Notes under the pieces: model-generated
Database searches by the model: none
What the model was told of the DNA's origin: nothing
Seen by the model: the letters and a program-made list of their open reading frames with translations, nothing else
In this document: piece by piece, positions 1-64,000 of the stretch
How the letters are laid out: the number at the start of each line of letters is the position of its first letter
Numbering within the stretch: the first letter of the stretch is position 1
Translations under genes and position numbers: made by a program
Source: Nannocystis bainbridge
GTDB taxonomy: Bacteria > Myxococcota_A > Polyangia > Nannocystales > Nannocystaceae
DNA length: 64,000 nucleotides
Assembly (NCBI RefSeq): GCF_028368995.1
Contig: NZ_JAQNDL010000004.1
Coordinates: forward strand, 128,001-192,000
Direction: 5' to 3'

Positions 1-70
1 GTGCTCCCAGAACACGCCCATGGCCCGCTCGATGGCTTCGTCTCGATCGAACTCTCGCGGGCGGGGCATG
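1..70 (-). CDS. TetR/AcrR-family transcriptional regulator, N-terminal 23 aa only (gene runs off the left edge)
   Basis: Reverse complement of 1-70 translates to MPRPREFDRDEAIERAMGVFWEH, resembling the start of a TetR-family HTH domain; ATG at 68-70. Confidence 0.4.
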
Positions 71-88
71 GAGAGGTTGTAGTTATTC

Positions 89-104
89 TTGACTGACCTG
101 TCAA
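89..104. promoter_or_regulatory. Imperfect palindrome TTGACTGACCTGTCAA in an AT-rich island (TATAAAT at 106-112) just upstream of the partial TetR gene; candidate operator/promoter
   Basis: This is the only AT-rich stretch in the first 4 kb. The inverted half-sites TTGAC/GTCAA and the minus-strand TTGACA-N17-TACAAC lie immediately before the ATG. Confidence 0.3.
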
Positions 105-191
105 ATATAAATAGACGACGCGGAGAATGCGCGGACGCGTCGCGGTGACGCGGAGGTCGCAGCGTCGACGATGGGGCGCGACGAGGTCGGC

Positions 192-1535
192 TCAGCGAGG
201 GACCGGGCCGGGGCGGAACGAGTCGACGAAGCGGCGGAGCTCGGCCGCGGACTCGCGGGCGCGGGCCAGCGGGACCTCGATGACGACGACGCAGGTGCTG
301 TCGCCGACGGCGACGACCCGCACGAGGGCATGGGCGCGATCGGTGGTGAGGGCGCCTTCGAGGCCCCGGGCGCCGCCGACTTCGATCGCGCGCGGGGCTT
401 CGAGGTGCATGGTGTCGGCGATCTGGCGCACCTCGTCGGCGGGGGTCCGGCCGGCGATCGGTCGGGCGCGGGCGCTGCAGGTGACGAGGCGCGAGGCGTC
501 GCCGGGCAGCTTGAGGGCGAGCATGCGGGTGGTCATGGCGACGCCGTCGGCGGTGACGAGGCCCTGGCGCTGCGCGTTGGGCCGGCGAGGAAACACGGCG
601 GAGAAGCCGGCGTCGGGGAAGGCCCAGCGGACCTGGCCGCCCTCGCCGCCGACCTCGAGCGGCTCGACCGCGCCGGCCGCGACGGCGGCGAGCAGCTGTT
701 CCTGGCGCTCGGCGTGCTCGCGGATGTCCTCGGCGAGGGCCTCGACGCGCGGGGCGGGCTCGCGGTCGGGGGCGAAGGCGGTGCGCACCGCGCCGAGGTC
801 GGCGGGCGCGACGGGGACGGCGGCGAGGCGATCGGCGAGGTCGAGGATCCGGTCGCGCTCCTCGGGCAGGAACCACGGAGCGAGGCGGTCGGCGATCGGG
901 GCGAAGGTGGCGGCGGCGAGCGCAGGGCGGACGACGGCGGGCAGCGAGAGGGCGCTGGCGAGGACGTCGTGGACGCCGCGGGCGAGGTGGTAGCGGGCAG
1001 GGATGAAGGCGTCGCGCGAGGCGTCGTCGCCGCTGAGTCGCTCGAGGCGCACGCGGGAGAGGACAAAGAAGGCGGCGGCGACGGCGAGGTACTCGGGGCC
1101 GCGATCGCCGGGGCCGAGGGCGCGGCCGGTGTAGAGCTGGAGGATGTCGGCGACGGCGAGGTGGAAGGCGCCGAGCAGGTCGAGGTCGTCGGTGCGGCGG
1201 GCGGCGGCCTCGATGTCGGTGAGCGAGACGAGCCGCTGCATCCAGGCGGCGTCAGGCCCGGCGAGCCGCGGGAGCAGGTCGGGTCGCTCACGCTCGAGGC
1301 GGACGAAGACGTCGCGGGCCTGCTGGTAGTCGTGGGCCGTCCAGGCGGCCTCGTCGGCGGGCAGGTCGTAGGTGGCTCGCAGCTCGCTCGGAGCGGCGTG
1401 GGCGGGCGCGTCGGCGGTCGGAGGGGAGGTCTCGGCGCTGCGGCGACAGGCGGCGAGCAAGGCGAGGAGGAGCACCAGGCCGCGACGCGCGGCGAGCGAG
1501 CGATGACGCGGAGCGAGCGAGGGCGAGGCGATCAT
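192..1535 (-). CDS. hypothetical secreted/lipoprotein (signal MIASPSLAPRHRSLAARRGLVLLLALLAAC)
   Basis: Long ORF with high GC3. The N-terminal signal-like hydrophobic stretch starts at the internal Met 1533-1535; no recognisable family. Confidence 0.55.
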   Translation of the reverse strand: MIASPSLAPRHRSLAARRGLVLLLALLAACRRSAETSPPTADAPAHAAPSELRATYDLPADEAAWTAHDYQQARDVFVRLERERPDLLPRLAGPDAAWMQRLVSLTDIEAAARRTDDLDLLGAFHLAVADILQLYTGRALGPGDRGPEYLAVAAAFFVLSRVRLERLSGDDASRDAFIPARYHLARGVHDVLASALSLPAVVRPALAAATFAPIADRLAPWFLPEERDRILDLADRLAAVPVAPADLGAVRTAFAPDREPAPRVEALAEDIREHAERQEQLLAAVAAGAVEPLEVGGEGGQVRWAFPDAGFSAVFPRRPNAQRQGLVTADGVAMTTRMLALKLPGDASRLVTCSARARPIAGRTPADEVRQIADTMHLEAPRAIEVGGARGLEGALTTDRAHALVRVVAVGDSTCVVVIEVPLARARESAAELRRFVDSFRPGPVPR

Positions 1536-1772
1536 CTGCGCATGACGATACCTCGGGGCGCACTGCGGCGCACGGCGCGGCGACCGAGGACGGAGCGACG
1601 AGGTTACGTGCAGCGGACACAATCAGCGCGACTGACGAGGACGGTCGCGTCGCGCGGCGGGAGAGAGCAAGGAGCGCGACGAGCGAGGTCGGTCGCGGGG
1701 CGCGGCGGGAGAAAGCAAAAAGCGCGACCATCGAGGATGGTCGCGCTTCGTCGCGGGGTCAGGCGGAGCGGC

Positions 1773-3638
<1,866 letters not shown>

Positions 3639-3740
3639 AGACGCCGTTTTGGGCGGCGGCGGGAAGTAAACCCGGCGGCGACGCGCTGGCAAGTCGCGCC
3701 GATGTGAGCGGCGCGGGCTTATTCGCGAGCGACAGGCCGG

Positions 3741-4085
3741 TCACAGGAGTGAATCGGCGGCGAACACGGGGCGGTTCGGCGGCCGTGCGGCCAGGTAGGC
3801 GGCCCTCCGGCGGCGATCGGCGTCGACCTTGGCCCGGATGGCCGCCCACAGGTGAGGCTCGGTCCAGGACGAGGCGAGGCAGTCGCGGGGATCGCGCGGC
3901 GGGACGGGGGCGGGAAGATCCGGCCCGGTCGGCTCCGGCGGGGCGCGCGGCGGGTCGGAATCCGGCCTCGGAGCCACGTCCGGCAGCCCCGGGTCGTCCG
4001 GAGACGGGAATTCACGGACCGGTGTGGGGGTGATCCGCAGTCGGCGACGGCGTTGCATGGGTTCGGATCTGCACTGAACACCCAA
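3741..4085 (-). CDS. hypothetical Pro-rich small protein upstream of typA (doubtful)
   Basis: 115-codon ORF with moderately high GC3 in the typA orientation; no family resemblance; could be a frame artefact. Confidence 0.2.
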   Translation of the reverse strand: MGVQCRSEPMQRRRRLRITPTPVREFPSPDDPGLPDVAPRPDSDPPRAPPEPTGPDLPAPVPPRDPRDCLASSWTEPHLWAAIRAKVDADRRRRAAYLAARPPNRPVFAADSLL

Positions 4086-4433
4086 TCAGTGTCCAGCGAT
4101 CACCGAGCTTGCCCTGAACTCTTGATCAGAGGCGGATAAACCAAATCGCGCGGCGCAGAACTGCGCGGAAGGCCAGATAGAGGGCTGTAGCGGCCCGCGG
4201 GCCGTTCTGTCGGCCGGGCGAAGACGCACGCGGCGCGGCGCGGAGGGCGACGGGCGGCAGCGCGCGAGGCTGGCCTTTCGGACAGGGAGATCGCGTCACC
4301 GGCGAGGGCGACGCCGGGCCAAAGAGGTGCTCGGTGGGGCGACTCCGAAGCGGCGTCAGGCGAGACGAAATTCGCGTCTGTGAAGCCCGTAGCGGCGAGG
4401 GCGCCGGGCCCGGTGAGCATCGCGGCGATGGTG

Positions 4434-4950
4434 ATGAAGAAGGTAGGGAAGGTGATGGGCAGGTCGGGGACGGCGGTGGCGATGGCGGCGGCCTGGCTGG
4501 TGCTGGGCTGCGGCGACGACGGGCGGGCCGACAGCGGGACCGCGGGGAGGCCAGCTCCACCGTGCCGGCGACCGCCACGGGGGAGTCGACGGGGCCGACG
4601 AGCGCGGCGACGACGAACCCGACGACCTCGGCGGGCTCGGAGAGCCTCTCGGCGAGCGAGGCGACGAGCACGACGGAGACGACGACGCCGACGACCACGG
4701 AGGCGATCGGCTGCCAGGCGTGCACGCAGCCGCATCAGCAGTGCGTCGACGGCGAGTGTGTGAGCGGCTGTCAGGGCCAGGCGGAGACGGCGGCGACGGC
4801 TGCACGCTGGCGGGGCCGAGCACGAGCTGCGGCGAGGCCGAGTGCGGGCCGGGCAGCGCGGTCAGCCCGAGCGGGGCGCTGTGGTTCACGCCGGTGAAGT
4901 ACCTGAACCCCGGCGCGCTGCAGTCGTGGCCGCTGCCGAGCTCGTTGTGA
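4434..4950 (+). pseudogene. small Cys-rich lipoprotein gene broken by two apparent frameshifts
   Basis: Signal plus lipobox MKKVGKVMGRSGTAVAMAAAWLVLGCG is in frame 0. A Thr/Ser-rich linker and Cys motif (EAIGCQACTQPHQQCVDGECVSGCQG) lie in frame 2. A plausible C-terminus (GCTLAGPSTSCGEAECGPG...LPSSL*) lies in frame 1. The first shift sits at a short G-run near 4550. Confidence 0.35.
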
Positions 4951-4960
4951 GCGGCGGGCC

Positions 4961-5040
4961 TTCGGGACATGTCGTGGAGGACATGTCCTGAGGGCGAGGT
5001 GCTCGAGGACATGTCGCAGCGGACATGTCCTGAGGGACAG
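4961..5040. repeat. GGACATGTCC 14-bp-period tandem array (5 units) between convergent gene ends
   Basis: ggacatgtcgtgga|ggacatgtcctgag|(degenerate)|ggacatgtcgcagc|ggacatgtcctgag|ggacag; ACATGT cores at 4966, 4980, 5008 and 5022, i.e. multiples of 14. Confidence 0.85.
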
Positions 5041-5046
5041 TCGCGG

Positions 5047-5667
5047 TCAGGGCCGGGGGACGATGGCGTTGGACCGGAGGCCGCGGCCGACCAGGTACTG
5101 CTCGGTGCTGGTGGTCCGCGAGTTCTTGGCGTGGTACGGGCGGGCTTCCTGGAAGCTGGAGCGGAAGCGCTTGAGCAGCTCGCCGAAGCCGCCGCCCTGG
5201 AACACCTTGACGACGCAGTGGCCGCCGGGGCGCAGGACCATGCAGGCGATGTCGAGGGCGCGCTCGGCCAGGCCCTCGCTGCGGACGACGTCGGTGTGCC
5301 GGTCGCCGGTGGTGTGCGGGGCCATGTCGCTGAGGACGACGTCGAACGGGGCGAGCGCCGGGTCCGGGGTCCACTCGAACACGTCGGCGACGCGGTGCTC
5401 GACGTGGGCCGGGAAGCTGAGCACGACCGGCTTGAGGTCGATGCCGAGGACGTAGCCGCTGTCGGTCACGCGGTCGCCGGCGTACTGGATCCACGAGCCG
5501 GGCCAGCAGCCGAGGTCGAGCACGCGCGCGCCCTGACGCAGGATGCGGAACTTCTGGTCGATCTCCTCGAGCTTGTAGACCGCGCGCGCGGCGTAGTTCT
5601 CCTGCTTGGCGCGGAGATAGGCGGCGTCGTTGCGGTGGGTCTTGTCGCTGAGGCGGTGACGGGTCAT
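5047..5667 (-). CDS. rlmE: 23S rRNA (uridine2552-2'-O)-methyltransferase RlmE/FtsJ
   Basis: Full-length FtsJ fold: YRSRAAYKL-like AVYKLEEID, VLDLGCWPGSW, DVVLSDMAP motifs. Confidence 0.9.
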   Translation of the reverse strand: MTRHRLSDKTHRNDAAYLRAKQENYAARAVYKLEEIDQKFRILRQGARVLDLGCWPGSWIQYAGDRVTDSGYVLGIDLKPVVLSFPAHVEHRVADVFEWTPDPALAPFDVVLSDMAPHTTGDRHTDVVRSEGLAERALDIACMVLRPGGHCVVKVFQGGGFGELLKRFRSSFQEARPYHAKNSRTTSTEQYLVGRGLRSNAIVPRP

Positions 5668-5725
5668 GTCGTGCGGCTTAAGCAGCCGAGCCGGCGCGTG
5701 GCCGGCTCGAGCGTGGTGGCTTTAA

Positions 5726-5759
5726 GGGCATGTCTCGAAGGACAGGGCCTTCGAGACAA
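5726..5759. repeat. degenerate GGCATGTC/GGACAGGG repeat unit pair downstream of rplC
   Basis: gggcatgtctcgaaggacagggccttcgagacaa is a member of the same repeat family; it is also an inverted repeat (tctcgaagg...ccttcgaga). Confidence 0.6.
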
Positions 5760-5764
5760 CGACC

Positions 5765-6436
5765 TCAGGCCTTGTTCTTGCCGGCCTTGATGGCGGGCTT
5801 GACGGCGGCGCGGATGGTCACGAAGCCGTTGTTGGGGCCGGGGATCGGGCCGCGCACGAGGACGAGGCCGCGCTCGGCGTCGATCTTGACGACCTCGAGG
5901 TTCTGCAGGGTGACGCGCTCGTGGCCCATGTGGCCGGTCATGCGCTTGCCGCGGTGGACGCGGCCGGGGGTCTTGCGGCAGCCGATCGAGCCGCCGTGGC
6001 GGAAGAACTCGTGCTGGCCGTGGCTGTTCTTCTCGCCCTCCATGTTGTGGCGCTTGATGACGCCCTGGTAGCCCTTGCCCTTGGAGGTGCCGGTCACGTC
6101 GACGCGGGTGCCTTCCTTGAACACGTCGGCGCCGAGCTGGCTGCCGACGGGGTGGGCGGCGAGCGCGTCGACGGGGACGCGGAACTCCTTGTGGACGTAG
6201 AAGGTGCCGACCTTGGCGGCCTCAGCGGCGCCCTTCTCGGGCTTGCTGGCGCGGTTGGCCTTCTTCTCGGCGAACCCGACCTGCAGCGCGTTGTAGGTGT
6301 CGCGCTCGGTGGTGCGGTGGGCGGTGACGGTGTTGCCGGTGACCTGCAGGACAGTGACGGGGACGCGGTCGCCCTCGTCCTTGAACACCTGCGTCATTCC
6401 AAGCTTTTTGGCGATGAGACCGATCTGGAAATTCAT
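5765..6436 (-). CDS. rplC: 50S ribosomal protein L3 family (stand-alone copy, not in an S10 operon context)
   Basis: MNFQIGLIAKKLGMTQVF..., VDVTGTSKGKGYQGVIKRH and HGGSIGCRKTPGRVHRGKRMTGHMG align with E. coli L3. There is no rpsJ/rplD/rplW neighbour. GGAGAG SD lies 6 nt upstream. Confidence 0.85.
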   Translation of the reverse strand: MNFQIGLIAKKLGMTQVFKDEGDRVPVTVLQVTGNTVTAHRTTERDTYNALQVGFAEKKANRASKPEKGAAEAAKVGTFYVHKEFRVPVDALAAHPVGSQLGADVFKEGTRVDVTGTSKGKGYQGVIKRHNMEGEKNSHGQHEFFRHGGSIGCRKTPGRVHRGKRMTGHMGHERVTLQNLEVVKIDAERGLVLVRGPIPGPNNGFVTIRAAVKPAIKAGKNKA

Positions 6437-6603
6437 CTGGCTCTCCAGGCCCGAACGGGCCGTGCTGTGGCTTTCTCCGGCGCGGCTTCCTTCACGTTGG
6501 AATCAGCGAAGAGCGAGGCGCCGCAGGGACGGGGAAGGTGCCCGCGATCGCGCCGGGCGTCAACCTGCGGGGGCGCCGGGGTCAGGCAGGCGGCGGATTT
6601 GCC

Positions 6604-7416
6604 TCACGCGCCGGCAGGCGCGGGCAGGCGGAAGAAGGCGCGGGCGTTGGCGCCGGCCTGCACGGCCAGGACGGCGGGATCGTCGCCGCGCACGCCGGCA
6701 AGGTGGGCGCAGGTGAAGGCGACGTTGGCCGGCTCGTTCTTGCGGCCGCGCACGGGCACGGGGGCGAGGTAGGGGGCGTCGGTCTCGAGCAGGATGCGAT
6801 CGGCGGGGCACAGCCGGGCCGCCTCGCGCAGGCCGTCGGCCTGGGGGAAGGTGGCGATGCCGGAGAAGGACAGGAGGTAGCCGCGCGCGAGCCACTGCTC
6901 GGCCTCGGCGGGGGTGCCGGTGAAGCAGTGGACGACGCCGCGGCGAGGCAGCGGCGGGGCGTCGTCGAGGACGGCGAGGGCGTCGGCGTGGGCGTCGCGG
7001 ATGTGGAGGACGAGCGGCTTGCCGAGCTCGCGGGCGATCTCGCGTTGAGCGGCCAGGGAGCGCTTTTGCGCCTCGGGCGGGCTGCGGTTGTAGTGGTAGT
7101 CGAGGCCGGTCTCGCCGACGGCGACGACCTTGGCGTCCGCCGCGAGGACGGCGATCTCGGCCAGAGCGGCGTCGTCGGCCTCGCTGGCGTCGTGCGGGTG
7201 GATGCCGACAGCGGCGAACAGGTGGGCGTAGGGGGCGACCAGGGCGACGGCCCGCGGGGCGCTGACCCGCGAGCAGCCGATGTGGATCATCTGCTCGACG
7301 CCGGCGTCGGCGGCCCGCTGGAGGGTGGCGCCGAGGTCGTCGCTCATCGGCGCGTAATCGAGGTGGCAGTGGGTGTCGACGAGGCCGGGGAAGCGAGGCG
7401 GGCGCGGCGAGGGCAT
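6604..7416 (-). CDS. tatD: TatD-family metal-dependent hydrolase (DNase)
   Basis: VDTHCHLD at the N-terminus, GETGLDYH, LHIRDA and ETDAPY TatD signature blocks. Confidence 0.85.
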   Translation of the reverse strand: MPSPRPPRFPGLVDTHCHLDYAPMSDDLGATLQRAADAGVEQMIHIGCSRVSAPRAVALVAPYAHLFAAVGIHPHDASEADDAALAEIAVLAADAKVVAVGETGLDYHYNRSPPEAQKRSLAAQREIARELGKPLVLHIRDAHADALAVLDDAPPLPRRGVVHCFTGTPAEAEQWLARGYLLSFSGIATFPQADGLREAARLCPADRILLETDAPYLAPVPVRGRKNEPANVAFTCAHLAGVRGDDPAVLAVQAGANARAFFRLPAPAGA

Positions 7417-7419
7417 AGG

Positions 7420-8082
7420 TCAGGGCTTCATGGCGAAGATGAGGAAGTACTGGTGCGGGAGGAAGTCCTCCTCGCGCTCGAGGGTGAAGCCGGCCTGGGC
7501 CAGCTCGGCGACGATGGCCTCGCGCGAGAGCCTGTACTTCGGGTCAGGTGCGAACTTCGGCGGCGGCTCGGCGTCGGGCCGGAAGTCGACGATCGCCAGG
7601 CGACCGCCGGGCTTGAGCGCGTCGTGGACGTGCTTGAAGTAGCGCACGCGGTCGCGCAGATAGGCGTAGGTGTTGGCGACGAACACCAGGTCGACGGCCT
7701 TCTCGGGCAGCGCGGGGTCGTCGTAAAAGGCGAGGTGCGGCTGGATGTTGGGGGTGCCCCAGCCCTCGCGCTGCGACTCGATGTGGGCCCGGAACTCGTC
7801 GTCGATGTCGACGGCGTAGACGGTGCCGGTCGGGACCTGCTGGGCCAGGCGGCGCGAGAAGTAGCCCGAGCCGGCGCCGATGTCGGCGATCACGGCGCCC
7901 TTGTCGGGGATCGGGAGGCTGCGCACGATCCGGTCGGGCATCTCCCACGACTCGCGGCCCTCGCTCTCCATGGTGGCGATCGCCGCCTTGGGGTCGTCGT
8001 AGTCCATGTCGGCGACGACCTCGCGCTTGCGACACCCGACGGCAGCGACCACGAGCACGGCGGCGAGGAGGGGGCGGTACAT
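7420..8082 (-). CDS. class I SAM-dependent methyltransferase, lipoprotein (AAVGC lipobox)
   Basis: ADIGAGSGYF motif I and LAIVDF post-I region. The stop lies 4 nt upstream of the tatD start, so the operon runs MTase, tatD, rplC, rlmE. Confidence 0.7.
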   Translation of the reverse strand: MYRPLLAAVLVVAAVGCRKREVVADMDYDDPKAAIATMESEGRESWEMPDRIVRSLPIPDKGAVIADIGAGSGYFSRRLAQQVPTGTVYAVDIDDEFRAHIESQREGWGTPNIQPHLAFYDDPALPEKAVDLVFVANTYAYLRDRVRYFKHVHDALKPGGRLAIVDFRPDAEPPPKFAPDPKYRLSREAIVAELAQAGFTLEREEDFLPHQYFLIFAMKP

Positions 8083-8170
8083 GTCCGTCAGCTTACGCGC
8101 GAGCGCGGCTCCGCGGGAAGTGGCGGCGGCCAGTTCGACGCCGGCCCGAGTCGGCTACACTCCGCGGCCG

Positions 8171-8974
8171 ATGGCTGAGCCCGGAACAGCGAGCGCGGCG
8201 CGCGTCCGCCAGGAAGCGAAGGGTCGCGAGCTGCTGGCCGATTCGGGCGTGCTGTGGAGCGCGCTGCCGGTGGAGTGGCCGCGCGAGGCAGAGGGCGGGT
8301 CGGCCGCGGCGCTGCCCGGGTGGGGCTGGCGGGTGCGTCGCTCGCTGGCGGCGCTGCTGGTGCGGCCGCGACGAAGCTTTCAACACGTCCATGAGCCGGT
8401 CGACCACGGAGCGGCGCTGCGGCTGCTGCTGACGGTGCGCTTGCCGTTGTGGGCGGCGCTGCTGGTCGCGCTGGGTGTTGCAGGCCCGACAGGCGCGGCG
8501 CTGGAGGGGATCCCGCTGTTCGACGCGCACCTGACCGAGGCGCTGTCGCTGTGGTTGTTGCTGATGGTGCCGGTCGGGGTGCCGCTGCTTTACGCGAGCC
8601 TGGGGGTCGCCACGCACGTGGCGCTGGCGCTGACCGGCGGGGCGCCGCGCTCGGTGGCGGCGACGATGCGGGCGGTCGGCTACGCGGTGGCGCCGGCGCT
8701 GCTCGGGGTGGCGCTGCTCGACCTGCCGCTGTTCCTCGGGGTGCTGCCGCTGGCGGCGTACCTCGGAGGGCTCGGGGCGCTGACGCTGCTGACGTTCGTG
8801 GTCGCCGGCAACGCGCTGACCGGGACCCACCAGATCCCGGCGATCCGCGGGTTCGTGGTGGCGCTGGTGCCGGCGGTGATGTTCGCGGCGACGCAGGTGC
8901 TGCGCGGGGTGCTGGCGCTCGGCGAGCTGCCGGGCTATGCGCCGCCGCCGGGGCTGCCGTACCTGGTGCCGTGA
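8171..8974 (+). CDS. Yip1-like polytopic membrane protein
   Basis: Five hydrophobic segments follow a soluble N-region. Start chosen at ATG 8171 (MAEPGT), downstream of the overlapping minus-strand MTase gene. Confidence 0.55.
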   Translation: MAEPGTASAARVRQEAKGRELLADSGVLWSALPVEWPREAEGGSAAALPGWGWRVRRSLAALLVRPRRSFQHVHEPVDHGAALRLLLTVRLPLWAALLVALGVAGPTGAALEGIPLFDAHLTEALSLWLLLMVPVGVPLLYASLGVATHVALALTGGAPRSVAATMRAVGYAVAPALLGVALLDLPLFLGVLPLAAYLGGLGALTLLTFVVAGNALTGTHQIPAIRGFVVALVPAVMFAATQVLRGVLALGELPGYAPPPGLPYLVP

Positions 8975-8975
8975 G

Positions 8976-9070
8976 GCTGTCCCTCGTGGCATGTCCGTGG
9001 GGGCATGTCCAAAGGGGCATGGGTTAAACGACATGTCGCCAGGGACAGGGCCCCGGCGACATGTCGTGGA
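8976..9070. repeat. GGCATGTCC/GACATGTCG tandem array (about 6 units) between convergent genes
   Basis: ccctcgtggcatgtccgtgggggcatgtccaaaggggcatgggttaaacgacatgtcgccagggacagggccccggcgacatgtcgtgg. Confidence 0.85.
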
Positions 9071-9092
9071 GAGCAGCCTGGCGGCCGCGCGG

Positions 9093-9803
9093 TCAGCCGG
9101 CCTTGGGCGCGGCGGCGGCGTCGGCGGGCACGCCGAGGACCTCCTGGATCGCGGTGTTGAGGCCGGCGAGGTCGGCCGGGGCGACGCCGGAGTACTTCAC
9201 GGCGTTGCGGCCGTCGGCGAACATGACGGTGCGGCTCTTGGTGATGTTGTACCAGCCGTCGAAGGCGTCGTTCTTGCCGCCCTCGTCGGCGGGCACGACC
9301 AGCGGGATGGTGACGCCGAGCTCGGCGCGCAGGGCCTTGACCTTGGCCTCGAGGGCGGCGCGGTCGGCCGTCGGGGTGGTGGCCTTGCCGTCCTTGATGT
9401 CGGTGATGACGGCGAACGCCTTGAGCTTGTCCTCGCCGTACTTCTGGACCAGGGCGTCGAGGTTCTTGAGGTCGTTCTTGAAGGCCTCGTCGTCGATGGT
9501 GCCGACGGCCATGATCTTGGGGCTGCCGCCGAACTTGCAGACCTGGCAGTACTTCTCGCCGCTGTCGCAGTTGACGATCTCGAACGGCTTGAACTTGCCG
9601 CCGACCCCGAGGCCGCTGTCGGCGAGCACGGGCGCCTCGGCGGGCTTGGCCGGGGCGGCCTCGACGGCTTTGTCGGCGGGCGCGGGCGCGGCCGGCTTGG
9701 CGACCTCGGCGGGGGCAGGCTTGGTGGCCGCCTCTCCGCCGCAAGCTGCGGCGAGGATCACGGCGAGGGCGAGGCTCGAGCGAGTGGTGAGCATGGCGGC
9801 CAT
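9093..9803 (-). CDS. hypothetical lipoprotein (LAAACGG lipobox) with a CxxC-containing region
   Basis: Signal MAAMLTTRSSLALAVILAAACGG, a Pro/Ala/Lys-rich linker, then a globular domain with CDSGEKYCQVCKF. Start at 9803 (alternatives at 9794 and 9821). Confidence 0.6.
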   Translation of the reverse strand: MAAMLTTRSSLALAVILAAACGGEAATKPAPAEVAKPAAPAPADKAVEAAPAKPAEAPVLADSGLGVGGKFKPFEIVNCDSGEKYCQVCKFGGSPKIMAVGTIDDEAFKNDLKNLDALVQKYGEDKLKAFAVITDIKDGKATTPTADRAALEAKVKALRAELGVTIPLVVPADEGGKNDAFDGWYNITKSRTVMFADGRNAVKYSGVAPADLAGLNTAIQEVLGVPADAAAAPKAG

Positions 9804-9882
9804 TCTGGCCGCCCGCGCCATGCAGCGCCAGCCGCTCGCCGGCAATTCGCGGCCTGGCGCCGGGCACGCGCGGGGGCCCGGG

Positions 9883-9966
9883 GCCTCGAGTCGCATCGCG
9901 CGGTTCGTGGCGGGCGGGCCTCGATTCGCATCGCGCGGTTCGTGGCGGGCGGGCCTCGATGTGGGG
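9883..9966. repeat. 35-bp tandem direct repeat, about 2.4 copies, in a divergent promoter region
   Basis: gcctcgagtcgcatcgcgcggttcgtggcgggcgg | gcctcgattcgcatcgcgcggttcgtggcgggcgg | gcctcgatgtgggg. Confidence 0.7.
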
Positions 9967-10084
9967 ACCCGGCGGCTCACGCGGGCGATCGCGGGGCTGC
10001 CCCCTTCACGGACACAGCGGTCTCGACGGGTCGGCGCCCGACGATCTCGACGCGACGGTGGACGCGCGGCAGATATTGTGGGGC

Positions 10085-10762
10085 ATGCGTCGCTCTTGGT
10101 TCGTCGGGGTCTTCGTGGCGATCGGTTGCACGGGAGGGTCGGGGTCGTCGGGCGGGAGCGAGGCCACCGGCGCGGACACGACGAGCACCAGTGAGGCGAC
10201 GACGGGCAGCGGGACGAGCGCCGAGCCGACGACCGAAGCGCCGACGAGCGCGACCGGCGAGACCACGTCCGTGTCGTCGACGACGGAGGCGCCCGCAGAG
10301 TACTGCCATGGCTTCGACCGCGACGCGCCGGCGCCGTTCTTCGAGCTGACGGTGAAGGGCGGGGCGCCGCTGGCCGACGGGGTGACGTGGCCGCTCGAGT
10401 GCGGCGGGCAGGGGCTGTGGATGTTCGGGCTGTACCCGTCGCTCGGCGGCTTCGAGCCCGGCGGGGACTACACGCTGGTGAAGGTGGTGGTCGACGTCGC
10501 GGGCCTCAACATCGGGCCGAGCGGGTACTTCTATCTCCGCGAGGACGAGGCGTATTACATCGGCTGCGAGGAGCTGGACGGCGGGGTGCCCGGGGTGGTG
10601 CCGGCGTTCCCGCCCGACGAGCTGGCCGAGCTGTCGGCGGTCGACGGGCTGCCGGCGCAGGTCCACGTCGAGGTCGAGACGCCCGACGGCCCGCTGGCCG
10701 TCGACGCGACGGTGATGCTGGCGGCGCCGCCGGACGTGGTGGCGCTCGGGTGCGGGCTGTGA
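10085..10762 (+). CDS. hypothetical lipoprotein (VAIGCTGG lipobox), Thr/Ser-rich linker
   Basis: MRRSWFVGVFVAIGCTGGSG signal; ATG at 10085; C-terminal globular domain with three Cys residues. Confidence 0.6.
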   Translation: MRRSWFVGVFVAIGCTGGSGSSGGSEATGADTTSTSEATTGSGTSAEPTTEAPTSATGETTSVSSTTEAPAEYCHGFDRDAPAPFFELTVKGGAPLADGVTWPLECGGQGLWMFGLYPSLGGFEPGGDYTLVKVVVDVAGLNIGPSGYFYLREDEAYYIGCEELDGGVPGVVPAFPPDELAELSAVDGLPAQVHVEVETPDGPLAVDATVMLAAPPDVVALGCGL

Positions 10763-10773
10763 TGCGTGCTTTG

Positions 10774-10803
10774 AGGGACATGTCCCGGGGGGCATGTCCC
10801 TCG
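10774..10803. repeat. GGACATGTCC repeat pair between convergent genes
   Basis: gagggacatgtcccggggggcatgtccctc. Confidence 0.8.
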
Positions 10804-10829
10804 ATGCAGGCGCGCGCGGGCGCGGTGGA

Positions 10830-12272
10830 TCAGCCCGGCGGGGGGGTGACGCTCTTGAGCTGGCCGCCGGTCATGTCGCTGTAGACGTAGTGGTCGCCGG
10901 CGACGGGGATGTTCTGCATGGCGGGCACGTTGAGCGGGTCGATCTTCCAGGCCCAGCCGCCCTGGTCGACCAGCCAGACGAAGCCGTCGACGTCGACGCT
11001 GACGCCGATCGGGGTCGAGCACTGGGCGAGGGTGTGCTGAGCGACGAGGGTGCGGGTGGGGACGTCGATCTCGACGAGGCCGCAGGGGCCGTTGGAGGCG
11101 ACCCAGGCGTGGTCGTCGTGGTCGATGGCCATGCCGCGGTGGCAGGCGTTGGTGCCGGGCACGGAGATCCACTGGTTGGTGGCGACGTCGTAGGTCGAGA
11201 CCGGGCCCGAGCAGCCGGCCAGCCACGGGTTGCCGTTGCGGTCGACGGTCATGCCGTAGCTCTGGATGTTGCTGGGCTGGGGGATCCGCGTGAGGGTGAT
11301 CGGGTTCTCGTTGGCGTTGACGCGCACGAGCTCGCCGCGCAGGCCGGTGAACCAGGCGTTGCCGAGCGGGTCGAGGGCGCCGCCGTAAGGGGCGTAGCCG
11401 CTGCCGTCCCAGGCGACGGCCTCGAGCGACTGCTCCATCACGCCGGTGGCGCCGTCGACCCGGACCATGTTGGCAGAGCCGGGCTGGAGGGCGCCGAAGC
11501 CGAGCCAGACCTTCTGGTTCTTGTACGTGCAGGTGGCCTTGTCGTAGTCGCCGATGGTCCAGGTGATGCCGCGCGGGCCCTCGGTGTAACTGCCGGACCA
11601 GTTGGCGTGGACGAGGGTCCAGACGACGCACTCGTCGCTGCCCCAGGGGAGGATGTCGGCGACGCCGGTGGAGGTGGTGATCTGGCCGTCACCGTTGGCG
11701 TCGATGCAGTCGGCGATGTTGGCGGCGACGGCGGTGGAGCGACCGGTGCCGCGGGCGTTGACGACGACGAAGCGGCCGTCGCCGGAGACGGCGGTGCGGG
11801 ACACGCTCTCGGTGGCGCCGCTGGGGCCGGTCAGGTAGCGCGCCTCCTCGACGAGGGTGCGGGTGTTGATCTTGGAGACGAGGCCGTCGCTGGTGGCGGG
11901 GATCCAGATGAAGCTCTCGTCGATGTCCATGTCGCCGGCGCAGCCAGTGCCGCCGTCGGGCGTGACGCCGAGGTCGAACTTGGGGCCGCCGTTGGTGGTC
12001 ACGGAGGTGACCGTGGGGTTGCTGGTGGTCGGCGGGTCGCTGCTGGCGCTCTCGGTCTGACTGGCAGTGCCGTCGGTGCCCTCGGTGGCGCTGGCCGTAC
12101 CCTGGGTCGGGTCGGTCATGGTGGTCTCGGGCAGGGTGAGGCTGCCGACGCTGGCCGTGACCGTGGTCGGGGCGGTGGCAGTGGCGCTGGCCGAGTCGGC
12201 GCGACCGCTGTCACCGCAACCGACGAGGAGACAGACGGCCATGGACGCGCCCGAAAACCGAGGGGAAACCAT
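10830..12272 (-). CDS. beta-propeller (NHL/Vgb-like) lipoprotein
   Basis: MAVCLLVGCGDSG lipobox, Thr/Ser linker, then repeated G-x-T-x-D-x-x-G-N-x-W blades (YGMTVDRNGNPWLAG, MAIDHDDHAWVAS, VSVDVDGFVWLVD). The 1177-aa track ORF is chimeric; only the C-terminal 480 codons are real. Confidence 0.65.
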   Translation of the reverse strand: MVSPRFSGASMAVCLLVGCGDSGRADSASATATAPTTVTASVGSLTLPETTMTDPTQGTASATEGTDGTASQTESASSDPPTTSNPTVTSVTTNGGPKFDLGVTPDGGTGCAGDMDIDESFIWIPATSDGLVSKINTRTLVEEARYLTGPSGATESVSRTAVSGDGRFVVVNARGTGRSTAVAANIADCIDANGDGQITTSTGVADILPWGSDECVVWTLVHANWSGSYTEGPRGITWTIGDYDKATCTYKNQKVWLGFGALQPGSANMVRVDGATGVMEQSLEAVAWDGSGYAPYGGALDPLGNAWFTGLRGELVRVNANENPITLTRIPQPSNIQSYGMTVDRNGNPWLAGCSGPVSTYDVATNQWISVPGTNACHRGMAIDHDDHAWVASNGPCGLVEIDVPTRTLVAQHTLAQCSTPIGVSVDVDGFVWLVDQGGWAWKIDPLNVPAMQNIPVAGDHYVYSDMTGGQLKSVTPPPG

Positions 12273-12770
12273 GGGGCGATGAACGCACGGTTCCACGCAT
12301 GAGGGCAAGTCCCCGACGGCGAGGGAACCCCGGGGGGTCGGTGCGAGCGTCGGGGGAGCGCCGAGGGCCTCGCATGCGGGGGTCCAGCGCGTCGCGGCGA
12401 ACGCGGGAGCGAGCGAGGCGCGGGAGTGACAGCGGAGGCATGGGGTCGGGCGAATGCGCGGAGCGGCTCGATCGGGTCGTGTGAGGGTCGTGGGGGCGTC
12501 GCGGGTCGATGGTGAATGCAGGGAGCACGGGCGGGCGATGCTTCGCGGGGGCGGCGTCGGGGGCGCGTCGAGACTGCGGGGATCTCCGCAGGGACTGCTG
12601 CCGGCGTGAGGGGGCGCGCGGGGAGAACACCCGCAGGACGGTCGGAGAGCCCCGCGGCTGGAGAAGCGGGGGACAGCGACCCGGGGCGGCTCGAGTCGAT
12701 GGCGGGCCCGGAGGCGCGAGGCGGGGGCGCCGGCGAGGTCATGCATTTCCGGCGCGGCGCGGGAGGCGGG

Positions 12771-14420
12771 ATGGGTATCATCGCGCCGATGTCGAGCTCT
12801 CGCCGCTCCTTCCTCGCGCTCACGGGGCTCTGTGGCGCCGAGGCGCTCCTCCACGGCCCGCCCGCGGCGTGGGCCGGGCAGCCGCCGAGCCGGATCCCGG
12901 CGCCCAGGTCGGCGCCCGCGAGCGCGGACGCGGGCATGGCCCTGCTGGCGGCGAGCCGCCTGCTGGCCGACGAGCACCTGCTGCGCACGGCCCTGGCGGC
13001 GGCGACGAAGGCGGGGGCGAGCTACGCGGACGCGCGCCTGGTGTCGATGCGGCGCGAGCGGGTCGGCGTGCGCGACGATCACGTGAGCGGGATCGGTCGC
13101 AGCGAGGATTACGGCGTCGGTCTGCGGGTGATCGCGGACGGCGGCTGGGGCTTCGCGGCGACGGCGGAGCGCAGCGCGAAGGCGGTCGAGGGGATCGCCC
13201 GGACCGCGGTGGCGATGGCCCGCCAGAGCGCGCTGCTGATGCCGCAGCCGGTGACGCTGGCGCCGGCGCCGGTGCTGCAGGGCGGGTGGGTGTCGCCGTT
13301 CGAGATCGATCCGTTCTCGGTCGCGCCGGCCGAGAAAGCGGAGCTGCTGCTGGCGGCGGCCCGGGCCGCGCTGGCGGTGCCCGGGGTGGCGCACGTGGAC
13401 GCGAACGTGGCCTGCGTGCGTGAGGAGAAGCTGGTGATGACGAGCGAGGGCTCGCGGGTGCACCAGATCTTCTTCCGCGTGGTCCCGGGGCTGACGGCGA
13501 CGGCGATCGATCGCCGGCGCGGTCGCTTCGCCGGCCGCGACCACGAGGTGGCGGCGATGCTGGCCGGGTGGGAGCACGTGAAGGCGGCCGACCTGGTGGG
13601 CAGCGCGCCGAAGATCGCCGAGGAGGCGCTGCAGAAGCTGCACGCGGCGCCGGTCGAGCCGGGCAAGAAGCACGCGATCCTGGCGCCGTCGAACCTGTGG
13701 CTGACGATCCACGAGAGCATCGGCCACTCGACGGAGCTCGACCGGGCGCTCGGCTACGAGGCGAACTACGCCGGGACGAGCTTCCTCGGGCCGGACAAGG
13801 CGGGCAAGTTCACGATCGGCAGCGAGATCGTCAACCTCGCGGCCGACCGCACGCAGCCGGGCGGGCTGGCGACGACGGCGTGGGACGACGAGGCGGTGGC
13901 GAGCCAGCGCTGGGACCTGGTGAAGAAGGGGAAATTCGTCGGCTGGCAGACCACGCGCGACCTGGCGGCCGCGGCCGGGGAACAGGCCAGCCGCGGCTGC
14001 AGCTACGCCGACAGCTACGCCAGCGTGCCGTTCCAGCGCATGCCGAACGTGAGCCTGCAGCCGGGCAGCGAGGGCTACACGACCGAGGACCTGATCGGCG
14101 CGACGGAGGACGGCGTGCTGATCACGGGCCGCGGCAGCTGGTCGATCGATCAGCAGCGCTACAACTTCCAGTTCTCGGGCCAGTTCTTCTGGGAGATCAA
14201 GAAGGGGCGGCTGACGCGGCCGCTGCGGGACGTGGCGTATCAGGCCAACACGGTCGAATTCTGGAGCTCGTGTGACATGCTCGGAGGGACAGACACGTAC
14301 CGCCTCGGCGGCAGCATGAGCGACGGCAAGGGTGAGCCGTCGCAGAGCAACTCGGTCAGCCACGGGTGCCCGCCGGCGCGCTTCGTCGTCAACATCCTCA
14401 ACACCGGGGGTGACAAGTGA
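12771..14420 (+). CDS. tldD: TldD-family metalloprotease with a twin-arginine (Tat) signal peptide
   Basis: HESIGHSTELD HExxxH motif and TldD N-terminal block SYADARL...GVGLRV. N-terminus MGIIAPMSSSRRSFLALTGLCGAEALLHGPPAAWAG matches S-R-R-x-F-L. GGGAGG lies 4 nt before ATG 12771 (alternative ATG at 12741). Confidence 0.85.
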   Translation: MGIIAPMSSSRRSFLALTGLCGAEALLHGPPAAWAGQPPSRIPAPRSAPASADAGMALLAASRLLADEHLLRTALAAATKAGASYADARLVSMRRERVGVRDDHVSGIGRSEDYGVGLRVIADGGWGFAATAERSAKAVEGIARTAVAMARQSALLMPQPVTLAPAPVLQGGWVSPFEIDPFSVAPAEKAELLLAAARAALAVPGVAHVDANVACVREEKLVMTSEGSRVHQIFFRVVPGLTATAIDRRRGRFAGRDHEVAAMLAGWEHVKAADLVGSAPKIAEEALQKLHAAPVEPGKKHAILAPSNLWLTIHESIGHSTELDRALGYEANYAGTSFLGPDKAGKFTIGSEIVNLAADRTQPGGLATTAWDDEAVASQRWDLVKKGKFVGWQTTRDLAAAAGEQASRGCSYADSYASVPFQRMPNVSLQPGSEGYTTEDLIGATEDGVLITGRGSWSIDQQRYNFQFSGQFFWEIKKGRLTRPLRDVAYQANTVEFWSSCDMLGGTDTYRLGGSMSDGKGEPSQSNSVSHGCPPARFVVNILNTGGDK

Positions 14421-15766
14421 GCGCGACGTCTCCGCTGAGCCCGGCCGAGGCGCGGGCGCTGGTCAAGTCGGCGCTGGCGGCCGCGAGCTTCGAGGACGTG
14501 AGCCTGCGGGTATCGGCCCGCCGTTCGGCGTACCTGCGGTTCGCCGCGGGCGCGCCGACGACGTCGGGCGAGGCGGCGCGCTTCGAGGTGGCGGTGACGG
14601 CGGCGAAGGACGGCCGGGTGGCGACGGTGTCGGGCACGGGCCGCGACACGGCGTCGCTGCAAGCGCTGGTGCGCGAGGCGGAGGCGCTGGCCAAGCTGGC
14701 GCCGCAGGACCCGGAGCACGAGCCGCCGCTGGGGCCGCAGCAGTACGCGAAGGTGGCGGCCCGTGACGCGAAGACGGCCGAGGTCGGGCCCGAGGGCCGC
14801 ACCGAGGTGGTGGCGCGGGTGCTGAAGGTCGCGCGCGAGGCCAAGCTGATCGCGTCGGGGTTGGTCGAGCACGAGGACGCGGTGACGGTGCTTGCAAATC
14901 GCAAGGGGCTGTTCGCGCTGCACGCGGCGACCGAGGCGTCGCTGACGACGACGATGCGCACGGCCGACGGCAAGGGCAGCGGCTGGGCCGGTGGGTCGTC
15001 GTACCGGCTGGCCGACCTCGACGGGCCGACGCTGGCGCGGCGAGCCGCCGACAAGGCGACGATGTCGAGCCAGGGCGCGGAGACGCTGGCGCCGGGGGCC
15101 TACACGGTGGTGCTCGAGGCGCAGGCGGTGGCCGACCTGCTGGGCTTTTTGGTGTCGACGCTGCAGGCCCGCGCGGCCGACGAGGGCCGCAGCTTCTTCA
15201 GCCGGCCCGGCGGCAACGCGATCGGCGAGGCGCTGTTCGACCCGCGGGTGACGCTGCGCTCCGATCCGGCCGACGCGCGCTTTCCTTCGAGCCCGTTCGC
15301 GGGCGACGGGTTGCCGCTGCCGACGACGACGTGGATCGATCACGGGATCCTCAAGGCGCTGGCCTACAGCCGGTTCTGGGCCCGCAAGCAGGGCAAGTCG
15401 CCGCTGCCGGGGCCGCGCTCGATCTTCCTCGCGGCCGCCGATCCGGGCGAGGGCAAGGACCTGCTCGAGCTGATCCGCGGGGTCGAGCGCGGGGTGCTGG
15501 TGACGCGGTTCTTTTACAACCGCATGCTCGATCCGCGGCAGATCCTGGCGACGGGGCTGACCCGCGACGGCACGTTCCTGATCGAGCAAGGGAAGGTGGC
15601 GCGGCCGGTGAAGAACATGCGCTACAACGACAGCCCGGCGGCGCTGCTGAAGAACCTGGTGGCTCTCGGCAAGCCCGAGCGCACGGCCGGCGACGGGATG
15701 GTCACGGTGGTGCCGCCGCTGGTGGCCAAAGACTTCCACTTCGCCAGCGTCAGCGACGCGGTGTAA
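14417..15766 (+). CDS. pmbA: PmbA/TldE-family protease partner, no signal peptide
   Basis: GTG start overlaps the tldD stop (GTGA); PmbA_TldD family C-terminal domain. Confidence 0.8.
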   Translation: MSATSPLSPAEARALVKSALAAASFEDVSLRVSARRSAYLRFAAGAPTTSGEAARFEVAVTAAKDGRVATVSGTGRDTASLQALVREAEALAKLAPQDPEHEPPLGPQQYAKVAARDAKTAEVGPEGRTEVVARVLKVAREAKLIASGLVEHEDAVTVLANRKGLFALHAATEASLTTTMRTADGKGSGWAGGSSYRLADLDGPTLARRAADKATMSSQGAETLAPGAYTVVLEAQAVADLLGFLVSTLQARAADEGRSFFSRPGGNAIGEALFDPRVTLRSDPADARFPSSPFAGDGLPLPTTTWIDHGILKALAYSRFWARKQGKSPLPGPRSIFLAAADPGEGKDLLELIRGVERGVLVTRFFYNRMLDPRQILATGLTRDGTFLIEQGKVARPVKNMRYNDSPAALLKNLVALGKPERTAGDGMVTVVPPLVAKDFHFASVSDAV

Positions 15767-15772
15767 ATTCGG

Positions 15773-15900
15773 GTGTCCTCGCGGACATGTCCGGAGGGGC
15801 ATGTTTGCGGGGGCATGTTCGTTCGGGCATGTCTGTTCGGGCATGTCCGTGCGAGCATGTGAGACCACGCGCCGATCGGCTATGCTCGCGGGCATGTTCG
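15773..15900. repeat. GGCATGT(C/T) tandem array (about 7 units) between pmbA and the acetyltransferase
   Basis: gcggacatgtccggaggggcatgtttgcgggggcatgttcgttcgggcatgtctgttcgggcatgtccgtgcgagcatgtgagacc ... gggcatgttcgtg. Confidence 0.85.
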
Positions 15901-16129
15901 TGATCTCGAGCGCGCTGTTCTTCACGGCGAGCCTCGGCGCGAGGCGGCTCAGGCGGAAGCGGGTGCAGTGCGACCCGGGCGGCTGCGCGCTGCGGTTCTG
16001 AGGCTGAGGGGTCGACGCGGCGCGAGCGGCAGCCGTCGGTGCGGGGCGAGCGGAGGCAGGTTCGGTGCGAGCCGTGCCGCGCCGACCCGTGATTGCGGCG
16101 AGGCCGGGCGGCGGGCAGACTGCGCGCCC

Positions 16130-16756
16130 ATGCAAAATTACTTCGAGAGCCCGTTCAAGGGCCGACTGCTGGCGGAGCAGGTCACCAACCGCAACATCGT
16201 CGTCGGCCGCTTCAGCTACTACTCGGGGTATTACCACGGGCACTCGTTCGACGACTGCGCGCGGTTTTTGATGCCGGACCGCGACGACGTCGACAAGTTG
16301 ATCGTCGGCAGCTTCTGCTCGATCGGCAGCGGCGCGGCCTTCATCATGGCGGGCAACCAGGGCCACCGCAGCGACTGGGTGTCGACGTTCCCGTTCCACT
16401 ACATGCCCGAGGTCGCGGCCTTCGCCGGGGCCCGCGACGGGTTCCGCGGCGCCGGTGACACGGTGATCGGCAGCGACGTGTGGATCGGGTCCGAGGCGAT
16501 GATCATGCCGGGGGTCCGGGTCGGGCACGGGGCGGTGATCGGCAGCCGGGCCCTGGTGGCCAAGGACGTCGAGCCGTACACGATCGTCGGCGGCAACCCG
16601 GCCCGGCCGATCCGCAAGCGCTTCGCCGACGAGCAGATCGCCATGCTGCTCGAGATGGCGTGGTGGGACTGGCCGCTCGAGCGGCTCCACGAGGCGATGC
16701 CGCTGCTGTGCGACGGCGACATCGCGGCGCTGTATCGGTTCTGGAAGGCCGCGTGA
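16130..16756 (+). CDS. Vat-family xenobiotic/streptogramin-A O-acetyltransferase (hexapeptide repeat)
   Basis: [31 protein letters not shown]... is the classic Vat/CatB N-terminus. Left-handed beta-helix repeats ([27 protein letters not shown]) and the C-terminal WDWP motif are present. Confidence 0.8.
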
Positions 16757-16763
16757 GCGCGGC

Positions 16764-17165
16764 TCAGTCGCGGTGGGGCAGGACGACGCGGATCCGCAGG
16801 GCGCCCTCGTCGTCGCGCCGCAGCGCGTAGGTCGAGCGCTCGAGGCCGACCTCGCGGCCGTCCTTGTCGACGAAGGGCCAGCACACGCGCACCAGCACGA
16901 CGCGGTCGCCGACCCACTCGCGCGACTCGACCTCGGGGCGCGTCATCGTCACCCCGCGGTCGAGGTACTGCGCCCGCGCGGCCGCGAAGAAGCGCTCGAT
17001 CTCCTCGCGCCGGGCCACCGCCTGCGCCCCGGAGTCGGCCAGCACGAAGGCCGGCGTCTCGTACAGCGTCGCCACCGTGAGGGCGTCGCCTTCCACCAGC
17101 GCCCGCCCGAGGAGGTTCAGGAACGCGTCGACCTCGCGGTCTCGCTCGGGGTTCGTCGTGGTCAT
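16764..17165 (-). CDS. SnoaL/NTF2-like small protein
   Basis: 133-aa ORF from ATG 17165 (MTTTNPERDREVDAFLN...) with an alpha+beta cone pattern; convergent with the acetyltransferase. Confidence 0.5.
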   Translation of the reverse strand: MTTTNPERDREVDAFLNLLGRALVEGDALTVATLYETPAFVLADSGAQAVARREEIERFFAAARAQYLDRGVTMTRPEVESREWVGDRVVLVRVCWPFVDKDGREVGLERSTYALRRDDEGALRIRVVLPHRD

Positions 17166-17340
17166 GATCGAGGCATTGAGGGTGCTCCTGGACGGGGCAA
17201 GCTCGGGCGGGCCTGCGCGGGCGGCAGGGCGGCTATATTGCCGCGGAGCGCGGTTCTGGGGGGCCGAGCGCAAGGGGCGCGGGGCGGACCAGCGCGCCGC
17301 GAGCGAGGTCGTCGGGGCGCGCGGCCGGGGTCGCTGCGGG

Positions 17341-17460
17341 GGGCGTGTCCGCGAGGACATGAGGGGGAGGTGCGAAAGGACATGTCGTGGTGGACATGTC
17401 GTGATAGACATGTCGTGATGAACATGCCTGATAGGGCATGTCTGAGAAGACGTTCTCGTG
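17341..17460. repeat. GGACATGTCG tandem array (about 7 units, 14-bp period)
   Basis: aggacatgaggggg|aggtgcgaa|aggacatgtcgtggt|ggacatgtcgtgat|agacatgtcgtgat|gaacatgcctgat|agggcatgtctgag. Confidence 0.85.
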
Positions 17461-17475
17461 ACGATGCGTTCTGCG

Positions 17476-17800
17476 GCCGGGGGCGGGCGGCTTCACGGCT
17501 CGCCGAGACCGAGCCTGGCGGATTCTTCCGGGCAGGCGAAGCGGCGAAGGGGACGGCTTCACGACTCTCGGGGCCGGGCCTGGCTGAATCTTCGGCAGCT
17601 GAAGCGGGCGAAGCGGGCGGCTTCACGGCTCGGCGCCGGGCCTGGCGGGTTCGTCGGGCACGCGAAGCGGCTGACTTCACGGCTCGGTGGGGCCGGGCCT
17701 GGCGTTCTACGGCCGGGCGGAGCGGGCGACTTCACGGCTCGGCGGGGCTGGTCCTTGCGGGTTCGTCCGGGCAGGCGAAGCGGGCGAAGCGGCGGGTGAG
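17476..17800. repeat. degenerate 58-66 bp tandem direct repeat, 5 copies, spanning the 3' end of the sigma/anti-sigma gene and its downstream region
   Basis: Units begin cttcacggctcgg(c/t)g...ggccgggcctggcg...gcgaagcgggcga at about 17478, 17541, 17607, 17664 and 17722. Confidence 0.65.
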
Positions 17801-19033
17801 CACCGAGTCGGGCAGGCGGGCGGTCAGGCGGGCGGCGGCGGCGGCGGCGTCGGCCGGGCGGCCTTGCAGGCACAGCAGCTCGATCGCGGCGGCCTCGCGG
17901 GCGTCGACGAGGGCGCCGCGCGGGAACTCGCGGGCGTGGCTGTCGAGCAGCAGGGCGGCGGCGGTCGGGTCGCGGGCGTCGAGGCGAGCGCGGGCGCGGT
18001 CGAGCAGGCCGACCTCGCGGGCGAGGTCGTCGCGGGCCCGCGCGCGGGCGGCTGGCCCGGGGGACAGGTCGGATCCCGTGGCTGTCCCTGCGGACAGGTC
18101 TCGCGCGGCTGTCTCTGCGGACAGGTCTCGCGCGGCTATCTCTGCGGACAGGTTCGACGCTGCTGTCTCTTCGGACAGGTCGGAGGGCGCAGGGTCCTTC
18201 GCGGCGGGCTCGTGGGCACGGTCCTTCGCGTCTGTCTCGTGGGACAGGTCCGAGCGCGCCGGGGCGCCGCGGCCGGGGGCCTGGCGCGGGGCGGCGACGA
18301 CGACCGCGGCGGTCCCGGCGACCAGGAGGGTCGTCATCACCCCGGTGCGGGCGGCGGTCCAGGCGGCGGCGACGGTGGCGAGCTTGCCGTGGCCGAACAG
18401 CGGGACGATCGCGGCCCAGTTGCGCGGGGCGGCCTCGGGCGGGGGCTCGGCGCGGCGGCGGTCGGCGGCGATCTCGGCGACCAGCGGCTCGGGGCCGGCG
18501 GCCAGCTCGAGCAGGCGGGCGCGGGCCAGGCGGAGCCGCGAGTAGACGGTGTTGAGCGGCAGCTCGAGCTCGGCGGCGATCTCGGGGCCGTTCATGCCGA
18601 GCAGCTCGGTCATCTCCCACACCTCGCGGGCGCCGCGGGGCAGGCCGGCGAGCAGGCGCTCGACCTGGCGGGCGGCGTCGTGGCGCTCGTGCGGGGCCTC
18701 GCCGACGTGGCCGGTGAGGTCGCCGAGAGCGGCGATCCGGCGGGTGCGGCGGGCGACGCCGCGGTGCCAGTGCGAGGCGACGCGGCGGGTGACGCCGTAC
18801 AGCCAGGCGCGCGCGGACACCTGGTAGTGGACCTGCTCGAAGCGGCGGTAGGCGGTGAGGAAGACGTCCTGGATCACGTCGTCGCGGGCGGCCGCCGGGA
18901 CGCCGAAGTAGCGGGCGGCGGACCAGACGAAGTTGAACTCGCGGTCGTAGATGGCGCGGAAGCGCGCTTCGCGGTCGGTGGCGAGCAGCATGGGGCCGGA
19001 GGTGGTGTCCCCGGTCGAGATGGATTCCGTCAT
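17732..19033 (-). CDS. ECF sigma factor fused to a C-terminal TM segment and an anti-sigma-like periplasmic domain with 9-aa tandem repeats
   Basis: Sigma-70 region 2 (FRAIYDREFNFVWSAARYFG...DDVIQDVFLTAYRRF) and region 4 (EVWEMTELLGMNGPEIAAELELPLNTVYSRLRLAR), then TM TTLLVAGTAAVVVAAP, then (DLSAETAAR)n encoded by 27-bp repeats at 18050-18250, then a helical C-domain. Start ATG 19031-19033 with GGAGA 9 nt upstream. The Arg/Pro-rich N-terminal extension in the ORF track was rejected. Confidence 0.7.
   Translation of the reverse strand: MTESISTGDTTSGPMLLATDREARFRAIYDREFNFVWSAARYFGVPAAARDDVIQDVFLTAYRRFEQVHYQVSARAWLYGVTRRVASHWHRGVARRTRRIAALGDLTGHVGEAPHERHDAARQVERLLAGLPRGAREVWEMTELLGMNGPEIAAELELPLNTVYSRLRLARARLLELAAGPEPLVAEIAADRRRAEPPPEAAPRNWAAIVPLFGHGKLATVAAAWTAARTGVMTTLLVAGTAAVVVAAPRQAPGRGAPARSDLSHETDAKDRAHEPAAKDPAPSDLSEETAASNLSAEIAARDLSAETAARDLSAGTATGSDLSPGPAARARARDDLAREVGLLDRARARLDARDPTAAALLLDSHAREFPRGALVDAREAAAIELLCLQGRPADAAAAAARLTARLPDSVLTRRFARFACPDEPARTSPAEP
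18050..18250. repeat. 27-bp coding tandem repeat (ctgcggacaggtctcgcgcggctgtct)n inside the sigma/anti-sigma CDS; a CATG-less variant of the GGACATGTCC family
   Basis: About 6 copies, each holding GGACAGGTC and its inverted partner GCTGTC. It translates on the minus strand to S/DLSAETAAR repeats. Confidence 0.75.
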
Positions 19034-20106
19034 CGCGGGTCTCCGAGGTGCAATTCGAGGCCGAGGAGCAGGCGCAGGCTGACCGGGGCGCTGTTGAAGA
19101 GGCCGACCGGCTCGACCGGGTCGGCGAGGTCGAAGCGGGGCGAGGTCAGGCGGACGAGGCCCTGGGCGGCGAGCAGGAGGCCGAGGCGGGGGTGAAAGCG
19201 CCAGGTGGCGCCGGCGGACACGAGCGCGGCCGCCCACAGGCCGGTGGCGGCGCGGGCGCCAGGGCCACGGCCCTCGCCGCGCAGGCCGCCGAGCTCGAGG
19301 CCGCCGCACAGCGGGAACTCGAAATCGCCGCGAAACAGGCGCGCGCAGCCGCGGACGCCGCCGCCGAGCAGGTAGACGCGGACCGCGTGGGGCGGGCGCG
19401 ACTCGGTCTGGGGCACCAGGTGGAGGCCGTGGAACTCGAGGCGGGCCCGCCGCCACAGCACGCCGAGCGCGAGATCGACGGTCGCGGTGGGCGCCGGCAG
19501 GGTGCCGACCTCGAGGCCGCCGGCGAGGCGGAGCAGCATCCCGGGACCGCGCCGGCGCGGCGGTGAGGGCGGGGCCAGCGGGGCCTCGGCGGTGACGGCC
19601 GGGTCGGGCGGCGGCGGCGATGGGGCGGGCGCGGGCGGTTCGAGGCTGGCCTCGGGGCGTGGTGCGAGATCGGGCGCCGGGTCGATCGCGGCGTCGCCAG
19701 GTACCGGGTCGGGCGCGAGCTCGCCGGCTTCGGGCGCTTCGAGGTCGACCGGTTCGCCGCGGGCGGCGACCGTGGGGTCGAGCGCGAGGGCGGCCAGCAG
19801 CGCCGCGGCGTCGACAAGGGCGTCGCAGCGGCGGGCGCCGAGGCGGCGGGCCTGCGTGTGGCCGGCGACGGTGAGGCGCAGGTCGAGGCGGAAATGGGTC
19901 GCGCCGGACCGCTCGACGCGGCCGTCCAGCGCGAGCTCGTCGGGGCCCGGGTCGCGGCCGAGGCGGCGGGCGATCGCCGTGGCGAGCGCGTCCCGGTCGG
20001 GGCAGCCCGCCGGGGCCTGCCACACGGCCGCGGACGCGGACGGGGGCGGGGGCACCTGGAGCGCGAGCGCTGCGGCGAGGAGCGCGGACGGCATCGACGG
20101 CTGCAT
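19030..20106 (-). CDS. hypothetical secreted protein translationally coupled (ATGA overlap) to the downstream ECF sigma gene
   Basis: Signal-like MQPSMPSALLAAALALQ and a Pro/Ala-rich middle. The C-terminal half has alternating hydrophobic pattern suggestive of beta-strands. The stop TGA overlaps the sigma ATG. Confidence 0.45.
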   Translation of the reverse strand: MQPSMPSALLAAALALQVPPPPSASAAVWQAPAGCPDRDALATAIARRLGRDPGPDELALDGRVERSGATHFRLDLRLTVAGHTQARRLGARRCDALVDAAALLAALALDPTVAARGEPVDLEAPEAGELAPDPVPGDAAIDPAPDLAPRPEASLEPPAPAPSPPPPDPAVTAEAPLAPPSPPRRRGPGMLLRLAGGLEVGTLPAPTATVDLALGVLWRRARLEFHGLHLVPQTESRPPHAVRVYLLGGGVRGCARLFRGDFEFPLCGGLELGGLRGEGRGPGARAATGLWAAALVSAGATWRFHPRLGLLLAAQGLVRLTSPRFDLADPVEPVGLFNSAPVSLRLLLGLELHLGDPR

Positions 20107-20212
20107 CCTAGCGCAGGAGGTGTCGGCCGGCTCCGGACCGATCGCGTCGCGCGGCGTGCGCTCGGCGAGAGGGCGCGCGGGCTCGACCGGGCGGCCGATG
20201 AGCATGACCGAA

Positions 20213-20326
20213 CGGACATGTCTCGAAGGACGTGTCCGATCGGTCATGCTCGATCGCGGGGTCGCATGTCCTCGGGGACAGGCGCCCCGCGATTCCGAGG
20301 ATCGCTCGCATGTCCTCAGGGACAGG
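20213..20326. repeat. GGACATGTC/GCATGTCC tandem array downstream of the peroxidase gene
   Basis: cggacatgtctcgaaggacgtgtccgatcggtcatgctcgatcgcggggtcgcatgtcctcggggacaggcgccccgcgattccgaggatcgctcgcatgtcctcagggacagg. Confidence 0.85.
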
Positions 20327-20359
20327 CGGAGTCAGAACCGCGCGGCGCGGCAGGCCCTG

Positions 20360-22969
20360 TCACGGCTTGGGCAGGTCGTTGCCCTCGAGGTTGAGGAAGG
20401 TGCGGATCGGCTTGTTGCTGCCGCCAGCGCCGACCGCGGGGATCTCGAGTCCGTCCTTGATCGGGTCGTCGTCGGCGCGGCCGTCGGCGGGGGCGACGTC
20501 GACGACCTTGTCGAGGCCGTTGGGGACGAACAGCTGCGGGTGGTCGAAGGGGGCCCGCTGGAAGACGACGTCGGGGTCGGTGAGCGACTGCAGGAACAGC
20601 ACCAGGTCGGCGCGCTGCTGGGCGTTCAGCTCGAGGCGGGTGATGTCCGGGTCGAGCTCGCGGTTGCGGTGGAAATCACCGCCGCGGTTGTAGAACTCGA
20701 CCACCTGCTCGAGGGTCGACATGCCGCCGTTGTGCATGTACGGGGCCGTGAGCTGGGAGTTGCGCAGGGTCGGGACCTTGAAGGCGCCGTTGACGGCGGT
20801 GCGCAGGTTCTTGATGAAGCGCTCGTTGGCCTTGTTGTCCTTCGGCTCGCCGGTCGCGGTCTTGAGCTTGCCGTCGCATTTGGTCTTGTCCCTGAACCCG
20901 CCGGGGAACAGCGGGCCGTCGACGACGACGCTCCACGGGACGTCGAAGGTGCACGGGTCGACCTCGAACGGGTCGCGCACGTCCTTGCCGAGCAGCATCT
21001 GCACGTACTGCTCGGTGAACGACAGCGGGTTGCCGAACGGGTCCTCGCCGCCGACGCCGATGTCCTCGGCGGTCGGCCGCACGCCGATGTTGTAGAAGCC
21101 GTTGTCGTAGAGGGCCGGCTCGCGCAGGTCGAGCAGGCTGCTGGGGCCGTAGCCGACGAACTCGAGCTCGCCGCCGCCGTCCTGCACGAGCACGAAGTCG
21201 AGGAACTCGCCCTCGACCTTGAAGTCGTCGCGCAGGAAGATCCGCAGCTTGGACGGGCAGCCGCTGCCGCTCTTGCGCTCGGCGTCGATCCGGATGTCGC
21301 GCGAGGGCGAGTCGTCTACGCCGAAGGTCATGGACTCGGGGTCGTAGACGCAGCTGTCGTCGTCGTCGACCTTGCTGAGGACGATCTGGCCGATGGCGGC
21401 GCCGGGCACGATCTTGTCGCCCTTGGCGGTCGGCGTGGCCTCGACGTCGAGCGAGAGGGTCCGCTCGCCCTTGCCCTTCTTCCACAGGGTGAACGGGCGC
21501 ACCTTGAACGGCGGGTCGGTGCGGACGCCGTAGTTCTGGTCCTCCTCGGTCATGAGCATGCGCTCGACCAGGCCCTCCTCCTCGAACTCGTCGATGAGGT
21601 GCAGCGTGGAGGCGCTGGTGAACATGGCGGTCTTGTGGCAGTTGACGCACTTGCCCTGGTTCAGGAAGATGTCGAGCCCGGCCAGCTGGTGCTTGCCGAG
21701 CGCGTTCTTGTCGCGGCCGTCGCGGAAGCGGTCGAACGGGGTGTTGGCGGACACGAGGGTGCGCTCGTAGGCCTGGATGGCGAGGCCCCAGAACAGGCTG
21801 AAGTTGGTCTCCATCAGGGTGAAGCGCTGATCGGCGGGGACCTTGTTGGGGTCGGCGAGCACGTTCTTGTCGGCGTCGAAGTAGAGGTCGGACTTCCACA
21901 GCTTGGCGGCGAAGGCGGCCTCGATCATCTTGGCGTAGGTGGTCTCCAGGCCCTTGTTCGGGGCGGCCAGCGGGCCGAGCACCGAGTCGTCGGGCAGGAC
22001 CTTCTGGAACCCGAGCGGGATGGTGGGCGCGCGCACCAGCTTGCGGCCGACGTCGGTCAGGGTCCGGCCCTGGCACGAGGCCTCGAACGGGCTGACCACC
22101 GGGCCGGTGGCCTGCGAGGCGAGCGAGCCGTTGACGATCTCGAGCTTGCGCTTGACCGGCTTGTTGCCCTTGACCTCGAGGATGAAGGCGTCCTTGTTGC
22201 GGCGGCCGAACGGGTCGACGCCGTTGAACCAGCGATTGGCCCGACCGTCCCAGAAGTTGCGGAAGTTGAAGGCGGCGTTGATCACGGTCGGGGCGTTGCG
22301 CGGCTCGACGCGGCGCACGTTGATGCCGTCGACCTGGAACGGCGGGTCCGGCACGGTCTCGCACTTGTCGTTGATGAAGCCGGGCTTGACGGCGATGAAG
22401 TCGGCCCGCCGCACGCCCTGCGAGGAGGTGACGTCGTCGCTGTCGAACAGCACCTTCGAGTTGCGATCCTCGGGGTCCTTGAGGACGTGGAAGGGATAGT
22501 CGGCGGCGACGAGCTGGAGGTTCGGCCCCTTGCCGCCGGTCCGGGTCTTGTCGAACTTGCCGTTGCCGCCGAGCAGGCCCGGACTCAGCTGATTGCGCGA
22601 GCGGTTGTCGGCGCCGGCCGAGAAGTGACAGCTGGCACAGGCCTGACCGTCGCTGCCGCTCTGCATGTCCCAAAAGAGGGCCTTGCCGAGCGCGATCGCG
22701 GCGTCGTTGTCGACGATGAGGTCCGGCTCGATATCCTTGCCGGTGATCCGGTCGAACAGCGGCGGGAGCTTCTCCAGGGCCAGAGAGCCGGGGATGTCGT
22801 GCTTCTCCTCCTCGACGCCGCTCGGCGGCGGGACGACGCCAGGGTCCGAATCTCCGCCCCAGATGAACTCATAGTCACATCCGGCCGCCGACAGGACACC
22901 GAGCCCTATGCCCATGCCCGCGAGCGTGGCGAACCATTCACAAAGGCGATTGTGCATGGCCTGGTTCAT
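20360..22969 (-). CDS. large di-haem cytochrome c peroxidase/MauG-family lipoprotein
   Basis: Two CxxCH haem motifs (CASCHF, CVNCHK), lipobox LSAAGC, and a conserved CCP C-terminal block (PTLRNSQLTAPYMHNGGMSTLEQVVEFYNRGG). Confidence 0.8.
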   Translation of the reverse strand: MNQAMHNRLCEWFATLAGMGIGLGVLSAAGCDYEFIWGGDSDPGVVPPPSGVEEEKHDIPGSLALEKLPPLFDRITGKDIEPDLIVDNDAAIALGKALFWDMQSGSDGQACASCHFSAGADNRSRNQLSPGLLGGNGKFDKTRTGGKGPNLQLVAADYPFHVLKDPEDRNSKVLFDSDDVTSSQGVRRADFIAVKPGFINDKCETVPDPPFQVDGINVRRVEPRNAPTVINAAFNFRNFWDGRANRWFNGVDPFGRRNKDAFILEVKGNKPVKRKLEIVNGSLASQATGPVVSPFEASCQGRTLTDVGRKLVRAPTIPLGFQKVLPDDSVLGPLAAPNKGLETTYAKMIEAAFAAKLWKSDLYFDADKNVLADPNKVPADQRFTLMETNFSLFWGLAIQAYERTLVSANTPFDRFRDGRDKNALGKHQLAGLDIFLNQGKCVNCHKTAMFTSASTLHLIDEFEEEGLVERMLMTEEDQNYGVRTDPPFKVRPFTLWKKGKGERTLSLDVEATPTAKGDKIVPGAAIGQIVLSKVDDDDSCVYDPESMTFGVDDSPSRDIRIDAERKSGSGCPSKLRIFLRDDFKVEGEFLDFVLVQDGGGELEFVGYGPSSLLDLREPALYDNGFYNIGVRPTAEDIGVGGEDPFGNPLSFTEQYVQMLLGKDVRDPFEVDPCTFDVPWSVVVDGPLFPGGFRDKTKCDGKLKTATGEPKDNKANERFIKNLRTAVNGAFKVPTLRNSQLTAPYMHNGGMSTLEQVVEFYNRGGDFHRNRELDPDITRLELNAQQRADLVLFLQSLTDPDVVFQRAPFDHPQLFVPNGLDKVVDVAPADGRADDDPIKDGLEIPAVGAGGSNKPIRTFLNLEGNDLPKP

Positions 22970-23142
22970 TGATTGCGCGGCCCACGGGTGTTGTGATCCC
23001 GTCGATGTCGGCGAATCCCCCCAGGGCGGTCGCAGGGTGAACGACGTAATCGGCCATGCGTCCGCGGCGACGCGCGCACGGAAACGTGGATTGCGGCCCC
23101 GGCGCCACGTTCGGCAGGATCAGGGCCGGGGCGCGGCGGGAA

Positions 23143-23166
23143 CGGGATGTCCCGAAGGACAGGTCA
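23143..23166. repeat. single GGATGTCCcgaaGGACAGGTC repeat unit overlapping the stop of the MGMT-like gene
   Basis: gggatgtcccgaaggacaggtcag. Confidence 0.55.
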
Positions 23167-23484
23167 GCGGCGCCGCGGCGGGCGTGGGCGCCACTGGTAC
23201 TCGCCGAGATCGATGCGGCCGTCGTCCTTGAACTCGACGCCCTCGGCGGTCAAGAGGGCGCGCTGGCGGTCGCCGGCGTGGCCGGGCAGGCTGATCTCGC
23301 CGCGGGCGTTGAGGACCCGCTGCCATGGCACGGGGGCGCCGCCGGGCAAGGCGTGGAGGGCGTAGCCGACCTGGCGAGCGCGCCCGGGCAGGCCGGCGAG
23401 CTCGGCGATCTGGCCGTAGGTGGCGACGCGGCCGCGAGGGACCCGCTGGATGGTGACGTAGATCCGCTCGTAGTCGGGGTGCAT
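23164..23484 (-). CDS. MGMT-family (methylated-DNA-protein-cysteine methyltransferase) DNA-binding domain protein
   Basis: VPRGRVATYGQIAELAG...PWQRVLNARGEIS matches the Ogt/YbaZ-like HTH domain. Confidence 0.75.
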   Translation of the reverse strand: MHPDYERIYVTIQRVPRGRVATYGQIAELAGLPGRARQVGYALHALPGGAPVPWQRVLNARGEISLPGHAGDRQRALLTAEGVEFKDDGRIDLGEYQWRPRPPRRR

Positions 23485-23490
23485 GGCCGA

Positions 23491-24660
23491 CTACGAGCGA
23501 CCGGCGAGGGCGACGACGCGGTCCATCAGGCGCTCGACCTCGGCCTCGGTGTTGTAGAAGTGAGGGCCGAGCCGCAGGCCGCAGTTGGGCCGCCAGTCGA
23601 GCTTGTAGCGCTCGTCGATGAGCCGCTTGCTGGCGTCTTCGCTGCCCTCGAAGTCGACGGCGACGAAGCCGGTGCGGCGCTCGTGCTCGATCGGCGAGTG
23701 GACGACGAGGCCGGCCTCGTGGGCGCGGTCGATGATCCGCTGGCACAGGGCGAGGTTGTGGGCCCGGATCCGCTCGACGCCGATCTCGTGCAGGTTGTGG
23801 TAGGCGGCGAGGGCCACGTAATAAGCGGGGATCGAGGGCGTGCCGGCGAGGAACCGGCGGTGGTCGTCGGCGTAGCGGATCGGCGGCGGCTCGAAGGCGA
23901 ACGGGTCCTGGTGGCCCATCCAGCCGGTCATGCGCGGGCGCAGGCGCTCGCGCAGCTCGGGCTTCATCCACATGAAGGCGGTGCCGGGCCCGCCGCACAG
24001 CCACTTGTGGCTGCCGCCGACGACGATGTCGGCGTCCCACTCGGCGACGTCGATCGGGACGGCGCCGGCGGTCTGGTAGACGTCGACCATGACGAGCGCG
24101 CCGACCTCGTGGGCGCGGCGCGTGATGGCGGTGATGTCCTGCAGCGCGCCCGAGACGTAGATGCCGTGCGACAGCGGGACGATGGCGGTCCGCTCGTCGA
24201 TGGCCGCGAGCATGCGCTCGGTCGGGATGGTCATGCCGTCGTCCGACGGCACCAGCGCGAGCTCGGCCCCGAGCTCGCGGAAGCGCTCCCACACGTAGAG
24301 CACGTTGGGGAACTGCAGCGACTCGACGACGACGCGGTTCTTGCCGCCTGTGTAGTCCAGACAGGAGGCGATGGCGGCCTGGAAGTAGGCGACGTTCTGG
24401 TTGAGGATCGTCTGCCCGGGCGGCGCATTGAGGAAGCGCGCGGCGCTGTCGGCGGCTTCACGCATGACGTCGAGCCAGCGCGGCCACACCTCGACGCCCT
24501 CGCTGGCCCAGTCGTCGGCGTACTTCTGCAGCGCTTCGGCGGCCTGCCGCGGCATGGCCCCCATGCTGTTGCTGTTCATGTAGGTCGAGTGGGCGAGGAT
24601 CGGGTAGTCGTCGCGATAGCGAGCCAGCTGCGGCTGGAGTTCGGGGCGGATCGAGTTCAC
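23491..24660 (-). CDS. kynU: kynureninase / class-V aminotransferase-fold PLP enzyme
   Basis: YMNSNSMGAMP (like the kynureninase YLDGNSLGA), GGSHKWLCGGPG Lys-PLP region and GTPSIPAYY. GTG start at 24658-24660 overlaps the upstream stop (GTGA); AGAGGA RBS. Confidence 0.6.
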   Translation of the reverse strand: MNSIRPELQPQLARYRDDYPILAHSTYMNSNSMGAMPRQAAEALQKYADDWASEGVEVWPRWLDVMREAADSAARFLNAPPGQTILNQNVAYFQAAIASCLDYTGGKNRVVVESLQFPNVLYVWERFRELGAELALVPSDDGMTIPTERMLAAIDERTAIVPLSHGIYVSGALQDITAITRRAHEVGALVMVDVYQTAGAVPIDVAEWDADIVVGGSHKWLCGGPGTAFMWMKPELRERLRPRMTGWMGHQDPFAFEPPPIRYADDHRRFLAGTPSIPAYYVALAAYHNLHEIGVERIRAHNLALCQRIIDRAHEAGLVVHSPIEHERRTGFVAVDFEGSEDASKRLIDERYKLDWRPNCGLRLGPHFYNTEAEVERLMDRVVALAGRS

Positions 24661-25628
24661 GGGGCGGTCCTCTTGGTCGCTTGGATGTCGTAGGGGCGGA
24701 ACTCTTGCCGGCTGGTGCGGCGACCGTTCATGTCGGTCAGCTCGCGCTTGCTGTAGCCGTTGGGGCCGGACCGCGGCAGCTGGCGGCGCACGAACGTCTC
24801 GATGATCCGGCGCGCCTGCTCGGCGACGTCGGCGCGGGTGCGATCGATCTCCGACATGGCCTCCTCGGGCACCTCGCCGGCGAACTCGACCCGGTAGGTC
24901 TCGTCGCACTCGTCCCAGCGCTGGAACAGGAGCTCGCGCCGCTTGGCCGGCTCGCCGCCGGCGCTCCACAGCTCGAACAGCTCGCGCTCGAGAGTGCCGA
25001 GGCGGTAGGTCAAGACCTGCAGGGTCCACTCGATCGCCAGCTGCGTCCGCAGCTCGCGCGTGCGGTTGAGGAACTCGCGCTTGGCGGCGGCATCGGTCTC
25101 GGGGCCGCCGAGCAGGTCCTGCAGCTTGACGAGCCACTCCGACGGGCCCGACATGCCGAGCCCGGACATGTTGATCTGGCGCAGGGCGGCGCGCGAGCCC
25201 TTGACCTTGTTGCCGTTCTGGTCGCGGTTCCAGCGGTCGCCGAAGCGCACGCTGCCGTCGGCGTTGAACACCGCGGTGAAGCGCTTGCCGGCGTCGACGT
25301 ACATCATGGTGCCGTCGCGCTGGCGCTTCAGGCCGAGCGAGCCGAGGGTGTCCTCGGAGACAGGTTTGAAGGCCCCGGTCCCGTAGGTCCGGAGCGAGCG
25401 CGGCGACGGGATCTTCGGCACGCCGCCGGGCGCCTCGGCGCGCTCGTTGCCCTCGGCCTCGACCTCCTCGGGCACGGCGACGGTCGGCGGGGCCGGGCTC
25501 GCGGGCGCGGGCCGCGGGCCCTCGGGCGCGGTGGTCGGGCGCGGGTCCGCCGGCGCCGGGCCCTCGGGGCCGGACACCGCGGGCGGCGCGAGGCCGATCG
25601 CCGCGACGAGGGCGAGCCAGGCGACCAC
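24657..25628 (-). CDS. hypothetical secreted protein (signal VVAWLALVAAIGLAPPAVSG)
   Basis: GTG start with AAGGAG 8 nt upstream, overlapping the gcvH stop region; no known family. Confidence 0.55.
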   Translation of the reverse strand: MVAWLALVAAIGLAPPAVSGPEGPAPADPRPTTAPEGPRPAPASPAPPTVAVPEEVEAEGNERAEAPGGVPKIPSPRSLRTYGTGAFKPVSEDTLGSLGLKRQRDGTMMYVDAGKRFTAVFNADGSVRFGDRWNRDQNGNKVKGSRAALRQINMSGLGMSGPSEWLVKLQDLLGGPETDAAAKREFLNRTRELRTQLAIEWTLQVLTYRLGTLERELFELWSAGGEPAKRRELLFQRWDECDETYRVEFAGEVPEEAMSEIDRTRADVAEQARRIIETFVRRQLPRSGPNGYSKRELTDMNGRRTSRQEFRPYDIQATKRTAP

Positions 25629-25633
25629 GGCGA

Positions 25634-26020
25634 CTACTCCTTGATGAGCTCTTCGTACTGCTCGGCGGTCAGCAGGCGCTCGAACGCGGCCGCGTCGGTC
25701 GGACGGATCTTGACCATCCAGCCGTCGCCGTAGGGGTCGGTGTTGACGTCCTCGGGGGAGGCGTCGAGCTCGCCGTTGACCTCGACCACCTCGCCGTCGA
25801 GCGGGGCGTACAGCTCGCTGACAGCCTTGACCGAGTCGACCGTGCCGAACTCCTGGCCCGCGGTGAGCTGGGTGCCGCCGGTCGGGAGGGTGACGAGGGT
25901 GACGTCGCCGAGGGTGTTGCTCGCGTGCTCGGTGATGCCGACGACGATGGAGCCGTCATTCTCGAGGCGGGCCCACTCGTGGTCTTTGGTGTAGCGGAGG
26001 TTGCTCGGGATCTTGCTCAT
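25634..26020 (-). CDS. gcvH: glycine cleavage system H protein
   Basis: Lipoyl-lysine context TVDSVKAVSELYAP...; full-length 128 aa. Confidence 0.93.
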   Translation of the reverse strand: MSKIPSNLRYTKDHEWARLENDGSIVVGITEHASNTLGDVTLVTLPTGGTQLTAGQEFGTVDSVKAVSELYAPLDGEVVEVNGELDASPEDVNTDPYGDGWMVKIRPTDAAAFERLLTAEQYEELIKE

Positions 26021-26100
26021 GGTGAATCTCGGGACAGGTTGTCGGAGACAGGTGCTTCGGGACAGGCGCTTCGGGACAGGTTCTCGAGGACAGGCGAGAG
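26021..26100. repeat. TCGGGACAGGnnnn 14-bp tandem array (5 units), the CATG-less variant, in the gcvT-gcvH intergenic space
   Basis: tcgggacaggttg|tcggagacaggtgc|ttcgggacaggcgc|ttcgggacaggttc|tcgaggacaggcga. Confidence 0.85.
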
Positions 26101-26101
26101 A

Positions 26102-27217
<1,116 letters not shown>

Positions 27218-27288
27218 GGTGCTGCCCCGTTCCCATAGCCAACTTCGGCCGCCGCGGGAAGGGCCGCGCCGTGCTACACCCCGGGGCG

Positions 27289-28407
27289 ATGCGCTCCGAG
27301 AGGGAACCCGGAAGCAAACCGCGTCGCGGCGCGGCGCATTTCGCGCCAGTCGCGCTGGCGTCCTGCCTGGCCCTGGTGGCCCCCGCGTGCGCGGCTCGCA
27401 ACAAGGGCGCCGCGCCGACCGGCCATAACTCGTTCGGGCAGGGCACGCGCTACATCCAAAAGGCGGTCCGCAGCAGCAGCGAGGGCGTGATCATCCTGCC
27501 CTCGAAGCGCGCGGAGAACCTGTTCGACCTGGCGCGCCTCAACGAGATCGCCCAGGCCCTGCGGCCGCCCGCCGCGGCGTGCTTCGTCAACCGGGCGATC
27601 GACACGATGAAGCGAGGCAAGCGCGACGGCGAGGACGCGTACGTCGACGTGCCCGAGGGCCAGGTCAAGATCCGCACGCGGCTGTCGCCCGACGGCGAGG
27701 TGCTGCGCACGGAGGTGCTCGACACCGGCTTCAAGGACCCGGAGATCGAGCCGTGCATCATGGAGGCGATCCAGGCCCGCAAGTGGATCAAGAACCGCAG
27801 CGGGGTGGTGCAGTACCTCGACGTGATCTACTGGGTGAGCCTCGGCGACGGCTCGGAGGACAAGTCGCCGGAGGCGAAGGCGGAGCTGCGCCGGCAACAG
27901 GCGATGGTGGCGATCCGCGGCAAGGGCTGCCTCGAGCGCCGCGTCGGCGCCGGGACGTACCCGGTCGAGGGCCTCAACCTGGTCGACCGCGACGGCAATA
28001 CGCTGGTCAGCCGCGTCGAGCCGAGCTCGCTGCCGCAGAAGGTCCAGGACTGCCTGTCGGTGGTGCTGCGCGAGATCCAGATGCCGCGCGCGCCAGGCTC
28101 GTTCGTGCGCCCGATCTCGCCGCAGGTCGAGTACACGGTGGCGACCGACGGCACGGTGTCGTTCGCCGACGAGCGCTGGATTAATTTGATTCTGATGGAA
28201 GAGAAGGCGGCCCGCGAGGACCGCCTGGCAGAGGTCGACCGCGGGCTCGGGATCGCGGAGCCGAAGCCGGAGCCGACGATCGAGACCACCGAGCCGCCGG
28301 CCGGTGAGGAGCCGGCGAGCGAGCCGGAGACGCCGGCGCAGGACCCAGGGCAGGGCGGGATCAAGCTCAAGCTCGGCGGGCACCGGCGCGCTGGTTCGCC
28401 GCGCTGA
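27289..28407 (+). CDS. hypothetical secreted protein
   Basis: Signal [39 protein letters not shown] at 27289 lies 71 bp from the divergent gcvT start. Confidence 0.55.
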
Positions 28408-28432
28408 GCGGGGCCGCGAGCGGGTGGCGCTC

Positions 28433-28500
28433 GGGACATGTCGTGGCGGGCATGTCCGATGCGGCATGTTCGAGTGGACATGTTCGATGGGACATGGCCT
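28433..28500. repeat. GGACATGT(C/T) tandem array (5 units) abutting the left inverted-repeat arm
   Basis: gggacatgtcgtggcgggcatgtccgatgcggcatgttcgagtggacatgttcgatgggacatgg. Confidence 0.85.
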
Positions 28501-28532
28501 GGACTGCGGGTGCGCGGCGACGGGTGCCCGTC

Positions 28533-28880
28533 GAGGAAATCGCGCGGCCGAGGACGCGGGGCCTGGAGAGCTGGGTGACGGCGGGCACGGCCTGTCCAGG
28601 AAATCGTGCGGCCGAGGACGCGGGGCCTGGAGAGCTGGGTGACGGCGGGCACGGAGCGGCGGAGCGGGTCCCTCGCCACGGCGGGGCCCTCCCAGGCAAC
28701 GTGCTCGGCGCCCTCGGGCTTCGATGGTGTTCTGTCTCTTGAGACAGGTGTGTGTGCTTCGCGGACGATGGCGCCTGCGCGCGGTTGCCTGCGGCCCCTC
28801 CCGCCTGCGTCCCACTCCGCCGCTCCGTGCCCGCCTGAGGAGAGCGTCGCCGGCCCCGCTTGTCGCCCCGCGAGTTCGTT
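28533..28880. repeat. left arm of a long imperfect inverted repeat; contains 2 tandem 57-bp sub-repeats
   Basis: gaaatcgcgcggccgaggacgcggggcctggagagctgggtgacggcgggcacggcctgtccag occurs twice. The reverse complement of 28790-28880 matches 29715-29800 with only a few mismatches. Confidence 0.75.
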
Positions 28881-28918
28881 GCAACGCATGGCGCGGGTAG
28901 CCGCCGTTCCACCCGGCG

Positions 28919-29612
28919 ATGATGACCGCGCGGCTCCTGGACGCGTACTCGCAGGGCGTGTTCTCGTCGTGGAAGAGCGAGCCGCGGGTCGACTTCATAG
29001 CCGTGACGGCGCGCCAGCGATCGGCCCACCGTACGATCGACGACTTTCGCCGCCGGCACCTGGCAGTCCTCGGCGGTCTCTTCGGACAGGTGCTCGAGCC
29101 AGGCCAGCGCGCCGGGCCGGTGAGGCTCGGACACGTCGCGCTCGACGGACGAAGATCAAGCGAACGCCTCGAAGCACAGGCGATTTAGCTGCGCGCGGAT
29201 GAAGGAGGTCGAGCCGGAGCTCGCGGCCAAAGGCCGGCGCGCTGGTTTGCCGAGGCCGACGACATCGATCGCCGCGAGGACGACCGGCACGCTGATGCTC
29301 GCGGCGACGAGATACCGGCATGGGTGCAGAGCAAGCAGGAGCGCCTGGCGAAGAGCCACGCGGCGATGGCGGCCCTCGAGGCCGAGGCTGCCGCCGAAGC
29401 CGCTGGCCGTGAAAAGGACCGGCGCGCCGCCGAGGAGTCCAGGGCGCGCGACGAGGCGCGGCCGATGCCCACGGGTCGAGACCTCGTCACATAGCCGATG
29501 GGACACCTTCCGAAAGTCGCAGCGCAACTTCGCCGATCCTGAGAGCAAGCTGATGATGACTACGGACGGCTTCGTACAGGGCTACGACGCCCAGGCCGTG
29601 CCTCACAGATGA
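28919..29612 (+). mobile_element. IS1182/IS5-like transposase remnant (frameshifted, truncated) between the inverted-repeat arms
   Basis: SSWKSEPRVDFIAVTARQRSAHRTIDDFRRRHLAVLGGLFGQVLEPGQRAGPVRLGHVALDG resembles the transposase N-domain (YSSRKLE...DFRKRHL...LF.QVL...LGHVALDG). A second frame has DPESKLMMTTDGFVQGYDAQAV, matching the block that opens the DDE domain (DP-x-A/S-R/K-L-M...GF.QGYNAQ). Total coding capacity is well under half a transposase. Confidence 0.45.
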
Positions 29613-29714
29613 TTATCGCCGAGATGGTGATCCGCGAGCAGAACGACTTCCAGGTGCTCACAACCTGCGAAAGAGAGTGTCCACAGTCGGTCGAGCCGCA
29701 CTCGCCGCTGCTCG

Positions 29715-30160
29715 GTGAGGCTCCCCGCGCGGCGACGAGCGGGGCCGGCGACGCTCTCCGCAGGCGGGCTCGGAGCGGCGGAGTGGGACGCAGGCGGGAG
29801 GGGCCGCAGGCGACCGCGCGCAGGCGCCATCGTCCGCCAAACACACCCACCTGTCTCAAGAGACAGAACACCATCGAAGCCCGAGGGCGCCGAGCACGTT
29901 GCCTGGGAGGGCCCCGCCGTGGCGAGGGACCCGCTCCGCTGCTCCGTGCTCGCCGTCACCCAGCTCTCCAGGCCCCGCGCCTTCGGTTGCGCGATTTCCT
30001 GGACAGGCCGTGCTCGCCTCTCCAGGCCCCGCGTCCTCGGTTGCGCGATTTCCTGGACAGGCCGTGCCCGCCGTCACCCCGCGTCCTCGGTTGCGCGATT
30101 TCCTGGACAGGCCGTGCCCGCCGTCACCCAGCTCTCCAGGCCCCGCGTCTTCGGACGCAT
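29715..30160. repeat. right arm of the long inverted repeat; contains 3 tandem 57-bp sub-repeats (gtcctcggttgcgcgatttcctggacaggccgtgcccgccgtcacc)
   Basis: Reverse-complementary to the left arm across about 350 bp, including ...cggagcggcggagtgggacgcaggcgggaggggccgcagg... The arm ends 14 bp before the stop of the flanking gene. Confidence 0.75.
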
Positions 30161-30173
30161 TTATCACAGGCTC

Positions 30174-30770
30174 CTACGCCGTCTCGGCGAGCGCGGGCTC
30201 GAGGTCCACGTCCGTCGTCTCCATGATGCGGGCGAGGGTCATGTAGAGGCCGATGGTCACCAGCAGCTCGAGGACCTCCCGCGCGGTGAACCGCTGGACC
30301 ATGGCGGCGAAGGTGAGATCCGTGGCTCGCACGTCGCGCAGCACCTCGGTGGTGAATCGCAGCACCAGCTGCTCGCTCTCGTCGAAGCATGGGACCTCGA
30401 ATTCGCCGCGCTCGAGCGCTTCGATCTGCTCGCGCGCGACGCCGGCATCGAGGGCGATCTGCACGTGGTGGGCCCACACGTAGCGCGCCGGCGACAGCCG
30501 GGCGACGCGGAGGATCGCCAGCTCGCGCAAGCGGGCGTCGAGCACCTGCTGGACGAGCACCGCGTCGCCGAGGGCGACGAGCGGGCCGAACAGGGTCGGC
30601 GCGTGGGCCACGATGCCGAAGATGTTGAGCCGCCCGGACAGACCCGCGAACACCTGGCGAACGACCTCGGGCGCAGTCTCGGGATCGACGTACGGGAGGC
30701 GGGCCATCTCCCAGCGATATCCATGGCGCGAGTACAGCGTCAAGCCACGGGCTGCGCCAGCGTCCGACAT
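30174..30770 (-). CDS. carboxymuconolactone decarboxylase (AhpD-like) family protein
   Basis: CMD-domain helical bundle with the conserved W-A-H-H-x-x-x-A-x-x-x-G motif (YVWAHHVQIALDAG). Confidence 0.75.
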   Translation of the reverse strand: MSDAGAARGLTLYSRHGYRWEMARLPYVDPETAPEVVRQVFAGLSGRLNIFGIVAHAPTLFGPLVALGDAVLVQQVLDARLRELAILRVARLSPARYVWAHHVQIALDAGVAREQIEALERGEFEVPCFDESEQLVLRFTTEVLRDVRATDLTFAAMVQRFTAREVLELLVTIGLYMTLARIMETTDVDLEPALAETA

Positions 30771-30916
30771 GGACCTTCGATGCGCTGACTGTGTTCCTCT
30801 GGCCGCAGAGGGGTTTTCGCAAGGCGGGCCCGGAGCTCCGGATCACGGCCTGGCCTGAGCCGCGGGCTTTCGCAGGGGCGGCATTTCGCTGCGAGCGTTG
30901 CGGCGCGTGCTGCCCG

Positions 30917-31618
30917 TCAATGGCGCGGCTGCGTCTCGACCTCGCCGACCATCGGCACGAAGCGGACGGGCAGGATCGTCTCGACATGGAGGTCGCCGCG
31001 TGGGCCCTTTTCGAGCACCTTGAGGTCCTGCACGAATTGGCCGACGGGGATCACCAGGCGGCCGCCGGGCGCAAGCTGTTCGGTGAGCGGGCGCGGGAGG
31101 GTCGGGGCGGCGGCGGCGACGATGATGGCGGAGAACGGGCCGGCCTCGGGCCAGCCGCGGTAGCCGTCGCCGGCGCGCACGTGGACGTTGTCGTAGCCGA
31201 GCTCGTCGAGGAGCGCGGAGGCCTGCTCGGCGAGGTCGGTGACGACCTCGATGCTGTAGACCTCGGCGCCGAGCTCGGCGAGCACGGCGGCCTGATAGCC
31301 GGAGCCGGTGCCGACGTCGAGGACGCGGTCGCCGGGCTTGACGTGCGCGAGCTGGGTCATGAGCGCGACGATGTAGGGCTGGCTGATGGTGGCGCCGTGA
31401 CCGATCGGCAGCGGGTGATCGCCGTAGGCCTGACGCTGGTCCTCCTGCGGCACGAAGCGCTCGCGCGGGACCCTGCGCATGGCGGCGAGCACGTGCTCGT
31501 CGGTGATATCGCGGGCGACGAGCTGCTGCTCGACCATCCGGCTGCGGGCGTGTGACGGTTCATCCATGGCGGCAGCGCACGCGACGACCGTGCACAGCAG
31601 GAGGCTCGCTCGACGCAT
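30917..31618 (-). CDS. pcm: protein-L-isoaspartate O-methyltransferase, with N-terminal signal peptide
   Basis: [35 protein letters not shown] signature blocks. Confidence 0.9.
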
Positions 31619-32006
31619 GACGAGAAGGTAGCGCCGTGGTCGAGTCAGGCCCGCGCAGAGCCGGGAGCGCGGCCAGGCTCAGGCGTGGCGGGTCGAGGCA
31701 GCGGCGGTCGGACGGCGGGTCCCCGGGGACATGACGGAGAGGGCAGGCAGGCTCGGCCGTGACCCGCGGCGGGGCGCGCGAGCAGGTGGCTCGGCGTGGG
31801 CAGGCGGGCTCGAGCGCGCGCCCGCGCCATGGGTCTGTGCGGCCCTGAAGCGCGCGTCGGCTTCGCGGCGGGCTCTTCCGCGTGACGGGCCTGCGCAGCC
31901 CTGAAGCGCGTGGCTTCGCAGCGAGACCCTCGAAGCGCTGCGCCACCGCGAAGGGCGGCGACCGGTGGGAGCGCTCCGACGGCGAGGTGGCTCGCCGTGC
32001 TGCCGT

Positions 32007-32070
32007 GTGTCCTCGAGGACATGTCTCCGGGAGCATGTCCTCGAACCCATGTCCCCGGGGACATGCCCCG
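32007..32070. repeat. GGACATGTC tandem array (about 5 units) between pcm and nadE
   Basis: tcgaggacatgtctccgggagcatgtcctcgaacccatgtccccggggacatgccccgggggcc. Confidence 0.85.
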
Positions 32071-32080
32071 GGGGCCAGGC

Positions 32081-34057
32081 TCACTTGCCGCCGACCGCGG
32101 CCTCGAGCTCGGCGAGCTCGTGGGAGAAGCCGCCCGAGAGGATCGGGAAGCGGCACCCCGTCTTCGGGTCGAGGTTCTGGTCGTCGAGGTGGAAGCTCGG
32201 GGCGTAGCGCTCGCGCTTCCACTGGTTCTGGCTCCACAGGCGGAAGAACCGCTTGACCCACAGGAGTAGCTGGGCGCGGCCGTGCTCGGGGTAGCGGCTG
32301 GCGAGGACGCGGAAGACGTCCTTGGGCGTGAGCTTGTCGCGGATGGCGGCGCGCTCGATGACGTCGAGGATCGGGTACGGCATCAGGTCGTCCTCGTCGG
32401 TCTGATGGGCGCTGGCGGGCCGCAGCTCGGCGGTCGGGGCCTGGACGTTGACGGCGCTCAGCTCGGGGGTAGGGCCGACGCCGGCGGGGCCTTCGAGCTC
32501 GACCCACCGCAGCCACTGGCGCAGGAAGGCCTTGTCGATGCCGGCGATCGGCGACAGGCCGCCGCAGGTGTCGCCGTCCATGGTGGCGTAGCCGACGGCG
32601 GCCTCGCTGCGGTTGCTGGTGGCCAGCAGGAGGGCGCCGCGCAGGTTGGCCAGCAGCCACACGCCGGGGGCGCGGGCGCGGGCCTGGATGTTCTGCAGGG
32701 CGATGTCGTCGCCCTTCCAGCCGAGCTCGCGGCCGATCGCGCCCTCGACCGTGCGCACGTAGGCGCGCACGAGCGGGTCGACGTCGAACTCGAGGAACTC
32801 GGCGCCGACGGCCCCGGCGACGGCGCGGGCGGCGTTGCGCGTGGTGTCGGAGCTGTTGTGCGTCGACTGATAGACGCAGGTGAGCAGCGAGCCCACGATC
32901 GCCCGCGTGGTGGTGCAGGTGCCCTCGGCCAGGCCGAGGCGGGCGCAGGTGGCCTCGACGCCGAGCTCCTGCACGGCGAGGGTGACCATGAGGTGCACGA
33001 GGTAGGCGACGGCGGCCGAGTCGGCGCCGCCGCTGAGCGAGACGACGAAGCCGCGCGACCGGCTCTTGCGCAGGTAGTCGAACAGGCCGAGAGCGACGGC
33101 CCGCGAGAACTCCTCGCGCTTGTCGCCGGGCCACGGCGGGGTCGGCAGCGGCTGGTGCGGCGGCAGGTCGGCGACCGGCAGCTGCATCTCGAAGCGGGTG
33201 ATCCGGCGCAGGTGGTCGTCGACGGTCGGGGCGGCGGTCCGGCTGGCGTGGATCATGCGCGCGAGGTCGACGTCGATCACGGCGCTGGTGAGGTAGACGT
33301 CGTCGTAACCGAGCCGCGGGCCCTCGGCGATGAGGTGGCCGGAGGCGGCGATCATGCACTCGCCGTCGTAGATGACGCGGCCGGCCTCGTTGCCGATGAA
33401 GTTGGAGTAGACGTAGGTGGCGCCGAAGCTGCGCGAGGCGCCGATGACGATCTGCTTGCGCACCTCGTGCTTGCCGAACGCGAAGTGGCTGGCGCTCGGG
33501 TTGCAGATGACGTCGACGCCCTGGGCGGCGAGCTCGACGCCGGGGCGGTTCGGGACCCACGCGTCCTCGCAGATCTCGAAGCCGATCCGCAGGCCGCCGA
33601 CCTCGAAGATCTGGTCGCCCAGCGGGTAGCTGTGGCCGTCGTGCTCCCACTGCACGAACTTGCCGGCCGGCCAGCCCTTGAACCACCGCGGCTCGTAATG
33701 GATGCCGTCACCGGCGAGGAAGCGCTTGCCGACCAGGCCGACGATCTGGCCGTCGGCGACCAGGCAGACGGCGTTGTAGTTGGCGGCGCGGTGCATGATC
33801 GGGACGCCGAGGGCGACGATCATGCCCTTCGTCTCGGGCAGCAGCTCTTGCAAGATCCGCCACGATTCGAGCACGGTGCCGCGGCTGAAGAACGCGTCCT
33901 CGCAGCCGTAGCCGGGGATGCAGAGCTCGGGCAGGCACAGCACGGCGACGCCCTGCTGGCGGGCCAGGCGGATCGCCTCGAGGATCCGGGCCTGGTTGCC
34001 GTCCCAGTCGAGCGGCGTCTGGTTGAGGGCGGCGGCGGCGACGCGGACGAGGTGCAT
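32081..34057 (-). CDS. nadE: glutamine-dependent NAD+ synthetase (nitrilase-like domain plus NadE domain)
   Basis: N-terminal CN-hydrolase domain (LCLPELCIPGYGCED, catalytic E/K/C) and C-terminal SGGADS P-loop (VSLSGGADSAAV). Confidence 0.9.
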   Translation of the reverse strand: MHLVRVAAAALNQTPLDWDGNQARILEAIRLARQQGVAVLCLPELCIPGYGCEDAFFSRGTVLESWRILQELLPETKGMIVALGVPIMHRAANYNAVCLVADGQIVGLVGKRFLAGDGIHYEPRWFKGWPAGKFVQWEHDGHSYPLGDQIFEVGGLRIGFEICEDAWVPNRPGVELAAQGVDVICNPSASHFAFGKHEVRKQIVIGASRSFGATYVYSNFIGNEAGRVIYDGECMIAASGHLIAEGPRLGYDDVYLTSAVIDVDLARMIHASRTAAPTVDDHLRRITRFEMQLPVADLPPHQPLPTPPWPGDKREEFSRAVALGLFDYLRKSRSRGFVVSLSGGADSAAVAYLVHLMVTLAVQELGVEATCARLGLAEGTCTTTRAIVGSLLTCVYQSTHNSSDTTRNAARAVAGAVGAEFLEFDVDPLVRAYVRTVEGAIGRELGWKGDDIALQNIQARARAPGVWLLANLRGALLLATSNRSEAAVGYATMDGDTCGGLSPIAGIDKAFLRQWLRWVELEGPAGVGPTPELSAVNVQAPTAELRPASAHQTDEDDLMPYPILDVIERAAIRDKLTPKDVFRVLASRYPEHGRAQLLLWVKRFFRLWSQNQWKRERYAPSFHLDDQNLDPKTGCRFPILSGGFSHELAELEAAVGGK

Positions 34058-34059
34058 TC

Positions 34060-34079
34060 AATGTCTCCGGGGACAGGGT

Positions 34080-34098
<19 letters not shown>
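34060..34098. repeat. GTCTCC/GGACATGTCC repeat pair between prs-like and nadE
   Basis: aatgtctccggggacagggtctaaaggacatgtcctgtg. Confidence 0.75.
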
Positions 34099-35023
<925 letters not shown>

Positions 35024-35027
<4 letters not shown>

Positions 35028-36892
35028 GCGGGGGAGGAAGAGTACCCCTCGGCGAGCGCGTTGGCGACCTCGGTATAGGCGTAATCGCTGACGCGTTCGT
35101 CGATGCGCATGCGCAGCAGCGCCTTGCTGCGGCAGGCGGCGGCGAAGAAGAACGCGCGATCGTCGGCGCAGGCGCGCGCGAGCGCGGGGACGGCGGCCCA
35201 GCGATCGAACAGGCGCTGGCAGATCCGCCGCACGCACGGCCACAGCTCGGCCTGGTCGGGCCCGCCGGCGTCTTCGATCCAGGCGATGACGGCGGCGAGG
35301 TGGGCGTGCACGAGGGTGTGGAGCAGCTTGCCCTGGGCCTCGGCGAGGTCGGCGGTGAGGGTGAAGGAGTCGGAGGCGAGCGCGGGTGCGTGACCGGCGG
35401 CGGCGAGCCGGCCGCGGTGGAGCCGGATGCCGCCGAGGTCGCGCACGATGAAGCCGCAGGGGCGGCCGGCGTGGACGAGCAGGGTGTTCTGCAGGTGGGC
35501 CTCGAGGGCGACGCCGTGGGCGGTCAAGAGGCGCAGGGCCGGCGGGACGAGGACTTCGAGGTAGTCGCTGAAGAAAGCGGCGAGGCGGGCGCGCAGGTCG
35601 CCGGGGTAGTCGGCGGCGAGCTCGCGCACGAGGAGGTCGCCGCCGGGGCGGCGCTCGCCGAGCGCGGCGCAGACGAGGAGCTGCGGGCTGCGCGAGGGGA
35701 CATGTCCGTGAGGGAAGGTCCTCGGGGACATGTCGTCGGGGGCATGTCCGGAGGGGAATGTCTCAAGGGACATGTCGGCGGGGCGGGACGGAGCGAGGCG
35801 CGGGTCGGCTGTCGCGAGGGACAGGTCGGCGTGGAGGTCGCGGGCGAGGGCGGCGGGGTCGGGGCGCAGCACGACGCCGAGCTGGCCGGCGCGGTCGCCG
35901 TGGCGCGGGTGCATGCCGGCGGCGGCCACGTCGGCCTGGATCCGCAGGCCGCGGCGCGTCTCGGGATCGGCGGCCTGGATCGCGGCCAGCAGGGCGGCGA
36001 TCGGCGGGCCGTTGTGGACCGAGGCGGGCGAGACCTGGCGGCGCGCGCTGGTGGTGTGGATGTCGACGGCGAGCTTGAGGTGCAGGGCCGGGGCGGCGAG
36101 GGCGACGGTGCGCAGGCTCAGGAGGGCGCGGGCGGGCAGCGGGGGCAGGTCGACGGGGTGGGCGACGCTGCGCCACAGCGGGCCGAGCAGGCGCGGCAGG
36201 CGGCGCAGCTGGAGGGCGTGCACGGGCAGGCGGACCAGGCCGGCGGGCGCGGGCGGGAACAGCTCGCGGGCGAGGTCGGCGTAGAGGTCGGGCGCGGCGA
36301 GCTGGGCGTGGTCGGCGGCGAGGTCGACGGCGTGCACGGGGGCCTGGGCCAGCAAGTCGGGGCCGTGGCGCAGGTTCTCCCAGGCGCGCAGGCCGAGCCG
36401 GGTCTTGCTCATCGGGTGCCAGGGGTGACCGTCGACGACGAGGTTCTCGGGGTCGAGCGGGGCGGGCCACGCCTGGCCTTCGGAGCATGTCCGATGGCGC
36501 AGGTCGGCGACGAGGCGGGCGAGGGCGAGGTTCCAGCGGCTGTCGTCGAGCTCGCGGGCGAGCCGGGCGCGGGGGGCCGGGGCGAGCGCGGGTAAGAGGC
36601 GCGGGAGGAGCTGGGGGAGGTCGGGCAGGTCGCTGGCTTCGAGGTCGGGGGCGTGGAGCTCAAAGGCGCGGCGGCGTCGCAGCGGGAGACTCAAGGAACA
36701 TGTGCGAAGGGACATGTCCTGAAGGTCAAAGGCGAGGAGCCGCTCGCGGGCGCAGGCGAGGAGCAGGCGGGCGCCGATGGCCTGGGTGGCGGCGCGCCAG
36801 TGACAGGCGAGGTCGGCGGGCTCGGGCCGGACGCGGAAGGCGAGGGGGAGGGCCCGGGCGGCGAAGGCGAAGAAGCGGTCGCGCTCGGGCAC
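35024..36892 (-). CDS. IucA/IucC-family (NRPS-independent siderophore synthetase-like) protein with FhuF-like C-terminal domain; carries in-frame GGACATGTCC repeat insertions
   Basis: [28 protein letters not shown] (S-x-R-T/R ATP loop) and [10 protein letters not shown] (H-x-Q-N) resemble NIS-synthetase motifs. The repeat arrays at 35696-35830 and 36692-36725 lie inside the reading frame (peptides [27 protein letters not shown] and DMSLRTCS). The true start is uncertain. Confidence 0.45.
35696..35830. repeat. GGACATGTC tandem array (about 7 units) lying in-frame inside the IucA/IucC-like CDS
   Basis: gggacatgtccgtgagggaaggtcctcggggacatgtcgtcgggggcatgtccggaggggaatgtctcaagggacatgtcggcgggg...gggacaggtcggc. 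Confidence 0.85.
36692..36725. repeat. GAACATGTG/GGACATGTCC repeat pair within the 5' region of the same ORF
   Basis: aggaacatgtgcgaagggacatgtcctgaaggtc. Confidence 0.7.
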
Positions 36893-37048
36893 GCCGCGAA
36901 AGGTAGCGCGCGGATCGGGAGGGCGAAAGCTCGGGGCTGTAGTGGCGATGAGCTCGCCGACCGTGGAGCTCGCTGAGGGAGCGGGCAGGGTCGACGAGGC
37001 CGACGAGCGTGCGGGCGCCGAAGGCCCCGGTCGGGGACGGCGAGAGGC

Positions 37049-37756
37049 TCAGCCGGCGCGCCAGTGGGCCACGGCGAGCTCGCCGAGCATGAGGGTGGCG
37101 GACAGGAGGAGGACGGCGGCGATCCAGCGGCGCAGGCTGTCGGGGTCGAGGCTGCCGGTGCGGCGGGCGCCGAGGTTGGCGCCGAGCAGGGTGAGCGGGG
37201 TGACGATGGCGAAGGCGGTGAGGTCGACCTGTCCTTGGAGGAAGGTGGCGACGCCGGCCGACAGCCCGGTGACGGCGCCGATCGCCATGTTGGTGCCGAT
37301 GGCCACGGGCGGGGCGACGCGGGCGTAGCGGATCATGGCGGGCAGGCGCAGGCTGCCGAGCAGGAGGCCGACGAGGCCGGAGATCGCGCCGAGCACGGCG
37401 CCGACGACGACCTCGGCGAGGACGGCGAAGGTGCGCGAAGGGACATGTCCGGAAGGACTGGTCGGATCGGGCGGGCGGCGCAGCATGCTGGCGCCGGTGA
37501 GCAGGAGGACGCCGGCGATGACGGCCTTGAGCAGGCGCGCGTCGACGCTGCCGGCCCAGCGAGCGGTGGCGAAGGCGGCGAGGGCGGAGGGGAGGCCGAC
37601 GCTGGCGAGCAGCCACAGGTCGACGCGGCCGTCACGGGCGTGCCGCCAGGTGCCGGTGAGGGTGCCGGCGGTGGAGATGGCGAGGCTGGTGGCGGCGCCG
37701 GCGACCGGGCTGCCGAGGACGTAGACGAGGAGGGCGACCCGCAGCTGGCCGAGCAC
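37049..37756 (-). CDS. TauE/SafE-family sulfite/anion exporter membrane protein; GTG start as tracked, but a hydrophobic helix is encoded in-frame upstream without a canonical start
   Basis: Two 3-4 TM halves separated by a loop that contains an in-frame GGACATGTCC repeat (RRPPDPTSPSGHVPSRTF). Upstream in-frame codons encode EILALALIALVSFGLSYIGATVGLV after a TAG at about 37846. Confidence 0.65.
   Translation of the reverse strand: MLGQLRVALLVYVLGSPVAGAATSLAISTAGTLTGTWRHARDGRVDLWLLASVGLPSALAAFATARWAGSVDARLLKAVIAGVLLLTGASMLRRPPDPTSPSGHVPSRTFAVLAEVVVGAVLGAISGLVGLLLGSLRLPAMIRYARVAPPVAIGTNMAIGAVTGLSAGVATFLQGQVDLTAFAIVTPLTLLGANLGARRTGSLDPDSLRRWIAAVLLLSATLMLGELAVAHWRAG
37436..37465. repeat. GGACATGTCC repeat unit pair in-frame inside the TauE central loop
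   Basis: gcgaagggacatgtccggaaggactggtcg. Confidence 0.8.
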
Positions 37757-38430
37757 GAGCCCGACGGTGGCGCCGATGTAGCTGAGGCCGAAGGAGACCA
37801 GCGCAATGAGCGCTAGCGCGAGGATCTCGGTGGAGCGCAGGCGCCGACGCTAACACGCGTGACGGGGGAGTGAGCCTGGAGGGATCGCCGCGCGGTGGCG
37901 CGAGGGCGCGCGGTCGCGGAGGACCACGAGAGAGGTGGTGCGGGGGCGATGCGTGAGGGGGCCGCTGCGAGGGCTCGGTGATGCTCTCGCGCGGTGCTGT
38001 CTCGCGGATGCGGCGGCGATCGCAGGGGACGAGTCGACGGCGATGGCCGGGCAGTTCGAGGCAAAGTGGGTGGCACACGCGGCGCGGCGATGTTGGCGAG
38101 GGCCTCGCTGTCGCGGTGTCGATGGCCGCGTCGCGGATGTGGCGGGGATGGTGCTGGTGGCGGTCCGGCGAGTCGTGGCGATGCTGCCCTGCGTGTCGGA
38201 TGGTTTGCGAGGCGCGAGCGATCGCTTCGTCGGGCCTCGGGCGTGCGGGCTGTCGGAGGGCCGCGAGGATCGGCGGTGTGAACGTGAAGGTTCGTTCATC
38301 ACGGTGCGCTGGGTCGGACGGTGATGGTCGGCTCGAGTCGGCGAAGGTGTCGCGGGCGAAGGTGTCGCGGGCGAAAGGCGGGGCGGCGCTTGACAGGCGG
38401 GCGGGCCGGGGCGGACGCTGCGGCGGCGTG

Positions 38431-39216
38431 ATGGAGCGCGGGGACACGACGGCGGCGGAGGCGCTCGCAACGGGGCTTCCGGGGTCGCCGCGGCCGCGCT
38501 GGGTGGTGATTCACTGGACGCTCGAGGCGCTGGGGCTGGTGCGCGCGATCGCGGCGGCCGACGGCTCGCCGGAGCTGACGCTGATCGGGCCGGCGGCCGC
38601 GGACGAGGTCGCGGGGGCGCTGGCCGAATTGCCCGAAGGACATGTCCACAAGTACTGGCAGGGCTCGGCGAGCGGCGGGGTCGAGGCGCTGGCGCGCTTC
38701 TTCGCCGAGACGGCCGGGCTGCCGGCGGCCGACGCGATCATCGTGCTGCCGCTGCGCGGGCACGGCGAGACCGACGCGTTCTCGCGCCTGGTGTGCACGG
38801 CGATCCAGCGGGCCTGCAAGGGCAAGCCGCCGCACGTGGTGGTGGCGGTCGAGGACCCGGAGGCGACCCACGAGTTCGAGGGGCTCGGGGTGGCGACGAT
38901 CTTCTATCCGGGCTTCCTGCGCGCGGCGCTGCTGGCCCACGCGTGCGTCGATCTGGGGGCGTTCCGCTTCATGCTGGCGCTGCTCGGCGGGCGCCTGCGG
39001 GTCGAGACCTGGCCGGTGCCGCCGGAGCTGCGGGCGGGGACGTTCCGCGAGGCGTGCCTCGGGGTGGAGGTCGATCGCCGCGGGCGGCCGGTGACGCTGA
39101 TCGGGCTGTTCGCGCCGGCCGAGGGCGGGCAGGACTCGATGCTGCTGAGCCCGCCGCCGGGCCGTGCGCTGCGCGACGCGAGCGCGCTGCTGGTGCTGAC
39201 GGGAGAGGCCGAGTGA
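38431..39216 (+). CDS. stand-alone RCK (TrkA-N/TrkA-C-like) regulatory protein
   Basis: Rossmann-like alternation (RWVVIHWTLEALGLVRAIAA...DAIIVLPLRG...HVVVAVEDPEA) followed by a small beta domain. Sits immediately upstream of the channel gene. Weak SD. Confidence 0.4.
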   Translation: MERGDTTAAEALATGLPGSPRPRWVVIHWTLEALGLVRAIAAADGSPELTLIGPAAADEVAGALAELPEGHVHKYWQGSASGGVEALARFFAETAGLPAADAIIVLPLRGHGETDAFSRLVCTAIQRACKGKPPHVVVAVEDPEATHEFEGLGVATIFYPGFLRAALLAHACVDLGAFRFMLALLGGRLRVETWPVPPELRAGTFREACLGVEVDRRGRPVTLIGLFAPAEGGQDSMLLSPPPGRALRDASALLVLTGEAE

Positions 39217-39330
39217 GGCGAGGGGCGCGTGCGGCCCGCGCGGGGGGCACGATCGGCAGCGCTGCCGGCGAGGCGGAGCGGGTCTTCGGCGAGGCGGCCG
39301 CTGTGACGCGGCTCGCAGGAGGATCTGGCT

Positions 39331-39400
39331 TTTGGGGCATGTCCGTGCGGACATGGCTGATCGGGCCTGTACTCCTGGGCATGTTCCTGCAGACAGGTGC
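39331..39400. repeat. GGGCATGTCC-type repeat units overlapping the start codon and signal peptide of the channel gene
   Basis: ggggcATGtccgtgcggacatggctgatcgggcctgtactcctgggcatgttcctgcagacaggtgcc. The ATG of the CDS is the CATG of a repeat core. Confidence 0.6.
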
Positions 39401-41663
39401 CGCGCGGGCCGGCGAGCCGATCACGATCCGGTTCGGGTCGGGGGCCAAGAAGGGCGGGTTCGACGTGACCGCCCACGCGCTGGCCGAGGTGGTGCGCGGC
39501 GAGGGGCGAGTGACGATCGCGCCGGAGTCGACGCGGGGCTCGTGCGAGAACGTGCACAAGCTGCTGTCGGGCGAGCTCGACGCGGCGCTGGTGCAGTACG
39601 ACGTGGCGGCCGAGGCGTTCAAGGCCGGGCAGGCCGACGCGGCGGCGGTCGACAGCAAGACGCCGCGCGGCGGGTGGATGTGCAAGCTGTCGCCCGAGGA
39701 GGCCGACAAGGCGGAGCTGCGGGTGATCGCGGCGGTGTCCGACGCGGCGGTGCACGTGCTGGTGCGCCGGCCGGTGCGCCTCGACGAGTTCACCGACATC
39801 GGCCGCGAGCCGCTGTTCATGGGCAAGGACGGGTCGGGCAGCTACGAGACGGCGAAGGTGATCCTCGGCGCGGCCGGGCACACGGCGGAGCATCTGCCGC
39901 TGTTCATGGGCACCGCCGACGAGGCGCTGGCGGCGATGAGCCGGCGCGAGCTGCTGACGATGCTGCGGACCACCGAGCCCGGGCACGCGGAGATCGGCGC
40001 GGTGCTGGCGTCGGGCCTGGCGACCCTGAACCCGCTGCCGGAGGAGGTGCTGAACCGGCTGATCGACGGCTATCCGTATTACCGGATCTGCCCGATCGAG
40101 CCCGGGACCTACGCGGGGCTCGAGTTCAGCATCCCGACGGTGTGCGTGAGCTCGGTGGTGCTGGTGGCGACGCCGCGCCAGCGGCTGGACGACGAGGGCT
40201 TTTTGGCCGACCGCCGGCTCGCGGTCGAGGCGATGATCGTCGGGCTGCAGAAGCTGGCGCGCGAGGAGCAGCACGCGAGCCTCGGGGTCCGCGTCGAGTG
40301 GCGCGGGTTCGCCGAGCGCGAGCCGATCCCGCTGCACCCGGTGGCGGAGGTGCACGAGACCCGCGAGCGGCGGACGGCGTGGCTGCAGGCAGGGGCGGCC
40401 GCGGCGGCGCTGGCGGTGGTGCTGCACCTGGTGCGCCGGGCGCTGCGGCGGCGGCGGGTCCCGGGGGCCGGGATCGAGACCCAGCTGTCGAACCCGCTGG
40501 TGCCGTTCGCGGCGTTCGCGTGCGTGGTGACGCTCTCGACGTTCATCGTCTGGTCTTTGGAACATGACTCGAACGCCAGGTTGCGGACGCTGAACGACTC
40601 GTTCTGGGAGATGAACACGTTCGCCACCGGCAACTTCACCACCGAGACGCTGAAGACGCCGACGGCGCGGGTGGTCGGGGCGGCGGCGACGATCCTCGGG
40701 CTGGGGCTGCTGGCGTGGTTCACGGCGACGCTCACCAACATCTTCGCGCAGGAGCAGACGCGGCTGTGGCGGCGGCTGAACCGGCACCTGGTGGTGCTGA
40801 ACTTCCGCGAGGACATGCTGCCGCTGATCCGGCTGCTGCGCAGCCCGGGGCCGACGCGCCACCGGCCGCTGCACGTGGTGGTGTCCGACGCGCTGCCGCG
40901 GCGCGTGCGGCTGCAGCTGGCGCGGGTCAAGGCGCTGACGATCCACAACGCCAACCCCGAGGTGCCGGAGGACCTGGCGGGGCTGCGGCTGCCGCGGGCG
41001 TCGCGGGTGATCGTGCTCGGCGACGGCGAGGCGGCGGGGGCCAGCTACGATCCGCTGCGGATCGCCCGCGCGGTCCATCAGGCGTGCGCGCGCGACCCGA
41101 TCGGCGGCGGGCAACGGGCGCGGCCGCTCGGGGTGGCGGCGACTTCGGTCGAGATCGCCCGGACCGCGCCGGCGCTGCCGGTGACGCTGGTCGAGACGTC
41201 GGAGGGCGAGCGCGACGAGGTGTTCTCGCCGTTCGCGGCCTGGCTGGTGCCGGTCGACTGCCAGACGCTGGCGCACCGCTGGCTGGTGATGGCCTGCCGC
41301 GACCGCGCGTTCGCGGAGCTGTTCAACCGGGTGGTCGCGTTCGCCGACGACAACGCCGAGGTCTACACGGCGACGGCTCCGACCTGGCTCATCGGACAGC
41401 CGTGGCGATCGGTCCGCCGCGCGCTGCTCGAGGTCCAGGGGCGCGGGGGCGCGGTGCCCCTGGGGCTGTATCGCACCGCCGATCCGGGCGGCAAGACGCC
41501 GGTGGGCGGGACCTCGCACGCGGAGCTGCGGCGGCGGCTGATCGTCAATCCGCGGCCGGACGAGCCGGTGGCGCCGGGCGACCTGATCGTCGCGCTGTGC
41601 GAGGATGAGGCGGACCTGGTGCGCATCGTCGCCGAGAGCCGCAAGGCCGTGCCGATCGGCTGA
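39339..41663 (+). CDS. TAXI-type solute-binding domain fused to a 2-TM ion-channel pore and tandem RCK domains
   Basis: Signal MSVRTWLIGPVLLGMFLQTGAARA. TAXI-like blocks (ITIRFGSGAKKGGFDVTAHALAEVV...SCENVHKLLSGELDAALVQYDVAAEA...FMGKDGSGSYETAKVILGAAG), then TM1, pore helix plus filter FWEMNTFATGNFTTE, then TM2, then two RCK-like domains (HLVVLNFRED..., RVIVLGDGEAAG...). Confidence 0.6.
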   Translation: MSVRTWLIGPVLLGMFLQTGAARAGEPITIRFGSGAKKGGFDVTAHALAEVVRGEGRVTIAPESTRGSCENVHKLLSGELDAALVQYDVAAEAFKAGQADAAAVDSKTPRGGWMCKLSPEEADKAELRVIAAVSDAAVHVLVRRPVRLDEFTDIGREPLFMGKDGSGSYETAKVILGAAGHTAEHLPLFMGTADEALAAMSRRELLTMLRTTEPGHAEIGAVLASGLATLNPLPEEVLNRLIDGYPYYRICPIEPGTYAGLEFSIPTVCVSSVVLVATPRQRLDDEGFLADRRLAVEAMIVGLQKLAREEQHASLGVRVEWRGFAEREPIPLHPVAEVHETRERRTAWLQAGAAAAALAVVLHLVRRALRRRRVPGAGIETQLSNPLVPFAAFACVVTLSTFIVWSLEHDSNARLRTLNDSFWEMNTFATGNFTTETLKTPTARVVGAAATILGLGLLAWFTATLTNIFAQEQTRLWRRLNRHLVVLNFREDMLPLIRLLRSPGPTRHRPLHVVVSDALPRRVRLQLARVKALTIHNANPEVPEDLAGLRLPRASRVIVLGDGEAAGASYDPLRIARAVHQACARDPIGGGQRARPLGVAATSVEIARTAPALPVTLVETSEGERDEVFSPFAAWLVPVDCQTLAHRWLVMACRDRAFAELFNRVVAFADDNAEVYTATAPTWLIGQPWRSVRRALLEVQGRGGAVPLGLYRTADPGGKTPVGGTSHAELRRRLIVNPRPDEPVAPGDLIVALCEDEADLVRIVAESRKAVPIG

Positions 41664-41775
41664 CGCGGCCGCGCGCAGCGAGGACGCGGCCGCGCCCGCG
41701 AGGGGCTCGATTGTGGCTTCAAAGCCACGGCCGGCCCGGTTGACGGCGAGGGGCGGTGAATCGTATTCGGGCGAG

Positions 41776-42927
41776 ATGCGGTCCCGTCGTGTCGTCCTCG
41801 CGTTGTCTTCCGCGCTCGTCGCCGGCTGTTATGCGGGTGGAGCGCAGATGACCGAAAGTACAGGTGAGACCGGGACCGCGAGCGAGGCGACGACGGGCGG
41901 TCCGGGCGAGACGACGGTCGAGCCCGCGACCGGGGACACGGGCGCGCCGACGACGGCGGCGACGACGACGACGACCGGGGTGGGGCCGACGAGCACGGAG
42001 CCGGCGGGGCCGACCAGCACCGGGCCGGACGCGACGACCGCGGAGCCGGAGACGACGCTGGGGCCGGAGACGACCGACGCGACCACGAGCGAGACCACGA
42101 CCGGGGCGCCGATCGACCCGGTGGCGGAGGTGTGCGCGCGCTGGACGGCGGACCGTTCGGACATGTCCGAAGGGACATGGAGCGGGGCGGTCGCGGGCTG
42201 TCAGGCGGGCGACACCGGGGCGCCGGGCCGCGACAACGCGCTGCGGCTGATCAACCTCTATCGCTGGCTGGCCGGGCAGCCGGCGGTCGGGCACGACGCG
42301 GGCCTCAACGCCAAGGCGCAGCAGTGCGCGCTGATGATGCAGGCCAACGGGCAGCTGTCGCACAGCCCGGGCATGGGCTGGGACTGTTACACGGCCGACG
42401 GGGCGCAGGCGGCGATGAACAGCAACATCTCGTCGACGCCGGGGGTGGTCGCGGTCGACCTCTACATGGTCGACCCCGGCAACGCGACGACGTTCGGCCA
42501 CCGGCGCTGGATCCTCTCGAACAAGCTCGGTCCGGTCGGGCTCGGCTCGTCGGCGGTCAACTCGTGTATGTGGGTGATCGGCGGGCAGGGCGGCGGCGAT
42601 GCGGCGTGGACGGCCTGGCCGCCGCCCGGGGTGGTGCCGATCGAGGCGCTCCACGTGCCCGAGGTGCCGTGGGCCAACGTCGACGAGACGGGCTGGACGA
42701 TCCAGAGCGACAGCCTCGACCTCGGCGGGGCGCAGGTCTCGATCACCGAGAGCGGGATCGAGATGCCGGTCAAGCTGACGCCCCTGATGGGCGGGTTCGG
42801 CTCGGCCAGCGCGATCGCCATGACGCCGCAGGGGTGGGAGTCGGAGGCGGGCAAGACGTACGCGGTGCAGGTGAGCGGGGTGCCGCAGCCGTTCAGCTAC
42901 GAGGTGCAGGTGGTCGGCTGCGAGTGA
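41776..42927 (+). CDS. CAP/SCP/PR-1-domain lipoprotein with Thr/Pro-rich linker
   Basis: Lipobox LVAGC, about 100 aa of T/G/P/E repeats, then a CAP domain (GHRRWILSNKLGPVGLG, NSCMW). An in-frame GGACATGTCC pair sits at 42151-42180 (RSDMSEGTWSG). Confidence 0.7.
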   Translation: MRSRRVVLALSSALVAGCYAGGAQMTESTGETGTASEATTGGPGETTVEPATGDTGAPTTAATTTTTGVGPTSTEPAGPTSTGPDATTAEPETTLGPETTDATTSETTTGAPIDPVAEVCARWTADRSDMSEGTWSGAVAGCQAGDTGAPGRDNALRLINLYRWLAGQPAVGHDAGLNAKAQQCALMMQANGQLSHSPGMGWDCYTADGAQAAMNSNISSTPGVVAVDLYMVDPGNATTFGHRRWILSNKLGPVGLGSSAVNSCMWVIGGQGGGDAAWTAWPPPGVVPIEALHVPEVPWANVDETGWTIQSDSLDLGGAQVSITESGIEMPVKLTPLMGGFGSASAIAMTPQGWESEAGKTYAVQVSGVPQPFSYEVQVVGCE

Positions 42928-42979
42928 GGGGTGGTCACGCGCCGGCGTGGACGCGGCGCGTCGCCGCGCGGAGGTATCT

Positions 42980-43033
42980 CGGGACATGCTCTCCAGGACA
43001 TGCTCGGACGGGCATGTCCTATTGAGCATGTGC
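42980..43033. repeat. GGACATGCTC/GGCATGTCC tandem array between convergent genes
   Basis: gggacatgctctccaggacatgctcggacgggcatgtcctattgagcatgtgcg. Confidence 0.8.
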
Positions 43034-43035
43034 GA

Positions 43036-43497
43036 TCAGCCAGCCGAGGTCGCGCGGCTGAGGCGGACCTCGACGGCGTGGTCTTCGCGGCCGGAGGGGA
43101 AGATGTTGGTCGCCTCGATCACCAGCAGGTCGCCGTCGCGGCGGAAGGTGGTGCGCCAGCCCCAGGTCTCCGGGCCGGCGCGGTAGCTGCCGCGGACCGC
43201 GATGTCGGGGCCGGCGGGCCCGGTCGACCACAGCGCGGAGGCGCCGGTGTGGAAGCTGTCGATCCAGTACATGGTGTGCTCGTGGTCATCGAGGCCGAGG
43301 GTCATCTCGCCGTGGTGCGGCTTGCCCATGCAGGTGCCGTCGTAGCGGAGGCGCGTGTAGCGGCCGTCCAGCAGCGGCTCGATCTCGACGCGCCAGGTGC
43401 TCTCGTCGGGCGCGCCCGAGGGGTCGAGCCAGGTGCGTGCGGGGCCGGTCCATGAGCCTGTGAGTTCGCTGAGGGGGTGCGCCATGGCGGGTGTCAT
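43036..43497 (-). CDS. hypothetical protein (DUF1579-like lipocalin-type fold)
   Basis: 153-aa ORF with a beta-rich pattern; no signal peptide. Confidence 0.45.
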   Translation of the reverse strand: MTPAMAHPLSELTGSWTGPARTWLDPSGAPDESTWRVEIEPLLDGRYTRLRYDGTCMGKPHHGEMTLGLDDHEHTMYWIDSFHTGASALWSTGPAGPDIAVRGSYRAGPETWGWRTTFRRDGDLLVIEATNIFPSGREDHAVEVRLSRATSAG

Positions 43498-43556
43498 AGG
43501 TCATCGGCGGCGAGCGGTCCACCGGTGACGGGCGCGGCGGGTGCTACAGTGCGGCG

Positions 43557-44684
43557 ATGCGAGCGGTCCGCGGGGCGGTCTTGGTGGGGCTCGGGCTCGC
43601 GGCGTGTTCGGCGGCGACGAACGCGGGTGGCGGCAGCGAGGCCACGACGTCGAGTGGTTCGGGCGAGAGCGGCGGGCCGGGCAGCACGGGCAGCACGGGC
43701 GGCACGAGCGGCGGGACGACGGCCGCGCCGACGACGACGACGGCGATGCCTGCGCCGGATCTCGGGGTGATGAACGACTGTCGCCACGACAGCCCCGAGG
43801 CGTTGATGGATTGCATCGATCCGGGGCGGTGGGCGGAGGAGGTCGCCTTCATCGCCGCGTCGCGGCCGCCCGGGTCGCCGCACTGGCACAAGGTGCAGGA
43901 CCGTTGCGCGGCGCGGCTCGAGCAGGCGGGCTTCGTGGTGCAGCGGCAGGACTACGGCTCCGGGGTCAACGTGATCGGCACGCGCGAGGGGGTGACCGAT
44001 CCGGGCGAGGTGGTGTTGCTGGCGGCCCACTACGATCACATCAGCGGGTGCCCCGGCGCCGACGACAACGCGAGCGGGGTGGCGGGGGCGCTCGAGGTGG
44101 CGCGCGTGCTCGGGCAGGCGTCGCTGCCGCGCACGCTGGTGGTGGCGTGCTGGGACGAGGAGGAGCTCGGGCTGCGGGGCTCGCGGGCGTTCGCGCAGAC
44201 GTTCACGGGGGCGAAGCTGGCGGTGGCGTTCAACTTCGACATGATCGGCTACGCGAGCGCGGCGGAGCAATCGCAGGTGTTCCCGGGGCCGCTGGCGGAG
44301 CGCTTCCCCGGGCTGGCGGACGAGCTGGCGGCCAACAAGGGGCGCGGCGACTTCATCGCGGTGGTGGCCGACGCGTCGGCCGAGCCGTTCGCGCTCGAGC
44401 TCGAGGCGCAGGCGGAGGCGCTGGGCCGGCTGACGGGGGTGATGACGCTGACGGCGGTCGAGAAGCTCGACGACGACGCGTTCGGGGTGCTGAGCATGTC
44501 GGACCACCGCAGCTTCTGGGAGCTCGGTCTGCCGGCGCTGCACGTGTTCGACACCGGGCTGTTCCGCAACCCGACGTATCACTGCACGCTCGGGCTCGAC
44601 ACGGCCGACACGCTCGATCACGCGTTCGCCACCGATGTGCTCAAGGCGACGGCGGCGGCGGTGGCGGCCGCGGCGGGGCTGTAG
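43557..44684 (+). CDS. M28-family aminopeptidase lipoprotein
   Basis: Lipobox GLAAC, Gly/Ser/Thr linker, then AAHYDHISGCPGADDNASGVAGALEVAR, CWDEEELGLRGS and NFDMIG zinc-ligand blocks. Confidence 0.8.
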   Translation: MRAVRGAVLVGLGLAACSAATNAGGGSEATTSSGSGESGGPGSTGSTGGTSGGTTAAPTTTTAMPAPDLGVMNDCRHDSPEALMDCIDPGRWAEEVAFIAASRPPGSPHWHKVQDRCAARLEQAGFVVQRQDYGSGVNVIGTREGVTDPGEVVLLAAHYDHISGCPGADDNASGVAGALEVARVLGQASLPRTLVVACWDEEELGLRGSRAFAQTFTGAKLAVAFNFDMIGYASAAEQSQVFPGPLAERFPGLADELAANKGRGDFIAVVADASAEPFALELEAQAEALGRLTGVMTLTAVEKLDDDAFGVLSMSDHRSFWELGLPALHVFDTGLFRNPTYHCTLGLDTADTLDHAFATDVLKATAAAVAAAAGL

Positions 44685-44696
44685 CGGCGGTTTTCA

Positions 44697-44727
44697 GGAG
44701 GATATGTCCCGAGGGACATGTGCCGCG
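44697..44727. repeat. GATATGTCCcgaGGGACATGTG repeat pair between convergent genes
   Basis: ggaggatatgtcccgagggacatgtgccgcg. Confidence 0.75.
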
Positions 44728-44729
44728 CG

Positions 44730-45695
44730 TCAGCTCCACTGCAGGTCGAGCACGAAGCGCCGCCACTCGCGCTCGAAGCGGGGCATGTCGCGGTGGCCGA
44801 GGATCTTCTGCAGGGTGGTGTAGCCGCCGGGATCGAGGTCGGCGCCGGCGACGAAGGCGTGATAATAATCGCGCAGGCGATCCTGCTCCTGCAAATAATA
44901 GCAGAGGTAGCGCGCCTGGGCGTAGTTGAGGCCGGAGCGGGCGCCGTAGAATTCGTCGGAGTCGGTGGCGCACAGCTCGGCGAACGAGCGCAGGCGCCGG
45001 GCGCGGATGGCGGCCTGCAGGCCCGGGAGGCGCCAATTGGGGTAGCCGACGATCCGGCCGGCGTGCTCGCCACATTGCTCGTAGAGCGAGGCCAGGCCCT
45101 CATTGAACCACGCCGGACAGGCGGGGAAGTTGCTGGCCATGAACGGGTGGACGATCTCGTGGACGAGGGTGCCGCCGCCGGTGCCGATGTTCATGATCAG
45201 GGCGGCGTGGCGCGGCGAGTAATAGCCGTAGGGCGTGTCGGGCTCCTCGCCGAAGATCTCCTGGGTGTTGCGGCCGTAGCTCAGGCGATCGGCGAACAAA
45301 TAGACGTCGATGATGCGCGCGGGATCGCGGGCGAAGTAGTCCTGCCGCAGCCGCAGCACCGACCAGTGGATCGTGCGATCGGCCCGGCGCTGGACGTCGG
45401 CGGCCGGCTCGTCGCCGAGGATGACGAACGGCGGCTCGACGAGGACGGTGAAGCCGCGATCGGCGTGGCGCTGGCGCAGCGCGTCGGCGCGGGCGTCGAG
45501 GGCGGCGCGGGGGATGCGAGCGGCGGCGAGCTCGGAAGCTGCGACCGGCGGGGGTGGCGGTCCGGGCGAGGGCAGGTCGGGCTCGGGCTCGAGCGAGAGG
45601 CGCGGGGCAGGACGGGGCGGCGCGGAGGCGGGGCGATCGCCGCAGGCCCACATTCCGGCGGCGGCGAGCCCGAGGGCGAATTCTCGGCGGTGCAT
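44730..45695 (-). CDS. putative zinc metalloprotease (HExxH) lipoprotein
   Basis: Signal MHRREFALGLAAAGMWACG; HEIVHPF HExxH motif with a downstream NEGLASLYE (candidate third ligand region). The 660-aa track ORF is longer than the real gene. Confidence 0.55.
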   Translation of the reverse strand: MHRREFALGLAAAGMWACGDRPASAPPRPAPRLSLEPEPDLPSPGPPPPPVAASELAAARIPRAALDARADALRQRHADRGFTVLVEPPFVILGDEPAADVQRRADRTIHWSVLRLRQDYFARDPARIIDVYLFADRLSYGRNTQEIFGEEPDTPYGYYSPRHAALIMNIGTGGGTLVHEIVHPFMASNFPACPAWFNEGLASLYEQCGEHAGRIVGYPNWRLPGLQAAIRARRLRSFAELCATDSDEFYGARSGLNYAQARYLCYYLQEQDRLRDYYHAFVAGADLDPGGYTTLQKILGHRDMPRFEREWRRFVLDLQWS

Positions 45696-45821
45696 GCAGC
45701 GGTGGAGACGCGCGTGGGCCGGGGACGGGTCTGGCGTGCGTGCTGGCTCGCGGCGGGAGCGTAGAGCCTGGTGTGGGTGCCGGCTTGCGGCGCGGGGGCG
45801 GGTAGTCCATGGTCGCCGCCC

Positions 45822-46667
45822 ATGGCCCGCAAGCCGCTTCGCCGCCTCGTGGTCGACGGTCGACTGTACCTGTACTCGATGGGGTGGACCTACGACCTCG
45901 ACGGCGAGCGCGTGGTCGCGGTGGCGCTCTATCACGCGGAGACCGGGCAGGAGAACCGTCCGCGCGGTCAGCCGATGCGGGCCAAGTTCCTCACGCGCGA
46001 GGCGGCGGTGGTCGACACCTCGATCGCGTTTCCGGCCGACGCCCGCGCCGTGCTCGAGCGGGCGCTGACCCTCGGCTGGGACGGTCGGCGCGAGGGCTGG
46101 CTGCTGCCGGCGAGCGGGCTGGAGCGGCCGGGGCTGGTGCTCAGCGGGCCGACGCGGCTGCGCGAGTGGGCGGCGGGAAAGCCGGCCTATGTGCTCCACT
46201 TCGAGGACACGACGCTGGCGGAGCGCATCGCGGGCGACCTCGGGATCCCGGCGGTGCCCGCCGCGCGCGGGGCCGCCGAGGCGCAGTGGCGCGACGAGAC
46301 GCGCTATGTGCTGCGCTCGCGGTGGGGCCGACTGGTGCACGTGTACACGCGCAGCGTCGCCGAGCTGGTGGCGGCGCTGGCCGCCGTGGCGCGCCGGGCC
46401 CCGCGGCTCGGCGGGTCGGTGGCGGGGCTGGCGAGCGTCACGCCCGAGGCGGCCGGCGAGGTCGTTCCGCCCGAACACTGGGCGACGCAGCCGGAGGCGC
46501 GCCAGTTCCCGGGGGTTCGTGAGCGGGACGTGGTGTGGACATACGCCGGACCCGACGGCCCGCGCGTCGAGGCCTACGAGTACCACCCGGACGCGCCGGA
46601 GCATCTGTGGCGCTGGACCAGCCTGCACGAGGGCGGATCGGTCGAGCGCCGGTTCCCGCGCGCGTGA
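45822..46667 (+). CDS. hypothetical protein
   Basis: 281-aa ORF from ATG 45822 (MARKPLRRLVVDGRLYLYSMGWTYDLDGERVVAVALYHAET...), convergent with the methyltransferase-family gene. Confidence 0.4.
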   Translation: MARKPLRRLVVDGRLYLYSMGWTYDLDGERVVAVALYHAETGQENRPRGQPMRAKFLTREAAVVDTSIAFPADARAVLERALTLGWDGRREGWLLPASGLERPGLVLSGPTRLREWAAGKPAYVLHFEDTTLAERIAGDLGIPAVPAARGAAEAQWRDETRYVLRSRWGRLVHVYTRSVAELVAALAAVARRAPRLGGSVAGLASVTPEAAGEVVPPEHWATQPEARQFPGVRERDVVWTYAGPDGPRVEAYEYHPDAPEHLWRWTSLHEGGSVERRFPRA

Positions 46668-46677
46668 ACCGGGCCGG

Positions 46678-47214
46678 CTAACGGCGCGGCCACCAGCAGG
46701 GCACGGAGTCACGGTAGCGCGCGTAGGGCTCGCCGAATCGGGCGTGTAGATCGCGCTCCTCGATCGGGCGGACGAAGCGGTCCCAGAGCACGCCGCCGGT
46801 GATCGCGTAGAGCATGGTGAAGCTCGAGCCGAGGTAGAGGCCGATGGCGAACGCCGCGCCGAGGCCCCCGATCGCCATCGGGTTGCGCACGCGGCGATAG
46901 GGGCCGACGACGACGAGCGCGTTGGCCATGTCGAGCGGGAGCGGGGTGCCGCGGCCGTGGCGGGCCATGGCGAGGCCGCTCGCCAGGTTGAGGGCGGCGA
47001 ACGCCGCGAACAGCACGAGGGCCGCCGCGGTCTGCCCGGGGAGCTGCCAGGGGCTCATGCCCAGCGCGCGCTCGAGCTGGACCAGCAGCCACGGGCCCGC
47101 GACGAGGAAGACGAGCCAGAAGACCGCGGTCTGGCAGGCGGTCTTGGTGAGGTTCCAGGCGGCGCTCGCGGGTCGGGCGCTGCGGAAGGCAGGGTGTCGG
47201 GACGGCGCGCCCAC
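46678..47214 (-). CDS. ICMT/PEMT-like membrane methyltransferase family protein
   Basis: C-terminal VVVGPYRRVRNPMAIGGL...GGVLWDRFVRPIEERDLHARFGEPYARYRDSVP matches the RHPxY-hydrophobic-EE family signature. Start uncertain. Confidence 0.6.
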   Translation of the reverse strand: MGAPSRHPAFRSARPASAAWNLTKTACQTAVFWLVFLVAGPWLLVQLERALGMSPWQLPGQTAAALVLFAAFAALNLASGLAMARHGRGTPLPLDMANALVVVGPYRRVRNPMAIGGLGAAFAIGLYLGSSFTMLYAITGGVLWDRFVRPIEERDLHARFGEPYARYRDSVPCWWPRR

Positions 47215-47283
47215 GCGCGCACGGTCGCACGATTCGCGCGCCGCGGGAAGGTCGGGCGGGCCGCGAAATCGACCGGTCGAAAC

Positions 47284-47356
47284 GAGATGTCCCCGGGGAC
47301 AGATGATTCTGTCTCCGGGGACATGTCCTAACGTGGCTGTCCCGAGGGACAGGCCA
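47284..47356. repeat. GAGATGTCCCCGGGGACAG / GGACATGTCC array
   Basis: gagatgtccccggggacagatgattctgtctccggggacatgtcctaacgtggctgtcccgagggacaggcc; contains a near-perfect 12-bp inverted repeat ccggggacag...ctgtctccgggg. Confidence 0.85.
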
Positions 47357-49453
47357 TCAGCCGGGCTGGATCGAGCAATAGCCGGCGATGCAGGTGCCCT
47401 CGCCCTCGCAGCAGGCGGCGTCGACCTCGCAGGAGTCGCCGATGTGCGAGCAGGTGTCGGGCTTGTCGGAGCAGACGGCGGGCTCGCCGTAGCAGAAGCC
47501 GTCGCAGCAGTCGAAGCCGGCGTTGCAGCCCTCGCCGAGCTGCTTGCACGGGGACAGGGCCCACTCGCCGCGCATGTTCTGGTTGTTGAGCTCCTGGCCG
47601 GGGAGCCAGAAGGCCGGGTGGCTCGGGTCGGTGCCGGGGGTGATGTTGCCGTCGATGGCGGTCACCCACAGCTGCTTGGTCCGCGTGGCGGGGTTGGTGT
47701 CGGTGAGCGTGTTGCCGTACTTGCGCTCGGAGCCGATGATGAGCCACGAGTAACCGCCGACCGAGACGGGCAGGAAGGTCGGCTCGTAGGTGGTCTGGTC
47801 CTGGCCGGGCTCGACGATGCCGAGGCCGTTGGCCTTGTCGAGGCGCACGACCGCGGCGCCGTCGAGGCTGGTCAGCCAGACCTCGGTGATCGCGGCGCGG
47901 GTGCGGGCCTGGTTGAGGCGGTTGAACGCGATCCACTGCGAGTCCGGCGAGAAGGTCGGGAACGTGGTGGTCGTGAGCCCGGGGATCTTGTCGACGATCT
48001 GGTGGGCGTTGGCGAACGAGTTGGTCATCAGGTCGATGTCGACCAGCCACAGCTCGCTGTTGTTGAAGTCGAGCCAGTTGCCGTCGGTCTTGCGGGCGAA
48101 CGCCAGCTTGGTGCCGTCGCTCGACCACACCGGGTGCTGCGGCTTGCCGCCGGGGACGGTGAGCTGCGCGAGCGTGACGGCGCTGTCGAAGGTGGTCAGC
48201 TTGAGCGCGCCGCTCTCGTCGGACTGACCCCACACCACGTGCGAGCCGTTGGGCGCGATGGCCTGGAAGCCCGAGGCGATGTCGGGGTAGTAGAGGACGC
48301 TGCCGGAGGCGGCGTCGATGGTGCTCCACGGGCTGTAGCCGCCGTGGAAGCTGGCGGCGATGCGCGAGCCGTCCTTGGACACGCTGTGACAGGCGACGCA
48401 CTCGACGCCGGGCGGCTTCTGCACGAACGGCTCGGGCGCGGTGGCGCCGATGTTGAGGCGCACGACGTTGCCGTTGTTGACCTCCCAGTAATAGACGGTG
48501 CCGGTCAGGTTGGCCGGGGCGATCGTCCAGGTCTGGGTCTTGGCGAGGTAGGCCTTTTGCCCGTCGAAGCGGGCGATGTCGACCTTGACGTCACCCTCGG
48601 TCGAGGCGGTCAGCTTGAGCCAGACGTCGGTCGGCAGCTTGGGGAAATCGAAGCGCGAGGGCGGCGGGACGTTGTGATAGCCCTTGTACTCGAAGAACTC
48701 GCTGTAGGCGTGGACGTAATAGAGGTCGTTGGCGCCGCCGCCGTCCCATTGAATGGTGGGACCGATGAGGCCGCGCGGGAACACGGTCTTGTCGTACGGG
48801 TAGAGCAGGACCATCGCCGGATCGGGGTCGACGGCCATGCCGAACAGATCCTTGGTCTCGGGCGGGACGGGGACCGGCTCGGCGTTGAAGATCAGCTTGA
48901 CGGTGGCGTTGGTGGTGGCCGCAGGCAGCGGGCCGGCGCCCTCGAAGGTGACGGTGCCGACGCCGCCGGCGAAGCCGGTCGCGCTGAAGCTGCCCGAGAG
49001 GCCGCCGATGCCGGCGAGGTCGAGCTTGTCGTACGACCAGGTGCCGTCGACGGGGATCTTGATGCCCTTGTCGGTGATGCCGACGGCGGTGTACTGCGTC
49101 GGCGCCGGGATGACGCCGTCGATCACGGTGACGGTGGCGTCGAGCGGATCGATCTCGATCGAGACGACCATGCCCGGGTCCTCGCCGGTGGTCGCGGTGG
49201 TGGCAGGATCGACGGTGGTGCCCTCGGAGGTGCCGGTGACCGGACCGGTCGGGTCGCCCGCCGTGCCGCTGCCGCTCGCCTCGGTGGTCGTCGGGGCAGC
49301 GGTGTCGGTGGAGTCGCTGCCGTTGCCGGTGTTGCCGGCGGTCAGCGTGGTGGAGGCGGAGATGACGGAGCTGTCGCTGTCGGCCGGTCGATCGGGGTCG
49401 CCACAGGCGAGCAGGCCGACGACCGGGAGGAGCGCCACAAAATTCCAACGCAT
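47357..49453 (-). CDS. lipoprotein with TolB-like beta-propeller and a C-terminal Cys-rich module
   Basis: Lipobox GLLACG, Ser/Thr/Gly linker, WD-like repeats (VWSSDGTKLAFAR, FSPDSQWIAFNR), and C-terminus CKQLGEGCNAGFDCCDGFCY...CEVDAACCEGEGTCIAGYC. Confidence 0.65.
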   Translation of the reverse strand: MRWNFVALLPVVGLLACGDPDRPADSDSSVISASTTLTAGNTGNGSDSTDTAAPTTTEASGSGTAGDPTGPVTGTSEGTTVDPATTATTGEDPGMVVSIEIDPLDATVTVIDGVIPAPTQYTAVGITDKGIKIPVDGTWSYDKLDLAGIGGLSGSFSATGFAGGVGTVTFEGAGPLPAATTNATVKLIFNAEPVPVPPETKDLFGMAVDPDPAMVLLYPYDKTVFPRGLIGPTIQWDGGGANDLYYVHAYSEFFEYKGYHNVPPPSRFDFPKLPTDVWLKLTASTEGDVKVDIARFDGQKAYLAKTQTWTIAPANLTGTVYYWEVNNGNVVRLNIGATAPEPFVQKPPGVECVACHSVSKDGSRIAASFHGGYSPWSTIDAASGSVLYYPDIASGFQAIAPNGSHVVWGQSDESGALKLTTFDSAVTLAQLTVPGGKPQHPVWSSDGTKLAFARKTDGNWLDFNNSELWLVDIDLMTNSFANAHQIVDKIPGLTTTTFPTFSPDSQWIAFNRLNQARTRAAITEVWLTSLDGAAVVRLDKANGLGIVEPGQDQTTYEPTFLPVSVGGYSWLIIGSERKYGNTLTDTNPATRTKQLWVTAIDGNITPGTDPSHPAFWLPGQELNNQNMRGEWALSPCKQLGEGCNAGFDCCDGFCYGEPAVCSDKPDTCSHIGDSCEVDAACCEGEGTCIAGYCSIQPG

Positions 49454-49566
49454 GGCCGCGATTACAGCGAAGTTCGCCGGTCGCGACTAGACGGAAATCC
49501 CTGGTGCGACGCGAGCCCACGCCAGGCCCGGCGGCCGGCGCCGTCTGCAGGCGCGCACGCGGCTGC

Positions 49567-50436
49567 TCAGGACTTCAGCGGCTCACGCGGGGCGACGATG
49601 TCGCGCGCGAGGCCGACGCGCGCGAGGCCGCGGATCATGAGGTAGGTGAGGTCGAGCTCGAACCACCGCCGACCGTGGGCCGCGGCGCGCTGATGGGCGT
49701 GGTGGTTGTTGTGCCAGCCCTCGCCGAAGGTCAGCAGGGCGACCCACCAGTTGTTGCGCGAGTCGTCGCGGGTCTCGTAGTTGCGGTAGCCCCAGCGGTG
49801 GGCGGCGGAGTTGACGAGCCACGTCGCGTGATACGTGAAAACGAGGCGCACCGGGACGCCCCACACCAGCCAGCTCAAGCCCTGGCCGGCCCACGCCTCG
49901 CCGACGACGTAGAGCAGGGCGGCGAGCACGAACTGCGGGATGTAGTGCCAGCGGTCGAACCACCGCATCACGGGGTCGCGCAGGAGGTCGCGGGCGAACG
50001 CGCGCTCGGTGTCCTCGTCGGCGCGCATGAAGACCCACAGCATGTGGGACCAGAGCAGGCCGCGACGCGGCGAGTGCGGGTCGTGCTCCTGATCGGACCA
50101 GCGGTGATGGAGGCGATGCTTGCCGACCCACAGCACCGGGCTGCCCTGCCAGCTGAGGGTGCCGAGCAGGACGATGACGTACGACAAGAGCCGCGGGACC
50201 GCGAAGCTGCGGTGACACAGCAGGCGGTGATACCCGAGGCAGATGCCGACGCCGCCGGCGAGCCACCACAGCGCGAGGGCGACGCCGAAGCCGCTCCACG
50301 AGAAGGTGAAGGGGGCGGCGACGCAGGCCAGGTGCATCAGCCCGGCGCCGATCACGTGACTCCACATCAGGCCGCCGACCTCGGGCGTGCGGGTGACCGG
50401 CGGGGCGCTGTCTTCGAAATCGATGGCCGTGGACAA
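49567..50436 (-). CDS. acyl-CoA/acyl-lipid (delta-9-type) fatty-acid desaturase
   Basis: Three His boxes: HRLLCH, HHRWSDQEHDPHSP, HNNHHA. Confidence 0.85.
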   Translation of the reverse strand: MSTAIDFEDSAPPVTRTPEVGGLMWSHVIGAGLMHLACVAAPFTFSWSGFGVALALWWLAGGVGICLGYHRLLCHRSFAVPRLLSYVIVLLGTLSWQGSPVLWVGKHRLHHRWSDQEHDPHSPRRGLLWSHMLWVFMRADEDTERAFARDLLRDPVMRWFDRWHYIPQFVLAALLYVVGEAWAGQGLSWLVWGVPVRLVFTYHATWLVNSAAHRWGYRNYETRDDSRNNWWVALLTFGEGWHNNHHAHQRAAAHGRRWFELDLTYLMIRGLARVGLARDIVAPREPLKS

Positions 50437-50622
50437 GACCTGAGCAGGCTACCAGCGAGGCGCGCAGGTCCAGAGACGGGGTCCCCGGCGAGGGTGCGCG
50501 TCGACGCACGTCGGCGCCCCCGCCCCGGCGCGCCGGCTCGGGCGCGCCGGCGATGAGGGACCTCCGCCGCGGCCGACGCCTCGCGCGCCCGATGCCCGCG
50601 TCGGCGGGTTATCGTGCCGTTC

Positions 50623-51810
<1,188 letters not shown>

Positions 51811-51814
51811 GCCG

Positions 51815-52459
51815 ATGACGGAGGACGCGAAGCGACGGGCGGCCCGGGCGGCGCTGGCGTACGTGACGCCGGGGGCCGTGATCGGCGTGGGCACCGGCTC
51901 GACCGTGGCCCAATTCATCGCCGAGTTAGGGCCGTCGCAGGTCGCCGGCGCGGTCGCCAGTTCGGAGCAGACCGCGGCGCGCCTGCGGGCCCGCGGGATC
52001 GCGGTGCTCGACCTCAACGAGACCGGGCCGCTGCCGCTCTACGTCGACGGCGCCGACGCCTGCGACCCGCAGCGGCGCCTGGTCAAGGGCGGCGGGGCGG
52101 CGCTGACGCGCGAGAAGATCGTCGCGGCGGCCAGCGAGCGGTTCGTCTGCATCATCGACCCCGGCAAGCGGGTCGACCGGCTCGGCGGGGCGCCGCTGCC
52201 GATCGAGGTGGTGCCGATGGCGCGCGAGCTGGTGGCGCGCACGATCGCCAGCATGACCGGGGGCACGCCCGTGTGGCGCGCGGGCGTGACCACCGACAAC
52301 GGCGGGTGGATCCTCGACGTCCACGGGCTGGCGATCGGCGAGCCCGAGGCGCTCGAGGCGGCGCTCGACCAGATCGCCGGGGTCGTCAGCGTCGGGCTGT
52401 TCGCCCGCCGGCCGGCCGACGTGGTCATCGTCGGCGACGACCCGCCGTGGTCGTGGTGA
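51815..52459 (+). CDS. rpiA: ribose-5-phosphate isomerase A
   Basis: GVGTGSTV phosphate loop and [16 protein letters not shown] catalytic blocks. Confidence 0.9.
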
Positions 52460-52464
52460 GGCGG

Positions 52465-52541
52465 CTGTCCGTTCGGGCATGCGCGAACAGACAGGTCCTC
52501 CGGGACATGCCCCATGCGGCATGTCCCCGGGGGCATGTCAG
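52465..52541. repeat. GGGCATGC/GGACATGCCC/GGCATGTCC tandem array between convergent genes
   Basis: ctgtccgttcgggcatgcgcgaacagacaggtcctccgggacatgccccatgcggcatgtccccgggggcatgtcag. Confidence 0.85.
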
Positions 52542-53491
52542 TCGGGGTTGGCCTTGCGCCAGCGCTCGTACTCCTTGAGGTCGACGTCGCAGACCTTGGC
52601 GTACTCGCCGGTGACCTGCTTGCGCTCGTAGGCGCGGTCGCTGTCGGCGCGGTTCTGGCCCTCGCGCAGGGCCTCGAGGGCCTCGAGCACGTTGCGGAAG
52701 TAGATCCACCGCTTGGGCTGCTCGGCGGTCGGCGGCGGGGTGCCGTTGCAGTAGCGGCCCAGCCAGGCGTGGGCCTCTTCGACCTTGCCCTGCTCGCGCA
52801 GGGCGGTGGGCATGGCGGGCAGGCAGCTCTGCATCATCAGCGTGACGCGGTCGGGGCCGCGGGCCTGCTCGGCGAGGCAGCGCTCGCTGAAGCGGGCGTG
52901 GTCGCCGGCGAGGAAGGCGTCGCGCACGTAGGTGTCGCGCTCGAACTCGGAGCGCGACGGCTGGGCGCGGTCGCAGGCGTACATGTCGACGAAGACCTTC
53001 TTGGCGCCCTCGGGGCACGGGACCTCGTACAGGTCGATGACGTGGCCGTCCTTGTTGGGGCCGACGTTGCCGCGGCGGGCCTTCATGCCGCTGGGGATGT
53101 CGCCGTCGAACGGGCGGGTGCCGTCCTCGCACTCGCTGTCGGCGACGGCCACGTAGGAGCCGGTGGTGCCGCAGGCGGCGATCGGGCGGTCCTTGGACGA
53201 GCCCGGCGGGCCGGCCGGCGCGGTGGTTTCGGGGGCGCGCACGTCGCCGATCCGCGGGCGATCGCCGGCGCGGGCGTCGTGGCCGGGCCGCGGACCGCCG
53301 GGGTTGGCGAAGGCGCCGGAGGAGGAGGTCTTGAGGTCGAACGGCGAGGCGCCGGCATCGGAGCCGGGGCCGGCGATCGGGGTGCCAAAGGCGCCTGACT
53401 CGGTCGCTGCGGGGACCCTGGGCCGGCCCGACGTGGTGGTCTTGCAGGCGAACAGGCCGGCGAGGGCGAGGAGCAGGAGCGGACGGCGCAT
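52538..53491 (-). CDS. hypothetical lipoprotein (LFAC lipobox)
   Basis: MRRPLLLLALAGLFAC at ATG 53489-53491; the upstream part of the 492-aa track ORF is Arg-rich artefact. Confidence 0.55.
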   Translation of the reverse strand: MRRPLLLLALAGLFACKTTTSGRPRVPAATESGAFGTPIAGPGSDAGASPFDLKTSSSGAFANPGGPRPGHDARAGDRPRIGDVRAPETTAPAGPPGSSKDRPIAACGTTGSYVAVADSECEDGTRPFDGDIPSGMKARRGNVGPNKDGHVIDLYEVPCPEGAKKVFVDMYACDRAQPSRSEFERDTYVRDAFLAGDHARFSERCLAEQARGPDRVTLMMQSCLPAMPTALREQGKVEEAHAWLGRYCNGTPPPTAEQPKRWIYFRNVLEALEALREGQNRADSDRAYERKQVTGEYAKVCDVDLKEYERWRKANPD

Positions 53492-53607
53492 GCGCGAGGC
53501 GAACGTATCACGGGGCCGGGCGGTTGGTCGTGATGCGCTTCGAGGTCGGGGACGCGGTCCCGCGGCCGGGCAGGCGCTCGGCGAGGCGGTCGCGCCCGGC
53601 GGCCGGC

Positions 53608-53988
53608 TCAATGGGGGTGCTGCGGCAGGTCGTCGGCGATGTCGTAGTAATCGCCCTTGTCGGCGACATGGATGTGCATGGCGAGCCGGACGTGGGTGGG
53701 GGCATCGAAGGCGCCCATGGCGACGGCGATGGTGCCCTTGCCGATGGGGTCCCAAAACAGCCACGAGCCGCAGGTCGAGCAGAAGCCGCGGCGCACCTTG
53801 GCGGAGGCGTGGAACCATGTGAGGCGGTCGTCGCCGGCGATCGTCAGGGCGGCGCGCGCGACGTCGGTCGAGGCCCAGTAATGGCCCGACTGCTTGCGAC
53901 ACTGCGAGCAATGACAGGCGTTCGGCGGGGGCAAGGGGCCGGTGACCTCGAAGGTGACGGCGCCGCACAGACAAGAACCCTTCGGCAT
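53608..53988 (-). CDS. GFA (glutathione-dependent formaldehyde-activating/CENP-V) family Cys-rich protein
   Basis: CLCGAV...CHCSQCRK...CSTCGS zinc-binding pattern. Confidence 0.8.
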   Translation of the reverse strand: MPKGSCLCGAVTFEVTGPLPPPNACHCSQCRKQSGHYWASTDVARAALTIAGDDRLTWFHASAKVRRGFCSTCGSWLFWDPIGKGTIAVAMGAFDAPTHVRLAMHIHVADKGDYYDIADDLPQHPH

Positions 53989-54006
53989 GGCGAATCCTCG
54001 CGGGCG

Positions 54007-54031
54007 ACGCTAACACGGGGGGCGTGTTAGC
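54007..54031. promoter_or_regulatory. perfect 10-bp inverted repeat cgctaacacg-N5-cgtgttagcg, 12 nt upstream of the GFA-gene SD
   Basis: Seen directly; could be an operator for a dimeric regulator or a stem-loop. No T-tract follows. Confidence 0.3.
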
Positions 54032-54143
54032 GAAGCGGTGGACCGCCGTCGGCAGAGCGGTCGAGATCCGTCACGACGCGAGGATAAGGATCTCGGCCGG
54101 GTGTCCGTGACACGCCGCGCGCGAGGTTCGCCTGGCCTCGACC

Positions 54144-54572
54144 TCAGCCTCGTTCGACGCGCGCGCAGGCGGGCGCGTGGTCCAGCTTGCAACCCTTGTG
54201 GAAGCTGACCTTCGCCGCCTTGTCGTCCCGCCCGGTGCCGCGTCCCTCGGCCTGCATCACGCCCAGGTTGAAGCAGCCCTGGCCCACGCCGGCGCCGCAG
54301 GCCTTCTTGTAGAGCGCCACGGCGCGCTCGACGTCGTGCTCGACGCCGAGGCCGCGCTCGACGGCCCACCCGAGGTTCAGGCAGCGGCTCCCGAAGTTCG
54401 GGCCGCCCTTGTCGCAGACGTCGCGCAACCTCACCACCGTGCGCGACAGCTCGTCGCAGCCATCTTCGTCCGCGAGCACGCACGCTTTGTAGAACAGCTC
54501 GATCGCGTTCGCCTCGTTGACGCCGGGCTGTCGGCCATCGAGCCAGCTGCGCCCGAGGTTGAGGCAGCCCAC
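54144..54572 (-). CDS. Sel1-repeat (HcpA-like) protein, no signal peptide, possibly 5'-truncated
   Basis: Three to four Sel1 units with the A-C-x-x-G-x-x-x-G-C-x-N-L-G pattern (KACVLADEDGC, SRCLNLGWAVERGLGV, KKACGAGVGQGCFNLG). GTG start. Confidence 0.6.
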   Translation of the reverse strand: MGCLNLGRSWLDGRQPGVNEANAIELFYKACVLADEDGCDELSRTVVRLRDVCDKGGPNFGSRCLNLGWAVERGLGVEHDVERAVALYKKACGAGVGQGCFNLGVMQAEGRGTGRDDKAAKVSFHKGCKLDHAPACARVERG

Positions 54573-55113
54573 GGATGCGAGACGCTCATGGAGCGCGCGC
54601 CAGCGCTTGTGACAGTGAGGCTCACGCTCGCGCTCTCATCGGCCGGGCTGGGTGTGGTGCCAGTACGACTCCATGATCTCCGCATGCCGGGGCTGGTCGA
54701 GGCGCCGGTCAGCGAAACACCTGGCTCTTCGGACAGGTGTAGGACGAGCCAGCGCGGGCCGCGAGCCGGCAGGTTCGGCGCCGGACCAAGCCGCGGGTAC
54801 CAGCGATCTCCGTCGGGCGAGCACGAGATCGACGCCGGTTTCGACGGCCCGGAGGGAGAACACCTGCCCGATTCGCGGACACCCCGGACAGGCGGTCGAG
54901 GAGGTTCGCGGCCGCCATTTCGTCCGATCGTCGGCCGATCCGCGCCGCCGCGGGCAGCCGAGGGCGCAGGCACGTGTCCGCGGACCGGGGCCCAGGAGAC
55001 GCCGGGTGCGGGCGCAGCCCTGTCCCTTATCCGGCGAGCGCACTCGGTCCCGCGGCGCGGGCAGGCTGGCGGGTCTGGCCAGGCGGTCTTCGTTTCTTTA
55101 GTGTCCGCGCCGC

Positions 55114-55743
55114 GTGACCCCCCGCATTCCATTCCTTTCATGCATCGCTCTGGCCGCGTGCCTGGGCCTCGCCTGCGCCGACGACAAGGACCCGCTCGAC
55201 TCGGTGACCAACCCGACGGCCGCGAGCGACGCGAGCAACGCGTCGAACGCCTCGAACGCGTCGAACGCGAGCAACGCGTCGAACGCGACCAACGCGAGCA
55301 ACGCGACCGACGACGGCACCGACACCGGTGAGACCAGCGACACCGGCGTCGACGAGACGACCGGGCCGACGTCGGGCGAGCCGACCACCAGCACGACGTC
55401 GGCCGAGACGACGTCGGCCGACACGACCGCGGCCGAGACGACCAGCACGACCGAGCCGCCGCCGACCGACGGGCCCGGGGTGCTGCCCGGCGAGGACGGG
55501 ATGCAGGCGTTCTGCCGCCGCTACAAGGAGTGCGGCGGGACCTACTACGGCGATCAGCAGGAGTGTCTGGACGAGACGTACGGCTACTGGGGCGACTGCC
55601 CGTCGCGCAAGGCGGCGCTCGACGAGTTCGGCGCCTGCATGTCGGAGCTCGACTGCGGCGAGTGGAACCCCGACGCCTACAACCCGAACAGCACGCCGTG
55701 CGCGCGGCAGTGGGCCGGCGTCCAGCAGGCCGAGTCCTGCTGA
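55114..55743 (+). CDS. hypothetical lipoprotein with (ASN/ATN) nonapeptide-encoding tandem repeat and a 6-Cys C-terminal domain
   Basis: Lipobox LGLAC; 55230-55310 is (gcgagcaac gcgtcgaac)n; the C-terminal domain is CRRYKECGG...CLDETYGYWGDC...CMSELDCGEW...C. Confidence 0.6.
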   Translation: MTPRIPFLSCIALAACLGLACADDKDPLDSVTNPTAASDASNASNASNASNASNASNATNASNATDDGTDTGETSDTGVDETTGPTSGEPTTSTTSAETTSADTTAAETTSTTEPPPTDGPGVLPGEDGMQAFCRRYKECGGTYYGDQQECLDETYGYWGDCPSRKAALDEFGACMSELDCGEWNPDAYNPNSTPCARQWAGVQQAESC

Positions 55744-55751
55744 GTTGCTGA

Positions 55752-55808
55752 AGGGACATGTCCCCCGGGACCTGCCCTCAAGGGCATGGCTCCGGGGACA
55801 TGTCCGAT
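55752..55808. repeat. GGGACATGTCCCCCGGGAC / GGGGACATGTCC array overlapping the 3' end of the methyltransferase CDS
   Basis: agggacatgtcccccgggacctgccctcaagggcatggctccggggacatgtccgat. Confidence 0.85.
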
Positions 55809-57052
55809 AGATCCTCTTCGACGCTGAAGTAGCGGAACCCGCCGCCGCCGGTCCAGCCGGCGGCCGCGGTGACGCCGCTCGGATCGCGGCCGTCGACGAC
55901 GGCGCGCAGGCGGGCGGCGACGAGGCCCTCGCAGTGCTCGCCGCGCTCGACGAGGATCCACGGGCGCCGCAGCTTGTGGGCGACGGCGCCGGTGGTGCCC
56001 GAGCCGGCGTAGACGTCGAGGACCCAGTCGCCCGGCCGGGTCGAGAGCTCGAGCACGCGCCGCAGCAGGGCCTCGGGCTTCTTGCCCTTGGGGAAGGCGA
56101 CGCCGCCCTCGGCGTGCAGGTTGTTCGAGAGCAGGTCGTCCCAGATGGTGGTGAGCGGCTCGCCGGCGATCCGCTGGCCGTCGATGAGCTTGAGCTTGGC
56201 GGCGTAGAAGAGGATCCGCTCGCCGCGCACGAAGTAGAAGTCGTCGTGGTCGTCGCGCTCGAGGCGGTGGACGACGTCGGGCTCGGCCTTGCTGCGATCG
56301 ATCATGGCCCGCGCGGCGGCGCTGACGGCGTTGTAGTCGGGCCGCGCGAGGCGGACGACGGCGTCGGCGCGGGCCAGCACGAACTCGTCGAGGCGCGCCG
56401 GCTCGGCCCGCGCCAGCCGCTGGGCGGCGCGCTCGCCCAGGCCGCAGGCGTCGGCGAAGGCGCGCAGCAGGCTGACGAGCCGCCACTCGCGGAAGGGGGC
56501 GGCGCGGTCGACGATGAACTGGGCGTACCGGGGGTCGCGCTCGCGGGCGGTGTAGAGCCGCTGCGGGGCCCAGTGCGCGCGGTCGCGGGCGTAGATCAGG
56601 ACGAAGTTGGAGGTGCTGACGCAGCCGGGGTTGATCGCCTTGTGGCCGGTCGGAGCGCCCTGCTTGAAGGTGACGACGGCGGCCCGGTTGGCGCGGCCGA
56701 AGATGTCGTCGAGCAGGACGATCAGGTAGCCGAGCTCGTTGTCGTCGATGTGCACGAACAGGGTGCCGTCGGCGGCGAGCAGCCGGCGCAGGACCTCGAG
56801 GCGGGCGCGCATGTCGGCGAGCCAGCGCGCGTGCTCGATGCCGTCGTCGTAGTGGGCGAAGGCGCGGCCGGTGTTGTACGGCGGGTCGATGTAGACGCAG
56901 CGGATCCGCCCGGCGAACTCGGGCTCGAGCGCGCGCAAGGCGTCGAGGTTGTCGCCGCGGATCAGGCGGTTGTCGTAGAGGTCACCCGCGACCGCGGGGC
57001 CGGCCGCGCGGTGCGACAGCGCGGGCTGCTCGACCAGGCGGCGCGGGTCCAC
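55778..57052 (-). CDS. beta-class DNA (N6-adenine or N4-cytosine) methyltransferase, orphan
   Basis: Motif IV IDPPYN comes before motif I VYAGSGTTGAVA (beta-class order); no restriction-endonuclease-like neighbour. The last 9 codons (SDMSPEPCP) derive from the repeat array. Confidence 0.8.
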   Translation of the reverse strand: MDPRRLVEQPALSHRAAGPAVAGDLYDNRLIRGDNLDALRALEPEFAGRIRCVYIDPPYNTGRAFAHYDDGIEHARWLADMRARLEVLRRLLAADGTLFVHIDDNELGYLIVLLDDIFGRANRAAVVTFKQGAPTGHKAINPGCVSTSNFVLIYARDRAHWAPQRLYTARERDPRYAQFIVDRAAPFREWRLVSLLRAFADACGLGERAAQRLARAEPARLDEFVLARADAVVRLARPDYNAVSAAARAMIDRSKAEPDVVHRLERDDHDDFYFVRGERILFYAAKLKLIDGQRIAGEPLTTIWDDLLSNNLHAEGGVAFPKGKKPEALLRRVLELSTRPGDWVLDVYAGSGTTGAVAHKLRRPWILVERGEHCEGLVAARLRAVVDGRDPSGVTAAAGWTGGGGFRYFSVEEDLSDMSPEPCP

Positions 57053-57162
57053 CGGGCGACGCTAGCGCCCCGCGGCGGGAATTTTCAAGCCTCTCGCGCT
57101 GGCGCCGCGGCGGGGCGCTCCGCGGGCGTCGGGGCCGGCATGGAGCTGGCCTTGAAGACAGG

Positions 57163-57669
57163 TCAGGGGATGACGACCTGCGCGGTGGCGCCGCGGCAGA
57201 CCGGCTCGCAGCCGGGGCCGTTGGGCTGCGACTCGACGTAGGTCGGGGTGATGTTGCCGGCGTAGACGGCCTCCTCGCCGCGGCGGATGGTCAGCTCGAC
57301 GACCGCGGGGCTGCTCGGGATCAGGACGTCGGCGAAGCCGTGCTGCTCGGGCGGCAGGGCGCAGCCGGACTCGCCGATCTGCACGCGGTCGGCGACGTCG
57401 CAGGTCACCGAGGGGCCGGCGTCGCAGGCCCGCAGCGGCAGCGCGCCCTTGCAGGTGACGGGGACGCCGTCGAGCGCGAAGCCGAACGTGTAGTCGCCCG
57501 CCGGCCAGCCGCTGCTCGGCTCGAGCGAGATCCGCAGGCCGCCGATGCAGCCGATCTCGGTGCACACCTTGCCGCCGCCGCCGGGGTCGGTGGGCTCGAC
57601 CTGACCTTTGGAGCATGCTCCAAGGAACAGGCCGAGGGCGAGCTGGACGGGGGCGCGGAGTCGGAGCAT
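57163..57669 (-). CDS. hypothetical Cys-rich lipoprotein
   Basis: MLRLRAPVQLALGLFLGACS lipobox, then 8 Cys residues in 150 aa. Confidence 0.5.
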   Translation of the reverse strand: MLRLRAPVQLALGLFLGACSKGQVEPTDPGGGGKVCTEIGCIGGLRISLEPSSGWPAGDYTFGFALDGVPVTCKGALPLRACDAGPSVTCDVADRVQIGESGCALPPEQHGFADVLIPSSPAVVELTIRRGEEAVYAGNITPTYVESQPNGPGCEPVCRGATAQVVIP

Positions 57670-57749
57670 GCCCGAGCTTGGCACGGTTCGCGGCGGTGCG
57701 CGCGCGGCGAGGCTTTACAGGCGCGGGGCCGGTCCCGTAGCCTCTCGCG

Positions 57750-58820
57750 GTGCTGCCCGCGTTCGCGCTGATCGCCCTCTACGGGCTGGTGTTCGTGCTC
57801 CACCTGATCGTGCCGGCCCGCCGCGTGACCGGCTACGTGCGCGACGAGGCCAGCGGGGCGCCGCTGCGCTACCGCCTCAACGGGCTGCGGGTGATGGCGC
57901 TGATGGTCGCGCTGTACTTCGTCGCCGGCGCGACCGGGCTGGTGGCGTGGGACTGGCTGTACGTGCACCGCTGGGACACGCTGGCGACGGCGTGCGGGCT
58001 GGGGCTCGCGTTCACGCTGGCGATCGTGCTGCCGGCGGCATCGCGGCGCGGCCTGCTGGCCGATCTGTACCTCGGGCGGCTGGCCAACCCGCAGTGGATC
58101 GAGGGCCACGTCGACGCCAAGATGTTCTTGTATCTGATCGGGGCGGTGATGCTGCAGCTCAACCTGCTGTCGTTCGCGGCCCATCACCTGCTGCTGTACC
58201 CGGGCGATCCGTCGCCAGGGGTGCTGCTGCACGTGGCGCTGTTCTCGTTCTTCCTGTGGGAGTACCTCAACTTCGAGGAGGTCCACCTCTACACCTACGA
58301 CTTCGTGGCCGAGCGCGTGGGCTTCAAGCTCGGGTGGGGCTGCCTGACGTTCTATCCGTTCTTCTACGCGGTCGGCCTGTGGACGACGGCGGCCCTGCCG
58401 AACCCGCACACGCCGGGGCCGCTGCTGGGCCTGTGCGCGCTGCTGTTCTTCACCGGCTGGACGCTGGCCCGCGGGGCCAACCTGCAGAAGTTCTGGTTCA
58501 AGACGCAGCCGAACAAACTGGCGTTCGGATCGATCAAGCCCGAGGTGCTGACGGACGGCGAGAAGACGATCCTGGTCAACGGGTTCTGGGGGCTGTCGCG
58601 GCACATCAATTATCTCGGCGAGATCGCGATGGCGTCGGCGCTGGCGCTGTCGCTCGGGCACCCGGGACAGTGGGGGCCGTGGCTTTATCCGCTGTATTAT
58701 TTGGTGCTGCTGGTGCCGCGGCAGATCGACGACGATCGCCGCTGCCGCGCCAAGTACGGGGCGCTGTGGCATCAATACGAGCGGCGGGTCCGCTGGCGCA
58801 TCGTGCCCGGGATCTATTGA
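57750..58820 (+). CDS. ERG4/ERG24-family sterol reductase-like membrane protein
   Basis: Family signature 1-like GLLADLYLGRLANPQ and signature 2-like LVNGFWGLSRHINYLGE near the C-terminus; 7-8 TM helices. Confidence 0.7.
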   Translation: MLPAFALIALYGLVFVLHLIVPARRVTGYVRDEASGAPLRYRLNGLRVMALMVALYFVAGATGLVAWDWLYVHRWDTLATACGLGLAFTLAIVLPAASRRGLLADLYLGRLANPQWIEGHVDAKMFLYLIGAVMLQLNLLSFAAHHLLLYPGDPSPGVLLHVALFSFFLWEYLNFEEVHLYTYDFVAERVGFKLGWGCLTFYPFFYAVGLWTTAALPNPHTPGPLLGLCALLFFTGWTLARGANLQKFWFKTQPNKLAFGSIKPEVLTDGEKTILVNGFWGLSRHINYLGEIAMASALALSLGHPGQWGPWLYPLYYLVLLVPRQIDDDRRCRAKYGALWHQYERRVRWRIVPGIY

Positions 58821-58836
58821 GGCAGGGGGCGCGGGG

Positions 58837-59586
58837 GTGGATCCGCTGACCGTGGCCTATGTCGTCGGCGCCGGCATGTCGGCGTGGCTGCTGCATCGCT
58901 ATCAGCGTGCGGCGGCGCGGCAGCGGCTCGGGCTGGCGCCGCGCTTCGCCGAGGACGCGGAGAGGGTGATCGCGGCGGCGAGCGGGGCGAGTCGCGCCCG
59001 CGGTCACCGCTTCCTGGGGTCGCTGCACGTGCTGTACGGGCTGCTGCAGGACCCGCGGATCGCGGCGGCGCTCGGGTCCGCGAGCGCGGCGATCGAGGCG
59101 GCGGTGGTGGCGGCGCTCGATCGCGCCGAACCATCGCGGGCGGACGCGGAGGCGCTGGCGCAGACGCTGGCGCAGGCGGCCGCGGTGGCGCGCGCGCGCA
59201 GGCGGAGGGTCTCGAGCGTGGACCTGTGGGCCGCACTGACGCGCGCGGACACGGCGGCGTCGCGCATGCTGGCCGACCGGGCGGTCGAGGTGCTGACGAT
59301 CCTGTGCCACGGGGCGGCGGTGGCGGACTTCGAAGGGCCGGCGAGCTCGATCGTGGCGGTGTTGCGCGACGACGATTACACGCCGCAGGAGTTGGTGGTC
59401 GAGGTGCTGACGCGTCACTTCGCGCTGTCGCGCGAGAACGCGGTGGCATGCATGCAGGCGGCCGAGGCGGACGGTCGCGTGATCGTGGGGCGGTTTCCGT
59501 CGGCGGAAGGACGGCAGCGGGTCGCGGCGGCGCGGCGATTCGCGCGACAGCAGCGGGCGCCGCTGTGGATCGCGTCCGAACCCTGA
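58837..59586 (+). CDS. clpS: Clp N-domain repeat fused to a ClpS adaptor domain
   Basis: N-terminal Clp_N-like repeats (AERVIAAASGASRARGHRFLGSLHVLYGLLQDP...). C-terminal VAVLRDDDYTPQELVVEVLTRHFALSRENAVACMQAAEADGRVIVGRFPSAEGRQRV aligns with E. coli ClpS ([21 protein letters not shown]...A...M..VH..G.A.CGVF..E.AE.KV). Confidence 0.7.
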   Translation: MDPLTVAYVVGAGMSAWLLHRYQRAAARQRLGLAPRFAEDAERVIAAASGASRARGHRFLGSLHVLYGLLQDPRIAAALGSASAAIEAAVVAALDRAEPSRADAEALAQTLAQAAAVARARRRRVSSVDLWAALTRADTAASRMLADRAVEVLTILCHGAAVADFEGPASSIVAVLRDDDYTPQELVVEVLTRHFALSRENAVACMQAAEADGRVIVGRFPSAEGRQRVAAARRFARQQRAPLWIASEP

Positions 59587-59776
59587 CGGGGCGGGCGGAG
59601 AAACCCGCGAGGTCTCGCGGGTGATGGCGAGGCGTGCGTGCGACGGGTCGTGGTTCGTCGACCTCGCCACGGGGCGATGCGCACGTGGGCCCCAGGGTGC
59701 TTGCAGTCGTCCTGTGAAAGCGAGCGATCGTCGGCGCGAACACGTCGGTTGACGGCCGCGATCGGGCCTCGCTAGC

Positions 59777-61324
59777 GTGGCCGACGGGATGGGATTGTCC
59801 GTGAAAAACAACGTATTCGGCCGCGTCGCGCGGCTCTGTCTGCTCTTGCCGGTGGGCGCGTGCGTGTGGACGCCGAACAGCCGCACGTCCCACGAGTCGA
59901 GCGCCGCGATCTCGATGCAGGGCTACGCGGCGACCTCGGGCTCGGCGGTGCAGCTGCTGGCGAGGAACTGGAACTCCGGGGCGTTCGAGCTGGTGGACAC
60001 GGCGACGGCGTCGACCTCGGCGTCGTTCACGGGGCCTGACATGTACGCGTGGTCGAAGACGCTGTCCCTGGCGGCGAAGTTCTGGCGGCCGGATCAGGCC
60101 GGCTGTTCGGCGGGGCGCGCCGAGATCCGGGCGGTGGCCGGCGGCGATCCGTTCAGGACGTTCACGGACCCGGCGGGGCGATGCGCGTTCGATAAGGTCG
60201 TCATCGACGGCGAGCACCCGGCCGCGGCCGGCAACGCGTGCTCGGACGGCGACGAGGTGATCCTCTTCGACAACAACGGGACCTGCGGGGTGGCCGAGAC
60301 GGGCGGGCTGGCGACGGTGTACGGGCCGGTCACGGGACCGATCGACGGGGTTTCGGTGACTTGGGAGGTCGTCAGTTATCCGGTGCAGGGCAACACGATC
60401 TACGGGCTCATCTGTCGCCCGAGCGCGGCGGGGGCCCATCCGGTGCAGATCTTCAACCACGGCGGTTGGTGGGGCCTCGGCTACGGCGGCGAGCCGGAGG
60501 CCTGCGGCAAGTGGGCGGCGAAGGGCTGGGTGGTGGCGATGTCGAGCTACCGCGGCGAGCGCCTGCACCTGGGGCCGAGTCACAGCTGGAAGTCGGGCGG
60601 CAGCGTGGAGCTCTGCAACGGCGAGGTGACCGACGTGCTGCGCATGACGGATCTGGTGCTGGCCAAGCCGTACGCCAATTCGTCGAAGGTGTTGATGCAC
60701 GGGCTGTCGCACGGCGGCTGCATCACGACGCGGGCGGTCCAGCGCGGGGCGCCGGTGCAGGCGGCGATCGACGTCGCCGGGCCGAGCGAGTGGGCGTCGC
60801 TCTACGCGTCGCTCGGGTGGTGGCTGGTCGGGGCGTTGCCCACCGATCCGCCGACGACGCCGTTCCCGACGCTGATGGCGGGCTGGGTCGGGACGCCGTC
60901 GCTGGTGCCGCGCGCGTACGAGTGGCGCTCGAGCAAGTTCGTCGCGGAAGACCTGGCGGCGCGGACCGACGTCAAGTACCTGCGCATGCAAGGGACGGCC
61001 GATACGATCGTGCCGCCGGAGCACGCGTGCAAGCTGGCGAAGGCGGCGTTCGGCTCGGCGGGCAGCAAGAACTGGCACTTTAATAATGCCGCCGGGGTGA
61101 CGCCGGTGGCGCCGACGGGGTGCACGGCGACGGACGCGAGCCTGACGTGGCAGAGCGGGGCGAAGCCGACGACGAGCTGGCCGGACAACCGCTATGTGTT
61201 CGTGTACGACGCGCTGCCGCACGTGGTGGTGCCGGGCGACGGCACGCCGCCGGCGGTGGCGAACGCGTTCGGGGTCGATTACACCAACTTCGTCAATGCG
61301 CTCAATTGGGGCGTGGTGTACTGA
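59777..61324 (+). CDS. alpha/beta-hydrolase (S9/dienelactone-hydrolase-like) lipoprotein
   Basis: Lipobox LLLPVGAC; nucleophile elbow GLSHGG; C-terminal TADTIVPPEHA (Asp/His region). Confidence 0.65.
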   Translation: MADGMGLSVKNNVFGRVARLCLLLPVGACVWTPNSRTSHESSAAISMQGYAATSGSAVQLLARNWNSGAFELVDTATASTSASFTGPDMYAWSKTLSLAAKFWRPDQAGCSAGRAEIRAVAGGDPFRTFTDPAGRCAFDKVVIDGEHPAAAGNACSDGDEVILFDNNGTCGVAETGGLATVYGPVTGPIDGVSVTWEVVSYPVQGNTIYGLICRPSAAGAHPVQIFNHGGWWGLGYGGEPEACGKWAAKGWVVAMSSYRGERLHLGPSHSWKSGGSVELCNGEVTDVLRMTDLVLAKPYANSSKVLMHGLSHGGCITTRAVQRGAPVQAAIDVAGPSEWASLYASLGWWLVGALPTDPPTTPFPTLMAGWVGTPSLVPRAYEWRSSKFVAEDLAARTDVKYLRMQGTADTIVPPEHACKLAKAAFGSAGSKNWHFNNAAGVTPVAPTGCTATDASLTWQSGAKPTTSWPDNRYVFVYDALPHVVVPGDGTPPAVANAFGVDYTNFVNALNWGVVY

Positions 61325-61489
61325 TTCGCGCGAGATGAGCGATCGCGGCGCGGCGCGCGAGCGGAGCGTGGGCCGCGAATCGTGTGACGGCATGATGCAT
61401 GCGACCACGAGGCGCGGCGAGGGCTGCTGATCCGTGGGCTGCTCGAGCTTCGCAGTCCTCCGCGTCCGGCGGATCCTTGCCGTACGGTG

Positions 61490-62317
61490 CTAGGATTCGC
61501 GGCCGGTCAGGCGGGCCGTCTGCGAGCCCATGAGGGCGACGGCGCGCCGGCGCGGGAACAGGCGCCCGAGCACGAACGCGGCCACCTTGTTGAGGCCGCC
61601 GGGCACGGCGCTGGGCGGGCCGCCGAGGGCCTCCAGGGCCTCGGCGACGACGGCGTCGGGCTCCATCGCGCGCGGGCCGTCGGGGCCGCTCGAGCGCTCG
61701 AAGCCGGGGGTGCGGGTGGCGCCGGCGCAGCAGACGAGGACGTCGACGCCGCGCGGGCCCAGCTCGTACCACAGAGCTTCCCCGAGAGACAGGTTGAAGG
61801 CCTTGCTGGCGCCGTAGGTGGCGACCAGCGGCGAGCCCCAGAAGGCGGTGAGCGAGGACATGAGCAGGAGGCCGCCGCGACCGCGCTGGACGAGGCGCTC
61901 GCCGAACACGTGGGCGGCGATCAGGGGGCCGCGACAATTGACGTCGACGATCTTGAGCTTGTCGGCGAGCGGGACGCCGAGGAACGGGCCGACCTGCGAC
62001 AGGGCGGCGTTGTAGACGCAGAGGCCGACGTCGAGGTCGCGGGTGAGGGCGGCGAGGACCTCGGCGAGGTCGGGGGCGGCGAGGTCGAGGGCGGCGGTGC
62101 GGACCTCGACGCGGGCGCGCAAGGGCGAGGCGACGGCCTCGAGGGCGTCGGCCCGGCGCGCGAGCAGGAGGAGGTTGAGGCCGCGCTCGGCGAGGCCGCG
62201 GGCGAAGGCGGCGCCGAGGCCCTCGGAGGCGCCGAGCACGACCGCCCAGGGGCCGTACTTGAGGGCGAAGGCGGAGTGGTCGATGGTCGGGTCGGACACG
62301 CGCGGGCAGGAGAACAC
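61490..62317 (-). CDS. short-chain dehydrogenase/reductase (SDR)
   Basis: VVLGASEGLG cofactor loop, NAA motif, and YGASKAF catalytic Y-x-x-x-K. Confidence 0.8.
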   Translation of the reverse strand: MFSCPRVSDPTIDHSAFALKYGPWAVVLGASEGLGAAFARGLAERGLNLLLLARRADALEAVASPLRARVEVRTAALDLAAPDLAEVLAALTRDLDVGLCVYNAALSQVGPFLGVPLADKLKIVDVNCRGPLIAAHVFGERLVQRGRGGLLLMSSLTAFWGSPLVATYGASKAFNLSLGEALWYELGPRGVDVLVCCAGATRTPGFERSSGPDGPRAMEPDAVVAEALEALGGPPSAVPGGLNKVAAFVLGRLFPRRRAVALMGSQTARLTGRES

Positions 62318-62349
62318 GCCGAGGGGAGGCAGGGCAAGCCGGAACGCGT

Positions 62350-62468
62350 GGCTTCGAGGATATGTCCCGAGGGACAGGTCATCGCAGGTCGATTGGCTTC
62401 AAGGTCATGCCCTGAGAGACATGTCCGTGCGGCGCGAATCGCGTAATGACATGTCTTGAGGGACATGT
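62350..62468. repeat. GATATGTCC/GGGACAGGTCA/GAGACATGTCC/TGACATGTCT/GGGACATGTCC array (about 6 units) between the SDR and the propeller lipoprotein genes
   Basis: gatatgtcccgagggacaggtcatcgcaggtcgattggcttcaaggtcatgccctgagagacatgtccgtgcggcgcgaatcgcgtaatgacatgtcttgagggacatgtccttcag. Confidence 0.85.
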
Positions 62469-62484
62469 CCTTCAGGGCTAGCCG

Positions 62485-63903
62485 TCAGGTCGAGACGACG
62501 ACGAGGAGGAACATCTGCTCGGTGACGCCGCCGTTGCCGTCGTCGACGCTGAGGACGACGGGGTGCTCGCCGATGTCCTCGCTGGTGACCGACCACGAGA
62601 GCACGTTGGAGACGGGGTCGAGGAGCATGTCGGGCGGGCCGGACACGAGGGCGTAGGTGAGCGGGTCGCCGTCGGGGTCGGAGGCGACGAGCTGGTAGAA
62701 CCACGAGACGGGCGGGTCGCCGGCGAGCACGGTGCCGGAGATGGCGAGGCCGAACGGGCCGAACAGGCCGGGGTCGTTGGCCGAGGTCAGCGGCTGGCCG
62801 TCGGGCGCGAACTTGAAGATGTCGGCGGGCAGGGTGCCGCCGCCGTTCTCGTAGTCGGAGGTGTAGATGTTGCCCTCGTTGTCGACGCGCAGCGGGACAG
62901 GGAAGGCGTCGTTGGGCTGGTCGAAGGTGCCGAGCTTCTCGGCGGTGGCGACGTCGTAGCGCACGAGGTCGCCGGCGGCGGCGACGAGCTCGCCGTTGGC
63001 GTTGAACTGTAAGCCCTCGAAGTTGCCCGGGTTGCCGGCGCCGCTGAGCGTGCCGATCCACGGGAACTGATCGAAGTCGGCGAAATCGGCGACGTGGATG
63101 GTGTTGTCGGTCTGGCTGGCGAGGTAGAGCCGACCCTTGCCGTCGAAGGTGATGCCGGTCAGCTGGCCCGCGCCGGGCGGCAGCGGGATCTGCTGGGCGA
63201 ACGCGTAGTCCATCGCGTCGTATTGATTGAGCTTGTCGGTGCCGCCGGTGGCGGTGGTGGTGTAGAGATTGCCGCGCGGGTCGAAGATGACGTTCTCGGT
63301 CGCCTCGCTGGCGACCTTGGGGTACACGGCGTATTCGACGCCGTAGTCGCTGAACTCGACGAAGCTGCTGTAGCCGGCGACGACCAAGTTGCCGCGCGAG
63401 TTGAAGGAGGCGCCGTTGGGGCCGTAGGTGTAGAGGTCCGAGTCGACCTCGCTGAAGGCCGGGTGAGTGAAGGCCTGGATGAAGGCGAGGCTGTTGCCGT
63501 CGTAGACGCGGATCTCGTCGGTGCGCGAGGAGGCGAGGAAGATCTGGCCCGGGGCGAAGTTGCTCTGGAACAGCTCCTCGATCACGATCTCGGGGACCGG
63601 CTCGGACTCCCACACCGGCGGTTGATTGACGCCCGGCTCGGTGGCAGTGCCAGGATCGGTGGTGACGGTGCCCGTGGTGCCCGGATCGGTGGTGCCGGTC
63701 ATCGTCTCGCCGGCGGTGCCGGTGGGCGCTTCGGTGGTGGTGGGCGCGTCGGTGGACGCTTCGCCGGTGGTGGTCGGGCCGGGCGGCGACGTGGTCGCCA
63801 TGGTCGCGGTCCCGCTGTCGCTGGTGCGGCCGCCGTCGTCACCACATCCGCCGAGCATCACGCCTGCACACACCCACGTTCCGATCGATCGCCTCACCAT
63901 CAC
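62485..63903 (-). CDS. NHL/beta-propeller lipoprotein with C-terminal putative Ig (dystroglycan/cadherin-like) domain
   Basis: Lipobox MLGGCG; Thr/Gly/Pro linker; repeated (N/D)G(N/E)LY(V/T) blades (RGNLVVAGY, RGNLYTTTA, KGRLYLASQ, NGELVAAAG, EGNIYTSDY); C-terminal DPDGDPLTYAL motif. Confidence 0.65.
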   Translation of the reverse strand: MMVRRSIGTWVCAGVMLGGCGDDGGRTSDSGTATMATTSPPGPTTTGEASTDAPTTTEAPTGTAGETMTGTTDPGTTGTVTTDPGTATEPGVNQPPVWESEPVPEIVIEELFQSNFAPGQIFLASSRTDEIRVYDGNSLAFIQAFTHPAFSEVDSDLYTYGPNGASFNSRGNLVVAGYSSFVEFSDYGVEYAVYPKVASEATENVIFDPRGNLYTTTATGGTDKLNQYDAMDYAFAQQIPLPPGAGQLTGITFDGKGRLYLASQTDNTIHVADFADFDQFPWIGTLSGAGNPGNFEGLQFNANGELVAAAGDLVRYDVATAEKLGTFDQPNDAFPVPLRVDNEGNIYTSDYENGGGTLPADIFKFAPDGQPLTSANDPGLFGPFGLAISGTVLAGDPPVSWFYQLVASDPDGDPLTYALVSGPPDMLLDPVSNVLSWSVTSEDIGEHPVVLSVDDGNGGVTEQMFLLVVVST

Positions 63904-64000
63904 GAGTCCCTCCGCGGTCGGCAGGGTACAGCATCGTGCGCGAGGGCGGCTGCGCAGCGGCTTGCGCGACCCGCATGCTGGGGCTCAGGAGCAGGCCTAG

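Follow-up and report, generated by a model that had tools for sequence, protein, structure and literature searches.

Described systems and the Nannocystis locus

NIS synthetases of siderophore assembly are represented by AsbB (petrobactin), IucA/IucC (aerobactin), AcsD, DesD and FslA/LbtA. Stand-alone, single-enzyme NIS systems exist, such as that of rhizoferrin (FslA/LbtA), and nannochelin, of the citrate-hydroxamate type, is a known siderophore of Nannocystis. Among Prs-family proteins linked to NAD metabolism is Adps of phage NARP1, which is a Prs-like ADP-ribose pyrophosphokinase and forms a pair with Namat. In bacterial NAD salvage, dedicated prs genes or paralogues belong to NAD regulons, and the NrtR-controlled operons (prs-nadV, pncB-nadD-nrtR-nadE and others) carry an operator with a GT-N7-AC core (Rodionov et al. 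2008, PMC2330246).

The window, i.e. the whole 64-kb stretch of Nannocystis DNA that was analysed, contains on the minus strand three successive genes encoding an IucA/IucC+FhuF synthetase, a Prs-family kinase and a glutamine-dependent NadE (Table 1). The locus shares with NrtR-controlled NAD salvage operons the adjacent, co-oriented prs and nadE genes and the same Prs subfamily. In contrast to these operons, it is devoid of pncB, nrtR, pncA and the operator, and a NIS synthetase gene stands at the place of pncB. The enzyme has the same two Pfam domains, fold, and ATP/Mg- and carboxylate-binding motifs as the known NIS synthetases, but it is probably co-transcribed with NAD genes, and no genes for siderophore tailoring or precursor supply, export or uptake are present in the 64-kb window; the absence of tailoring genes agrees with a previous sequence-only reading of this DNA. 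Nor does the locus look like the plain aerobactin-type cluster that nannochelin would be expected to require. With moderate confidence, the locus is regarded here as a lineage-specific mosaic operon, in which a stand-alone NIS ligase has been joined to a trimmed NAD operon, and not as a new pathway.

Table 1. Coordinates of genes and repeat-derived features at the IucA-prs-nadE locus (positions in the window)
Feature	Position	Strand	Remarks
TauE/SafE-family (TSUP) membrane transporter, upstream and co-oriented	37049..37849	(-)	PF01925, E=2.8e-33
NIS-type (IucA/IucC + FhuF-like) synthetase	36892-35024	(-)	622 aa, GTG start
Three degenerate GGACATGTCC units inside the IucA gene	about 36685-36727	(-)	42 bp, 14 codons, aa 56-70
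Six-unit GGACATGTCC array inside the IucA gene	35698-35781	(-)	28 codons, aa 371-399, IucA_IucC/FhuF interdomain linker
Prs-family ribose-phosphate diphosphokinase, "NAD-operon" subfamily	35027-34080	(-)	315 aa
prs-nadE junction formed by three units of the GGACATGTCC repeat	34058..34100	(-)	from sequence
NadE, glutamine-dependent NAD+ synthetase	34057-32081	(-)	658 aa, two domains
Repeat-derived double hairpin directly past the nadE stop	31990..32080	(-)	-48.7 kcal/mol, z=-2.8; units at 32017 and 32059

Gene arrangement

The ATG of prs overlaps the TGA of the IucA gene as ATGA, and nadE starts 22 nt past the prs stop codon. Both features, as claimed in the sequence-only reading, are seen in the sequence, and the three family assignments made there are borne out by domain matches. 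Since the IucA-prs gap is now an ATGA overlap in Nannocystis proper, co-transcription of IucA, prs and nadE is probable, as is translational coupling of prs to the IucA gene. No promoter-like site could be called. The TauE/SafE gene adjoins IucA only in the Nannocystis clade, and it lies 2.3 kb away from IucA in N. punicea and N. pusilla. The rest of the window around the triad consists of housekeeping genes (GcvT/GcvH, PCMT, MGMT, RpiA), a context that favours the mosaic reading.

The NIS synthetase

The product of the first gene matches PF04183 (IucA_IucC, E=8.4e-34) followed by PF06276 (FhuF, E=1.1e-29), both far above the gathering scores, which answers the HMM check proposed earlier for this gene. 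A profile search against the PDB retrieved AsbB at 4.5e-25. The AF2 model (pLDDT 89.4, pTM 0.90) aligned in Foldseek with AsbB, IucC, IucA, DesD and AcsD at TM 0.68-0.77, and with a wider set (AsbB, DfoC, IucC, NcdF, IucA, DesD, AlcC, AcsD and SbnC) at E=1e-19 to 4e-23 and TM 0.62-0.77; the predicted structure thereby confirms a full-length three-domain NIS fold. The motif consensus GHPxHP, TS..R, E.H.QN and RD.GG was tested, and GHPWHPM, HTTSARR, LEAHLQN and VRDLGG show little or no variation among the 22 to about 50 homologues compared. These nucleotide-, Mg- and carboxylate-binding motifs align with the same motifs of AsbB and of actinomycete and Bacillus NIS genes. Identity to structure-solved NIS enzymes is only 14-18%, and the best NCBIfam match, FslA, lies far below the FslA cut-off; the protein falls within no curated equivalog. 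Judged by sequence, the Nannocystis synthetase represents a divergent family confined to Nannocystaceae.

By analogy, the enzyme most likely performs the usual NIS synthetase chemistry: it would adenylate a (poly)carboxylate such as citrate and couple this acid to an amine, perhaps a polyamine, giving a small metallophore of the carboxylate type independently of Prs and NadE. Upstream of IucA, neither a Fur-like box nor any other shared motif was found; in the Prs-linked clades, as in the window, IucA has no Fur-like box and no siderophore tailoring, export or uptake genes beside it. Because neither accompanies IucA here, a siderophore role is suggested solely by the protein family and by the sister clade described below. 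As the group abounds in natural products, a very divergent, Nannocystaceae-specific NIS synthetase is a sensible starting point in the search for siderophores or metallophores.

Prs and NadE as an NAD module

The Prs protein is composed of Pribosyltran_N (PF13793), Pribosyl_synth (PF14572) and Pribosyltran (PF00156) domains. It scores 170.8 bits against TIGR01251 (cut-off 113), stays below the cut-off of every NCBIfam equivalog model (best 151.7 vs 296), and is about 28-30% identical to the E. coli and human enzymes. It is characterized by the following features: (i) the KRR motif with the catalytic lysine, DLH and FPDGE are kept; (ii) ARQDR of canonical Prs is replaced by STMER, an invariant change that reads (A/S)TMER across the subfamily; (iii) the ribose-5-phosphate loop reads DDMIRTGGS instead of DDMIDTGGT, the loop Asp being replaced by Arg invariantly in the subfamily. 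Phage matches to this Prs are all below 30% identity, no closer than E. coli Prs. Identity with Adps of phage NARP1 was considered and rejected, given 24-29% identity to the phage Prs-like proteins and a separate tree branch. Adps and the Nannocystis Prs have in common the Prs family, the NAD context and a departure from the canonical Prs sequence, but ARQDR is kept in Adps. No Nampt/Namat-like gene was detected in the window by a NAPRTase-family search and inspection of neighbours.

NadE joins an N-terminal nitrilase-type glutaminase (CN_hydrolase, PF00795, E=8.5e-23) to a C-terminal PP-loop domain (NAD_synthase, PF02540, E=6.4e-30), with a TIGR00552 score of 85.9 against 63.65. The EICED motif is found at residue 161 and the SGGADS P-loop at residue 342, and the protein shares 61-65% identity with the NadE proteins found in Planctomycetota and Polyangia. 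Both Prs and NadE are strongly conserved and of housekeeping type, with 55-65% identity across phyla.

The genomic setting of Prs orthologues (55-82% identity) is dominated by NAD metabolism. NAD genes adjoin prs in 43 of the 80 metagenome loci; pncB lies directly upstream in 25 of the 61 with enough flank, and nadE downstream in 27 of 64. Full pncB-prs-nadE-nrtR(-pncA) operons are present in six loci (L138, L100, L127, L133, L148, L161), and three others (L083, L086, L084) likewise place prs among NAD genes. Orthologues at 55-70% identity are located in pncB-prs-nadE-nrtR operons. Upstream of pncB, a palindromic NrtR-type operator, TAGTGTA-N5-TACACTA, was recognized in 12 of 18 loci, and it agrees with the GT-N7-AC core of Rodionov et al. 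(2008). From these sequence comparisons, the triad Prs is assigned to a distinct, widespread and well-delimited subfamily tied to pncB-prs-nadE-nrtR operons; apart from the triad, such a subfamily with altered active-site motifs remains of use. As its usual setting is pncB-prs-nadE-nrtR(-pncA) with an NrtR operator, Prs-NadE in Nannocystis can therefore be read as an NAD module, a fragment of the widespread NrtR-controlled salvage operon.

Under the mosaic explanation, the 3' part of the locus would be a trimmed copy of a pncB-prs-nadE-nrtR-pncA operon. To judge from family membership, the dedicated Prs of such an operon would supply PRPP to nicotinate phosphoribosyltransferase, and NadE, following the established function of its family, would amidate NaAD to NAD. 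A stand-alone NIS gene would have taken the position held elsewhere by pncB in the ancestor of some Nannocystaceae, and the locus would have lost nrtR and its operator; the IucA-prs gap would later have shortened to the ATGA overlap in Nannocystis proper. The 64-kb window is free of PncB and NrtR homologues, and an NrtR operator with up to two mismatches was found neither there nor in the IucA loci of any Nannocystaceae.

The replacement of pncB by position, with the same ATGA junction, and the missing pncB and nrtR homologues could also be taken as non-orthologous displacement, the IucA-like enzyme having assumed an NAD step, for instance by activating nicotinate or a different pyridine carboxylate with ATP. 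This appears very improbable: it has no mechanistic precedent, the NIS enzyme is older than the fusion and occurs in clade B without Prs, it has the fold and motifs of an ordinary NIS synthetase, and pncB may lie elsewhere in the 11-13 Mb genome.

Distribution and origin of the IucA-prs link

IucA-Prs-NadE was identified in 15 Nannocystaceae genome loci and IucA-Prs in five more, with IucA identity of 44-84%; together with six further metagenome loci having the arrangement, the total is 26 loci, a conservation greater than chance would produce. The sequence-only reading had proposed examining neighbourhood conservation in related genomes, and the triad or the IucA-Prs pair is present in more than 25 Nannocystaceae loci. 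Both points on which that reading could have failed, the IucA/IucC HMM matches and conservation of the triad in relatives, turned out in its favour. Outside Nannocystaceae, Prs or NadE was found near NIS genes in none of about 40 loci (Bacillaceae, Actinomycetes), and IucA next to Prs occurs only in this family. The IucA-linked Prs sequences form one clade in the tree. IucA is found at the pncB slot only in Nannocystaceae; a single origin is therefore indicated, and the sequence evidence points to a link that arose once, in this family.

The IucA tree comprises four clades. One of them, large and including Enhygromyxa and Plesiocystis, has IucA but neither Prs nor NadE, and in this sister clade the catalytic motifs, TTSARR included, are identical. 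Its IucA gene often lies beside, and convergent with, a TonB-receptor/PepSY_TM/spermidine-synthase-like operon, and Fur-like boxes are located upstream of the TonB-receptor gene in three loci (L033, L037, L038).

This iron-uptake context allows for a regulatory coupling, in which the ligase would make a metallophore and its co-transcription with prs-nadE would be favoured by selection for joint expression of iron acquisition and the last steps of NAD synthesis, which require PRPP and ATP; the dependence of de novo NAD synthesis on the Fe-S enzyme NadA might be a reason. NrtR and its operator have been lost from IucA-prs loci, therefore the NAD genes need another promoter, and the adjacency has survived several rearrangements. 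The idea is entirely inferential and seems unlikely, given that neither a Fur-like box or shared motif upstream of IucA nor a promoter-like site could be recognized, and that the IucA-prs gaps of 60-430 bp in deeper clades leave room for separate promoters.

The linkage is dispensable. Locus L084 has the order x239|prs-nadE with no IucA and no IucA remnant, although its Prs nests among the IucA-linked Prs sequences; in L011, a PAS-STAS gene on the opposite strand sits between IucA and prs. Even so, IucA-prs is the one adjacency that persists in at least three kinds of flanking architecture and at IucA identities as low as 44%, which exceeds the expectation for a purely neutral juxtaposition. 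In clade C the pair is kept though nadE is gone. Both observations count against the mosaic reading, as do the missing siderophore genes and Fur-like box, the low identity to characterised NIS synthetases and the departure of the Prs subfamily from two otherwise conserved motifs.

The sequence-only reading had suggested that the three enzymes could build one ribosylated or nicotinate-containing molecule. A single pathway, for example one in which the NIS ligase joins a carboxylate to an intermediate that is a pyridine nucleotide or comes from PRPP, would suit the tight coupling in Nannocystis, the 26 conserved loci with IucA-prs as the most stable adjacency, the position of IucA in exactly the slot of the PRPP-consuming pncB, and the extra Arg in TTSARR, which is compatible with an anionic substrate. 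We hold it improbable in view of the single origin of the association, the sister-clade enzyme with the same motifs and no adjacent Prs or NadE, the loss in L084 and interruption in L011, and the housekeeping type of Prs and NadE; moreover, NIS synthetases are not known to act on nucleotide or PRPP-derived substrates. With Prs-NadE a salvage-operon fragment, the proposed joint product is left unsupported. The shared adenylate and pyrophosphoryl chemistry once adduced for it is a generic resemblance in ATP use, and the ATGA coupling is the normal junction of prs with any upstream gene, being the rule also in pncB-prs junctions. A real metabolic link between IucA, Prs and NadE is not supported by positive evidence.

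There is a slim chance that the retained adjacency reflects real chemistry, the divergent NIS ligase using the product of the unusual Prs subfamily, or a pyridine carboxylate, to give a new ribosylated or nicotinate-derived metabolite or a new NAD route replacing PncB in Nannocystaceae. Cooperation of the ligase with Prs and NadE, if true, would extend NIS chemistry to a new kind. If the mosaic explanation is true, the locus is mainly a caution that genes do not amount to a pathway by being tightly coupled in an operon and having ATP chemistry in common, and the observation may then be put aside.

A dispersed 14-bp palindromic repeat

The first gene had been described as hosting two in-frame repeat arrays. 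The arrays are real, but they are not a property of the enzyme itself: GGACATGTCC occurs in 41 copies in the window at up to one mismatch (1.8 expected) and is a dispersed genomic 14-bp palindromic repeat. Each array within the gene has a length that is a multiple of 42 bp and is therefore tolerated in frame. The six-unit array corresponds to an insert that is absent or of other length in aligned homologues; the only disordered stretch of the AF2 model is residues 366-399, and the larger array is accordingly predicted to form a disordered surface loop of the synthetase. At the RNA level, it gives strong hairpins (z=-4.8). The three-unit array is common to the closest Nannocystis homologues and its region is modelled as beta strands with pLDDT above 90.

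At the prs-nadE junction, the repeats encode GHVL at the end of Prs and also provide the TAG stop, the spacer of 22 nt and, 8 nt ahead of the nadE ATG, a GGAG; no exceptional RNA structure was predicted at this junction (z=-0.35). The transcription unit probably has its 3' end at the double hairpin past nadE, and a canonical T-tract terminator was not found.

Rickettsia palindromic elements and REP/BIME-type elements are palindromic repeats, some of which are inserted in frame into genes. The Nannocystis repeat resembles them in being short, palindromic, dispersed and mostly intergenic, with in-frame copies encoding a surface or disordered peptide insert. In contrast to these elements, its unit is only 14 bp, it forms tandem arrays, and the in-frame copies come in multiples of three units. 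A palindromic repeat of this size that is tolerated within coding sequences remains of use in its own right.

Gene organization of the locus

The IucA-prs-nadE operon is probably a mosaic, in which an NIS-type synthetase gene (IucA, 622 aa, here also called the ligase) heads two genes with which it shares no pathway. The sequence-only reading had described a translationally coupled three-gene operon with a short gap in front of nadE, and all its particulars are right: the stop codon of IucA overlaps the start codon of prs in an ATGA, and 22 nt separate the prs stop codon from the nadE ATG. A search of positions 30000-39000 of the window for riboswitches or other known RNAs gave none at E<=1, and a scan for sigma-70 promoters and intrinsic terminators gave nothing usable (G+C of the window about 72%).

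Features of the locus and its surroundings in the window
Feature	Position	Strand	Basis or remark
Large ORF, up to 1089 aa, divergent from TauE	38394-41663	plus	Family match at residues 362-651 only: NMT1_3 (TAXI-type solute-binding fold)
TauE/SafE-family transporter	37849-37049	minus	ORF and domain search
IucA/IucC+FhuF protein	36892-35024	minus	ORF and domain search
Prs-family protein	35027-34080	minus	ORF and domain search
NadE, two-domain	34057-32081	minus	ORF and domain search
Protein-isoaspartate methyltransferase, then CMD-family protein	400 bp beyond nadE	minus	ORF and domain search
Ribose-5-phosphate isomerase A (RpiA)	51743-52459	plus	Makes the Prs substrate
GcvT	26102-27490		Housekeeping
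GcvH	25634-26101		Housekeeping
MGMT	23164-23490		Housekeeping
14-bp repeat copies, examples	4965-5030, 15783-15848, 28434-28499, 32017-32068, 55754-55805, 62358-62470		
14-bp repeat copies inside ORFs	TauE at 37441; NMT1_3 protein at 38638, 39335; Prs C-terminus at 34085		

The large ORF divergent from TauE is kept beside TauE-IucA across the Nannocystis clade. TauE and IucA are almost adjacent in the window, N. exedens and N. radixulma; in N. punicea (locus L005:5625-8000) and N. pusilla (L007:5613-8000) about 2.3 kb lie between them, with no convincing ORF or Pfam match. In N. pusilla Na p29 (L007:9893-12822) prs seems to be interrupted by a frameshift near codon 180 and nadE is matched only from residue 69 onward, reflecting either an assembly error or pseudogenisation. 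The RpiA gene lies 17 kb from the operon, a distance probably too large to mean anything, and the rest of the neighbourhood is of the housekeeping kind.

The ligase

The ligase is an intact, very divergent NIS-type enzyme. It is 83-84% identical to the proteins of N. punicea, N. exedens and N. pusilla, its Pfam domains are strongly matched (8.4e-34 and 1.1e-29), and a profile of 22 homologues matched AsbB, AcsD, SbnC, IucC, IucA and DesD in the PDB. The AlphaFold model is confident (pLDDT 89.4, pTM 0.90) and can be superposed along its whole length on every solved NIS synthetase, at TM 0.62-0.77 but an identity of just 14-18%. The motifs GHPWHPM, TTSARR, LEAHLQN and RDLGG are kept in all relatives. 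The family is restricted to Nannocystaceae; its next relatives, at 25-33% identity, are NIS genes of Bacillaceae and actinomycetes.

Prs and NadE in NAD metabolism

Both Prs and NadE are proteins of NAD metabolism. The window Prs is about 28-30% identical to the E. coli and human enzymes; its relatives at 55-70% identity number in the thousands, and three of them were found in the gene orders pncB-prs-nrtR ... pncA (L083), pncB-prs (L086) and prs-nadE (L084). In metagenome contigs, 80 prs loci were found, 43 of them with adjacent NAD genes; pncB lay immediately 5' of prs in 25 of the 61 loci with enough flank, and nadE immediately 3' in 27 of 64. The complete salvage operon pncB-prs-nadE-nrtR(-pncA) is present at L138:4466-10217, and also at L100, L127, L133, L148 and L161. 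Stand-alone prs loci had unrelated genes as neighbours, a PNP/UDP phosphorylase once. The palindrome TAGTGTA-N5-TACACTA was found 5' of pncB in 12 of 18 loci and agrees with the published GT-N7-AC core of NrtR operators; NrtR regulons that include dedicated prs paralogues have been on record since 2008 (PMC2330246). The Prs proteins of this NAD-operon subfamily carry an invariant STMER for ARQDR and DDMIRTGGS for DDMIDTGGT. The window NadE is an ordinary glutamine-dependent enzyme that has the SGGADS and EICED motifs and 61-65% identity to Planctomycetota NadE.

The salvage operon contains no nadD, and its absence from the flanks of the complete operons L131, L133 and L138 is by itself uninformative. 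If the Prs of this operon, instead of making PRPP, acted on ADP-ribose like the phage enzyme Adps, NaAD could form without NadD. Assignment of the window Prs to Adps/NARP1, the phage Prs-like pyrophosphokinase paired with Namat, was rejected: the phage homologues are less than 30% identical and form a separate branch, and the Namat neighbour is absent. A link to NARP3, which consists of PnuC and NadR, is irrelevant.

In the window IucA stands in the slot of pncB, and pncB-prs junctions normally show the same overlap, an ATGA in which prs begins. A comparison for a pncB remnant at the IucA 3' end gave no similarity, and it is very improbable that the ligase functionally replaces PncB.

Origin and spread of the IucA-prs adjacency

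Neighbouring genes were detected by tblastn with a fixed query set and Pfam scans of selected ORFs, and trees were built by neighbour-joining on HSP-derived sequences. Among species-representative genomes, IucA-Prs-NadE occurs at 15 Nannocystaceae loci, IucA-Prs without NadE at 5, and IucA alone at about 16, Enhygromyxa and Plesiocystis included; at about 40 loci outside the family, neither Prs nor NadE was found near NIS genes. The IucA tree consists of four clades: clade A carries IucA-Prs-NadE and clade B IucA by itself; in clade C, convergent ADYC/STAND-kinase genes come after IucA-Prs; clade D is that of Nannocystis, where TauE lies upstream. No named clade-B protein was among the NadE search matches. 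In the Prs tree, the IucA-linked proteins form a single clade within the NAD-operon subfamily, which speaks for a single origin and vertical descent thereafter.

The adjacency is not fixed in this family. Beyond Nannocystis proper, 60-430 bp separate IucA from prs, and in L011 an opposite-strand PAS-STAS gene lies between the two. In L084 (GCA_030429545.1, 5629-9933) prs-nadE lies directly behind x239, the divergent gene found ahead of IucA in clade A; IucA is missing, the 660-bp non-coding gap holds no remnant of it, and the ligase gene has apparently been cleanly lost.

The sequence-only reading had also suggested that the ligase, Prs and NadE could work in one pathway, which was not borne out and is quite unlikely; selected co-regulation of the ligase with prs-nadE is doubtful. 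In favour of a real link, the IucA-prs pair is the most stable adjacency of these loci and persists in clade C, where nadE has been lost. Against it count the single origin of the association, the occurrence of the unchanged enzyme without Prs, the loss in one lineage and interruption in another, and the housekeeping-type nature of Prs and NadE; moreover, we know of no NIS enzyme with nucleotide-type substrates.

NrtR control of the IucA operon was considered and rejected, as the operator from the pncB loci has no copy in the window or any Nannocystaceae locus; for the same reason this test is silent on whether IucA is a member of the NAD regulon. The window and related IucA loci also lack an NrtR gene and pncB.

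A possible iron-related role of the ligase

The only positive hint of ligase function comes from the sister clade B. In half of its members an operon on the minus strand converges on the IucA 3' end (e.g. L030:9659-14607) and encodes a TonB-dependent receptor, a PepSY_TM protein, an unknown protein of about 400 aa, a spermidine-synthase-like protein and an unknown protein of 345 aa. Fur-like boxes that differ from the E. coli consensus at 4-5 positions lie about 100 bp 5' of the receptor gene in three loci (L033:16901, L037:12798, L038:16967); none was found 5' of IucA. Clade B and the Prs-linked clades have the same catalytic motifs. This context suggests that the product is a carboxylate chelator related to iron, perhaps with a polyamine part, and from it we infer a siderophore role. 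No tailoring or uptake gene is present near IucA in the window. Nannocystis makes nannochelin, whose aerobactin-like structure would call for a fuller gene cluster than the IucA locus.

A dispersed 14-bp repeat

The repeat GGACATGTCC occurs, with at most one mismatch, in 41 copies in the window against 1.8 expected. The copies are tandem 14-bp units with a palindromic core, mostly intergenic at gene ends, often paired 14 bp apart and also with 42-bp periods; two neighbouring units can form a 10-bp hairpin. Within the operon, repeat units supply the final four codons and the stop codon of prs, the 22-nt spacer and the Shine-Dalgarno sequence of nadE, and a repeat-built double hairpin comes directly after the nadE stop codon.

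The core encodes DMS in one reading frame and GHV in another, and IucA contains two arrays. The three-unit array encodes residues 56-70, folded as beta strands in the AlphaFold model. The six-unit array (84 bp) encodes residues 371-399, the sole disordered stretch of the model; its length differs between Nannocystis species in the alignment, and its RNA folds strongly (z=-4.8). In five more distant homologues (P0032, P0033, P0041, P0047 and P0053; columns 560-640 of alignment A1) another insertion lies about 40 residues downstream of this one. DMS/DLS motifs occur in it too, e.g. HVPEDMSPRACPP, which suggests that the same repeat family was inserted in frame independently at a second inter-domain linker site.

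What the first reader, a model, noticed from the sequence alone, without database searches (positions are those of the whole stretch)
35696..42180. Copies of the GGACATGTCC repeat sit in-frame inside otherwise intact genes
The array at 35696-35830 lies inside the IucA/IucC-like ORF without breaking frame, adding the peptide ...[27 protein letters not shown]...; a second pair sits near its 5' end at 36692. A two-unit copy at 37436-37465 encodes RRPPDPTSPSGHVPSRTF in the central cytoplasmic loop of the TauE/SafE transporter, a position that tolerates insertions. A pair at 42151-42180 encodes RSDMSEGTWSG between the linker and the CAP domain of the lipoprotein. The last 9 codons of the DNA methyltransferase (55778-55804) are repeat-derived. 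Every insertion preserves frame even though the unit length is 14 bp. That implies selection for frame, or insertion as units of fixed non-14 length. Many spurious six-frame ORFs start with the recurring T-C-P-x-G-H-V / D-M-S peptide, which is the repeat read in one frame.
Basis: partly seen in the sequence, partly recalled or inferred. Interest (0 to 1): 0.7.

Follow-up and report, generated by a model that had tools for sequence, protein, structure and literature searches.

The report
Genus-specific palindromic repeat embedded in genes
A short palindromic DNA repeat that litters Nannocystis genomes, mostly just after stop codons, also sits in frame inside several intact genes, but only one of those copies is a true insertion, so this is a new example of a known kind of selfish or structural repeat and not a new mechanism.

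Summary
The window comes from Nannocystis bainbridge bb15-2. The 10-bp palindrome GGACATGTCC occurs 14 times (0.07 expected). It forms arrays with a strict 14-bp period. These fold into strong hairpins, and 13 of 22 arrays start 11-30 bp after a stop codon. In ~20-kb loci the family is present in six Nannocystis species and absent from other Nannocystaceae.

Only the IucA/IucC array is a real insertion. It is about 50 aa longer than 12 distant orthologues, and the closest outgroup lacks a clean 26-28 aa block, which equals six units or 84 bp. The TauE copy, the IucC 5' pair and a further solo copy add no length. The CAP-protein "pair" is an ancestral family-wide peptide (DMSEGTW) that outgroups encode with different codons. 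The methyltransferase tail is repeat-derived, as are the last four codons of a PRPP-synthetase-like gene and the start codon of a TAXI-family gene.

Frame is kept by purifying selection, not by a fixed insert length. The cores are conserved at the nucleotide level beyond what the proteins need. The closest known parallels are REP/BIME, Rickettsia palindromic elements and cyanobacterial HIP1. Interest is moderate.

The parts
35696..35830 (-). In-frame repeat array in the linker between the IucA_IucC and FhuF domains. Six clear 14-bp units (84 bp, two 14-aa peptide repeats DMSxxTFPxGH[AV]Px) plus degenerate units upstream.
   Evidence: TRF finds period 14 and period 42. The block is absent from 12 outgroup orthologues and is a clean 26-28 aa gap in L006. 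It is present at variable length in six Nannocystis species. Core nucleotides have pairwise identity 0.77 against 0.42 for spacers, p=1.4e-5.
35024..36892 (-). Host gene: an NIS-siderophore-synthetase-like protein (IucA_IucC + FhuF domains, 622-aa ORF). It is intact.
   Evidence: Pfam hits, orthologues and PDB relatives AsbB/AcsD. The query has about 53 more residues than AsbB between shared anchors.
36692..36723 (-). Two-unit copy (2-mismatch unit 36696-36705, exact unit 36710-36719) encoding DMSLRTCS near the IucC N-terminus. It adds no net length.
   Evidence: Conserved in 6 of 6 Nannocystis species, including the rare codons CTT, ACA, TGT and TTG. Outgroups have an equal or longer unrelated stretch here.
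37436..37465 (-). One exact unit (37441-37450) plus a weak partner, encoding SGHVPS in the central loop of the TauE/SafE protein (gene 37049-37801).
   Evidence: Alignment A1 shows relatives without the motif have loops only 1-3 aa shorter. The CAT codon is kept in 6 of 6 species.
38638..38647 (+). Solo exact unit inside a conserved hypothetical gene (about 38428-39216), encoding EGHVH.
   Evidence: GGA CAT GTC is kept in 6 of 6 species while the flanking amino acids vary. Homologues have the same length and a different sequence at this point.
39335..39390 (+). Three-unit array that overlaps the 5' end of the TAXI-family TRAP solute-binding gene. The annotated start ATG (39339) is the CATG core of a unit.
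   Evidence: Cross-species conservation begins at this ATG. The exact 774-aa product is annotated in NCBI as WP_272091296.1. Orthologues annotated at 760 aa start at the ATG of the third unit.
42151..42180 (+). Motif-like pair GGACATGTCC-GAAG-GGACATGG encoding DMSEGTW in the CAP-domain lipoprotein (gene about 41776-42927). This is ancestral coding sequence, not an insertion.
   Evidence: The peptide is conserved across the homologue set. Enhygromyxa and three metagenomic homologues encode it with other codons. Nannocystis keeps the rare codons GAA, GGG and ACA in 6 of 6 species. The predicted mRNA hairpin is -18.5 kcal/mol, z -4.5.
55754..55805 (.). Array between convergent genes. Its right-hand part supplies the last 8 codons and the stop of the DNA methyltransferase (55778-57052, minus strand).
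   Evidence: Homology to the ~595-aa homologues ends at GGGGFRYF. The tail ..DMS[PS]E[PA]CP* is shared with N. punicea and N. radixulma.
34080..34098 (-). Exact unit 34085-34094 supplies the last four codons (GHVL) before the stop codon (34080-34082) of a PRPP-synthetase-like gene (34080-35021). Two degenerate units fill the 24-bp gap to the next gene.
   Evidence: Conserved in 6 of 6 Nannocystis species. Outgroups L006 and L011 end differently (..PAAP*..GYAG*).
42982..43019 (.). Typical intergenic array of the family, between the convergent CAP gene and gene 43036-43497. Shown for comparison.
   Evidence: An array is present at the same position in all six species with variable unit number. 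Hairpin -23.8 kcal/mol, z -4.4. It lies 17 bp from the nearest stop codon.

Best explanation
The GGACATGTCC units belong to a REP-like repeat family that appears specific to the genus Nannocystis.

Anatomy. The unit is a 10-bp palindrome, GG[A/g]CATG[T/c]CC, followed by a variable 4-nt spacer. Units form arrays with a strict 14-bp period. Neighbouring units pair into long hairpins.

Usual location. Arrays normally sit 11-30 bp downstream of stop codons. This is either where such an element does its job (a transcript 3'-end or terminator-like structure, or a protein-binding site; this step is inferred) or where it is tolerated.

Copies that overlap coding sequence arise in three ways:
1. Genuine insertion. 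A six-unit, 84-bp array entered the inter-domain linker of the IucA/IucC protein before the six sampled species diverged. It survives because 3n units of 14 bp are frame-neutral and the core has no stop codon in any frame. Later indels were filtered by selection to multiples of 3.
2. Capture of gene ends. Arrays next to genes supply stop-proximal codons (methyltransferase, PRPP-synthetase-like gene) or a start codon (TAXI-family gene).
3. Copies embedded without length change. Solo or double units sit in variable loops (TauE, hypothetical gene, IucC N-terminus). In the CAP protein, a pre-existing peptide is encoded in Nannocystis with rare codons that spell the motif.

In all classes the motif core is maintained at the nucleotide level, beyond what the protein needs. 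The peptide is a passenger and the nucleic-acid motif is what is conserved.
For: Repeat anatomy and distribution
- The motif is enriched 14 against 0.07 expected, with a strict 14/28/42/56-bp spacing and a clear unit logo.
- Intergenic arrays fold with z-scores of -4.4 to -9.1, and the stems extend into the spacers.
- 13 of 22 arrays or solo exact units start 11-30 bp after a stop codon.
- The family is present in loci from all five Nannocystis reference genomes (4.6-7.8 hits per 10 kb). Twelve outgroup loci have 0-1.4 hits per 10 kb and no exact copy.
- Arrays sit at orthologous intergenic positions in all six species.

IucC array
- Absent from outgroups, variable in length but always in frame.
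- The query has about 53 residues more than AsbB between shared anchors.

Gene ends
-.

Sites with no length change
-.

Nucleotide-level maintenance
- A/T-ending codons make up 23/69 in repeat segments against 101/3119 elsewhere (p=1.3e-16).
- These codons are retained in all six species at 11/15 sites against 10/66 elsewhere (p=2.2e-5).
- Within the IucC array, conservation follows the 14-nt register: core 0.77 against spacer 0.42 (p=1.4e-5).
- In most species, every third unit has drifted from the T-C-P reading to T-F-P or T-Y-P. This explains the 42-bp superperiod seen only in the coding array, whereas several intergenic arrays show 28 bp.
Against: - The comparative sample is small: one 64-kb window, five 22-kb loci and about 560 kb of unassigned metagenomic contigs. 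'Genus-specific' and 'mostly after stop codons' are extrapolations.
- No transcript, methylation or binding data exist, so the function is inferred.
- Arrays lack a T-run. The terminator scan finds no more sites than in shuffles (3 against 3.0), and only one of the three lies in an array.
- A solo 10-bp palindrome cannot form a hairpin, so an RNA-hairpin role cannot explain why solo copies in coding sequence are conserved.
- No transposase of the RAYT type could be searched for, so the means of spread is unknown.
- The repeat segments in the codon tests were chosen because the window matches the motif. Cross-species retention is not forced by that choice, but the numbers are small (15 codons).
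- In variable loops, an old insertion followed by a compensating deletion cannot be told apart from origin in place.
Confidence: 0.7

Rival explanations
1. One reading: every intragenic copy is an inserted repeat. Frame is preserved either because inserts come in a fixed length that is not 14 bp, or because only in-frame insertions survive.
For: The IucC array is a true insertion whose clean block equals six units, or 28 codons. The methyltransferase tail is not homologous to the rest of its family. The window and N. punicea differ by exactly 42 bp between the IucC anchors.
Against: The CAP peptide is ancestral and is encoded by other codons elsewhere. TauE, the IucC 5' pair and the hypothetical gene show no meaningful length gain. 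The other length differences between species are 9, 21, 30 and 72 bp, not multiples of 14 or 42. Several intergenic arrays show a 28-bp superperiod and none shows 42 bp.
Confidence: 0.12
2. The solo and double copies inside genes are chance by-products of the peptides they encode (D-M-S, G-H-V or T-C-P written in a 72% G+C genome) and have nothing to do with the repeat family.
For: x-D-M-S written with preferred codons gives xxG GAC ATG TCC, so the exact 10-mer in the CAP gene follows largely from an ancestral peptide.
Against: Shuffles predict 0.07 exact 10-mers in the whole window. Five lie inside coding sequence away from gene ends, and two more form the last codons of genes. The sites use rare A/T-ending codons (CAT, GGA, ACA, GAA, CTT, TGT) that are kept in all six species far more often than other A/T-ending codons (p=2.2e-5). 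Partners sit at exactly 14 bp. In the hypothetical gene the motif is conserved while the flanking amino acids vary.
Confidence: 0.08
3. The motif works at the DNA level, like the cyanobacterial HIP1 palindrome. It would be a binding site for a dimeric protein, or a site tied to an orphan methyltransferase (the conserved core RCATGY is palindromic). In that case the hairpins and the position after stop codons are secondary.
For: The unit is a perfect 10-bp palindrome. Solo units that cannot fold alone are conserved in coding sequence. The CATG core is the most conserved part, flanked by R at 85% and Y at 94%. HIP1 is likewise conserved within and between ORFs (PMC5861425) and has been linked to orphan methyltransferases (PMC4390886, abstract).
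Against: Most copies form tandem arrays whose spacers are also complementary, giving 13-15-bp stems. That suggests selection for pairing. The tight placement 11-30 bp after stop codons is more typical of transcript-end elements. No binding protein or methylation data are available.
Confidence: 0.3
4. The host genes are decaying pseudogenes, and the repeats mark dead coding sequence.
For: The methyltransferase is shorter than most of its homologues at both ends.
Against: All host ORFs are uninterrupted and have full Pfam domains. They are conserved at 69-94% amino-acid identity across six species, with GC3 of 0.92-0.97. The 424-aa methyltransferase form is itself conserved at 85-89% identity.
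Confidence: 0.02

Closest known systems
REP/BIME elements (repetitive extragenic palindromes) of enterobacteria and pseudomonads
   Same: Both are short, high-copy palindromic units that form hairpins. Both lie mostly between genes and close to gene 3' ends, and often occur in clusters. Both are lineage-specific.
   Different: The unit here is a perfect 10-bp palindrome repeated head-to-tail at a strict 14-bp period. It is not a ~35-bp imperfect palindrome in alternating orientation. No RAYT transposase link could be tested. Copies occur inside coding sequence and are conserved there.
Rickettsia palindromic elements (RPEs) and other MITEs that make in-frame fusions (review PMC10969869)
   Same: A palindromic repeat is inserted in frame into unrelated housekeeping genes. 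It adds a peptide segment while the host protein stays intact. The IucC array fits this description.
   Different: RPEs are single elements of ~100-150 bp that encode one conserved peptide. Here the element is a variable tandem array of 14-bp units read in three phases (DMS / TCP / GHV). Only one of six internal sites is a demonstrable insertion. No terminal inverted repeats or target-site duplications were seen.
HIP1 (GCGATCGC), the highly iterated palindrome of cyanobacteria (PMC5861425)
   Same: Both are short perfect palindromes, over-represented a hundred-fold or more. Both are found within and between ORFs, and individual sites are conserved between species beyond what the protein needs.
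   Different: HIP1 is mostly solo and mostly intragenic. The Nannocystis motif is mostly in tandem arrays after stop codons and only occasionally intragenic.
Mycobacterial interspersed repetitive units (MIRUs); comparison from general knowledge, not tested here
   Same: Both are tandem repeats in short intergenic gaps whose ends overlap the stop and start codons of the flanking genes. Compare 34080-34098 and 39335-39390.
   Different: MIRU units are 40-100 bp, are not palindromic, and are themselves small ORFs.

Membership tests
REP/BIME-type extragenic palindromic repeats | Short palindromic unit able to form a stable stem-loop | tested here: met
   Seven intergenic arrays were folded. Six fold at -23.8 to -59.1 kcal/mol with z -4.4 to -9.1, and none of 200 shuffles does as well. 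The seventh, a two-unit array, folds at -13.6 kcal/mol, z -2.1.
REP/BIME-type extragenic palindromic repeats | High copy number, predominantly extragenic and close to gene 3' ends | tested here: met
   14 exact copies against 0.07 expected. 13 of 22 arrays start 11-30 bp after a stop codon. Five internal coding-sequence sites are the exceptions.
REP/BIME-type extragenic palindromic repeats | Association with a REP-associated tyrosine transposase (RAYT) flanked by the repeats | not tested
No RAYT search was possible.
RPE-like in-frame palindromic insertions | The repeat-encoded segment is absent from orthologues in genomes that lack the repeat | tested here: inconclusive
   Met for the IucC array and for the methyltransferase tail. 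Not met for CAP, TauE, the IucC 5' pair or the hypothetical gene.
RPE-like in-frame palindromic insertions | The host ORF stays intact and conserved | tested here: met
   Pfam domains lie on both sides of the array. The ORF is single in six species.
RPE-like in-frame palindromic insertions | A discrete element of ~100-150 bp that encodes one conserved peptide | tested here: not met
   The insert is a tandem array of 14-bp units whose number varies. Between fixed anchors the segment is 48-81 aa in six species.
HIP1-like hyper-abundant palindrome | Short perfect palindrome over-represented at least 15-fold | tested here: met
   About 200-fold: 14 against 0.07.
HIP1-like hyper-abundant palindrome | Sites conserved between species within ORFs beyond codon expectation | tested here: met
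   A/T-ending codons are retained at 11/15 sites against 10/66, p=2.2e-5. Core against spacer identity is 0.77 against 0.42. The sample is small.
HIP1-like hyper-abundant palindrome | Mostly solo copies spread through coding sequence | tested here: not met
   Most copies are in tandem arrays in intergenic DNA.
Canonical intrinsic (Rho-independent) terminator | G+C-rich hairpin followed by a run of T | tested here: not met
   The scan of 30000-49999 found 3 sites against 3.0 expected. Only one of them (47288-47301) lies in an array.

The most novel reading that the evidence does not exclude
The palindrome is not only tolerated in genes. It is actively maintained in coding DNA, and perhaps written into it, by selection for a DNA-level function (nucleoid or protein binding, or RCATGY methylation) or by biased conversion from the many genomic copies. 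Under this reading, ancestral peptides such as DMSEGTW were recoded with rare codons to carry the motif. This would be a HIP1-like genome-wide 'second code' in a myxobacterium. It would have the added feature that the same motif builds hairpin arrays after stop codons and supplies start and stop codons.
Probability: 0.22. Interest if true: 0.7.

Novelty: new member of a known kind. Interest (0 to 1): 0.42.

Why it matters
The four literature searches aimed at this repeat or at myxobacterial repeats found no description of this family. It matters for three reasons:
- It affects annotation of 11-13-Mb Nannocystis genomes. Many spurious ORFs and ambiguous start codons arise from the CATG core, for example the 774-aa against 760-aa TAXI gene models.
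- It gives a clean, datable example of a tandem palindromic array fixed inside an enzyme linker.
- Its nucleotide-level conservation inside genes makes the open question behind HIP1 and REP elements (DNA function, RNA function or selfish spread) testable in a culturable myxobacterium.

Tried and rejected
- Rfam found no family anywhere in the window.
- The canonical terminator scan gave no enrichment.
- The pseudogene idea was rejected.
- My first GC3-based gene list merged two genes at 38394-41663 in the wrong frame. This was corrected with cross-species conservation and an exact look-up.
- I first misread the tail of the PRPP-synthetase-like gene as ..DMSF*. The correct frame gives ..GHVL*.
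- One run of the codon test had that gene out of frame. It was redone correctly.
- Arrays at 17341-17443, 20214-20237 and 62358 looked intragenic in mechanical ORFs. They lie in non-coding 5' parts with GC3 of 0.63-0.73.
- A crude ORF-context classification of about 735 kb (window, reference loci and metagenomic contigs) called 67 of 241 sites intragenic. It picks wrong strands in places, and these loci were selected for containing a perfect doublet, so I do not rely on it.
- The viral-contig scan for the perfect doublet gave one contig (L023), which I did not pursue.
- Structure prediction of IucC was not run. Orthologues taken from loci cannot be submitted, and a single-sequence model would not be informative.
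- The literature searches found only p53 papers for the motif string and nothing on Nannocystis repeats.

Full report
**Source and repeat family**

The window is 72% G+C. Its TauE and CAP-domain sequences are 100% identical to proteins of Nannocystis sp. bb15-2, and its TAXI product is exactly an NCBI protein of Nannocystis bainbridge, all three recorded on a 755,881-bp contig. GGACATGTCC occurs 14 times exactly, against 0.07 expected from dinucleotide shuffles. There are 41 copies with at most one mismatch.

Units seeded only on CATG pairs 14 bp apart give the logo GG[A/g]CATG[T/c]CC followed by four variable bases. CATG-to-CATG distances peak at 14 (35 cases), 28 (26), 42 (21) and 56 (7). 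Six of the seven intergenic arrays folded give long hairpins, -24 to -59 kcal/mol with z -4.4 to -9.1, in which the spacers also pair. The seventh is weaker, at -13.6 kcal/mol and z -2.1.

Of 22 arrays or solo exact units in the window, 13 begin 11-30 bp after a stop codon. The arrays have no T-run and do not score as canonical terminators. Rfam recognises nothing.

The family is present at 4.6-7.8 near-exact hits per 10 kb in the ~22-kb loci fetched from N. punicea, N. exedens, N. pusilla, N. sp. RBIL2 and N. radixulma. It is essentially absent from 13 loci of Enhygromyxa, Plesiocystis and other Nannocystaceae. Intergenic arrays sit at the same orthologous positions in all six species, with varying unit numbers. 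A scan for the perfect doublet in metagenomes returned 91 contigs, nearly all with 66-77% G+C. I found no paper that describes the family.

**Site-by-site test of the finding**

*1. IucA/IucC array, 35696-35830: a true insertion.*
- The ORF has IucA_IucC (residues 149-350) and FhuF (439-600) domains on either side of the array.
- Twelve non-Nannocystis orthologues have about 10 residues where the window has about 62.
- Against AsbB, the query has about 53 extra residues between shared anchors.
- The closest outgroup is a 61%-identical MAG, L006. It lacks a clean block of 26-28 residues that corresponds to the six clear units, 84 bp.
- All six Nannocystis species carry the array.
- Between the anchors VxRPD and VCAALG the segment is 72, 58, 51, 81, 78 and 48 aa long. 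All are in frame, but the differences (42, 21, 9, 30, 72 bp) are not unit multiples.
- This site is a real, old, in-frame insertion.

*2. IucC 5' pair, 36696-36719 (DMSLRTCS): no net insertion.*
- It is conserved in all six species, down to the rare codons CTT, ACA, TGT and TTG.
- Outgroups have an equally long or longer unrelated stretch at this position.

*3. TauE, 37441-37450: not a clean insertion.*
- There is one exact unit plus a partner with three mismatches.
- In a 31-sequence alignment, relatives without the motif have loops only 1-3 residues shorter, for example PAPAADDAPVPRR against PPDPTSPSGHVPSR.

*4. CAP protein, 42159: ancestral coding sequence.*
- C.RW..DR.D[ML]SEG[TS]WSG is conserved across the 120 listed homologues, down to 57% identity.
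- Enhygromyxa encodes DLSEGNW as GAC CTC TCG GAG GGC AAC TGG.
- Three non-Nannocystis homologues encode the identical DMSEGTW as GAC ATG AGC GAG/GAA GGG/GGC ACC/ACG TGG. Their contigs contain no motif.
- All six Nannocystis species, however, write the peptide as GAC ATG TCC/TCT GAA GGG ACA TGG. They use rare codons that create a second unit and a -18.5 kcal/mol hairpin.

*5. Methyltransferase, 55778-57052: the tail is repeat-derived.*
- Most homologues are about 570-620 aa. The Nannocystis form is 424 aa.
- Homology stops at GGGGFRYF, and the tail ..DMSPEPCP* lies in the array. N. punicea and N. radixulma share this tail.

**Further overlaps found in and beside the interval**
- A solo exact unit at 38638 lies inside a conserved hypothetical gene and encodes EGHVH. 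GGA CAT GTC is kept in six of six species while the flanking residues vary. Homologues have the same length and a different sequence there.
- The annotated start codon of the TAXI-family gene (ATG at 39339) is the CATG core of a unit. Alternative 760-aa gene models start at the ATG of the third unit.
- The last four codons (GHVL) of a PRPP-synthetase-like gene are a unit at 34085-34094, with the stop codon (34080-34082) directly after it. Outgroups end differently.

**Frame preservation**

The core has no stop codon in any of its three frames, which are the same on both strands because the unit is a palindrome. The three frames read DMS, TCP and GHV. Three units span 42 bp, or 14 codons, so a 3n-unit array is frame-neutral. 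The clean block is six units. Several intergenic arrays show a 28-bp superperiod, which reflects hairpin doublets. Only the coding array shows a 42-bp superperiod.

The 42-bp period has a simple cause. In most species the units read as T-C-P have drifted to T-F-P or T-Y-P. This looks like selection at the amino-acid level acting on every third unit.

Together with the length differences, which are multiples of 3 but not of 14, this points to purifying selection on frame. A fixed insert length is not needed. This is the expected survivorship effect.

**Nucleotide-level maintenance**

I made codon alignments of 11 genes across the six species.
- A/T-ending codons are 23/69 in the repeat segments against 101/3119 elsewhere (p=1.3e-16).
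- At sites where the amino acid is invariant, A/T-ending codons are retained in all six species at 11/15 positions in the repeats against 10/66 elsewhere (p=2.2e-5).
- All four alignable His codons that lie in cores are CAT in six of six species.
- In a 57-nt gap-free block of the IucC array, core positions have pairwise identity 0.77 and spacers 0.42 (p=1.4e-5). Conservation follows the 14-nt register and not the codon phase.

The motif, not the peptide, is what is conserved. The sample is small, and the segments were picked from the window sequence.

**Mechanism**

Shown:
- the anatomy and genus distribution of the repeat, within the loci sampled;
- its placement after stop codons and its hairpin potential;
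- one true insertion, three gene-end captures and four embedded copies without length change;
- nucleotide-level conservation of the cores.

Inferred:
- the arrays act as transcript-end structures or as protein-binding sites;
- the means by which they spread.

Solo units cannot fold on their own, so their conservation favours recognition at the DNA level, as has been argued for HIP1 (PMC5861425). The complementary spacers and the position after stop codons favour an RNA or termination role. I cannot decide between the two with these tools.

**Comparison with known systems and verdict**

The family resembles REP/BIME elements in location and hairpins. The IucC case resembles Rickettsia palindromic elements and other in-frame MITE fusions (PMC10969869). 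The conserved palindromes inside ORFs resemble HIP1. The family fails defining features of each: it is not a discrete 100-150-bp element, it is not mostly solo and intragenic, and a RAYT link is untested. I file it as a new member of the broad class of short interspersed palindromic repeats.

Its interpretation that every copy is an in-frame insertion holds for one internal site and one gene tail, and it is refuted for the CAP site.

Noticed in passing
window 55778-57052 (minus strand): The DNA methyltransferase (N6_N4_Mtase) is 424 aa. Most homologues are 570-620 aa. The Nannocystis form lacks about 18 N-terminal and about 170 C-terminal residues, yet it is conserved at 85-89% identity in N. 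punicea and N. radixulma.
   Followed up: partly
window 35696-42180: All five verified internal coding-sequence copies in the 64-kb window fall within this 6.5-kb stretch. None was verified in the remaining ~57 kb. I have no explanation for the clustering.
   Followed up: no
L006 660-700: The closest outgroup lacks the IucC repeat block but has GGTCTCTCCGGACAGGACC at the junction. This resembles the GGACAGGTC-type units of other window repeats and could be a seed for the array.
   Followed up: no
window 18080-18181 and 26029-26096: There are related but distinct tandem repeats. One has period 27 (GGCTGTCTCTGCGGACAGGTCTCGCGC, 3.8 copies). The other has period 14 and a GGACAGGTG core, that is CAGG in place of CATG.
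   Followed up: no
window 28496-28654 and 29964-30129: Tandem repeats of 64 bp and of 50-54 bp appear to be reverse complements of each other. They flank about 1.3 kb, with a second inverted 16-bp pair at 28787-28818 and 29780-29812. This could be a mobile element or a large inverted-repeat structure.
   Followed up: no
window 39339 against 39381: Public annotations of the TAXI-family gene disagree, at 774 aa against 760 aa. Both candidate start codons are CATG cores of repeat units.
   Followed up: partly
window 41776-42927: The public model of the CAP protein (359 aa) starts after the likely lipoprotein signal peptide (MRSRRVVLALSSALVAGC). A start at 41776, giving 383 aa, looks more plausible.
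   Followed up: no
L001 and L003, between the TauE and IucC orthologues: N. punicea and N. pusilla carry an insertion between TauE and IucC, about 2.4 kb in N. pusilla, where the other species have a 77-220-bp gap. In N. pusilla Na p29 several genes in this region appear split: the PRPP-synthetase-like gene gives two separate alignments and its first ORF ends early, and the TAXI and CAP genes align only in part or in pieces. These may be assembly errors or pseudogenes.
   Followed up: no
L068 11721-11871: A metagenomic contig has a 36-bp-period coding tandem repeat (GVxVPRDMSKGTG, five copies). Each copy contains a unit with one mismatch.
   Followed up: no
L023 8925-8948: One contig in the viral collection (59 kb in all; the 9.1 kb fetched is 66% G+C) carries a perfect doublet. 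It may be a Nannocystis-type phage or prophage.
   Followed up: no

Follow-up and report, generated by a model that had tools for sequence, protein, structure and literature searches.

A TAXI solute-binding domain joined to a pore and an RCK domain in Nannocystis bainbridge: an undescribed, widespread architecture and probable ligand-gated bacterial cation channel

The RCK channel CASTOR conducts although its xGN-aromatic filter, AD(S/A)GNHA, is non-canonical; the filter residue D265 is essential for conduction, and the authors of that work suspect that Ca2+ selectivity stems from it (PMC6697748). Solute-binding proteins (SBPs) of the TAXI family have organic acids and amino acids as their named ligands, and in VcGluP the acidic residues E125 and D157 hold the amino group of the ligand (PMC11574862). 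TAXI proteins can also serve a non-TRAP partner, as in the TAXI-GltS systems of Bordetella (BP0403/GltS) and Lachnospiraceae, where the two are N-terminally fused in some genomes (PMC12344293). The nearest solved TAXI structure, the glutamate-binding protein 1US4 from Thermus, was deposited under the title 'putative GluR0 ligand binding core'.

Here we analysed a two-gene locus in which a TAXI domain, a P-loop pore and an RCK domain form one chain. The locus lies in a 64,000-nucleotide stretch of Nannocystis bainbridge DNA (hereafter the window). No paper describing a TAXI-pore-RCK architecture was found, and in public databases every one of these proteins is annotated simply as 'TAXI family TRAP transporter solute-binding subunit', a label that conceals a channel family. 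The features are listed below, with coordinates within the window.

37049..37756, minus strand: divergent TauE/SafE (TSUP) permease gene (PF01925, 2.7e-33)
38431..39216, plus strand: stand-alone soluble RCK gene, 261 aa, without TM segment or signal peptide
39213..39216, plus strand: GTGA, in which the RCK stop overlaps a GTG that is in frame with the channel gene
39339..41663, plus strand: whole TAXI-TM0-pore-RCK gene, 774 codons plus TGA
39339..39410 (aa 1-24), plus strand: Sec signal peptide with A-R-A cleavage motif, by sequence inspection
39420..40358 (aa 28-340), plus strand: periplasmic TAXI-family solute-binding domain (TIGR02122, PF16868, 1US4, 8S4J)
40377..40439 (aa 347-367), plus strand: TM0, an extra helix (hydropathy peak 1.80; AF2 helix 2-32 of the C-terminal model, pLDDT 86-90)
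40440..40490 (aa 368-384), plus strand: short cytoplasmic loop (positive-inside count; conservation)
40497..40565 (aa 387-409), plus strand: M1 outer helix, closing with an invariant EH (part of the conserved LEHDSN)
40590..40625 (aa 418-429), plus strand: pore helix LNDSFWEMNTFA (AF2 helix 79-90, pLDDT above 90; KvAP alignment)
40626..40658 (aa 430-440), plus strand: selectivity-filter loop TGNFTTETLKT, with F-A-T-G-N-F invariant in the clade
40659..40775 (aa 441-479), plus strand: M2 inner helix, one long helix to the RCK (AF2 helix 102-140; invariant GLG.LAWFTA)
40788..41336 (aa 484-666), plus strand: RCK N-lobe, a six-strand Rossmann fold plus aF-aG helix pair, without GxGxxG
41358..41645 (aa 674-769), plus strand: RCK C-terminal lobe, TrkA_C-like, ending in an NP...GD...A.EDE motif

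The first-pass annotation of this DNA had proposed a single 774-codon ORF carrying a Sec signal, a complete TAXI domain and the pore-loop string FWEMNTFATGNFTTE, with a stand-alone RCK-like protein upstream, all of which held up; its count of TM helices, its count of RCK domains and its NaK-like filter did not. GC3 was 0.92-1.00 in every interval scored across 39354-41573, and this uninterrupted signal shows that no frameshift separates the SBP part from the channel part. The ATG at 39339 was favoured as start codon over the in-frame GTG at 39213, given the low GC3 across 39217-39338 and the annotation of homologs, although the choice is slightly uncertain. We recovered 123 full-length homologs of the channel protein, sharing 44-90% identity, and signal peptides were likewise found at their N-termini. 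In the query, a hydrophobic h-region precedes A-R-A (MSVRTWLIGPVLLGMFLQTGAARA, with cleavage before GEP).

The TAXI domain was matched by TIGR02122 just above its curated cutoff (85.4 bits against 84.35, aa 14-336) and by PF16868 well above it (E = 9.8e-23, 81.6 bits against 27). Both lobes were covered: 1US4 aligned end to end (E = 3.5e-15; query aa 10-337, 1US4 residues 4-304 of 314), and VcGluP (8S4J) matched at 1.7e-8. Several residues of the VcGluP pocket (PMC11574862) are kept, namely S75, Q93, which lies within a conserved ALVQYD, and, in the form of F, Y45; E125 has become Ala, D157 has become Ser and an Arg occupies the Y200 position. No TRAP DctQM permease was present among the window neighbours (TauE, IucA/IucC, PRPP synthase, CAP, DUF1579 and M28) or in the gene tables of two further loci, L001 and L004.

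The absence of a TRAP permease nearby is one reason to consider a pore that is gated by RCK only, a K+/cation housekeeping channel like MthK, Kch or YugO, on which the TAXI domain is a periplasmic cap or a tethered binding protein for another transporter such as TauE/TSUP. The TauE gene lies divergently upstream in 33/36 loci, including the distant metagenomic locus L004, the pocket changes at E125, D157 and Y200 would suit an anionic ligand such as TSUP permeases move, and TAXI proteins are known to serve, and fuse to, partners outside the TRAP family (PMC12344293). Against this, TauE was absent at three loci of more distant TAXI-pore-RCK relatives (L003, L043 and L044) in which the fusion persists, and TAXI was retained on the channel in 50 of 60 sampled distant relatives. 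Together these argue that the conserved partnership is that of TAXI with the pore and not of TAXI with TauE. In addition, covalent fusion in one chain through a rigid helical connection is what coupling of sensor and pore predicts. We therefore regard RCK-only gating as unlikely, whilst acknowledging that the conserved TauE neighbour is left unexplained by the channel-complex model that we favour.

The membrane module differed from the single TM helix, pore loop and second TM helix initially proposed, as three TM helices (TM0, M1 and M2) were found in addition to the pore helix. In the AF2 model, TM0 extends without a break from the helix after the TAXI domain and takes the chain from periplasm to cytoplasm. 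The loop between TM0 and M1 opens with an Arg cluster, RRALRRRR (aa 366-373), and closes with a conserved (L/I)E(G/T)QLSNP before M1; in the alignment of the channel C-terminal family, E41, L44, N46, P47, P50 and F51 are invariant. The signal peptide and the Arg cluster after TM0 thus give a self-consistent topology with the P-loop on the periplasmic side, and the presence of TM0 ahead of M1-P-M2 puts the pore in the normal K-channel orientation, not that of iGluRs. The M1, re-entrant pore helix and loop, and M2 fold of P-loop cation channels was present, with the string FWEMNTFATGNFTTE at aa 422-436 and the pore helix aligned to that of KvAP.

None of the Pfam ion-channel models was significant on the query (best Lig_chan, 0.044, 14 bits against a cutoff of 30.8), Castor_Poll_mid gave no match at E < 1 and the query profile reached KvAP weakly (0.064); Ion_trans_2 is reached transitively, by way of distant relatives, and on structural grounds from the prediction. 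The predicted structure was confident (pLDDT 87) and matched full-length MthK as well as the BK/Slo and CASTOR rings, with fold matches to ion channels throughout, although as a monomer it carries no information on oligomeric state or RCK-RCK pairing.

These fold matches also bear on SBP-dependent uptake, in which the TAXI domain would hand a metal ion or a small cationic or zwitterionic molecule to the pore for facilitated diffusion under regulation by the RCK ring from inside. SBPs do normally pass substrates to membrane partners, the filter is unusual, and two tandem TAXI domains occur in the relatives L028, L034 and L041, resembling the multi-SBP fusions known from transporters. However, the named TAXI ligands, organic acids and amino acids (PMC11574862), are too big to pass a P-loop cation filter and carry the wrong charge for it, and every fold match was to an ion channel, making uptake very improbable.

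The filter itself, FATGNF, was invariant across the clade and lacks the TVGYG signature of K+ selectivity. Strict selectivity for K+ is thus improbable, and the channel may pass monovalent and/or divalent cations. The filter register was set by two flanking anchors, the Trp of the pore helix and, beyond the filter, T-x-x-[GA]-[KR], both of which place the query G-N-F at KcsA positions 75-77 or 76-78. The GNF of NaK occupies KcsA positions 79-81, so that the query GNF falls 2-4 residues earlier, and the NaK-like filter of the first-pass annotation is a superficial coincidence of letters. The query filter is closer to CASTOR AD(S/A)GNHA. It retains only one Gly, however, and has Ala where CASTOR has its essential Asp; the pore could accordingly be degenerate.

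A degenerate pore scaffold is central to the idea that the protein is a non-conducting transmembrane sensor, which relays TAXI occupancy to the RCK assembly and on to another target. Loss of the TVGYG glycines and of the CASTOR Asp, the lack of any significant Pfam channel model on the query, and the lack of a nucleotide motif in either RCK are all consistent with this idea. It is harder to square with the pattern of conservation, since across homologs of 44-90% identity no part of the protein is better conserved than the P-loop and inner helix, with peaks at LEHDSN, SFWEMN.FATGNF and GLG.LAWFTA, which argues for a functional P-loop. Furthermore, the pore helix and loop come out canonical in the AF2 model (pLDDT above 90), CASTOR conducts with a similar xGN-aromatic filter (PMC6697748), and the loci compared held no conserved output domain or partner gene besides the RCK and TauE genes. 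We consider a sensor of this kind quite unlikely.

On the cytoplasmic side, two RCK-like Rossmann domains had been proposed, whereas we found a single RCK made up of an N-lobe and a C-lobe. The complete RCK fold (Rossmann N-lobe, helix crossover and C-lobe) is joined to the inner helix, and the entire cytoplasmic part aligned to RCK1 of DMI1/CASTOR. The N-lobe is interrupted at about aa 585-615 by an insert of low conservation; the C-lobe, whose match to TrkA_C was weak, aligned with DMI1 KIVINPDDNYVLRDGDEVLVIAEDD and was modelled with pLDDT mostly above 90, falling to 70-80 around aa 710-729. A single RCK per chain strengthens the case for a soluble partner, since a tetramer would by itself bring just four RCKs to a ring of eight.

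The upstream gene is a candidate for that partner. Its coding GC3 signal begins at about 38400-38430, and hhalign aligned its family to the channel C-terminal family over the whole RCK (96.9%, E = 1.9e-10, 230 columns), which identifies the upstream protein as a diverged paralog of the RCK in the channel. Its sole PDB sequence matches were RCK1 of DMI1 (1e-4) and of CASTOR (0.013). The nucleotide-binding GxGxxG was absent from both RCKs, where the bA-aA segment reads VVLNFREDML (channel) and VVIHWTLEAL (soluble). The soluble RCK gene adjoined the channel gene, upstream and on the same strand, in 36/36 distinct loci with upstream flank, and an in-frame, stop-free ATGA/GTGA overlap was kept in 33 of these 36. 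Outside the genus Nannocystis this stop/start overlap runs straight into the signal peptide, and at L001 and L004 the two gene calls overlap by 4 bp. Within Nannocystis the genes are ~30-160 nt apart, so that translational coupling is looser than in the other genera; the GTG at 39213 is either a relic or an alternative start for such coupling.

The architecture extends well beyond this clade, as about 300 further, more distant clusters were found at 50% identity, and the four loci read among them ranged from 40 to 70% GC. Castor_Poll_mid matched 40/60 of the sampled distant relatives, Ion_trans_2 matched 13/60 (best 1.1e-6) and Lig_chan matched 3/60, down to 1.6e-6; one relative matched the GluN1 pore at 9e-4, and a few carried canonical T(T/V)GYGD filters. 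The source of a second RCK varied in a complementary manner. A Met lies 6-8 residues before strand bA, near the MthK internal start M107, in 47 of 58 distant one-RCK relatives and in 0/30 members of the FATGNF clade, which has the separate RCK gene. In relatives of ~1000 aa the RCKs stand in tandem on a single chain; L003, the member examined for this, lacked a nearby RCK gene. This complementarity supports an eight-RCK ring.

We propose, with a probability of roughly 0.55, that the two genes encode one tetrameric cation channel complex that senses a ligand in the periplasm and has a ring of eight RCKs, four tethered and four soluble. Export of the N-terminus would place the TAXI clamshell in the periplasm, TM0 would bring the chain back to the cytoplasm, and M1, the pore helix and filter, and M2 would make up a tetrameric P-loop cation pore of the standard kind. 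M2 would lead directly into the single RCK, giving four tethered RCKs, and the translationally coupled upstream gene would add four soluble paralogous ones to complete a gating ring of the MthK/BK/CASTOR type, in effect a 'split RCK1-RCK2'. One input would arise when the TAXI clamshell closes around its ligand in the periplasm, and would be passed on by the rigid helix of TAXI-TM0 and then by the conserved TM0-M1 loop; we know of no characterised precedent for a gate moved by an N-terminal SBP on a peripheral helix. The other would be a cytoplasmic ligand on the RCK ring, most likely a cation given the missing GxGxxG in both RCKs. The core of the first proposal, a periplasmic SBP, a tetrameric-type P-loop pore, a cytoplasmic RCK and a co-encoded soluble RCK that would help to build the ring, is supported at the level of architecture, the soluble RCK by paralogy and by synteny in 36/36 loci.

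More tentatively, TAXI-pore-RCK proteins may form a class of ligand-gated cation channels that is widespread in bacteria and has gone unrecognised, in which a complete N-terminal binding protein gates a normally oriented pore through an accessory helix. 'SBP plus pore' would then have been invented separately from the iGluR lineage and combined with a second input from the cytoplasm, by way of an RCK ring for which evolution has three interchangeable solutions (internal start, tandem fusion or separate paralog gene). If TAXI does gate the pore, it would represent a second natural route from binding protein to ligand-gated ion channel, in a topology unlike that of glutamate receptors, and would bear directly on the origin of iGluRs and on the design of synthetic SBP-gated channels. 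The range of TAXI partners is widened beyond TRAP and GltS transporters, and the three sources of a second RCK provide a clean comparative system for gating-ring assembly. In social, predatory myxobacteria, a nutrient- or signal-gated cation channel could tie extracellular chemistry to membrane potential.

By sequence, the closest relatives are RCK channels of the CASTOR/DMI1 type. CASTOR, POLLUX and DMI1 carry tandem RCK1-RCK2 in one chain, with four TM helices and no SBP, whereas the second RCK of the query is encoded by a separate gene; between the CASTOR and query filters only G-N-aromatic is common, with Ala at the D265 equivalent. MthK obtains its soluble RCK from the same gene through M107, in place of a diverged paralog, and has a TVGYGD filter but no extracellular domain, signal peptide or TM0. 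NaK of Bacillus cereus, a non-selective 2-TM P-loop channel, shares the letters GNF in its filter TVGDGNF, where they follow the second filter Gly, and is without SBP or RCK. The likeness to GluR0 and iGluRs noted at the outset stands as a functional analogy, a periplasmic-binding-protein-fold sensor covalently joined to a tetrameric P-loop pore, but does not extend to topology: iGluRs have an SBP of the SBP_bac_3 type split into S1/S2 around an inverted pore and no RCK, whereas in the query an intact, contiguous TAXI domain (aa 28-340) precedes all TM helices and is followed by TM0, a pore that is not inverted and an RCK. TAXI-GltS pairs its TAXI protein with an elevator-type Na+/glutamate symporter, the query with an RCK-regulated ion-channel pore. 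Finally, whilst BK, Slo2 and Slo3 hold both RCKs in one chain, and the solved two-subunit RCK ring of Thermotoga TM1088A/B (3L4B), a precedent for a ring of this kind, is built from two soluble proteins, the query splits its RCKs over two genes, one tethered and one free.

Two genes were found on the same strand in this interval of the window, which has a GC content of ~72% and whose closest relatives are Nannocystis genomes. They and their neighbours are arranged as follows:

34080-35243 (-), PRPP-synthetase-like gene with a long N-terminal extension
35024-36892 (-), IucA/IucC-FhuF siderophore-synthetase-like gene
37049-37756 (-), TauE/SafE (TSUP) permease gene
38431-39216 (+), soluble RCK gene, 261 codons, with coding signal from ~38400-38430
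39339-41663 (+), channel gene, 774 codons plus TGA
41605-42927 (+), gene for a secreted CAP-domain protein with a Thr/Gly-rich linker

The siderophore-synthetase-like, PRPP-synthetase-like and CAP-domain genes have no obvious link to the channel. GC3 was 0.92-1.00 throughout the channel gene, and the same open frame upstream of it (38394-39300) had the composition of another frame. This pattern denotes one gene that starts near 39339 and joins its solute-binding and membrane parts without a frameshift. The first-pass annotation had placed both parts in one ORF of 774 codons, which was confirmed by the uninterrupted GC3 and by 123 full-length homologs; together these ruled out a frameshift or gene-fusion artefact. 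The C-terminal 435 aa shared 94% identity with Nannocystis sp. RBIL2 and 93% with N. punicea. We consider the architecture of the fusion solid and its channel function predicted.

The full-length fusion comprised 123 cluster representatives (44-90% identity), whose annotation nowhere goes beyond "TAXI family TRAP transporter solute-binding subunit". When one genome per species was scanned, 38 loci came up, each from Nannocystaceae or a related Polyangia MAG. By local HMM mapping, 36/36 distinct loci with enough flank (the window and metagenomic L004 among them) have the soluble RCK gene as the immediate upstream neighbour of the channel gene, in the same orientation. At 33 of the 36, the TGA of the soluble RCK gene shares bases with an ATG or GTG that is in frame with the channel (ATGA/GTGA), and outside the genus Nannocystis this overlapping start runs straight into the signal peptide. 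The window has GTGA at 39213-39216, followed by 122 nt of non-coding-like sequence before the ATG at 39339.

This ATG lies inside one copy of a palindromic decamer, GGACATGTCC, which forms a 7+7 hairpin, CATGTCCGTGCGGACATG. Allowing up to one mismatch, 41 copies of the decamer occur in the whole window against 1.8 expected, often paired exactly 14 bp apart (4965/4979, 5007/5021, 10776/10790, 17378/17392, 28434/28448 and 44700/44714, for example; further examples lie at 35698-35777, 38638-38647 and 39335-39355). The sites fall in intergenic DNA and also within high-GC3 ORFs (the IucA/IucC, TauE and soluble-RCK genes). The element resembles short repeats of the REP/MITE type and accounts for the 'MSxRTCPxGHV' peptides that recur in spurious ORFs.

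The TauE/SafE permease gene was found divergently upstream of the RCK-channel pair in 33/36 loci, including the distant L004. Such a neighbour may reflect shared regulation or give a hint of the TAXI ligand, for example an anion of the sulfonate or sulfite type; a rival explanation would have the channel gated by RCK only, with TAXI serving another transporter such as TauE. The gene was absent from the loci read for the three most distant TAXI-pore-RCK relatives (L003, L043 and L044), so the link between TauE and the TAXI ligand is kept as a lead only.

The first 340 residues of the channel are a full TAXI solute-binding domain with, both here and in the homologs, a Sec-type signal peptide ahead of it. 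TIGR02122 scored 85.4 bits, marginally over its cutoff of 84.35, and PF16868 matched at E 9.8e-23. The domain aligned over its full length with the Thermus glutamate/glutamine-binding TAXI 1US4 (E 3.5e-15) and also aligned with Vibrio VcGluP 8S4J. The Sec signal and the TAXI assignment, both read initially from the sequence alone, were upheld. The nearest solved TAXI structure, 1US4/1US5 (matched by window positions 39339-40370), carries the deposition title 'putative GluR0 ligand binding core', and the resemblance of TAXI to iGluRs was already noted in 2004, well ahead of any search for a TAXI-pore fusion.

The pocket residues of VcGluP (PMC11574862) were transferred to the channel through sequence alignment. 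S75 and Q93 are kept, the latter within a conserved ALVQYD, and Y45 is Phe; both acidic residues flanking the ligand amino group are gone (E125 to Ala, D157 to Ser), and Y200 is replaced by Arg. On this pattern the pocket looks intact and is probably not glutamate-specific, and for the ligand an anion is no more than a plausible guess. SBP-fed solute uptake through the pore is a rival to ligand gating. Some ~1100-aa members (P0011, P0014, P0017 and P0035) carry two tandem TAXI domains before TM0-pore-RCK, the extra one being 310-360 additional residues immediately after the signal peptide. Tandem-TAXI loci were L028 (1877-3883, Enhygromyxa salina SWB005), L034 (2057-3931, Plesiocystis pacifica) and L041 (2039-3880).

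Behind the TAXI domain, one TM, a pore loop and a second TM had been proposed. We found instead three hydrophobic helices (TM0, M1 and M2) plus a pore helix:

aa 347-367, TM0, leading into RRALRRRR and a conserved short loop
aa 387-409, M1
LNDSFWEMNTFA, pore helix, between M1 and the filter loop
TGNFTTETLKT, filter loop, between the pore helix and M2

Placing TAXI in the periplasm and the Arg cluster in the cytoplasm gives the predicted pore the ordinary K-channel orientation, its P-loop entering from the periplasm and its C-terminus cytoplasmic. In iGluR/GluR0, by contrast, an inverted pore interrupts the binding core, and the iGluR-like topology was rejected. AF2 on 17 close homologs gave a pLDDT of 56, and secondary structure alone was taken from that model. 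On an 88-sequence alignment including distant relatives, AF2 reached pLDDT 87.4 and pTM 0.77, with M1-P-M2 above 90. The best Foldseek matches in the PDB were full-length MthK chains, aligned over ~390 columns spanning pore and RCK together (E 4e-13), followed by Slo2.2, BK, GsuK and the CASTOR ring. Model and match bear out the pore-loop fold.

Conservation across the protein peaked in the pore (LEHDSN, SFWEMN.FATGNF, GLG.LAWFTA). The filter FATGNF is invariant throughout its clade; P0248, a homolog, has FSTGNF, and in distant relatives x-S-G-(L/F)-E-D predominates, with a few canonical TTGYGD or TVGYGD. With the pore-helix Trp and the post-filter T-x-x-(G/A)-(K/R) as anchors of the register, G-N-F came to lie at KcsA positions 76-78 (MAFFT against P0359) or 75-77 (HMMER against KvAP), whereas the GNF of NaK occupies 79-81. 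The NaK-like filter of the first-pass annotation was therefore rejected, since the two motifs are out of register. CASTOR, whose filter is AD(S/A)GNHA, has the Gly-Asn-aromatic core in common with the channel; its Asp265, essential for conduction and suspected by its authors as the basis of Ca2+ selectivity (PMC6697748), is replaced by Ala here. Strict K+ selectivity of the putative channel is unlikely. A non-conducting sensor is one rival explanation.

After M2, the AF2 model contains bA to bF with intervening helices, an aF-aG pair and a four-strand, two-helix C-lobe, which points to one RCK domain in the channel chain. The family profile aligned with DMI1 in three pieces, all within RCK1, including RNHivilnf against RNHVLILGW and llvNP..v..GD.llalaeDe against KIVINPDDNYVLRDGDEVLVIAEDD. 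Two RCK-like Rossmann domains, as read earlier, were rejected on these two grounds. The motif GxGxxG was absent from both the tethered and the soluble RCK. The soluble RCK family (46 sequences, without Pfam annotation) aligned with the channel cytoplasmic domain in hhalign at 96.9% probability (E 1.9e-10, 230 columns), and its sole matches by sequence in the PDB were RCK1 of DMI1 (1e-4) and of CASTOR (0.013). On these comparisons the upstream protein, recognised from the start as RCK-like, is a stand-alone diverged paralog (~20% identity) of the tethered RCK.

Searching 1.84 billion representatives with a pore + RCK profile returned 295 proteins at E<=1e-3, 17 of these below 1e-30. Domain scans of 60 more distant proteins detected TAXI in 50/60, Slo-like_RCK in 53/60, Castor_Poll_mid in 40/60 and Lig_chan in 3/60; of the profiles initially suggested as a check, TrkA_N matched 35/60 and Ion_trans_2 13/60. 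Layouts fell into classes of ~350-400 aa (pore + one RCK), ~700-775 aa (TAXI + pore + one RCK) and ~980-1050 aa (TAXI + pore + tandem RCK), and a single protein of 617 aa had a pore + tandem RCK. A minimal member matched DMI1 at 1.3e-11, CASTOR at 3e-10 and BK/MthK at ~5e-10. Loci of the distant relatives ranged from 40 to 70% GC, which indicates that the TAXI-pore-RCK fusion is not restricted to myxobacteria. A search with the distant-family alignment mostly recovered the Nannocystaceae clade again. Plasmids and phages (tblastn) yielded isolated TAXI domains only, and GenBank phages only a weak TAXI-like match, in the Ralstonia jumbo phage RsoM2USA. A 12-kb JGI 3300063071 contig (L044; genes at 6055-7467 and 8164-9275) carries one distant TAXI-pore-RCK gene, P0273. 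A large terminase gene lies ~0.8 kb from P0273 and a ParB/N6-N4 methyltransferase gene is close by, and with these neighbours P0273 may belong to a prophage or phage-like element.

The predicted RCK supply differed between these groups. We surveyed Met residues in 58 distant relatives from the modelling alignment (A6; e.g. P0264, P0297 and P0367) and in 30 members of the FATGNF clade. A Met 6-8 residues ahead of the conserved His of strand bA (motif MPxxLxxH) was present in 47/58 distant relatives and in 0/30 of the clade. This Met lies within a few residues of the position of the MthK internal start M107, which reportedly (Jiang et al. 2002) yields the soluble RCK of that channel, and its recurrence suggests an MthK-like internal translation start giving a soluble RCK in the distant relatives. 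The clade without this Met is exactly the one with the separate RCK gene, including the outlier P0246/L004. Relatives of ~1000 aa carry a second RCK within the same chain, and L003, the sole such locus read, had no separate RCK gene nearby; the loci of two single-RCK distant members had no annotated RCK neighbour. The complementarity of pre-bA Met, tandem RCK and separate gene is the strongest argument, albeit indirect, for a hetero-octameric ring completed by the upstream protein.

Building on the domains, topology, fold, paralogy and operon, we propose that four subunits would form the pore and that four tethered plus four soluble RCKs would form the ring. The TAXI clamshell would be joined to TM0 via a helix drawn continuous in the AF2 model (residues 341-371). 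Ligand-induced TAXI closure would be passed to TM0 and the conserved cytoplasmic TM0-M1 loop, placed beside the bundle crossing and the RCK N-lobes, and a cytoplasmic ligand, probably a cation, would act on the ring.

SBP-gated pores (iGluR/GluR0) and RCK-gated pores (MthK, BK, CASTOR) are textbook systems, and every module of the fusion is already known. We found no description in the literature of a TAXI/SBP-channel-RCK fusion with TM0, a normal-orientation pore and a split ring; Ger et al. (2010), on prokaryotic GluR relatives, do not mention TRAP, TAXI or RCK, and the closest precedent for TAXI with a non-TRAP partner is TAXI-GltS (2025). The proposed ring of tethered and soluble RCKs would be analogous to the RCK1/RCK2 ring of BK and CASTOR (PMC6697748) and to the solved two-subunit ring of TM1088A/B.

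Follow-up and report, generated by a model that had tools for sequence, protein, structure and literature searches.

The question raised by this locus is where the start codon and export signal of a putative channel gene came from. An earlier note, made from the letters of the window (the whole stretch of 64,000 nucleotides of Nannocystis bainbridge DNA that was analysed; G+C 72%), had proposed that both are written in repeat sequence, either through exaptation of a repeat array as a 5' coding segment or through a promoter-proximal binding array that happens to overlap the translation start. The parts of the junction that bear on this proposal are as follows.

38430..39216, forward strand: conserved upstream gene without a Pfam match, recognised by synteny and ending in GTGA (39213-39216)
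39217..39334, forward strand: spacer of 118 nt from the upstream stop to the array, containing AGGAGG
39335..39404, forward strand: five-unit array of a 14-bp repeat in in-phase register, lying almost wholly within the 5' end of the channel ORF
39339..39341, forward strand: predicted initiator ATG, positions 5-7 of unit 1, within its CATG core
39339..39410, forward strand: predicted signal-peptide coding segment, MSVRTWLIGPVLLGMFLQTGAARA, delimited by translation, hydropathy and orthologue leaders
39339..41663, forward strand: putative channel gene, 774 aa, with signal peptide, TAXI domain, membrane region and RCK-like tail

The start of the upstream gene was placed at 38430 from its 262-aa N. 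exedens orthologue. A repeat-like segment is indeed present at the start of the channel ORF, but where three units had been claimed there are five, in strict 14-bp register (39335-39404).

39335, forward strand: unit 1, GGGCATGTCC
39349, forward strand: unit 2, GGACATGGCT
39363, forward strand: unit 3, GGGCCTGTAC
39377, forward strand: unit 4, GGGCATGTTC
39391, forward strand: unit 5, AGACAGGTGC

Scored with a weight matrix trained on 68 units, all from other, intergenic arrays, the five units together reach 47.6 bits, the tenth best locus of the window, against a maximum of 7.8 bits across 200 first-order Markov windows of 64 kb each. Their cores score 14.7, 11.1, 4.2, 13.2 and 7.1 bits in order (median of intergenic units, 12.4). 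Units 1 and 2 contain an exact 18-bp palindrome, CATGTCC-GTGC-GGACATG (39338-39355), and with as many as two mismatches permitted, this pattern has 48 occurrences in the 64-kb window, where shuffles lead one to expect 0.17. The cores of the array depart from the consensus at eight positions, and as read off the sequence seven of these eight changes alter a residue, mostly to a hydrophobic or small one (C>W, P>L, S>F, C>G, P>A, H>P). The segment at 39335-39404 belongs, in partly decayed form, to a family of tandem 14-bp palindromic repeats (GGRCATGYCC + N4) that is specific to Nannocystis.

The unit of this family is a 10-bp palindrome, GGRCATGYCC, followed by a 4-nt spacer to give the 14-bp period; in the weight matrix most of the core information lies in CATG, and the spacer is nearly free. 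The window holds 91 units in 26 arrays of two to seven in-phase units, where block-shuffled sequence gives roughly one unit in an entire window, and the density of 1.42 units/kb is similar in N. exedens (1.48) and N. pusilla (1.57). It declines with distance, being about 0.5/kb in the clade whose channel orthologues are 73-78% identical, 0.1-0.3/kb in loci L021 and L024 (orthologues about 62% identical), 0.67/kb in L022 (59%) and at background in Nannocystaceae strain ST9 (L023). Array positions and unit counts are largely common to the window and N. exedens, and the arrays are therefore old and stable, not hypervariable.

A strict three-unit pattern was found in 15 stretches in the genomes of 185,579 species, 14 of them Nannocystis (exedens, pusilla, radixulma, RBIL2 and one MAG), and the family appears to be essentially specific to the genus. 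The sole match elsewhere, on a Nocardiopsis contig (L019, 7373-7415), was rejected as a member: it is an isolated perfect triplication of CGGGCATGTCCGGG just past a stop codon, not a dispersed family. Nor did anything in a raw count of four two-unit matches among 2.9 million viral contigs point to a phage origin of the repeat. An Rfam scan of the whole window at gathering thresholds returned no matching family, and no description of a palindromic or REP-like repeat in Nannocystis or other myxobacteria was found in the literature. A sub-family with a non-palindromic core, GGACAGGT(C/G), was also seen: as a 14-bp array at 26029-26094 that fills the gap 26020-26102, as an array of 27-bp period at 18080-18181, and as an in-phase run at the channel junction of the MAG locus L022 (about 9936-10057).

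Among asymmetric units read on the forward strand, GGGCATGTCC outnumbers GGACATGCCC by 27 to 8; the ratio is 7:0 after forward-strand genes and 5:4 after reverse-strand genes, so that gene direction is not cleanly tracked. Selection at the RNA level was considered as a reading of this bias, for which the strong G+T skew of the strand may instead be the source. GC skew is positive in almost all 2-kb bins of the window, reaching +0.28, and about two thirds of the window's genes lie on the minus strand. Skew and unit bias alike may reflect mutation bias of the replication strand and not selection.

The placement of the arrays relative to genes is informative about what kind of element they are. 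On a GC3-based gene map that leaves 14% of the window non-coding, 66 of the 91 units lie within that 14%. Of the gaps between genes, 7 of 9 convergent and 12 of 23 tandem ones hold arrays, and the 9 divergent ones hold none (Fisher p = 0.002). For 14 arrays a stop codon lies no more than 27 nt from one end, and three arrays extend over it. In the N. exedens and N. pusilla loci (L001 and L002), which were annotated independently, each of the four convergent gaps has an array and each of the five divergent gaps lacks one. The family is a REP/BIME-like element of gene 3' ends, as opposed to a promoter or operator array. Operators would be expected to cluster in promoter regions, yet neither the nine divergent gaps here nor the five of L001 and L002 contain an array, and most convergent gaps, in which promoters are not to be expected, do; the promoter-proximal binding array that the earlier note had offered as its second explanation finds no support.

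Several details of the gene ends may be recorded here. Array units overlap or run past stops at 8972-8974, 32081-32083, 52538-52540 and 55778-55805; the stop of the minus-strand gene at 52538-53491 is the TCA of a unit GGGCATGTCA, and the last codons and stop of the gene at 55778-57052 lie within units at 55768-55805. Two gene starts on CATG cores that the rough gene map suggested, at 17360 and 20205 (both minus strand), were rejected because recognisable proteins begin well downstream and the arrays there are intergenic. Tandem repeats at 17483-17787 (periods of 62 and 55 bp, about three copies each) adjoin the arrays at 17341-17443 and are unrelated in sequence to the 14-bp family. Longer tandem-repeat blocks at 28496-28654 and 29964-30129 (periods of 64 and 50/54 bp), whose consensus units are mutual reverse complements, enclose a stretch of about 1.3 kb (28655-29963) within a large gap whose neighbouring genes converge; this segment and its flanking repeats could be mobile or invertible.

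As expected of palindromes in series, the arrays are predicted to fold. Five intergenic arrays give -34.7 to -63.9 kcal/mol (z = -3.1 to -8.5) as long nested hairpins, and two of them are typical.

42982..43033, no strand assigned: four-unit array forming one long hairpin (-34.7 kcal/mol, z = -5.6), lying in the convergent gap between genes ending at 42927 (forward strand) and 43036 (minus strand)
15783..15862, no strand assigned: six-unit array (-63.9 kcal/mol, z = -8.5), beginning 17 nt past the stop of a gene that ends at 15766

Compensatory pairing between units looked promising in the array at 42982 and was not borne out over 12 intergenic arrays, which fold no better than random assemblies of family units (mean z = -0.59); we therefore make no claim of covariation. 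A U-tract after the hairpin, the mark of an intrinsic terminator, was seen neither at the channel junction nor in the arrays read, and the arrays may terminate transcription without one.

We turn to what the array at 39335 would encode. The protein is 90% identical to its N. exedens counterpart and 87% to that of N. pusilla. Residues 47-336 match the Pfam family NMT1_3 (PF16868, E = 9.8e-23), which identifies a TAXI domain. The C-terminal half matches the KvAP pore region weakly (E = 0.007), with Lig_chan (E = 0.02) and TrkA_C (E = 0.083) both below Pfam cut-offs, and the designation as a channel gene, which the earlier note had taken for granted, is therefore plausible and not established. 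Just before the conserved motif GEP..RFGSG that begins the TAXI domain stands the leader MSVRTWLIGPVLLGMFLQTGAARA, with Arg4 in its n-region, a hydrophobic core TWLIGPVLLGMFL (Kyte-Doolittle means over 11 residues reach 2.4) and A-R-A ahead of the motif; judged by rule on charge, hydropathy and small residues at -3 and -1, it has the properties of a Sec-type signal peptide. The same peptide is conserved in N. exedens and N. pusilla.

Five of its 24 codons end in A or T (ACA, CCT, GTA, ACA, GGT), against 2.7% of codons in the rest of the gene (binomial p = 3.8e-4), and ACA and CCT recur in N. exedens and N. pusilla. In its composition the leader thus follows the repeat and not the remainder of the gene.

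The ATG of unit 1 presumably serves as the initiator. It is present also in N. exedens, N. pusilla and L004. Upstream of it in the window are in-frame GTG codons at 39303 and at 39213, the latter in the old GTGA overlap; that GTGA is in frame in N. exedens and L004 as well and out of frame in N. pusilla, which leaves the unit-1 ATG as the only start common to the close relatives. Were either GTG used, the leader could be longer, and the array would still be coding while the claim of an initiator in the CATG core would fail. AGGAGG stands at 39317-39322, 16 nt before the ATG, and no conserved Shine-Dalgarno motif was found across the junction loci compared. In all 70 orthologues inspected, repeat-free ones included, a leader precedes GEP..RFGSG; most leaders span 23-54 residues, and the handful below that length look like the product of truncated gene models. 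Translation must therefore begin within the array or ahead of it, and whichever start is used, the array would be coding.

Comparison of orthologous loci is the most direct guide to how this came about. The upstream gene adjoins the channel gene in every orthologous locus (L001-L005, L021-L024) and probably encodes a protein that partners the channel from the cytoplasm. In four of the nine other loci (L003, L005, L023, L024) the stop of the upstream gene and the start of the channel gene overlap, as ATGA or GTGA, and overlap is the ancestral arrangement. The spacer that follows the upstream stop differs from lineage to lineage: N. exedens has 29 nt and N. pusilla 181 nt, and L003, L005, L024 and L023, with their overlap, have 0 nt. 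The outgroup L023 (ST9; 63% GC) has no arrays, an ATGA overlap and an unrelated leader, MSARRGLAALALVIAALLG. In L024, L003 and L005 the overlap is retained and repeat units follow directly; the L024 junction reads ATG-AGACATGTCC-tgaa-GGTCATGTGC and yields MRHVLKVMC.

Eight further Nannocystis-clade loci (L001-L005, L021, L022, L024) carry in-phase arrays at the junction, among them L022 with nine in-phase matches of a variant core, GGACAGGTC, from -65 to +47 across the junction. Sub-clades read the junction array in different frames, as MS/F-x-RTW, MRRTW or MRHVLK. The three frames of the unit give the signatures [RG]T[CW], DM[SLCF] and [GR]HV, which appear in 19 of 108 leaders, all 19 among the 40 closest orthologues; outside the leaders of the same proteins they occur at 0-0.12 per 30 residues. 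Slots 1, 2 and 4 are strong and slots 3 and 5 decayed in the window, N. exedens and N. pusilla, while slot 3 is a perfect GGACATGTCC in L005 and the decayed GGGCCTGTAC in the window. That different slots are well kept in different lineages is the outcome expected of independent decay of one ancestral array. Comparison of N-termini, which the earlier note had named as a way to check its proposal, found repeat-coded leaders within the Nannocystis clade and an unrelated one in the repeat-free outgroup, and exaptation of the array as a 5' coding segment is supported by that leader, by the clade-wide junction arrays and by frames that differ between sub-clades.

The channel leader stands as a repeat-coded segment, as had been proposed, but it is not a lone case, for an IucA/IucC-family siderophore-synthetase gene in the same window translates the same units.

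35698..35783, minus strand: six units in frame in the IucA/IucC-family gene (29 residues), identified by alignment to relatives

This insert varies between species and is shorter in the relatives; in the window it exceeds the N. exedens version by 21 residues, and L003 and L005 have almost none of it. Two further repeat sites lie in the same gene (36696-36719 and 36483-36506), and a CAP-domain gene carries two units at 42159. In a TauE-family gene on the minus strand, two repeat-like units at 37441-37464 encode ...SGHVPSRTF... in a central linker; this site was examined as an insertion and rejected, the linker being equally long in relatives that lack the repeat, so that not every intragenic unit is an insertion.

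Three other explanations of the junction are improbable in varying degree. A chance resemblance, an ordinary signal peptide mimicking the repeat, could appeal to the low information content of signal peptides and to nothing further; it is effectively refuted by 47.6 bits in exact 14-bp register (null maximum 7.8), by repeat-type rare codons in the leader and by the arrays that eight further loci of the clade have at this junction. We regard it as very improbable that the array is non-coding, a 5' leader or intercistronic element with the true start farther downstream. Most family members are indeed non-coding, an in-frame GTG exists at 39345, and the ATG of unit 4 at 39381 is in frame with 39339 because three units make 42 bp; against this, initiation at 39381 leaves MFLQTGAARA, too short for a signal peptide, the TAXI domain must lie outside the cell, all 70 orthologues inspected carry a leader before GEP..RFGSG, and N. 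exedens and N. pusilla conserve the leader peptide. A protein-binding cluster, operator or promoter-proximal, that controls channel transcription and overlaps the start by chance would suit the unit well. Its core is a sequence-specific 10-bp palindrome in which the CATG centre is conserved, its spacers are free, and a dimeric DNA-binding protein would recognise just such a site; that the DNA is bound by a protein is conceivable. The distribution of the family speaks against it, with arrays absent from the divergent gaps of the window, L001 and L002, present in most convergent gaps, placed directly after stops and found inside coding regions. A consensus scan of the junction for a sigma-70-like promoter or U-tract terminator also returned nothing, a scan that is weak and uninformative in a genome of 72% GC. 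On balance we hold such a cluster to be quite improbable.

Greater weight might be given to translational control, in which the array is kept for RNA hairpins that hide the AUG. Channel synthesis would then depend on the opening of these hairpins, whether by ribosomes that come in from the upstream gene or, say, by a bound factor, and coding use would be secondary. The AUG lies in unit 1, which is predicted to pair in the RNA with either unit 4 or unit 2, and the start codon would therefore fall within a stem. That stem is predicted at about 12 bp in the window (units 1 and 4 paired, units 2 and 3 paired; z = -2.3) and again in N. pusilla (z = -3.65), the strong slots 1, 2 and 4 are shared by all three species while slots 3 and 5 decay, and the upstream and channel genes are anciently coupled. 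In N. exedens, on the other hand, unit 1 is predicted to pair with unit 2 instead, in a fold no better than shuffles (z = -0.59); the channel-start array reaches -26.0 kcal/mol where random assemblies of family units reach -33.7, a poorer fold, compensatory changes were looked for and none were seen, and the pairing partners are largely lost in L003 and L005. As the principal reason for the array, translational control seems to us unlikely; it is compatible with exaptation as coding sequence and could be an addition to it.

Exaptation is the account that we consider likely: an array landed behind the upstream stop, within the 5' end of a coupled channel gene, and was taken up there as start codon and signal peptide. 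The order of events that we infer begins with an ancestor in which the channel start overlapped the stop of the upstream gene (ATGA or GTGA) and the two would have been translationally coupled. REP/BIME-like arrays would settle directly behind stop codons, and because of the overlap, one that settled behind this stop would have fallen within the first codons of the channel ORF. A signal peptide needs charge, hydrophobicity and an A-x-A site, and no specific sequence. The array might be tolerated for that reason, and because the consensus core contains no stop codon in any frame and the period of 14, being 2 modulo 3, lets successive CATG cores offer ATG in all three frames; it would then have been kept and shaped as the new leader. 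Its arrival at the junction may have been an insertion or a gradual overprinting. In the window species and its close relatives, translation would now begin at the ATG of unit 1, and units 1-5 would encode a signal peptide that, from its composition, is expected to direct export.

A broader reading can be envisioned, in which the arrays, far from being inert remnants, form the cis component of a system peculiar to Nannocystis: a dedicated protein, perhaps a domesticated transposase or a sequence-specific DNA- or RNA-binding factor, would recognise GGRCATGYCC and place or maintain arrays behind stops as gene-end punctuation. With units that lack stops and present an ATG in each frame, the family would also be a recurrent source of coding sequence. 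We think this possible, if doubtful. Were it true, the channel leader, read in different frames in sister clades, would be its clearest case of coding recruitment.

If start mapping bears out the unit-1 ATG, exaptation at this locus would offer a clean, datable bacterial case of a repeat becoming start codon and export signal, with the repeat-free outgroup as the "before" state and the sister clades as different choices of frame. Beyond this one gene, Nannocystis carries a dense repeat of its own that marks gene ends and that the searchable literature does not appear to describe. The family also matters in practice because spurious ORFs and misplaced start codons arise from it, as in the public models of L022 and L021 and in many MSxRTCP ORFs of the window. 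The L022 gene model (start at 10001) carries a 17-residue repeat-coded extension ahead of the canonical leader. The last unit there, GGACATGGCG, holds an in-frame ATG that would give that leader, MAGSGSRRWSGWLVAGLVLL. In L021, where units lie just upstream of the called start (10001), an in-frame ATG at 9974 would give MRHVPRARVM..., as in relatives. Both public starts look wrong, and the repeat seems to mislead start-codon calling.

How the family relates to known repeats of bacterial genomes can now be considered. REP elements are located at gene 3' ends and between co-oriented genes. The Nannocystis repeats share that placement, in 3'-end and tandem positions and not in gaps that would hold promoters only, together with a palindrome that forms a stable hairpin and many dispersed, mainly extragenic copies. 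In enterobacteria and pseudomonads, REP, BIME and REPIN elements are described as short palindromic hairpin units, overwhelmingly extragenic, often clustered in tandem, lineage-specific and inherited vertically at the same sites in related species (PMC3337134, PMC3116915). Ours are likewise palindromic, hairpin-forming, extragenic, clustered in tandem and lineage-specific, and they persist at the same sites. They differ in architecture, for a REP is an imperfect palindrome of about 20 nt arranged in inverted doublets, whereas the Nannocystis unit is a perfect 10-bp palindrome repeated head-to-tail every 14 bp. Set beside REPINs, the units again run head-to-tail with a fixed 14-bp period, and since the core is its own reverse complement, the orientation of a unit cannot be defined. 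A further difference from REP is that roughly one unit in four falls within a coding region and is translated.

Mycobacterial MIRUs are intercistronic tandem repeats in operons that touch both the upstream stop and the downstream start, and the array at the channel junction resembles them in lying between operon genes at just these positions. MIRU units are 40-100 bp long and not palindromic, and their small ORFs bridge genes and are not known to form the N-terminal part of the protein encoded downstream.

Rickettsia palindromic elements (RPEs) and other intragenic MITEs are known as in-frame fusions within ORFs (PMC10969869), and here too a palindromic family stands in frame within conserved ORFs, in the IucA/IucC loop and in the channel leader, with the host protein intact (the mature channel protein is 90% identical to that of N. 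exedens). RPEs are about 150 bp long and encode a conserved peptide; the Nannocystis elements are arrays of two to seven 14-bp units that can be read in any of three frames (RTW/RTC, DMS, GHV/RHV), not discrete elements of 100-150 bp. They also differ from RPEs in what they provide, a likely start codon and export signal instead of an internal insert, and the review of intragenic MITEs and RPEs makes no mention of a signal peptide (PMC10969869). With the start used as proposed, the locus would illustrate the conversion of repeat DNA into functional coding sequence, through a repeat array that probably furnishes both the start codon and the signal peptide of the channel gene.
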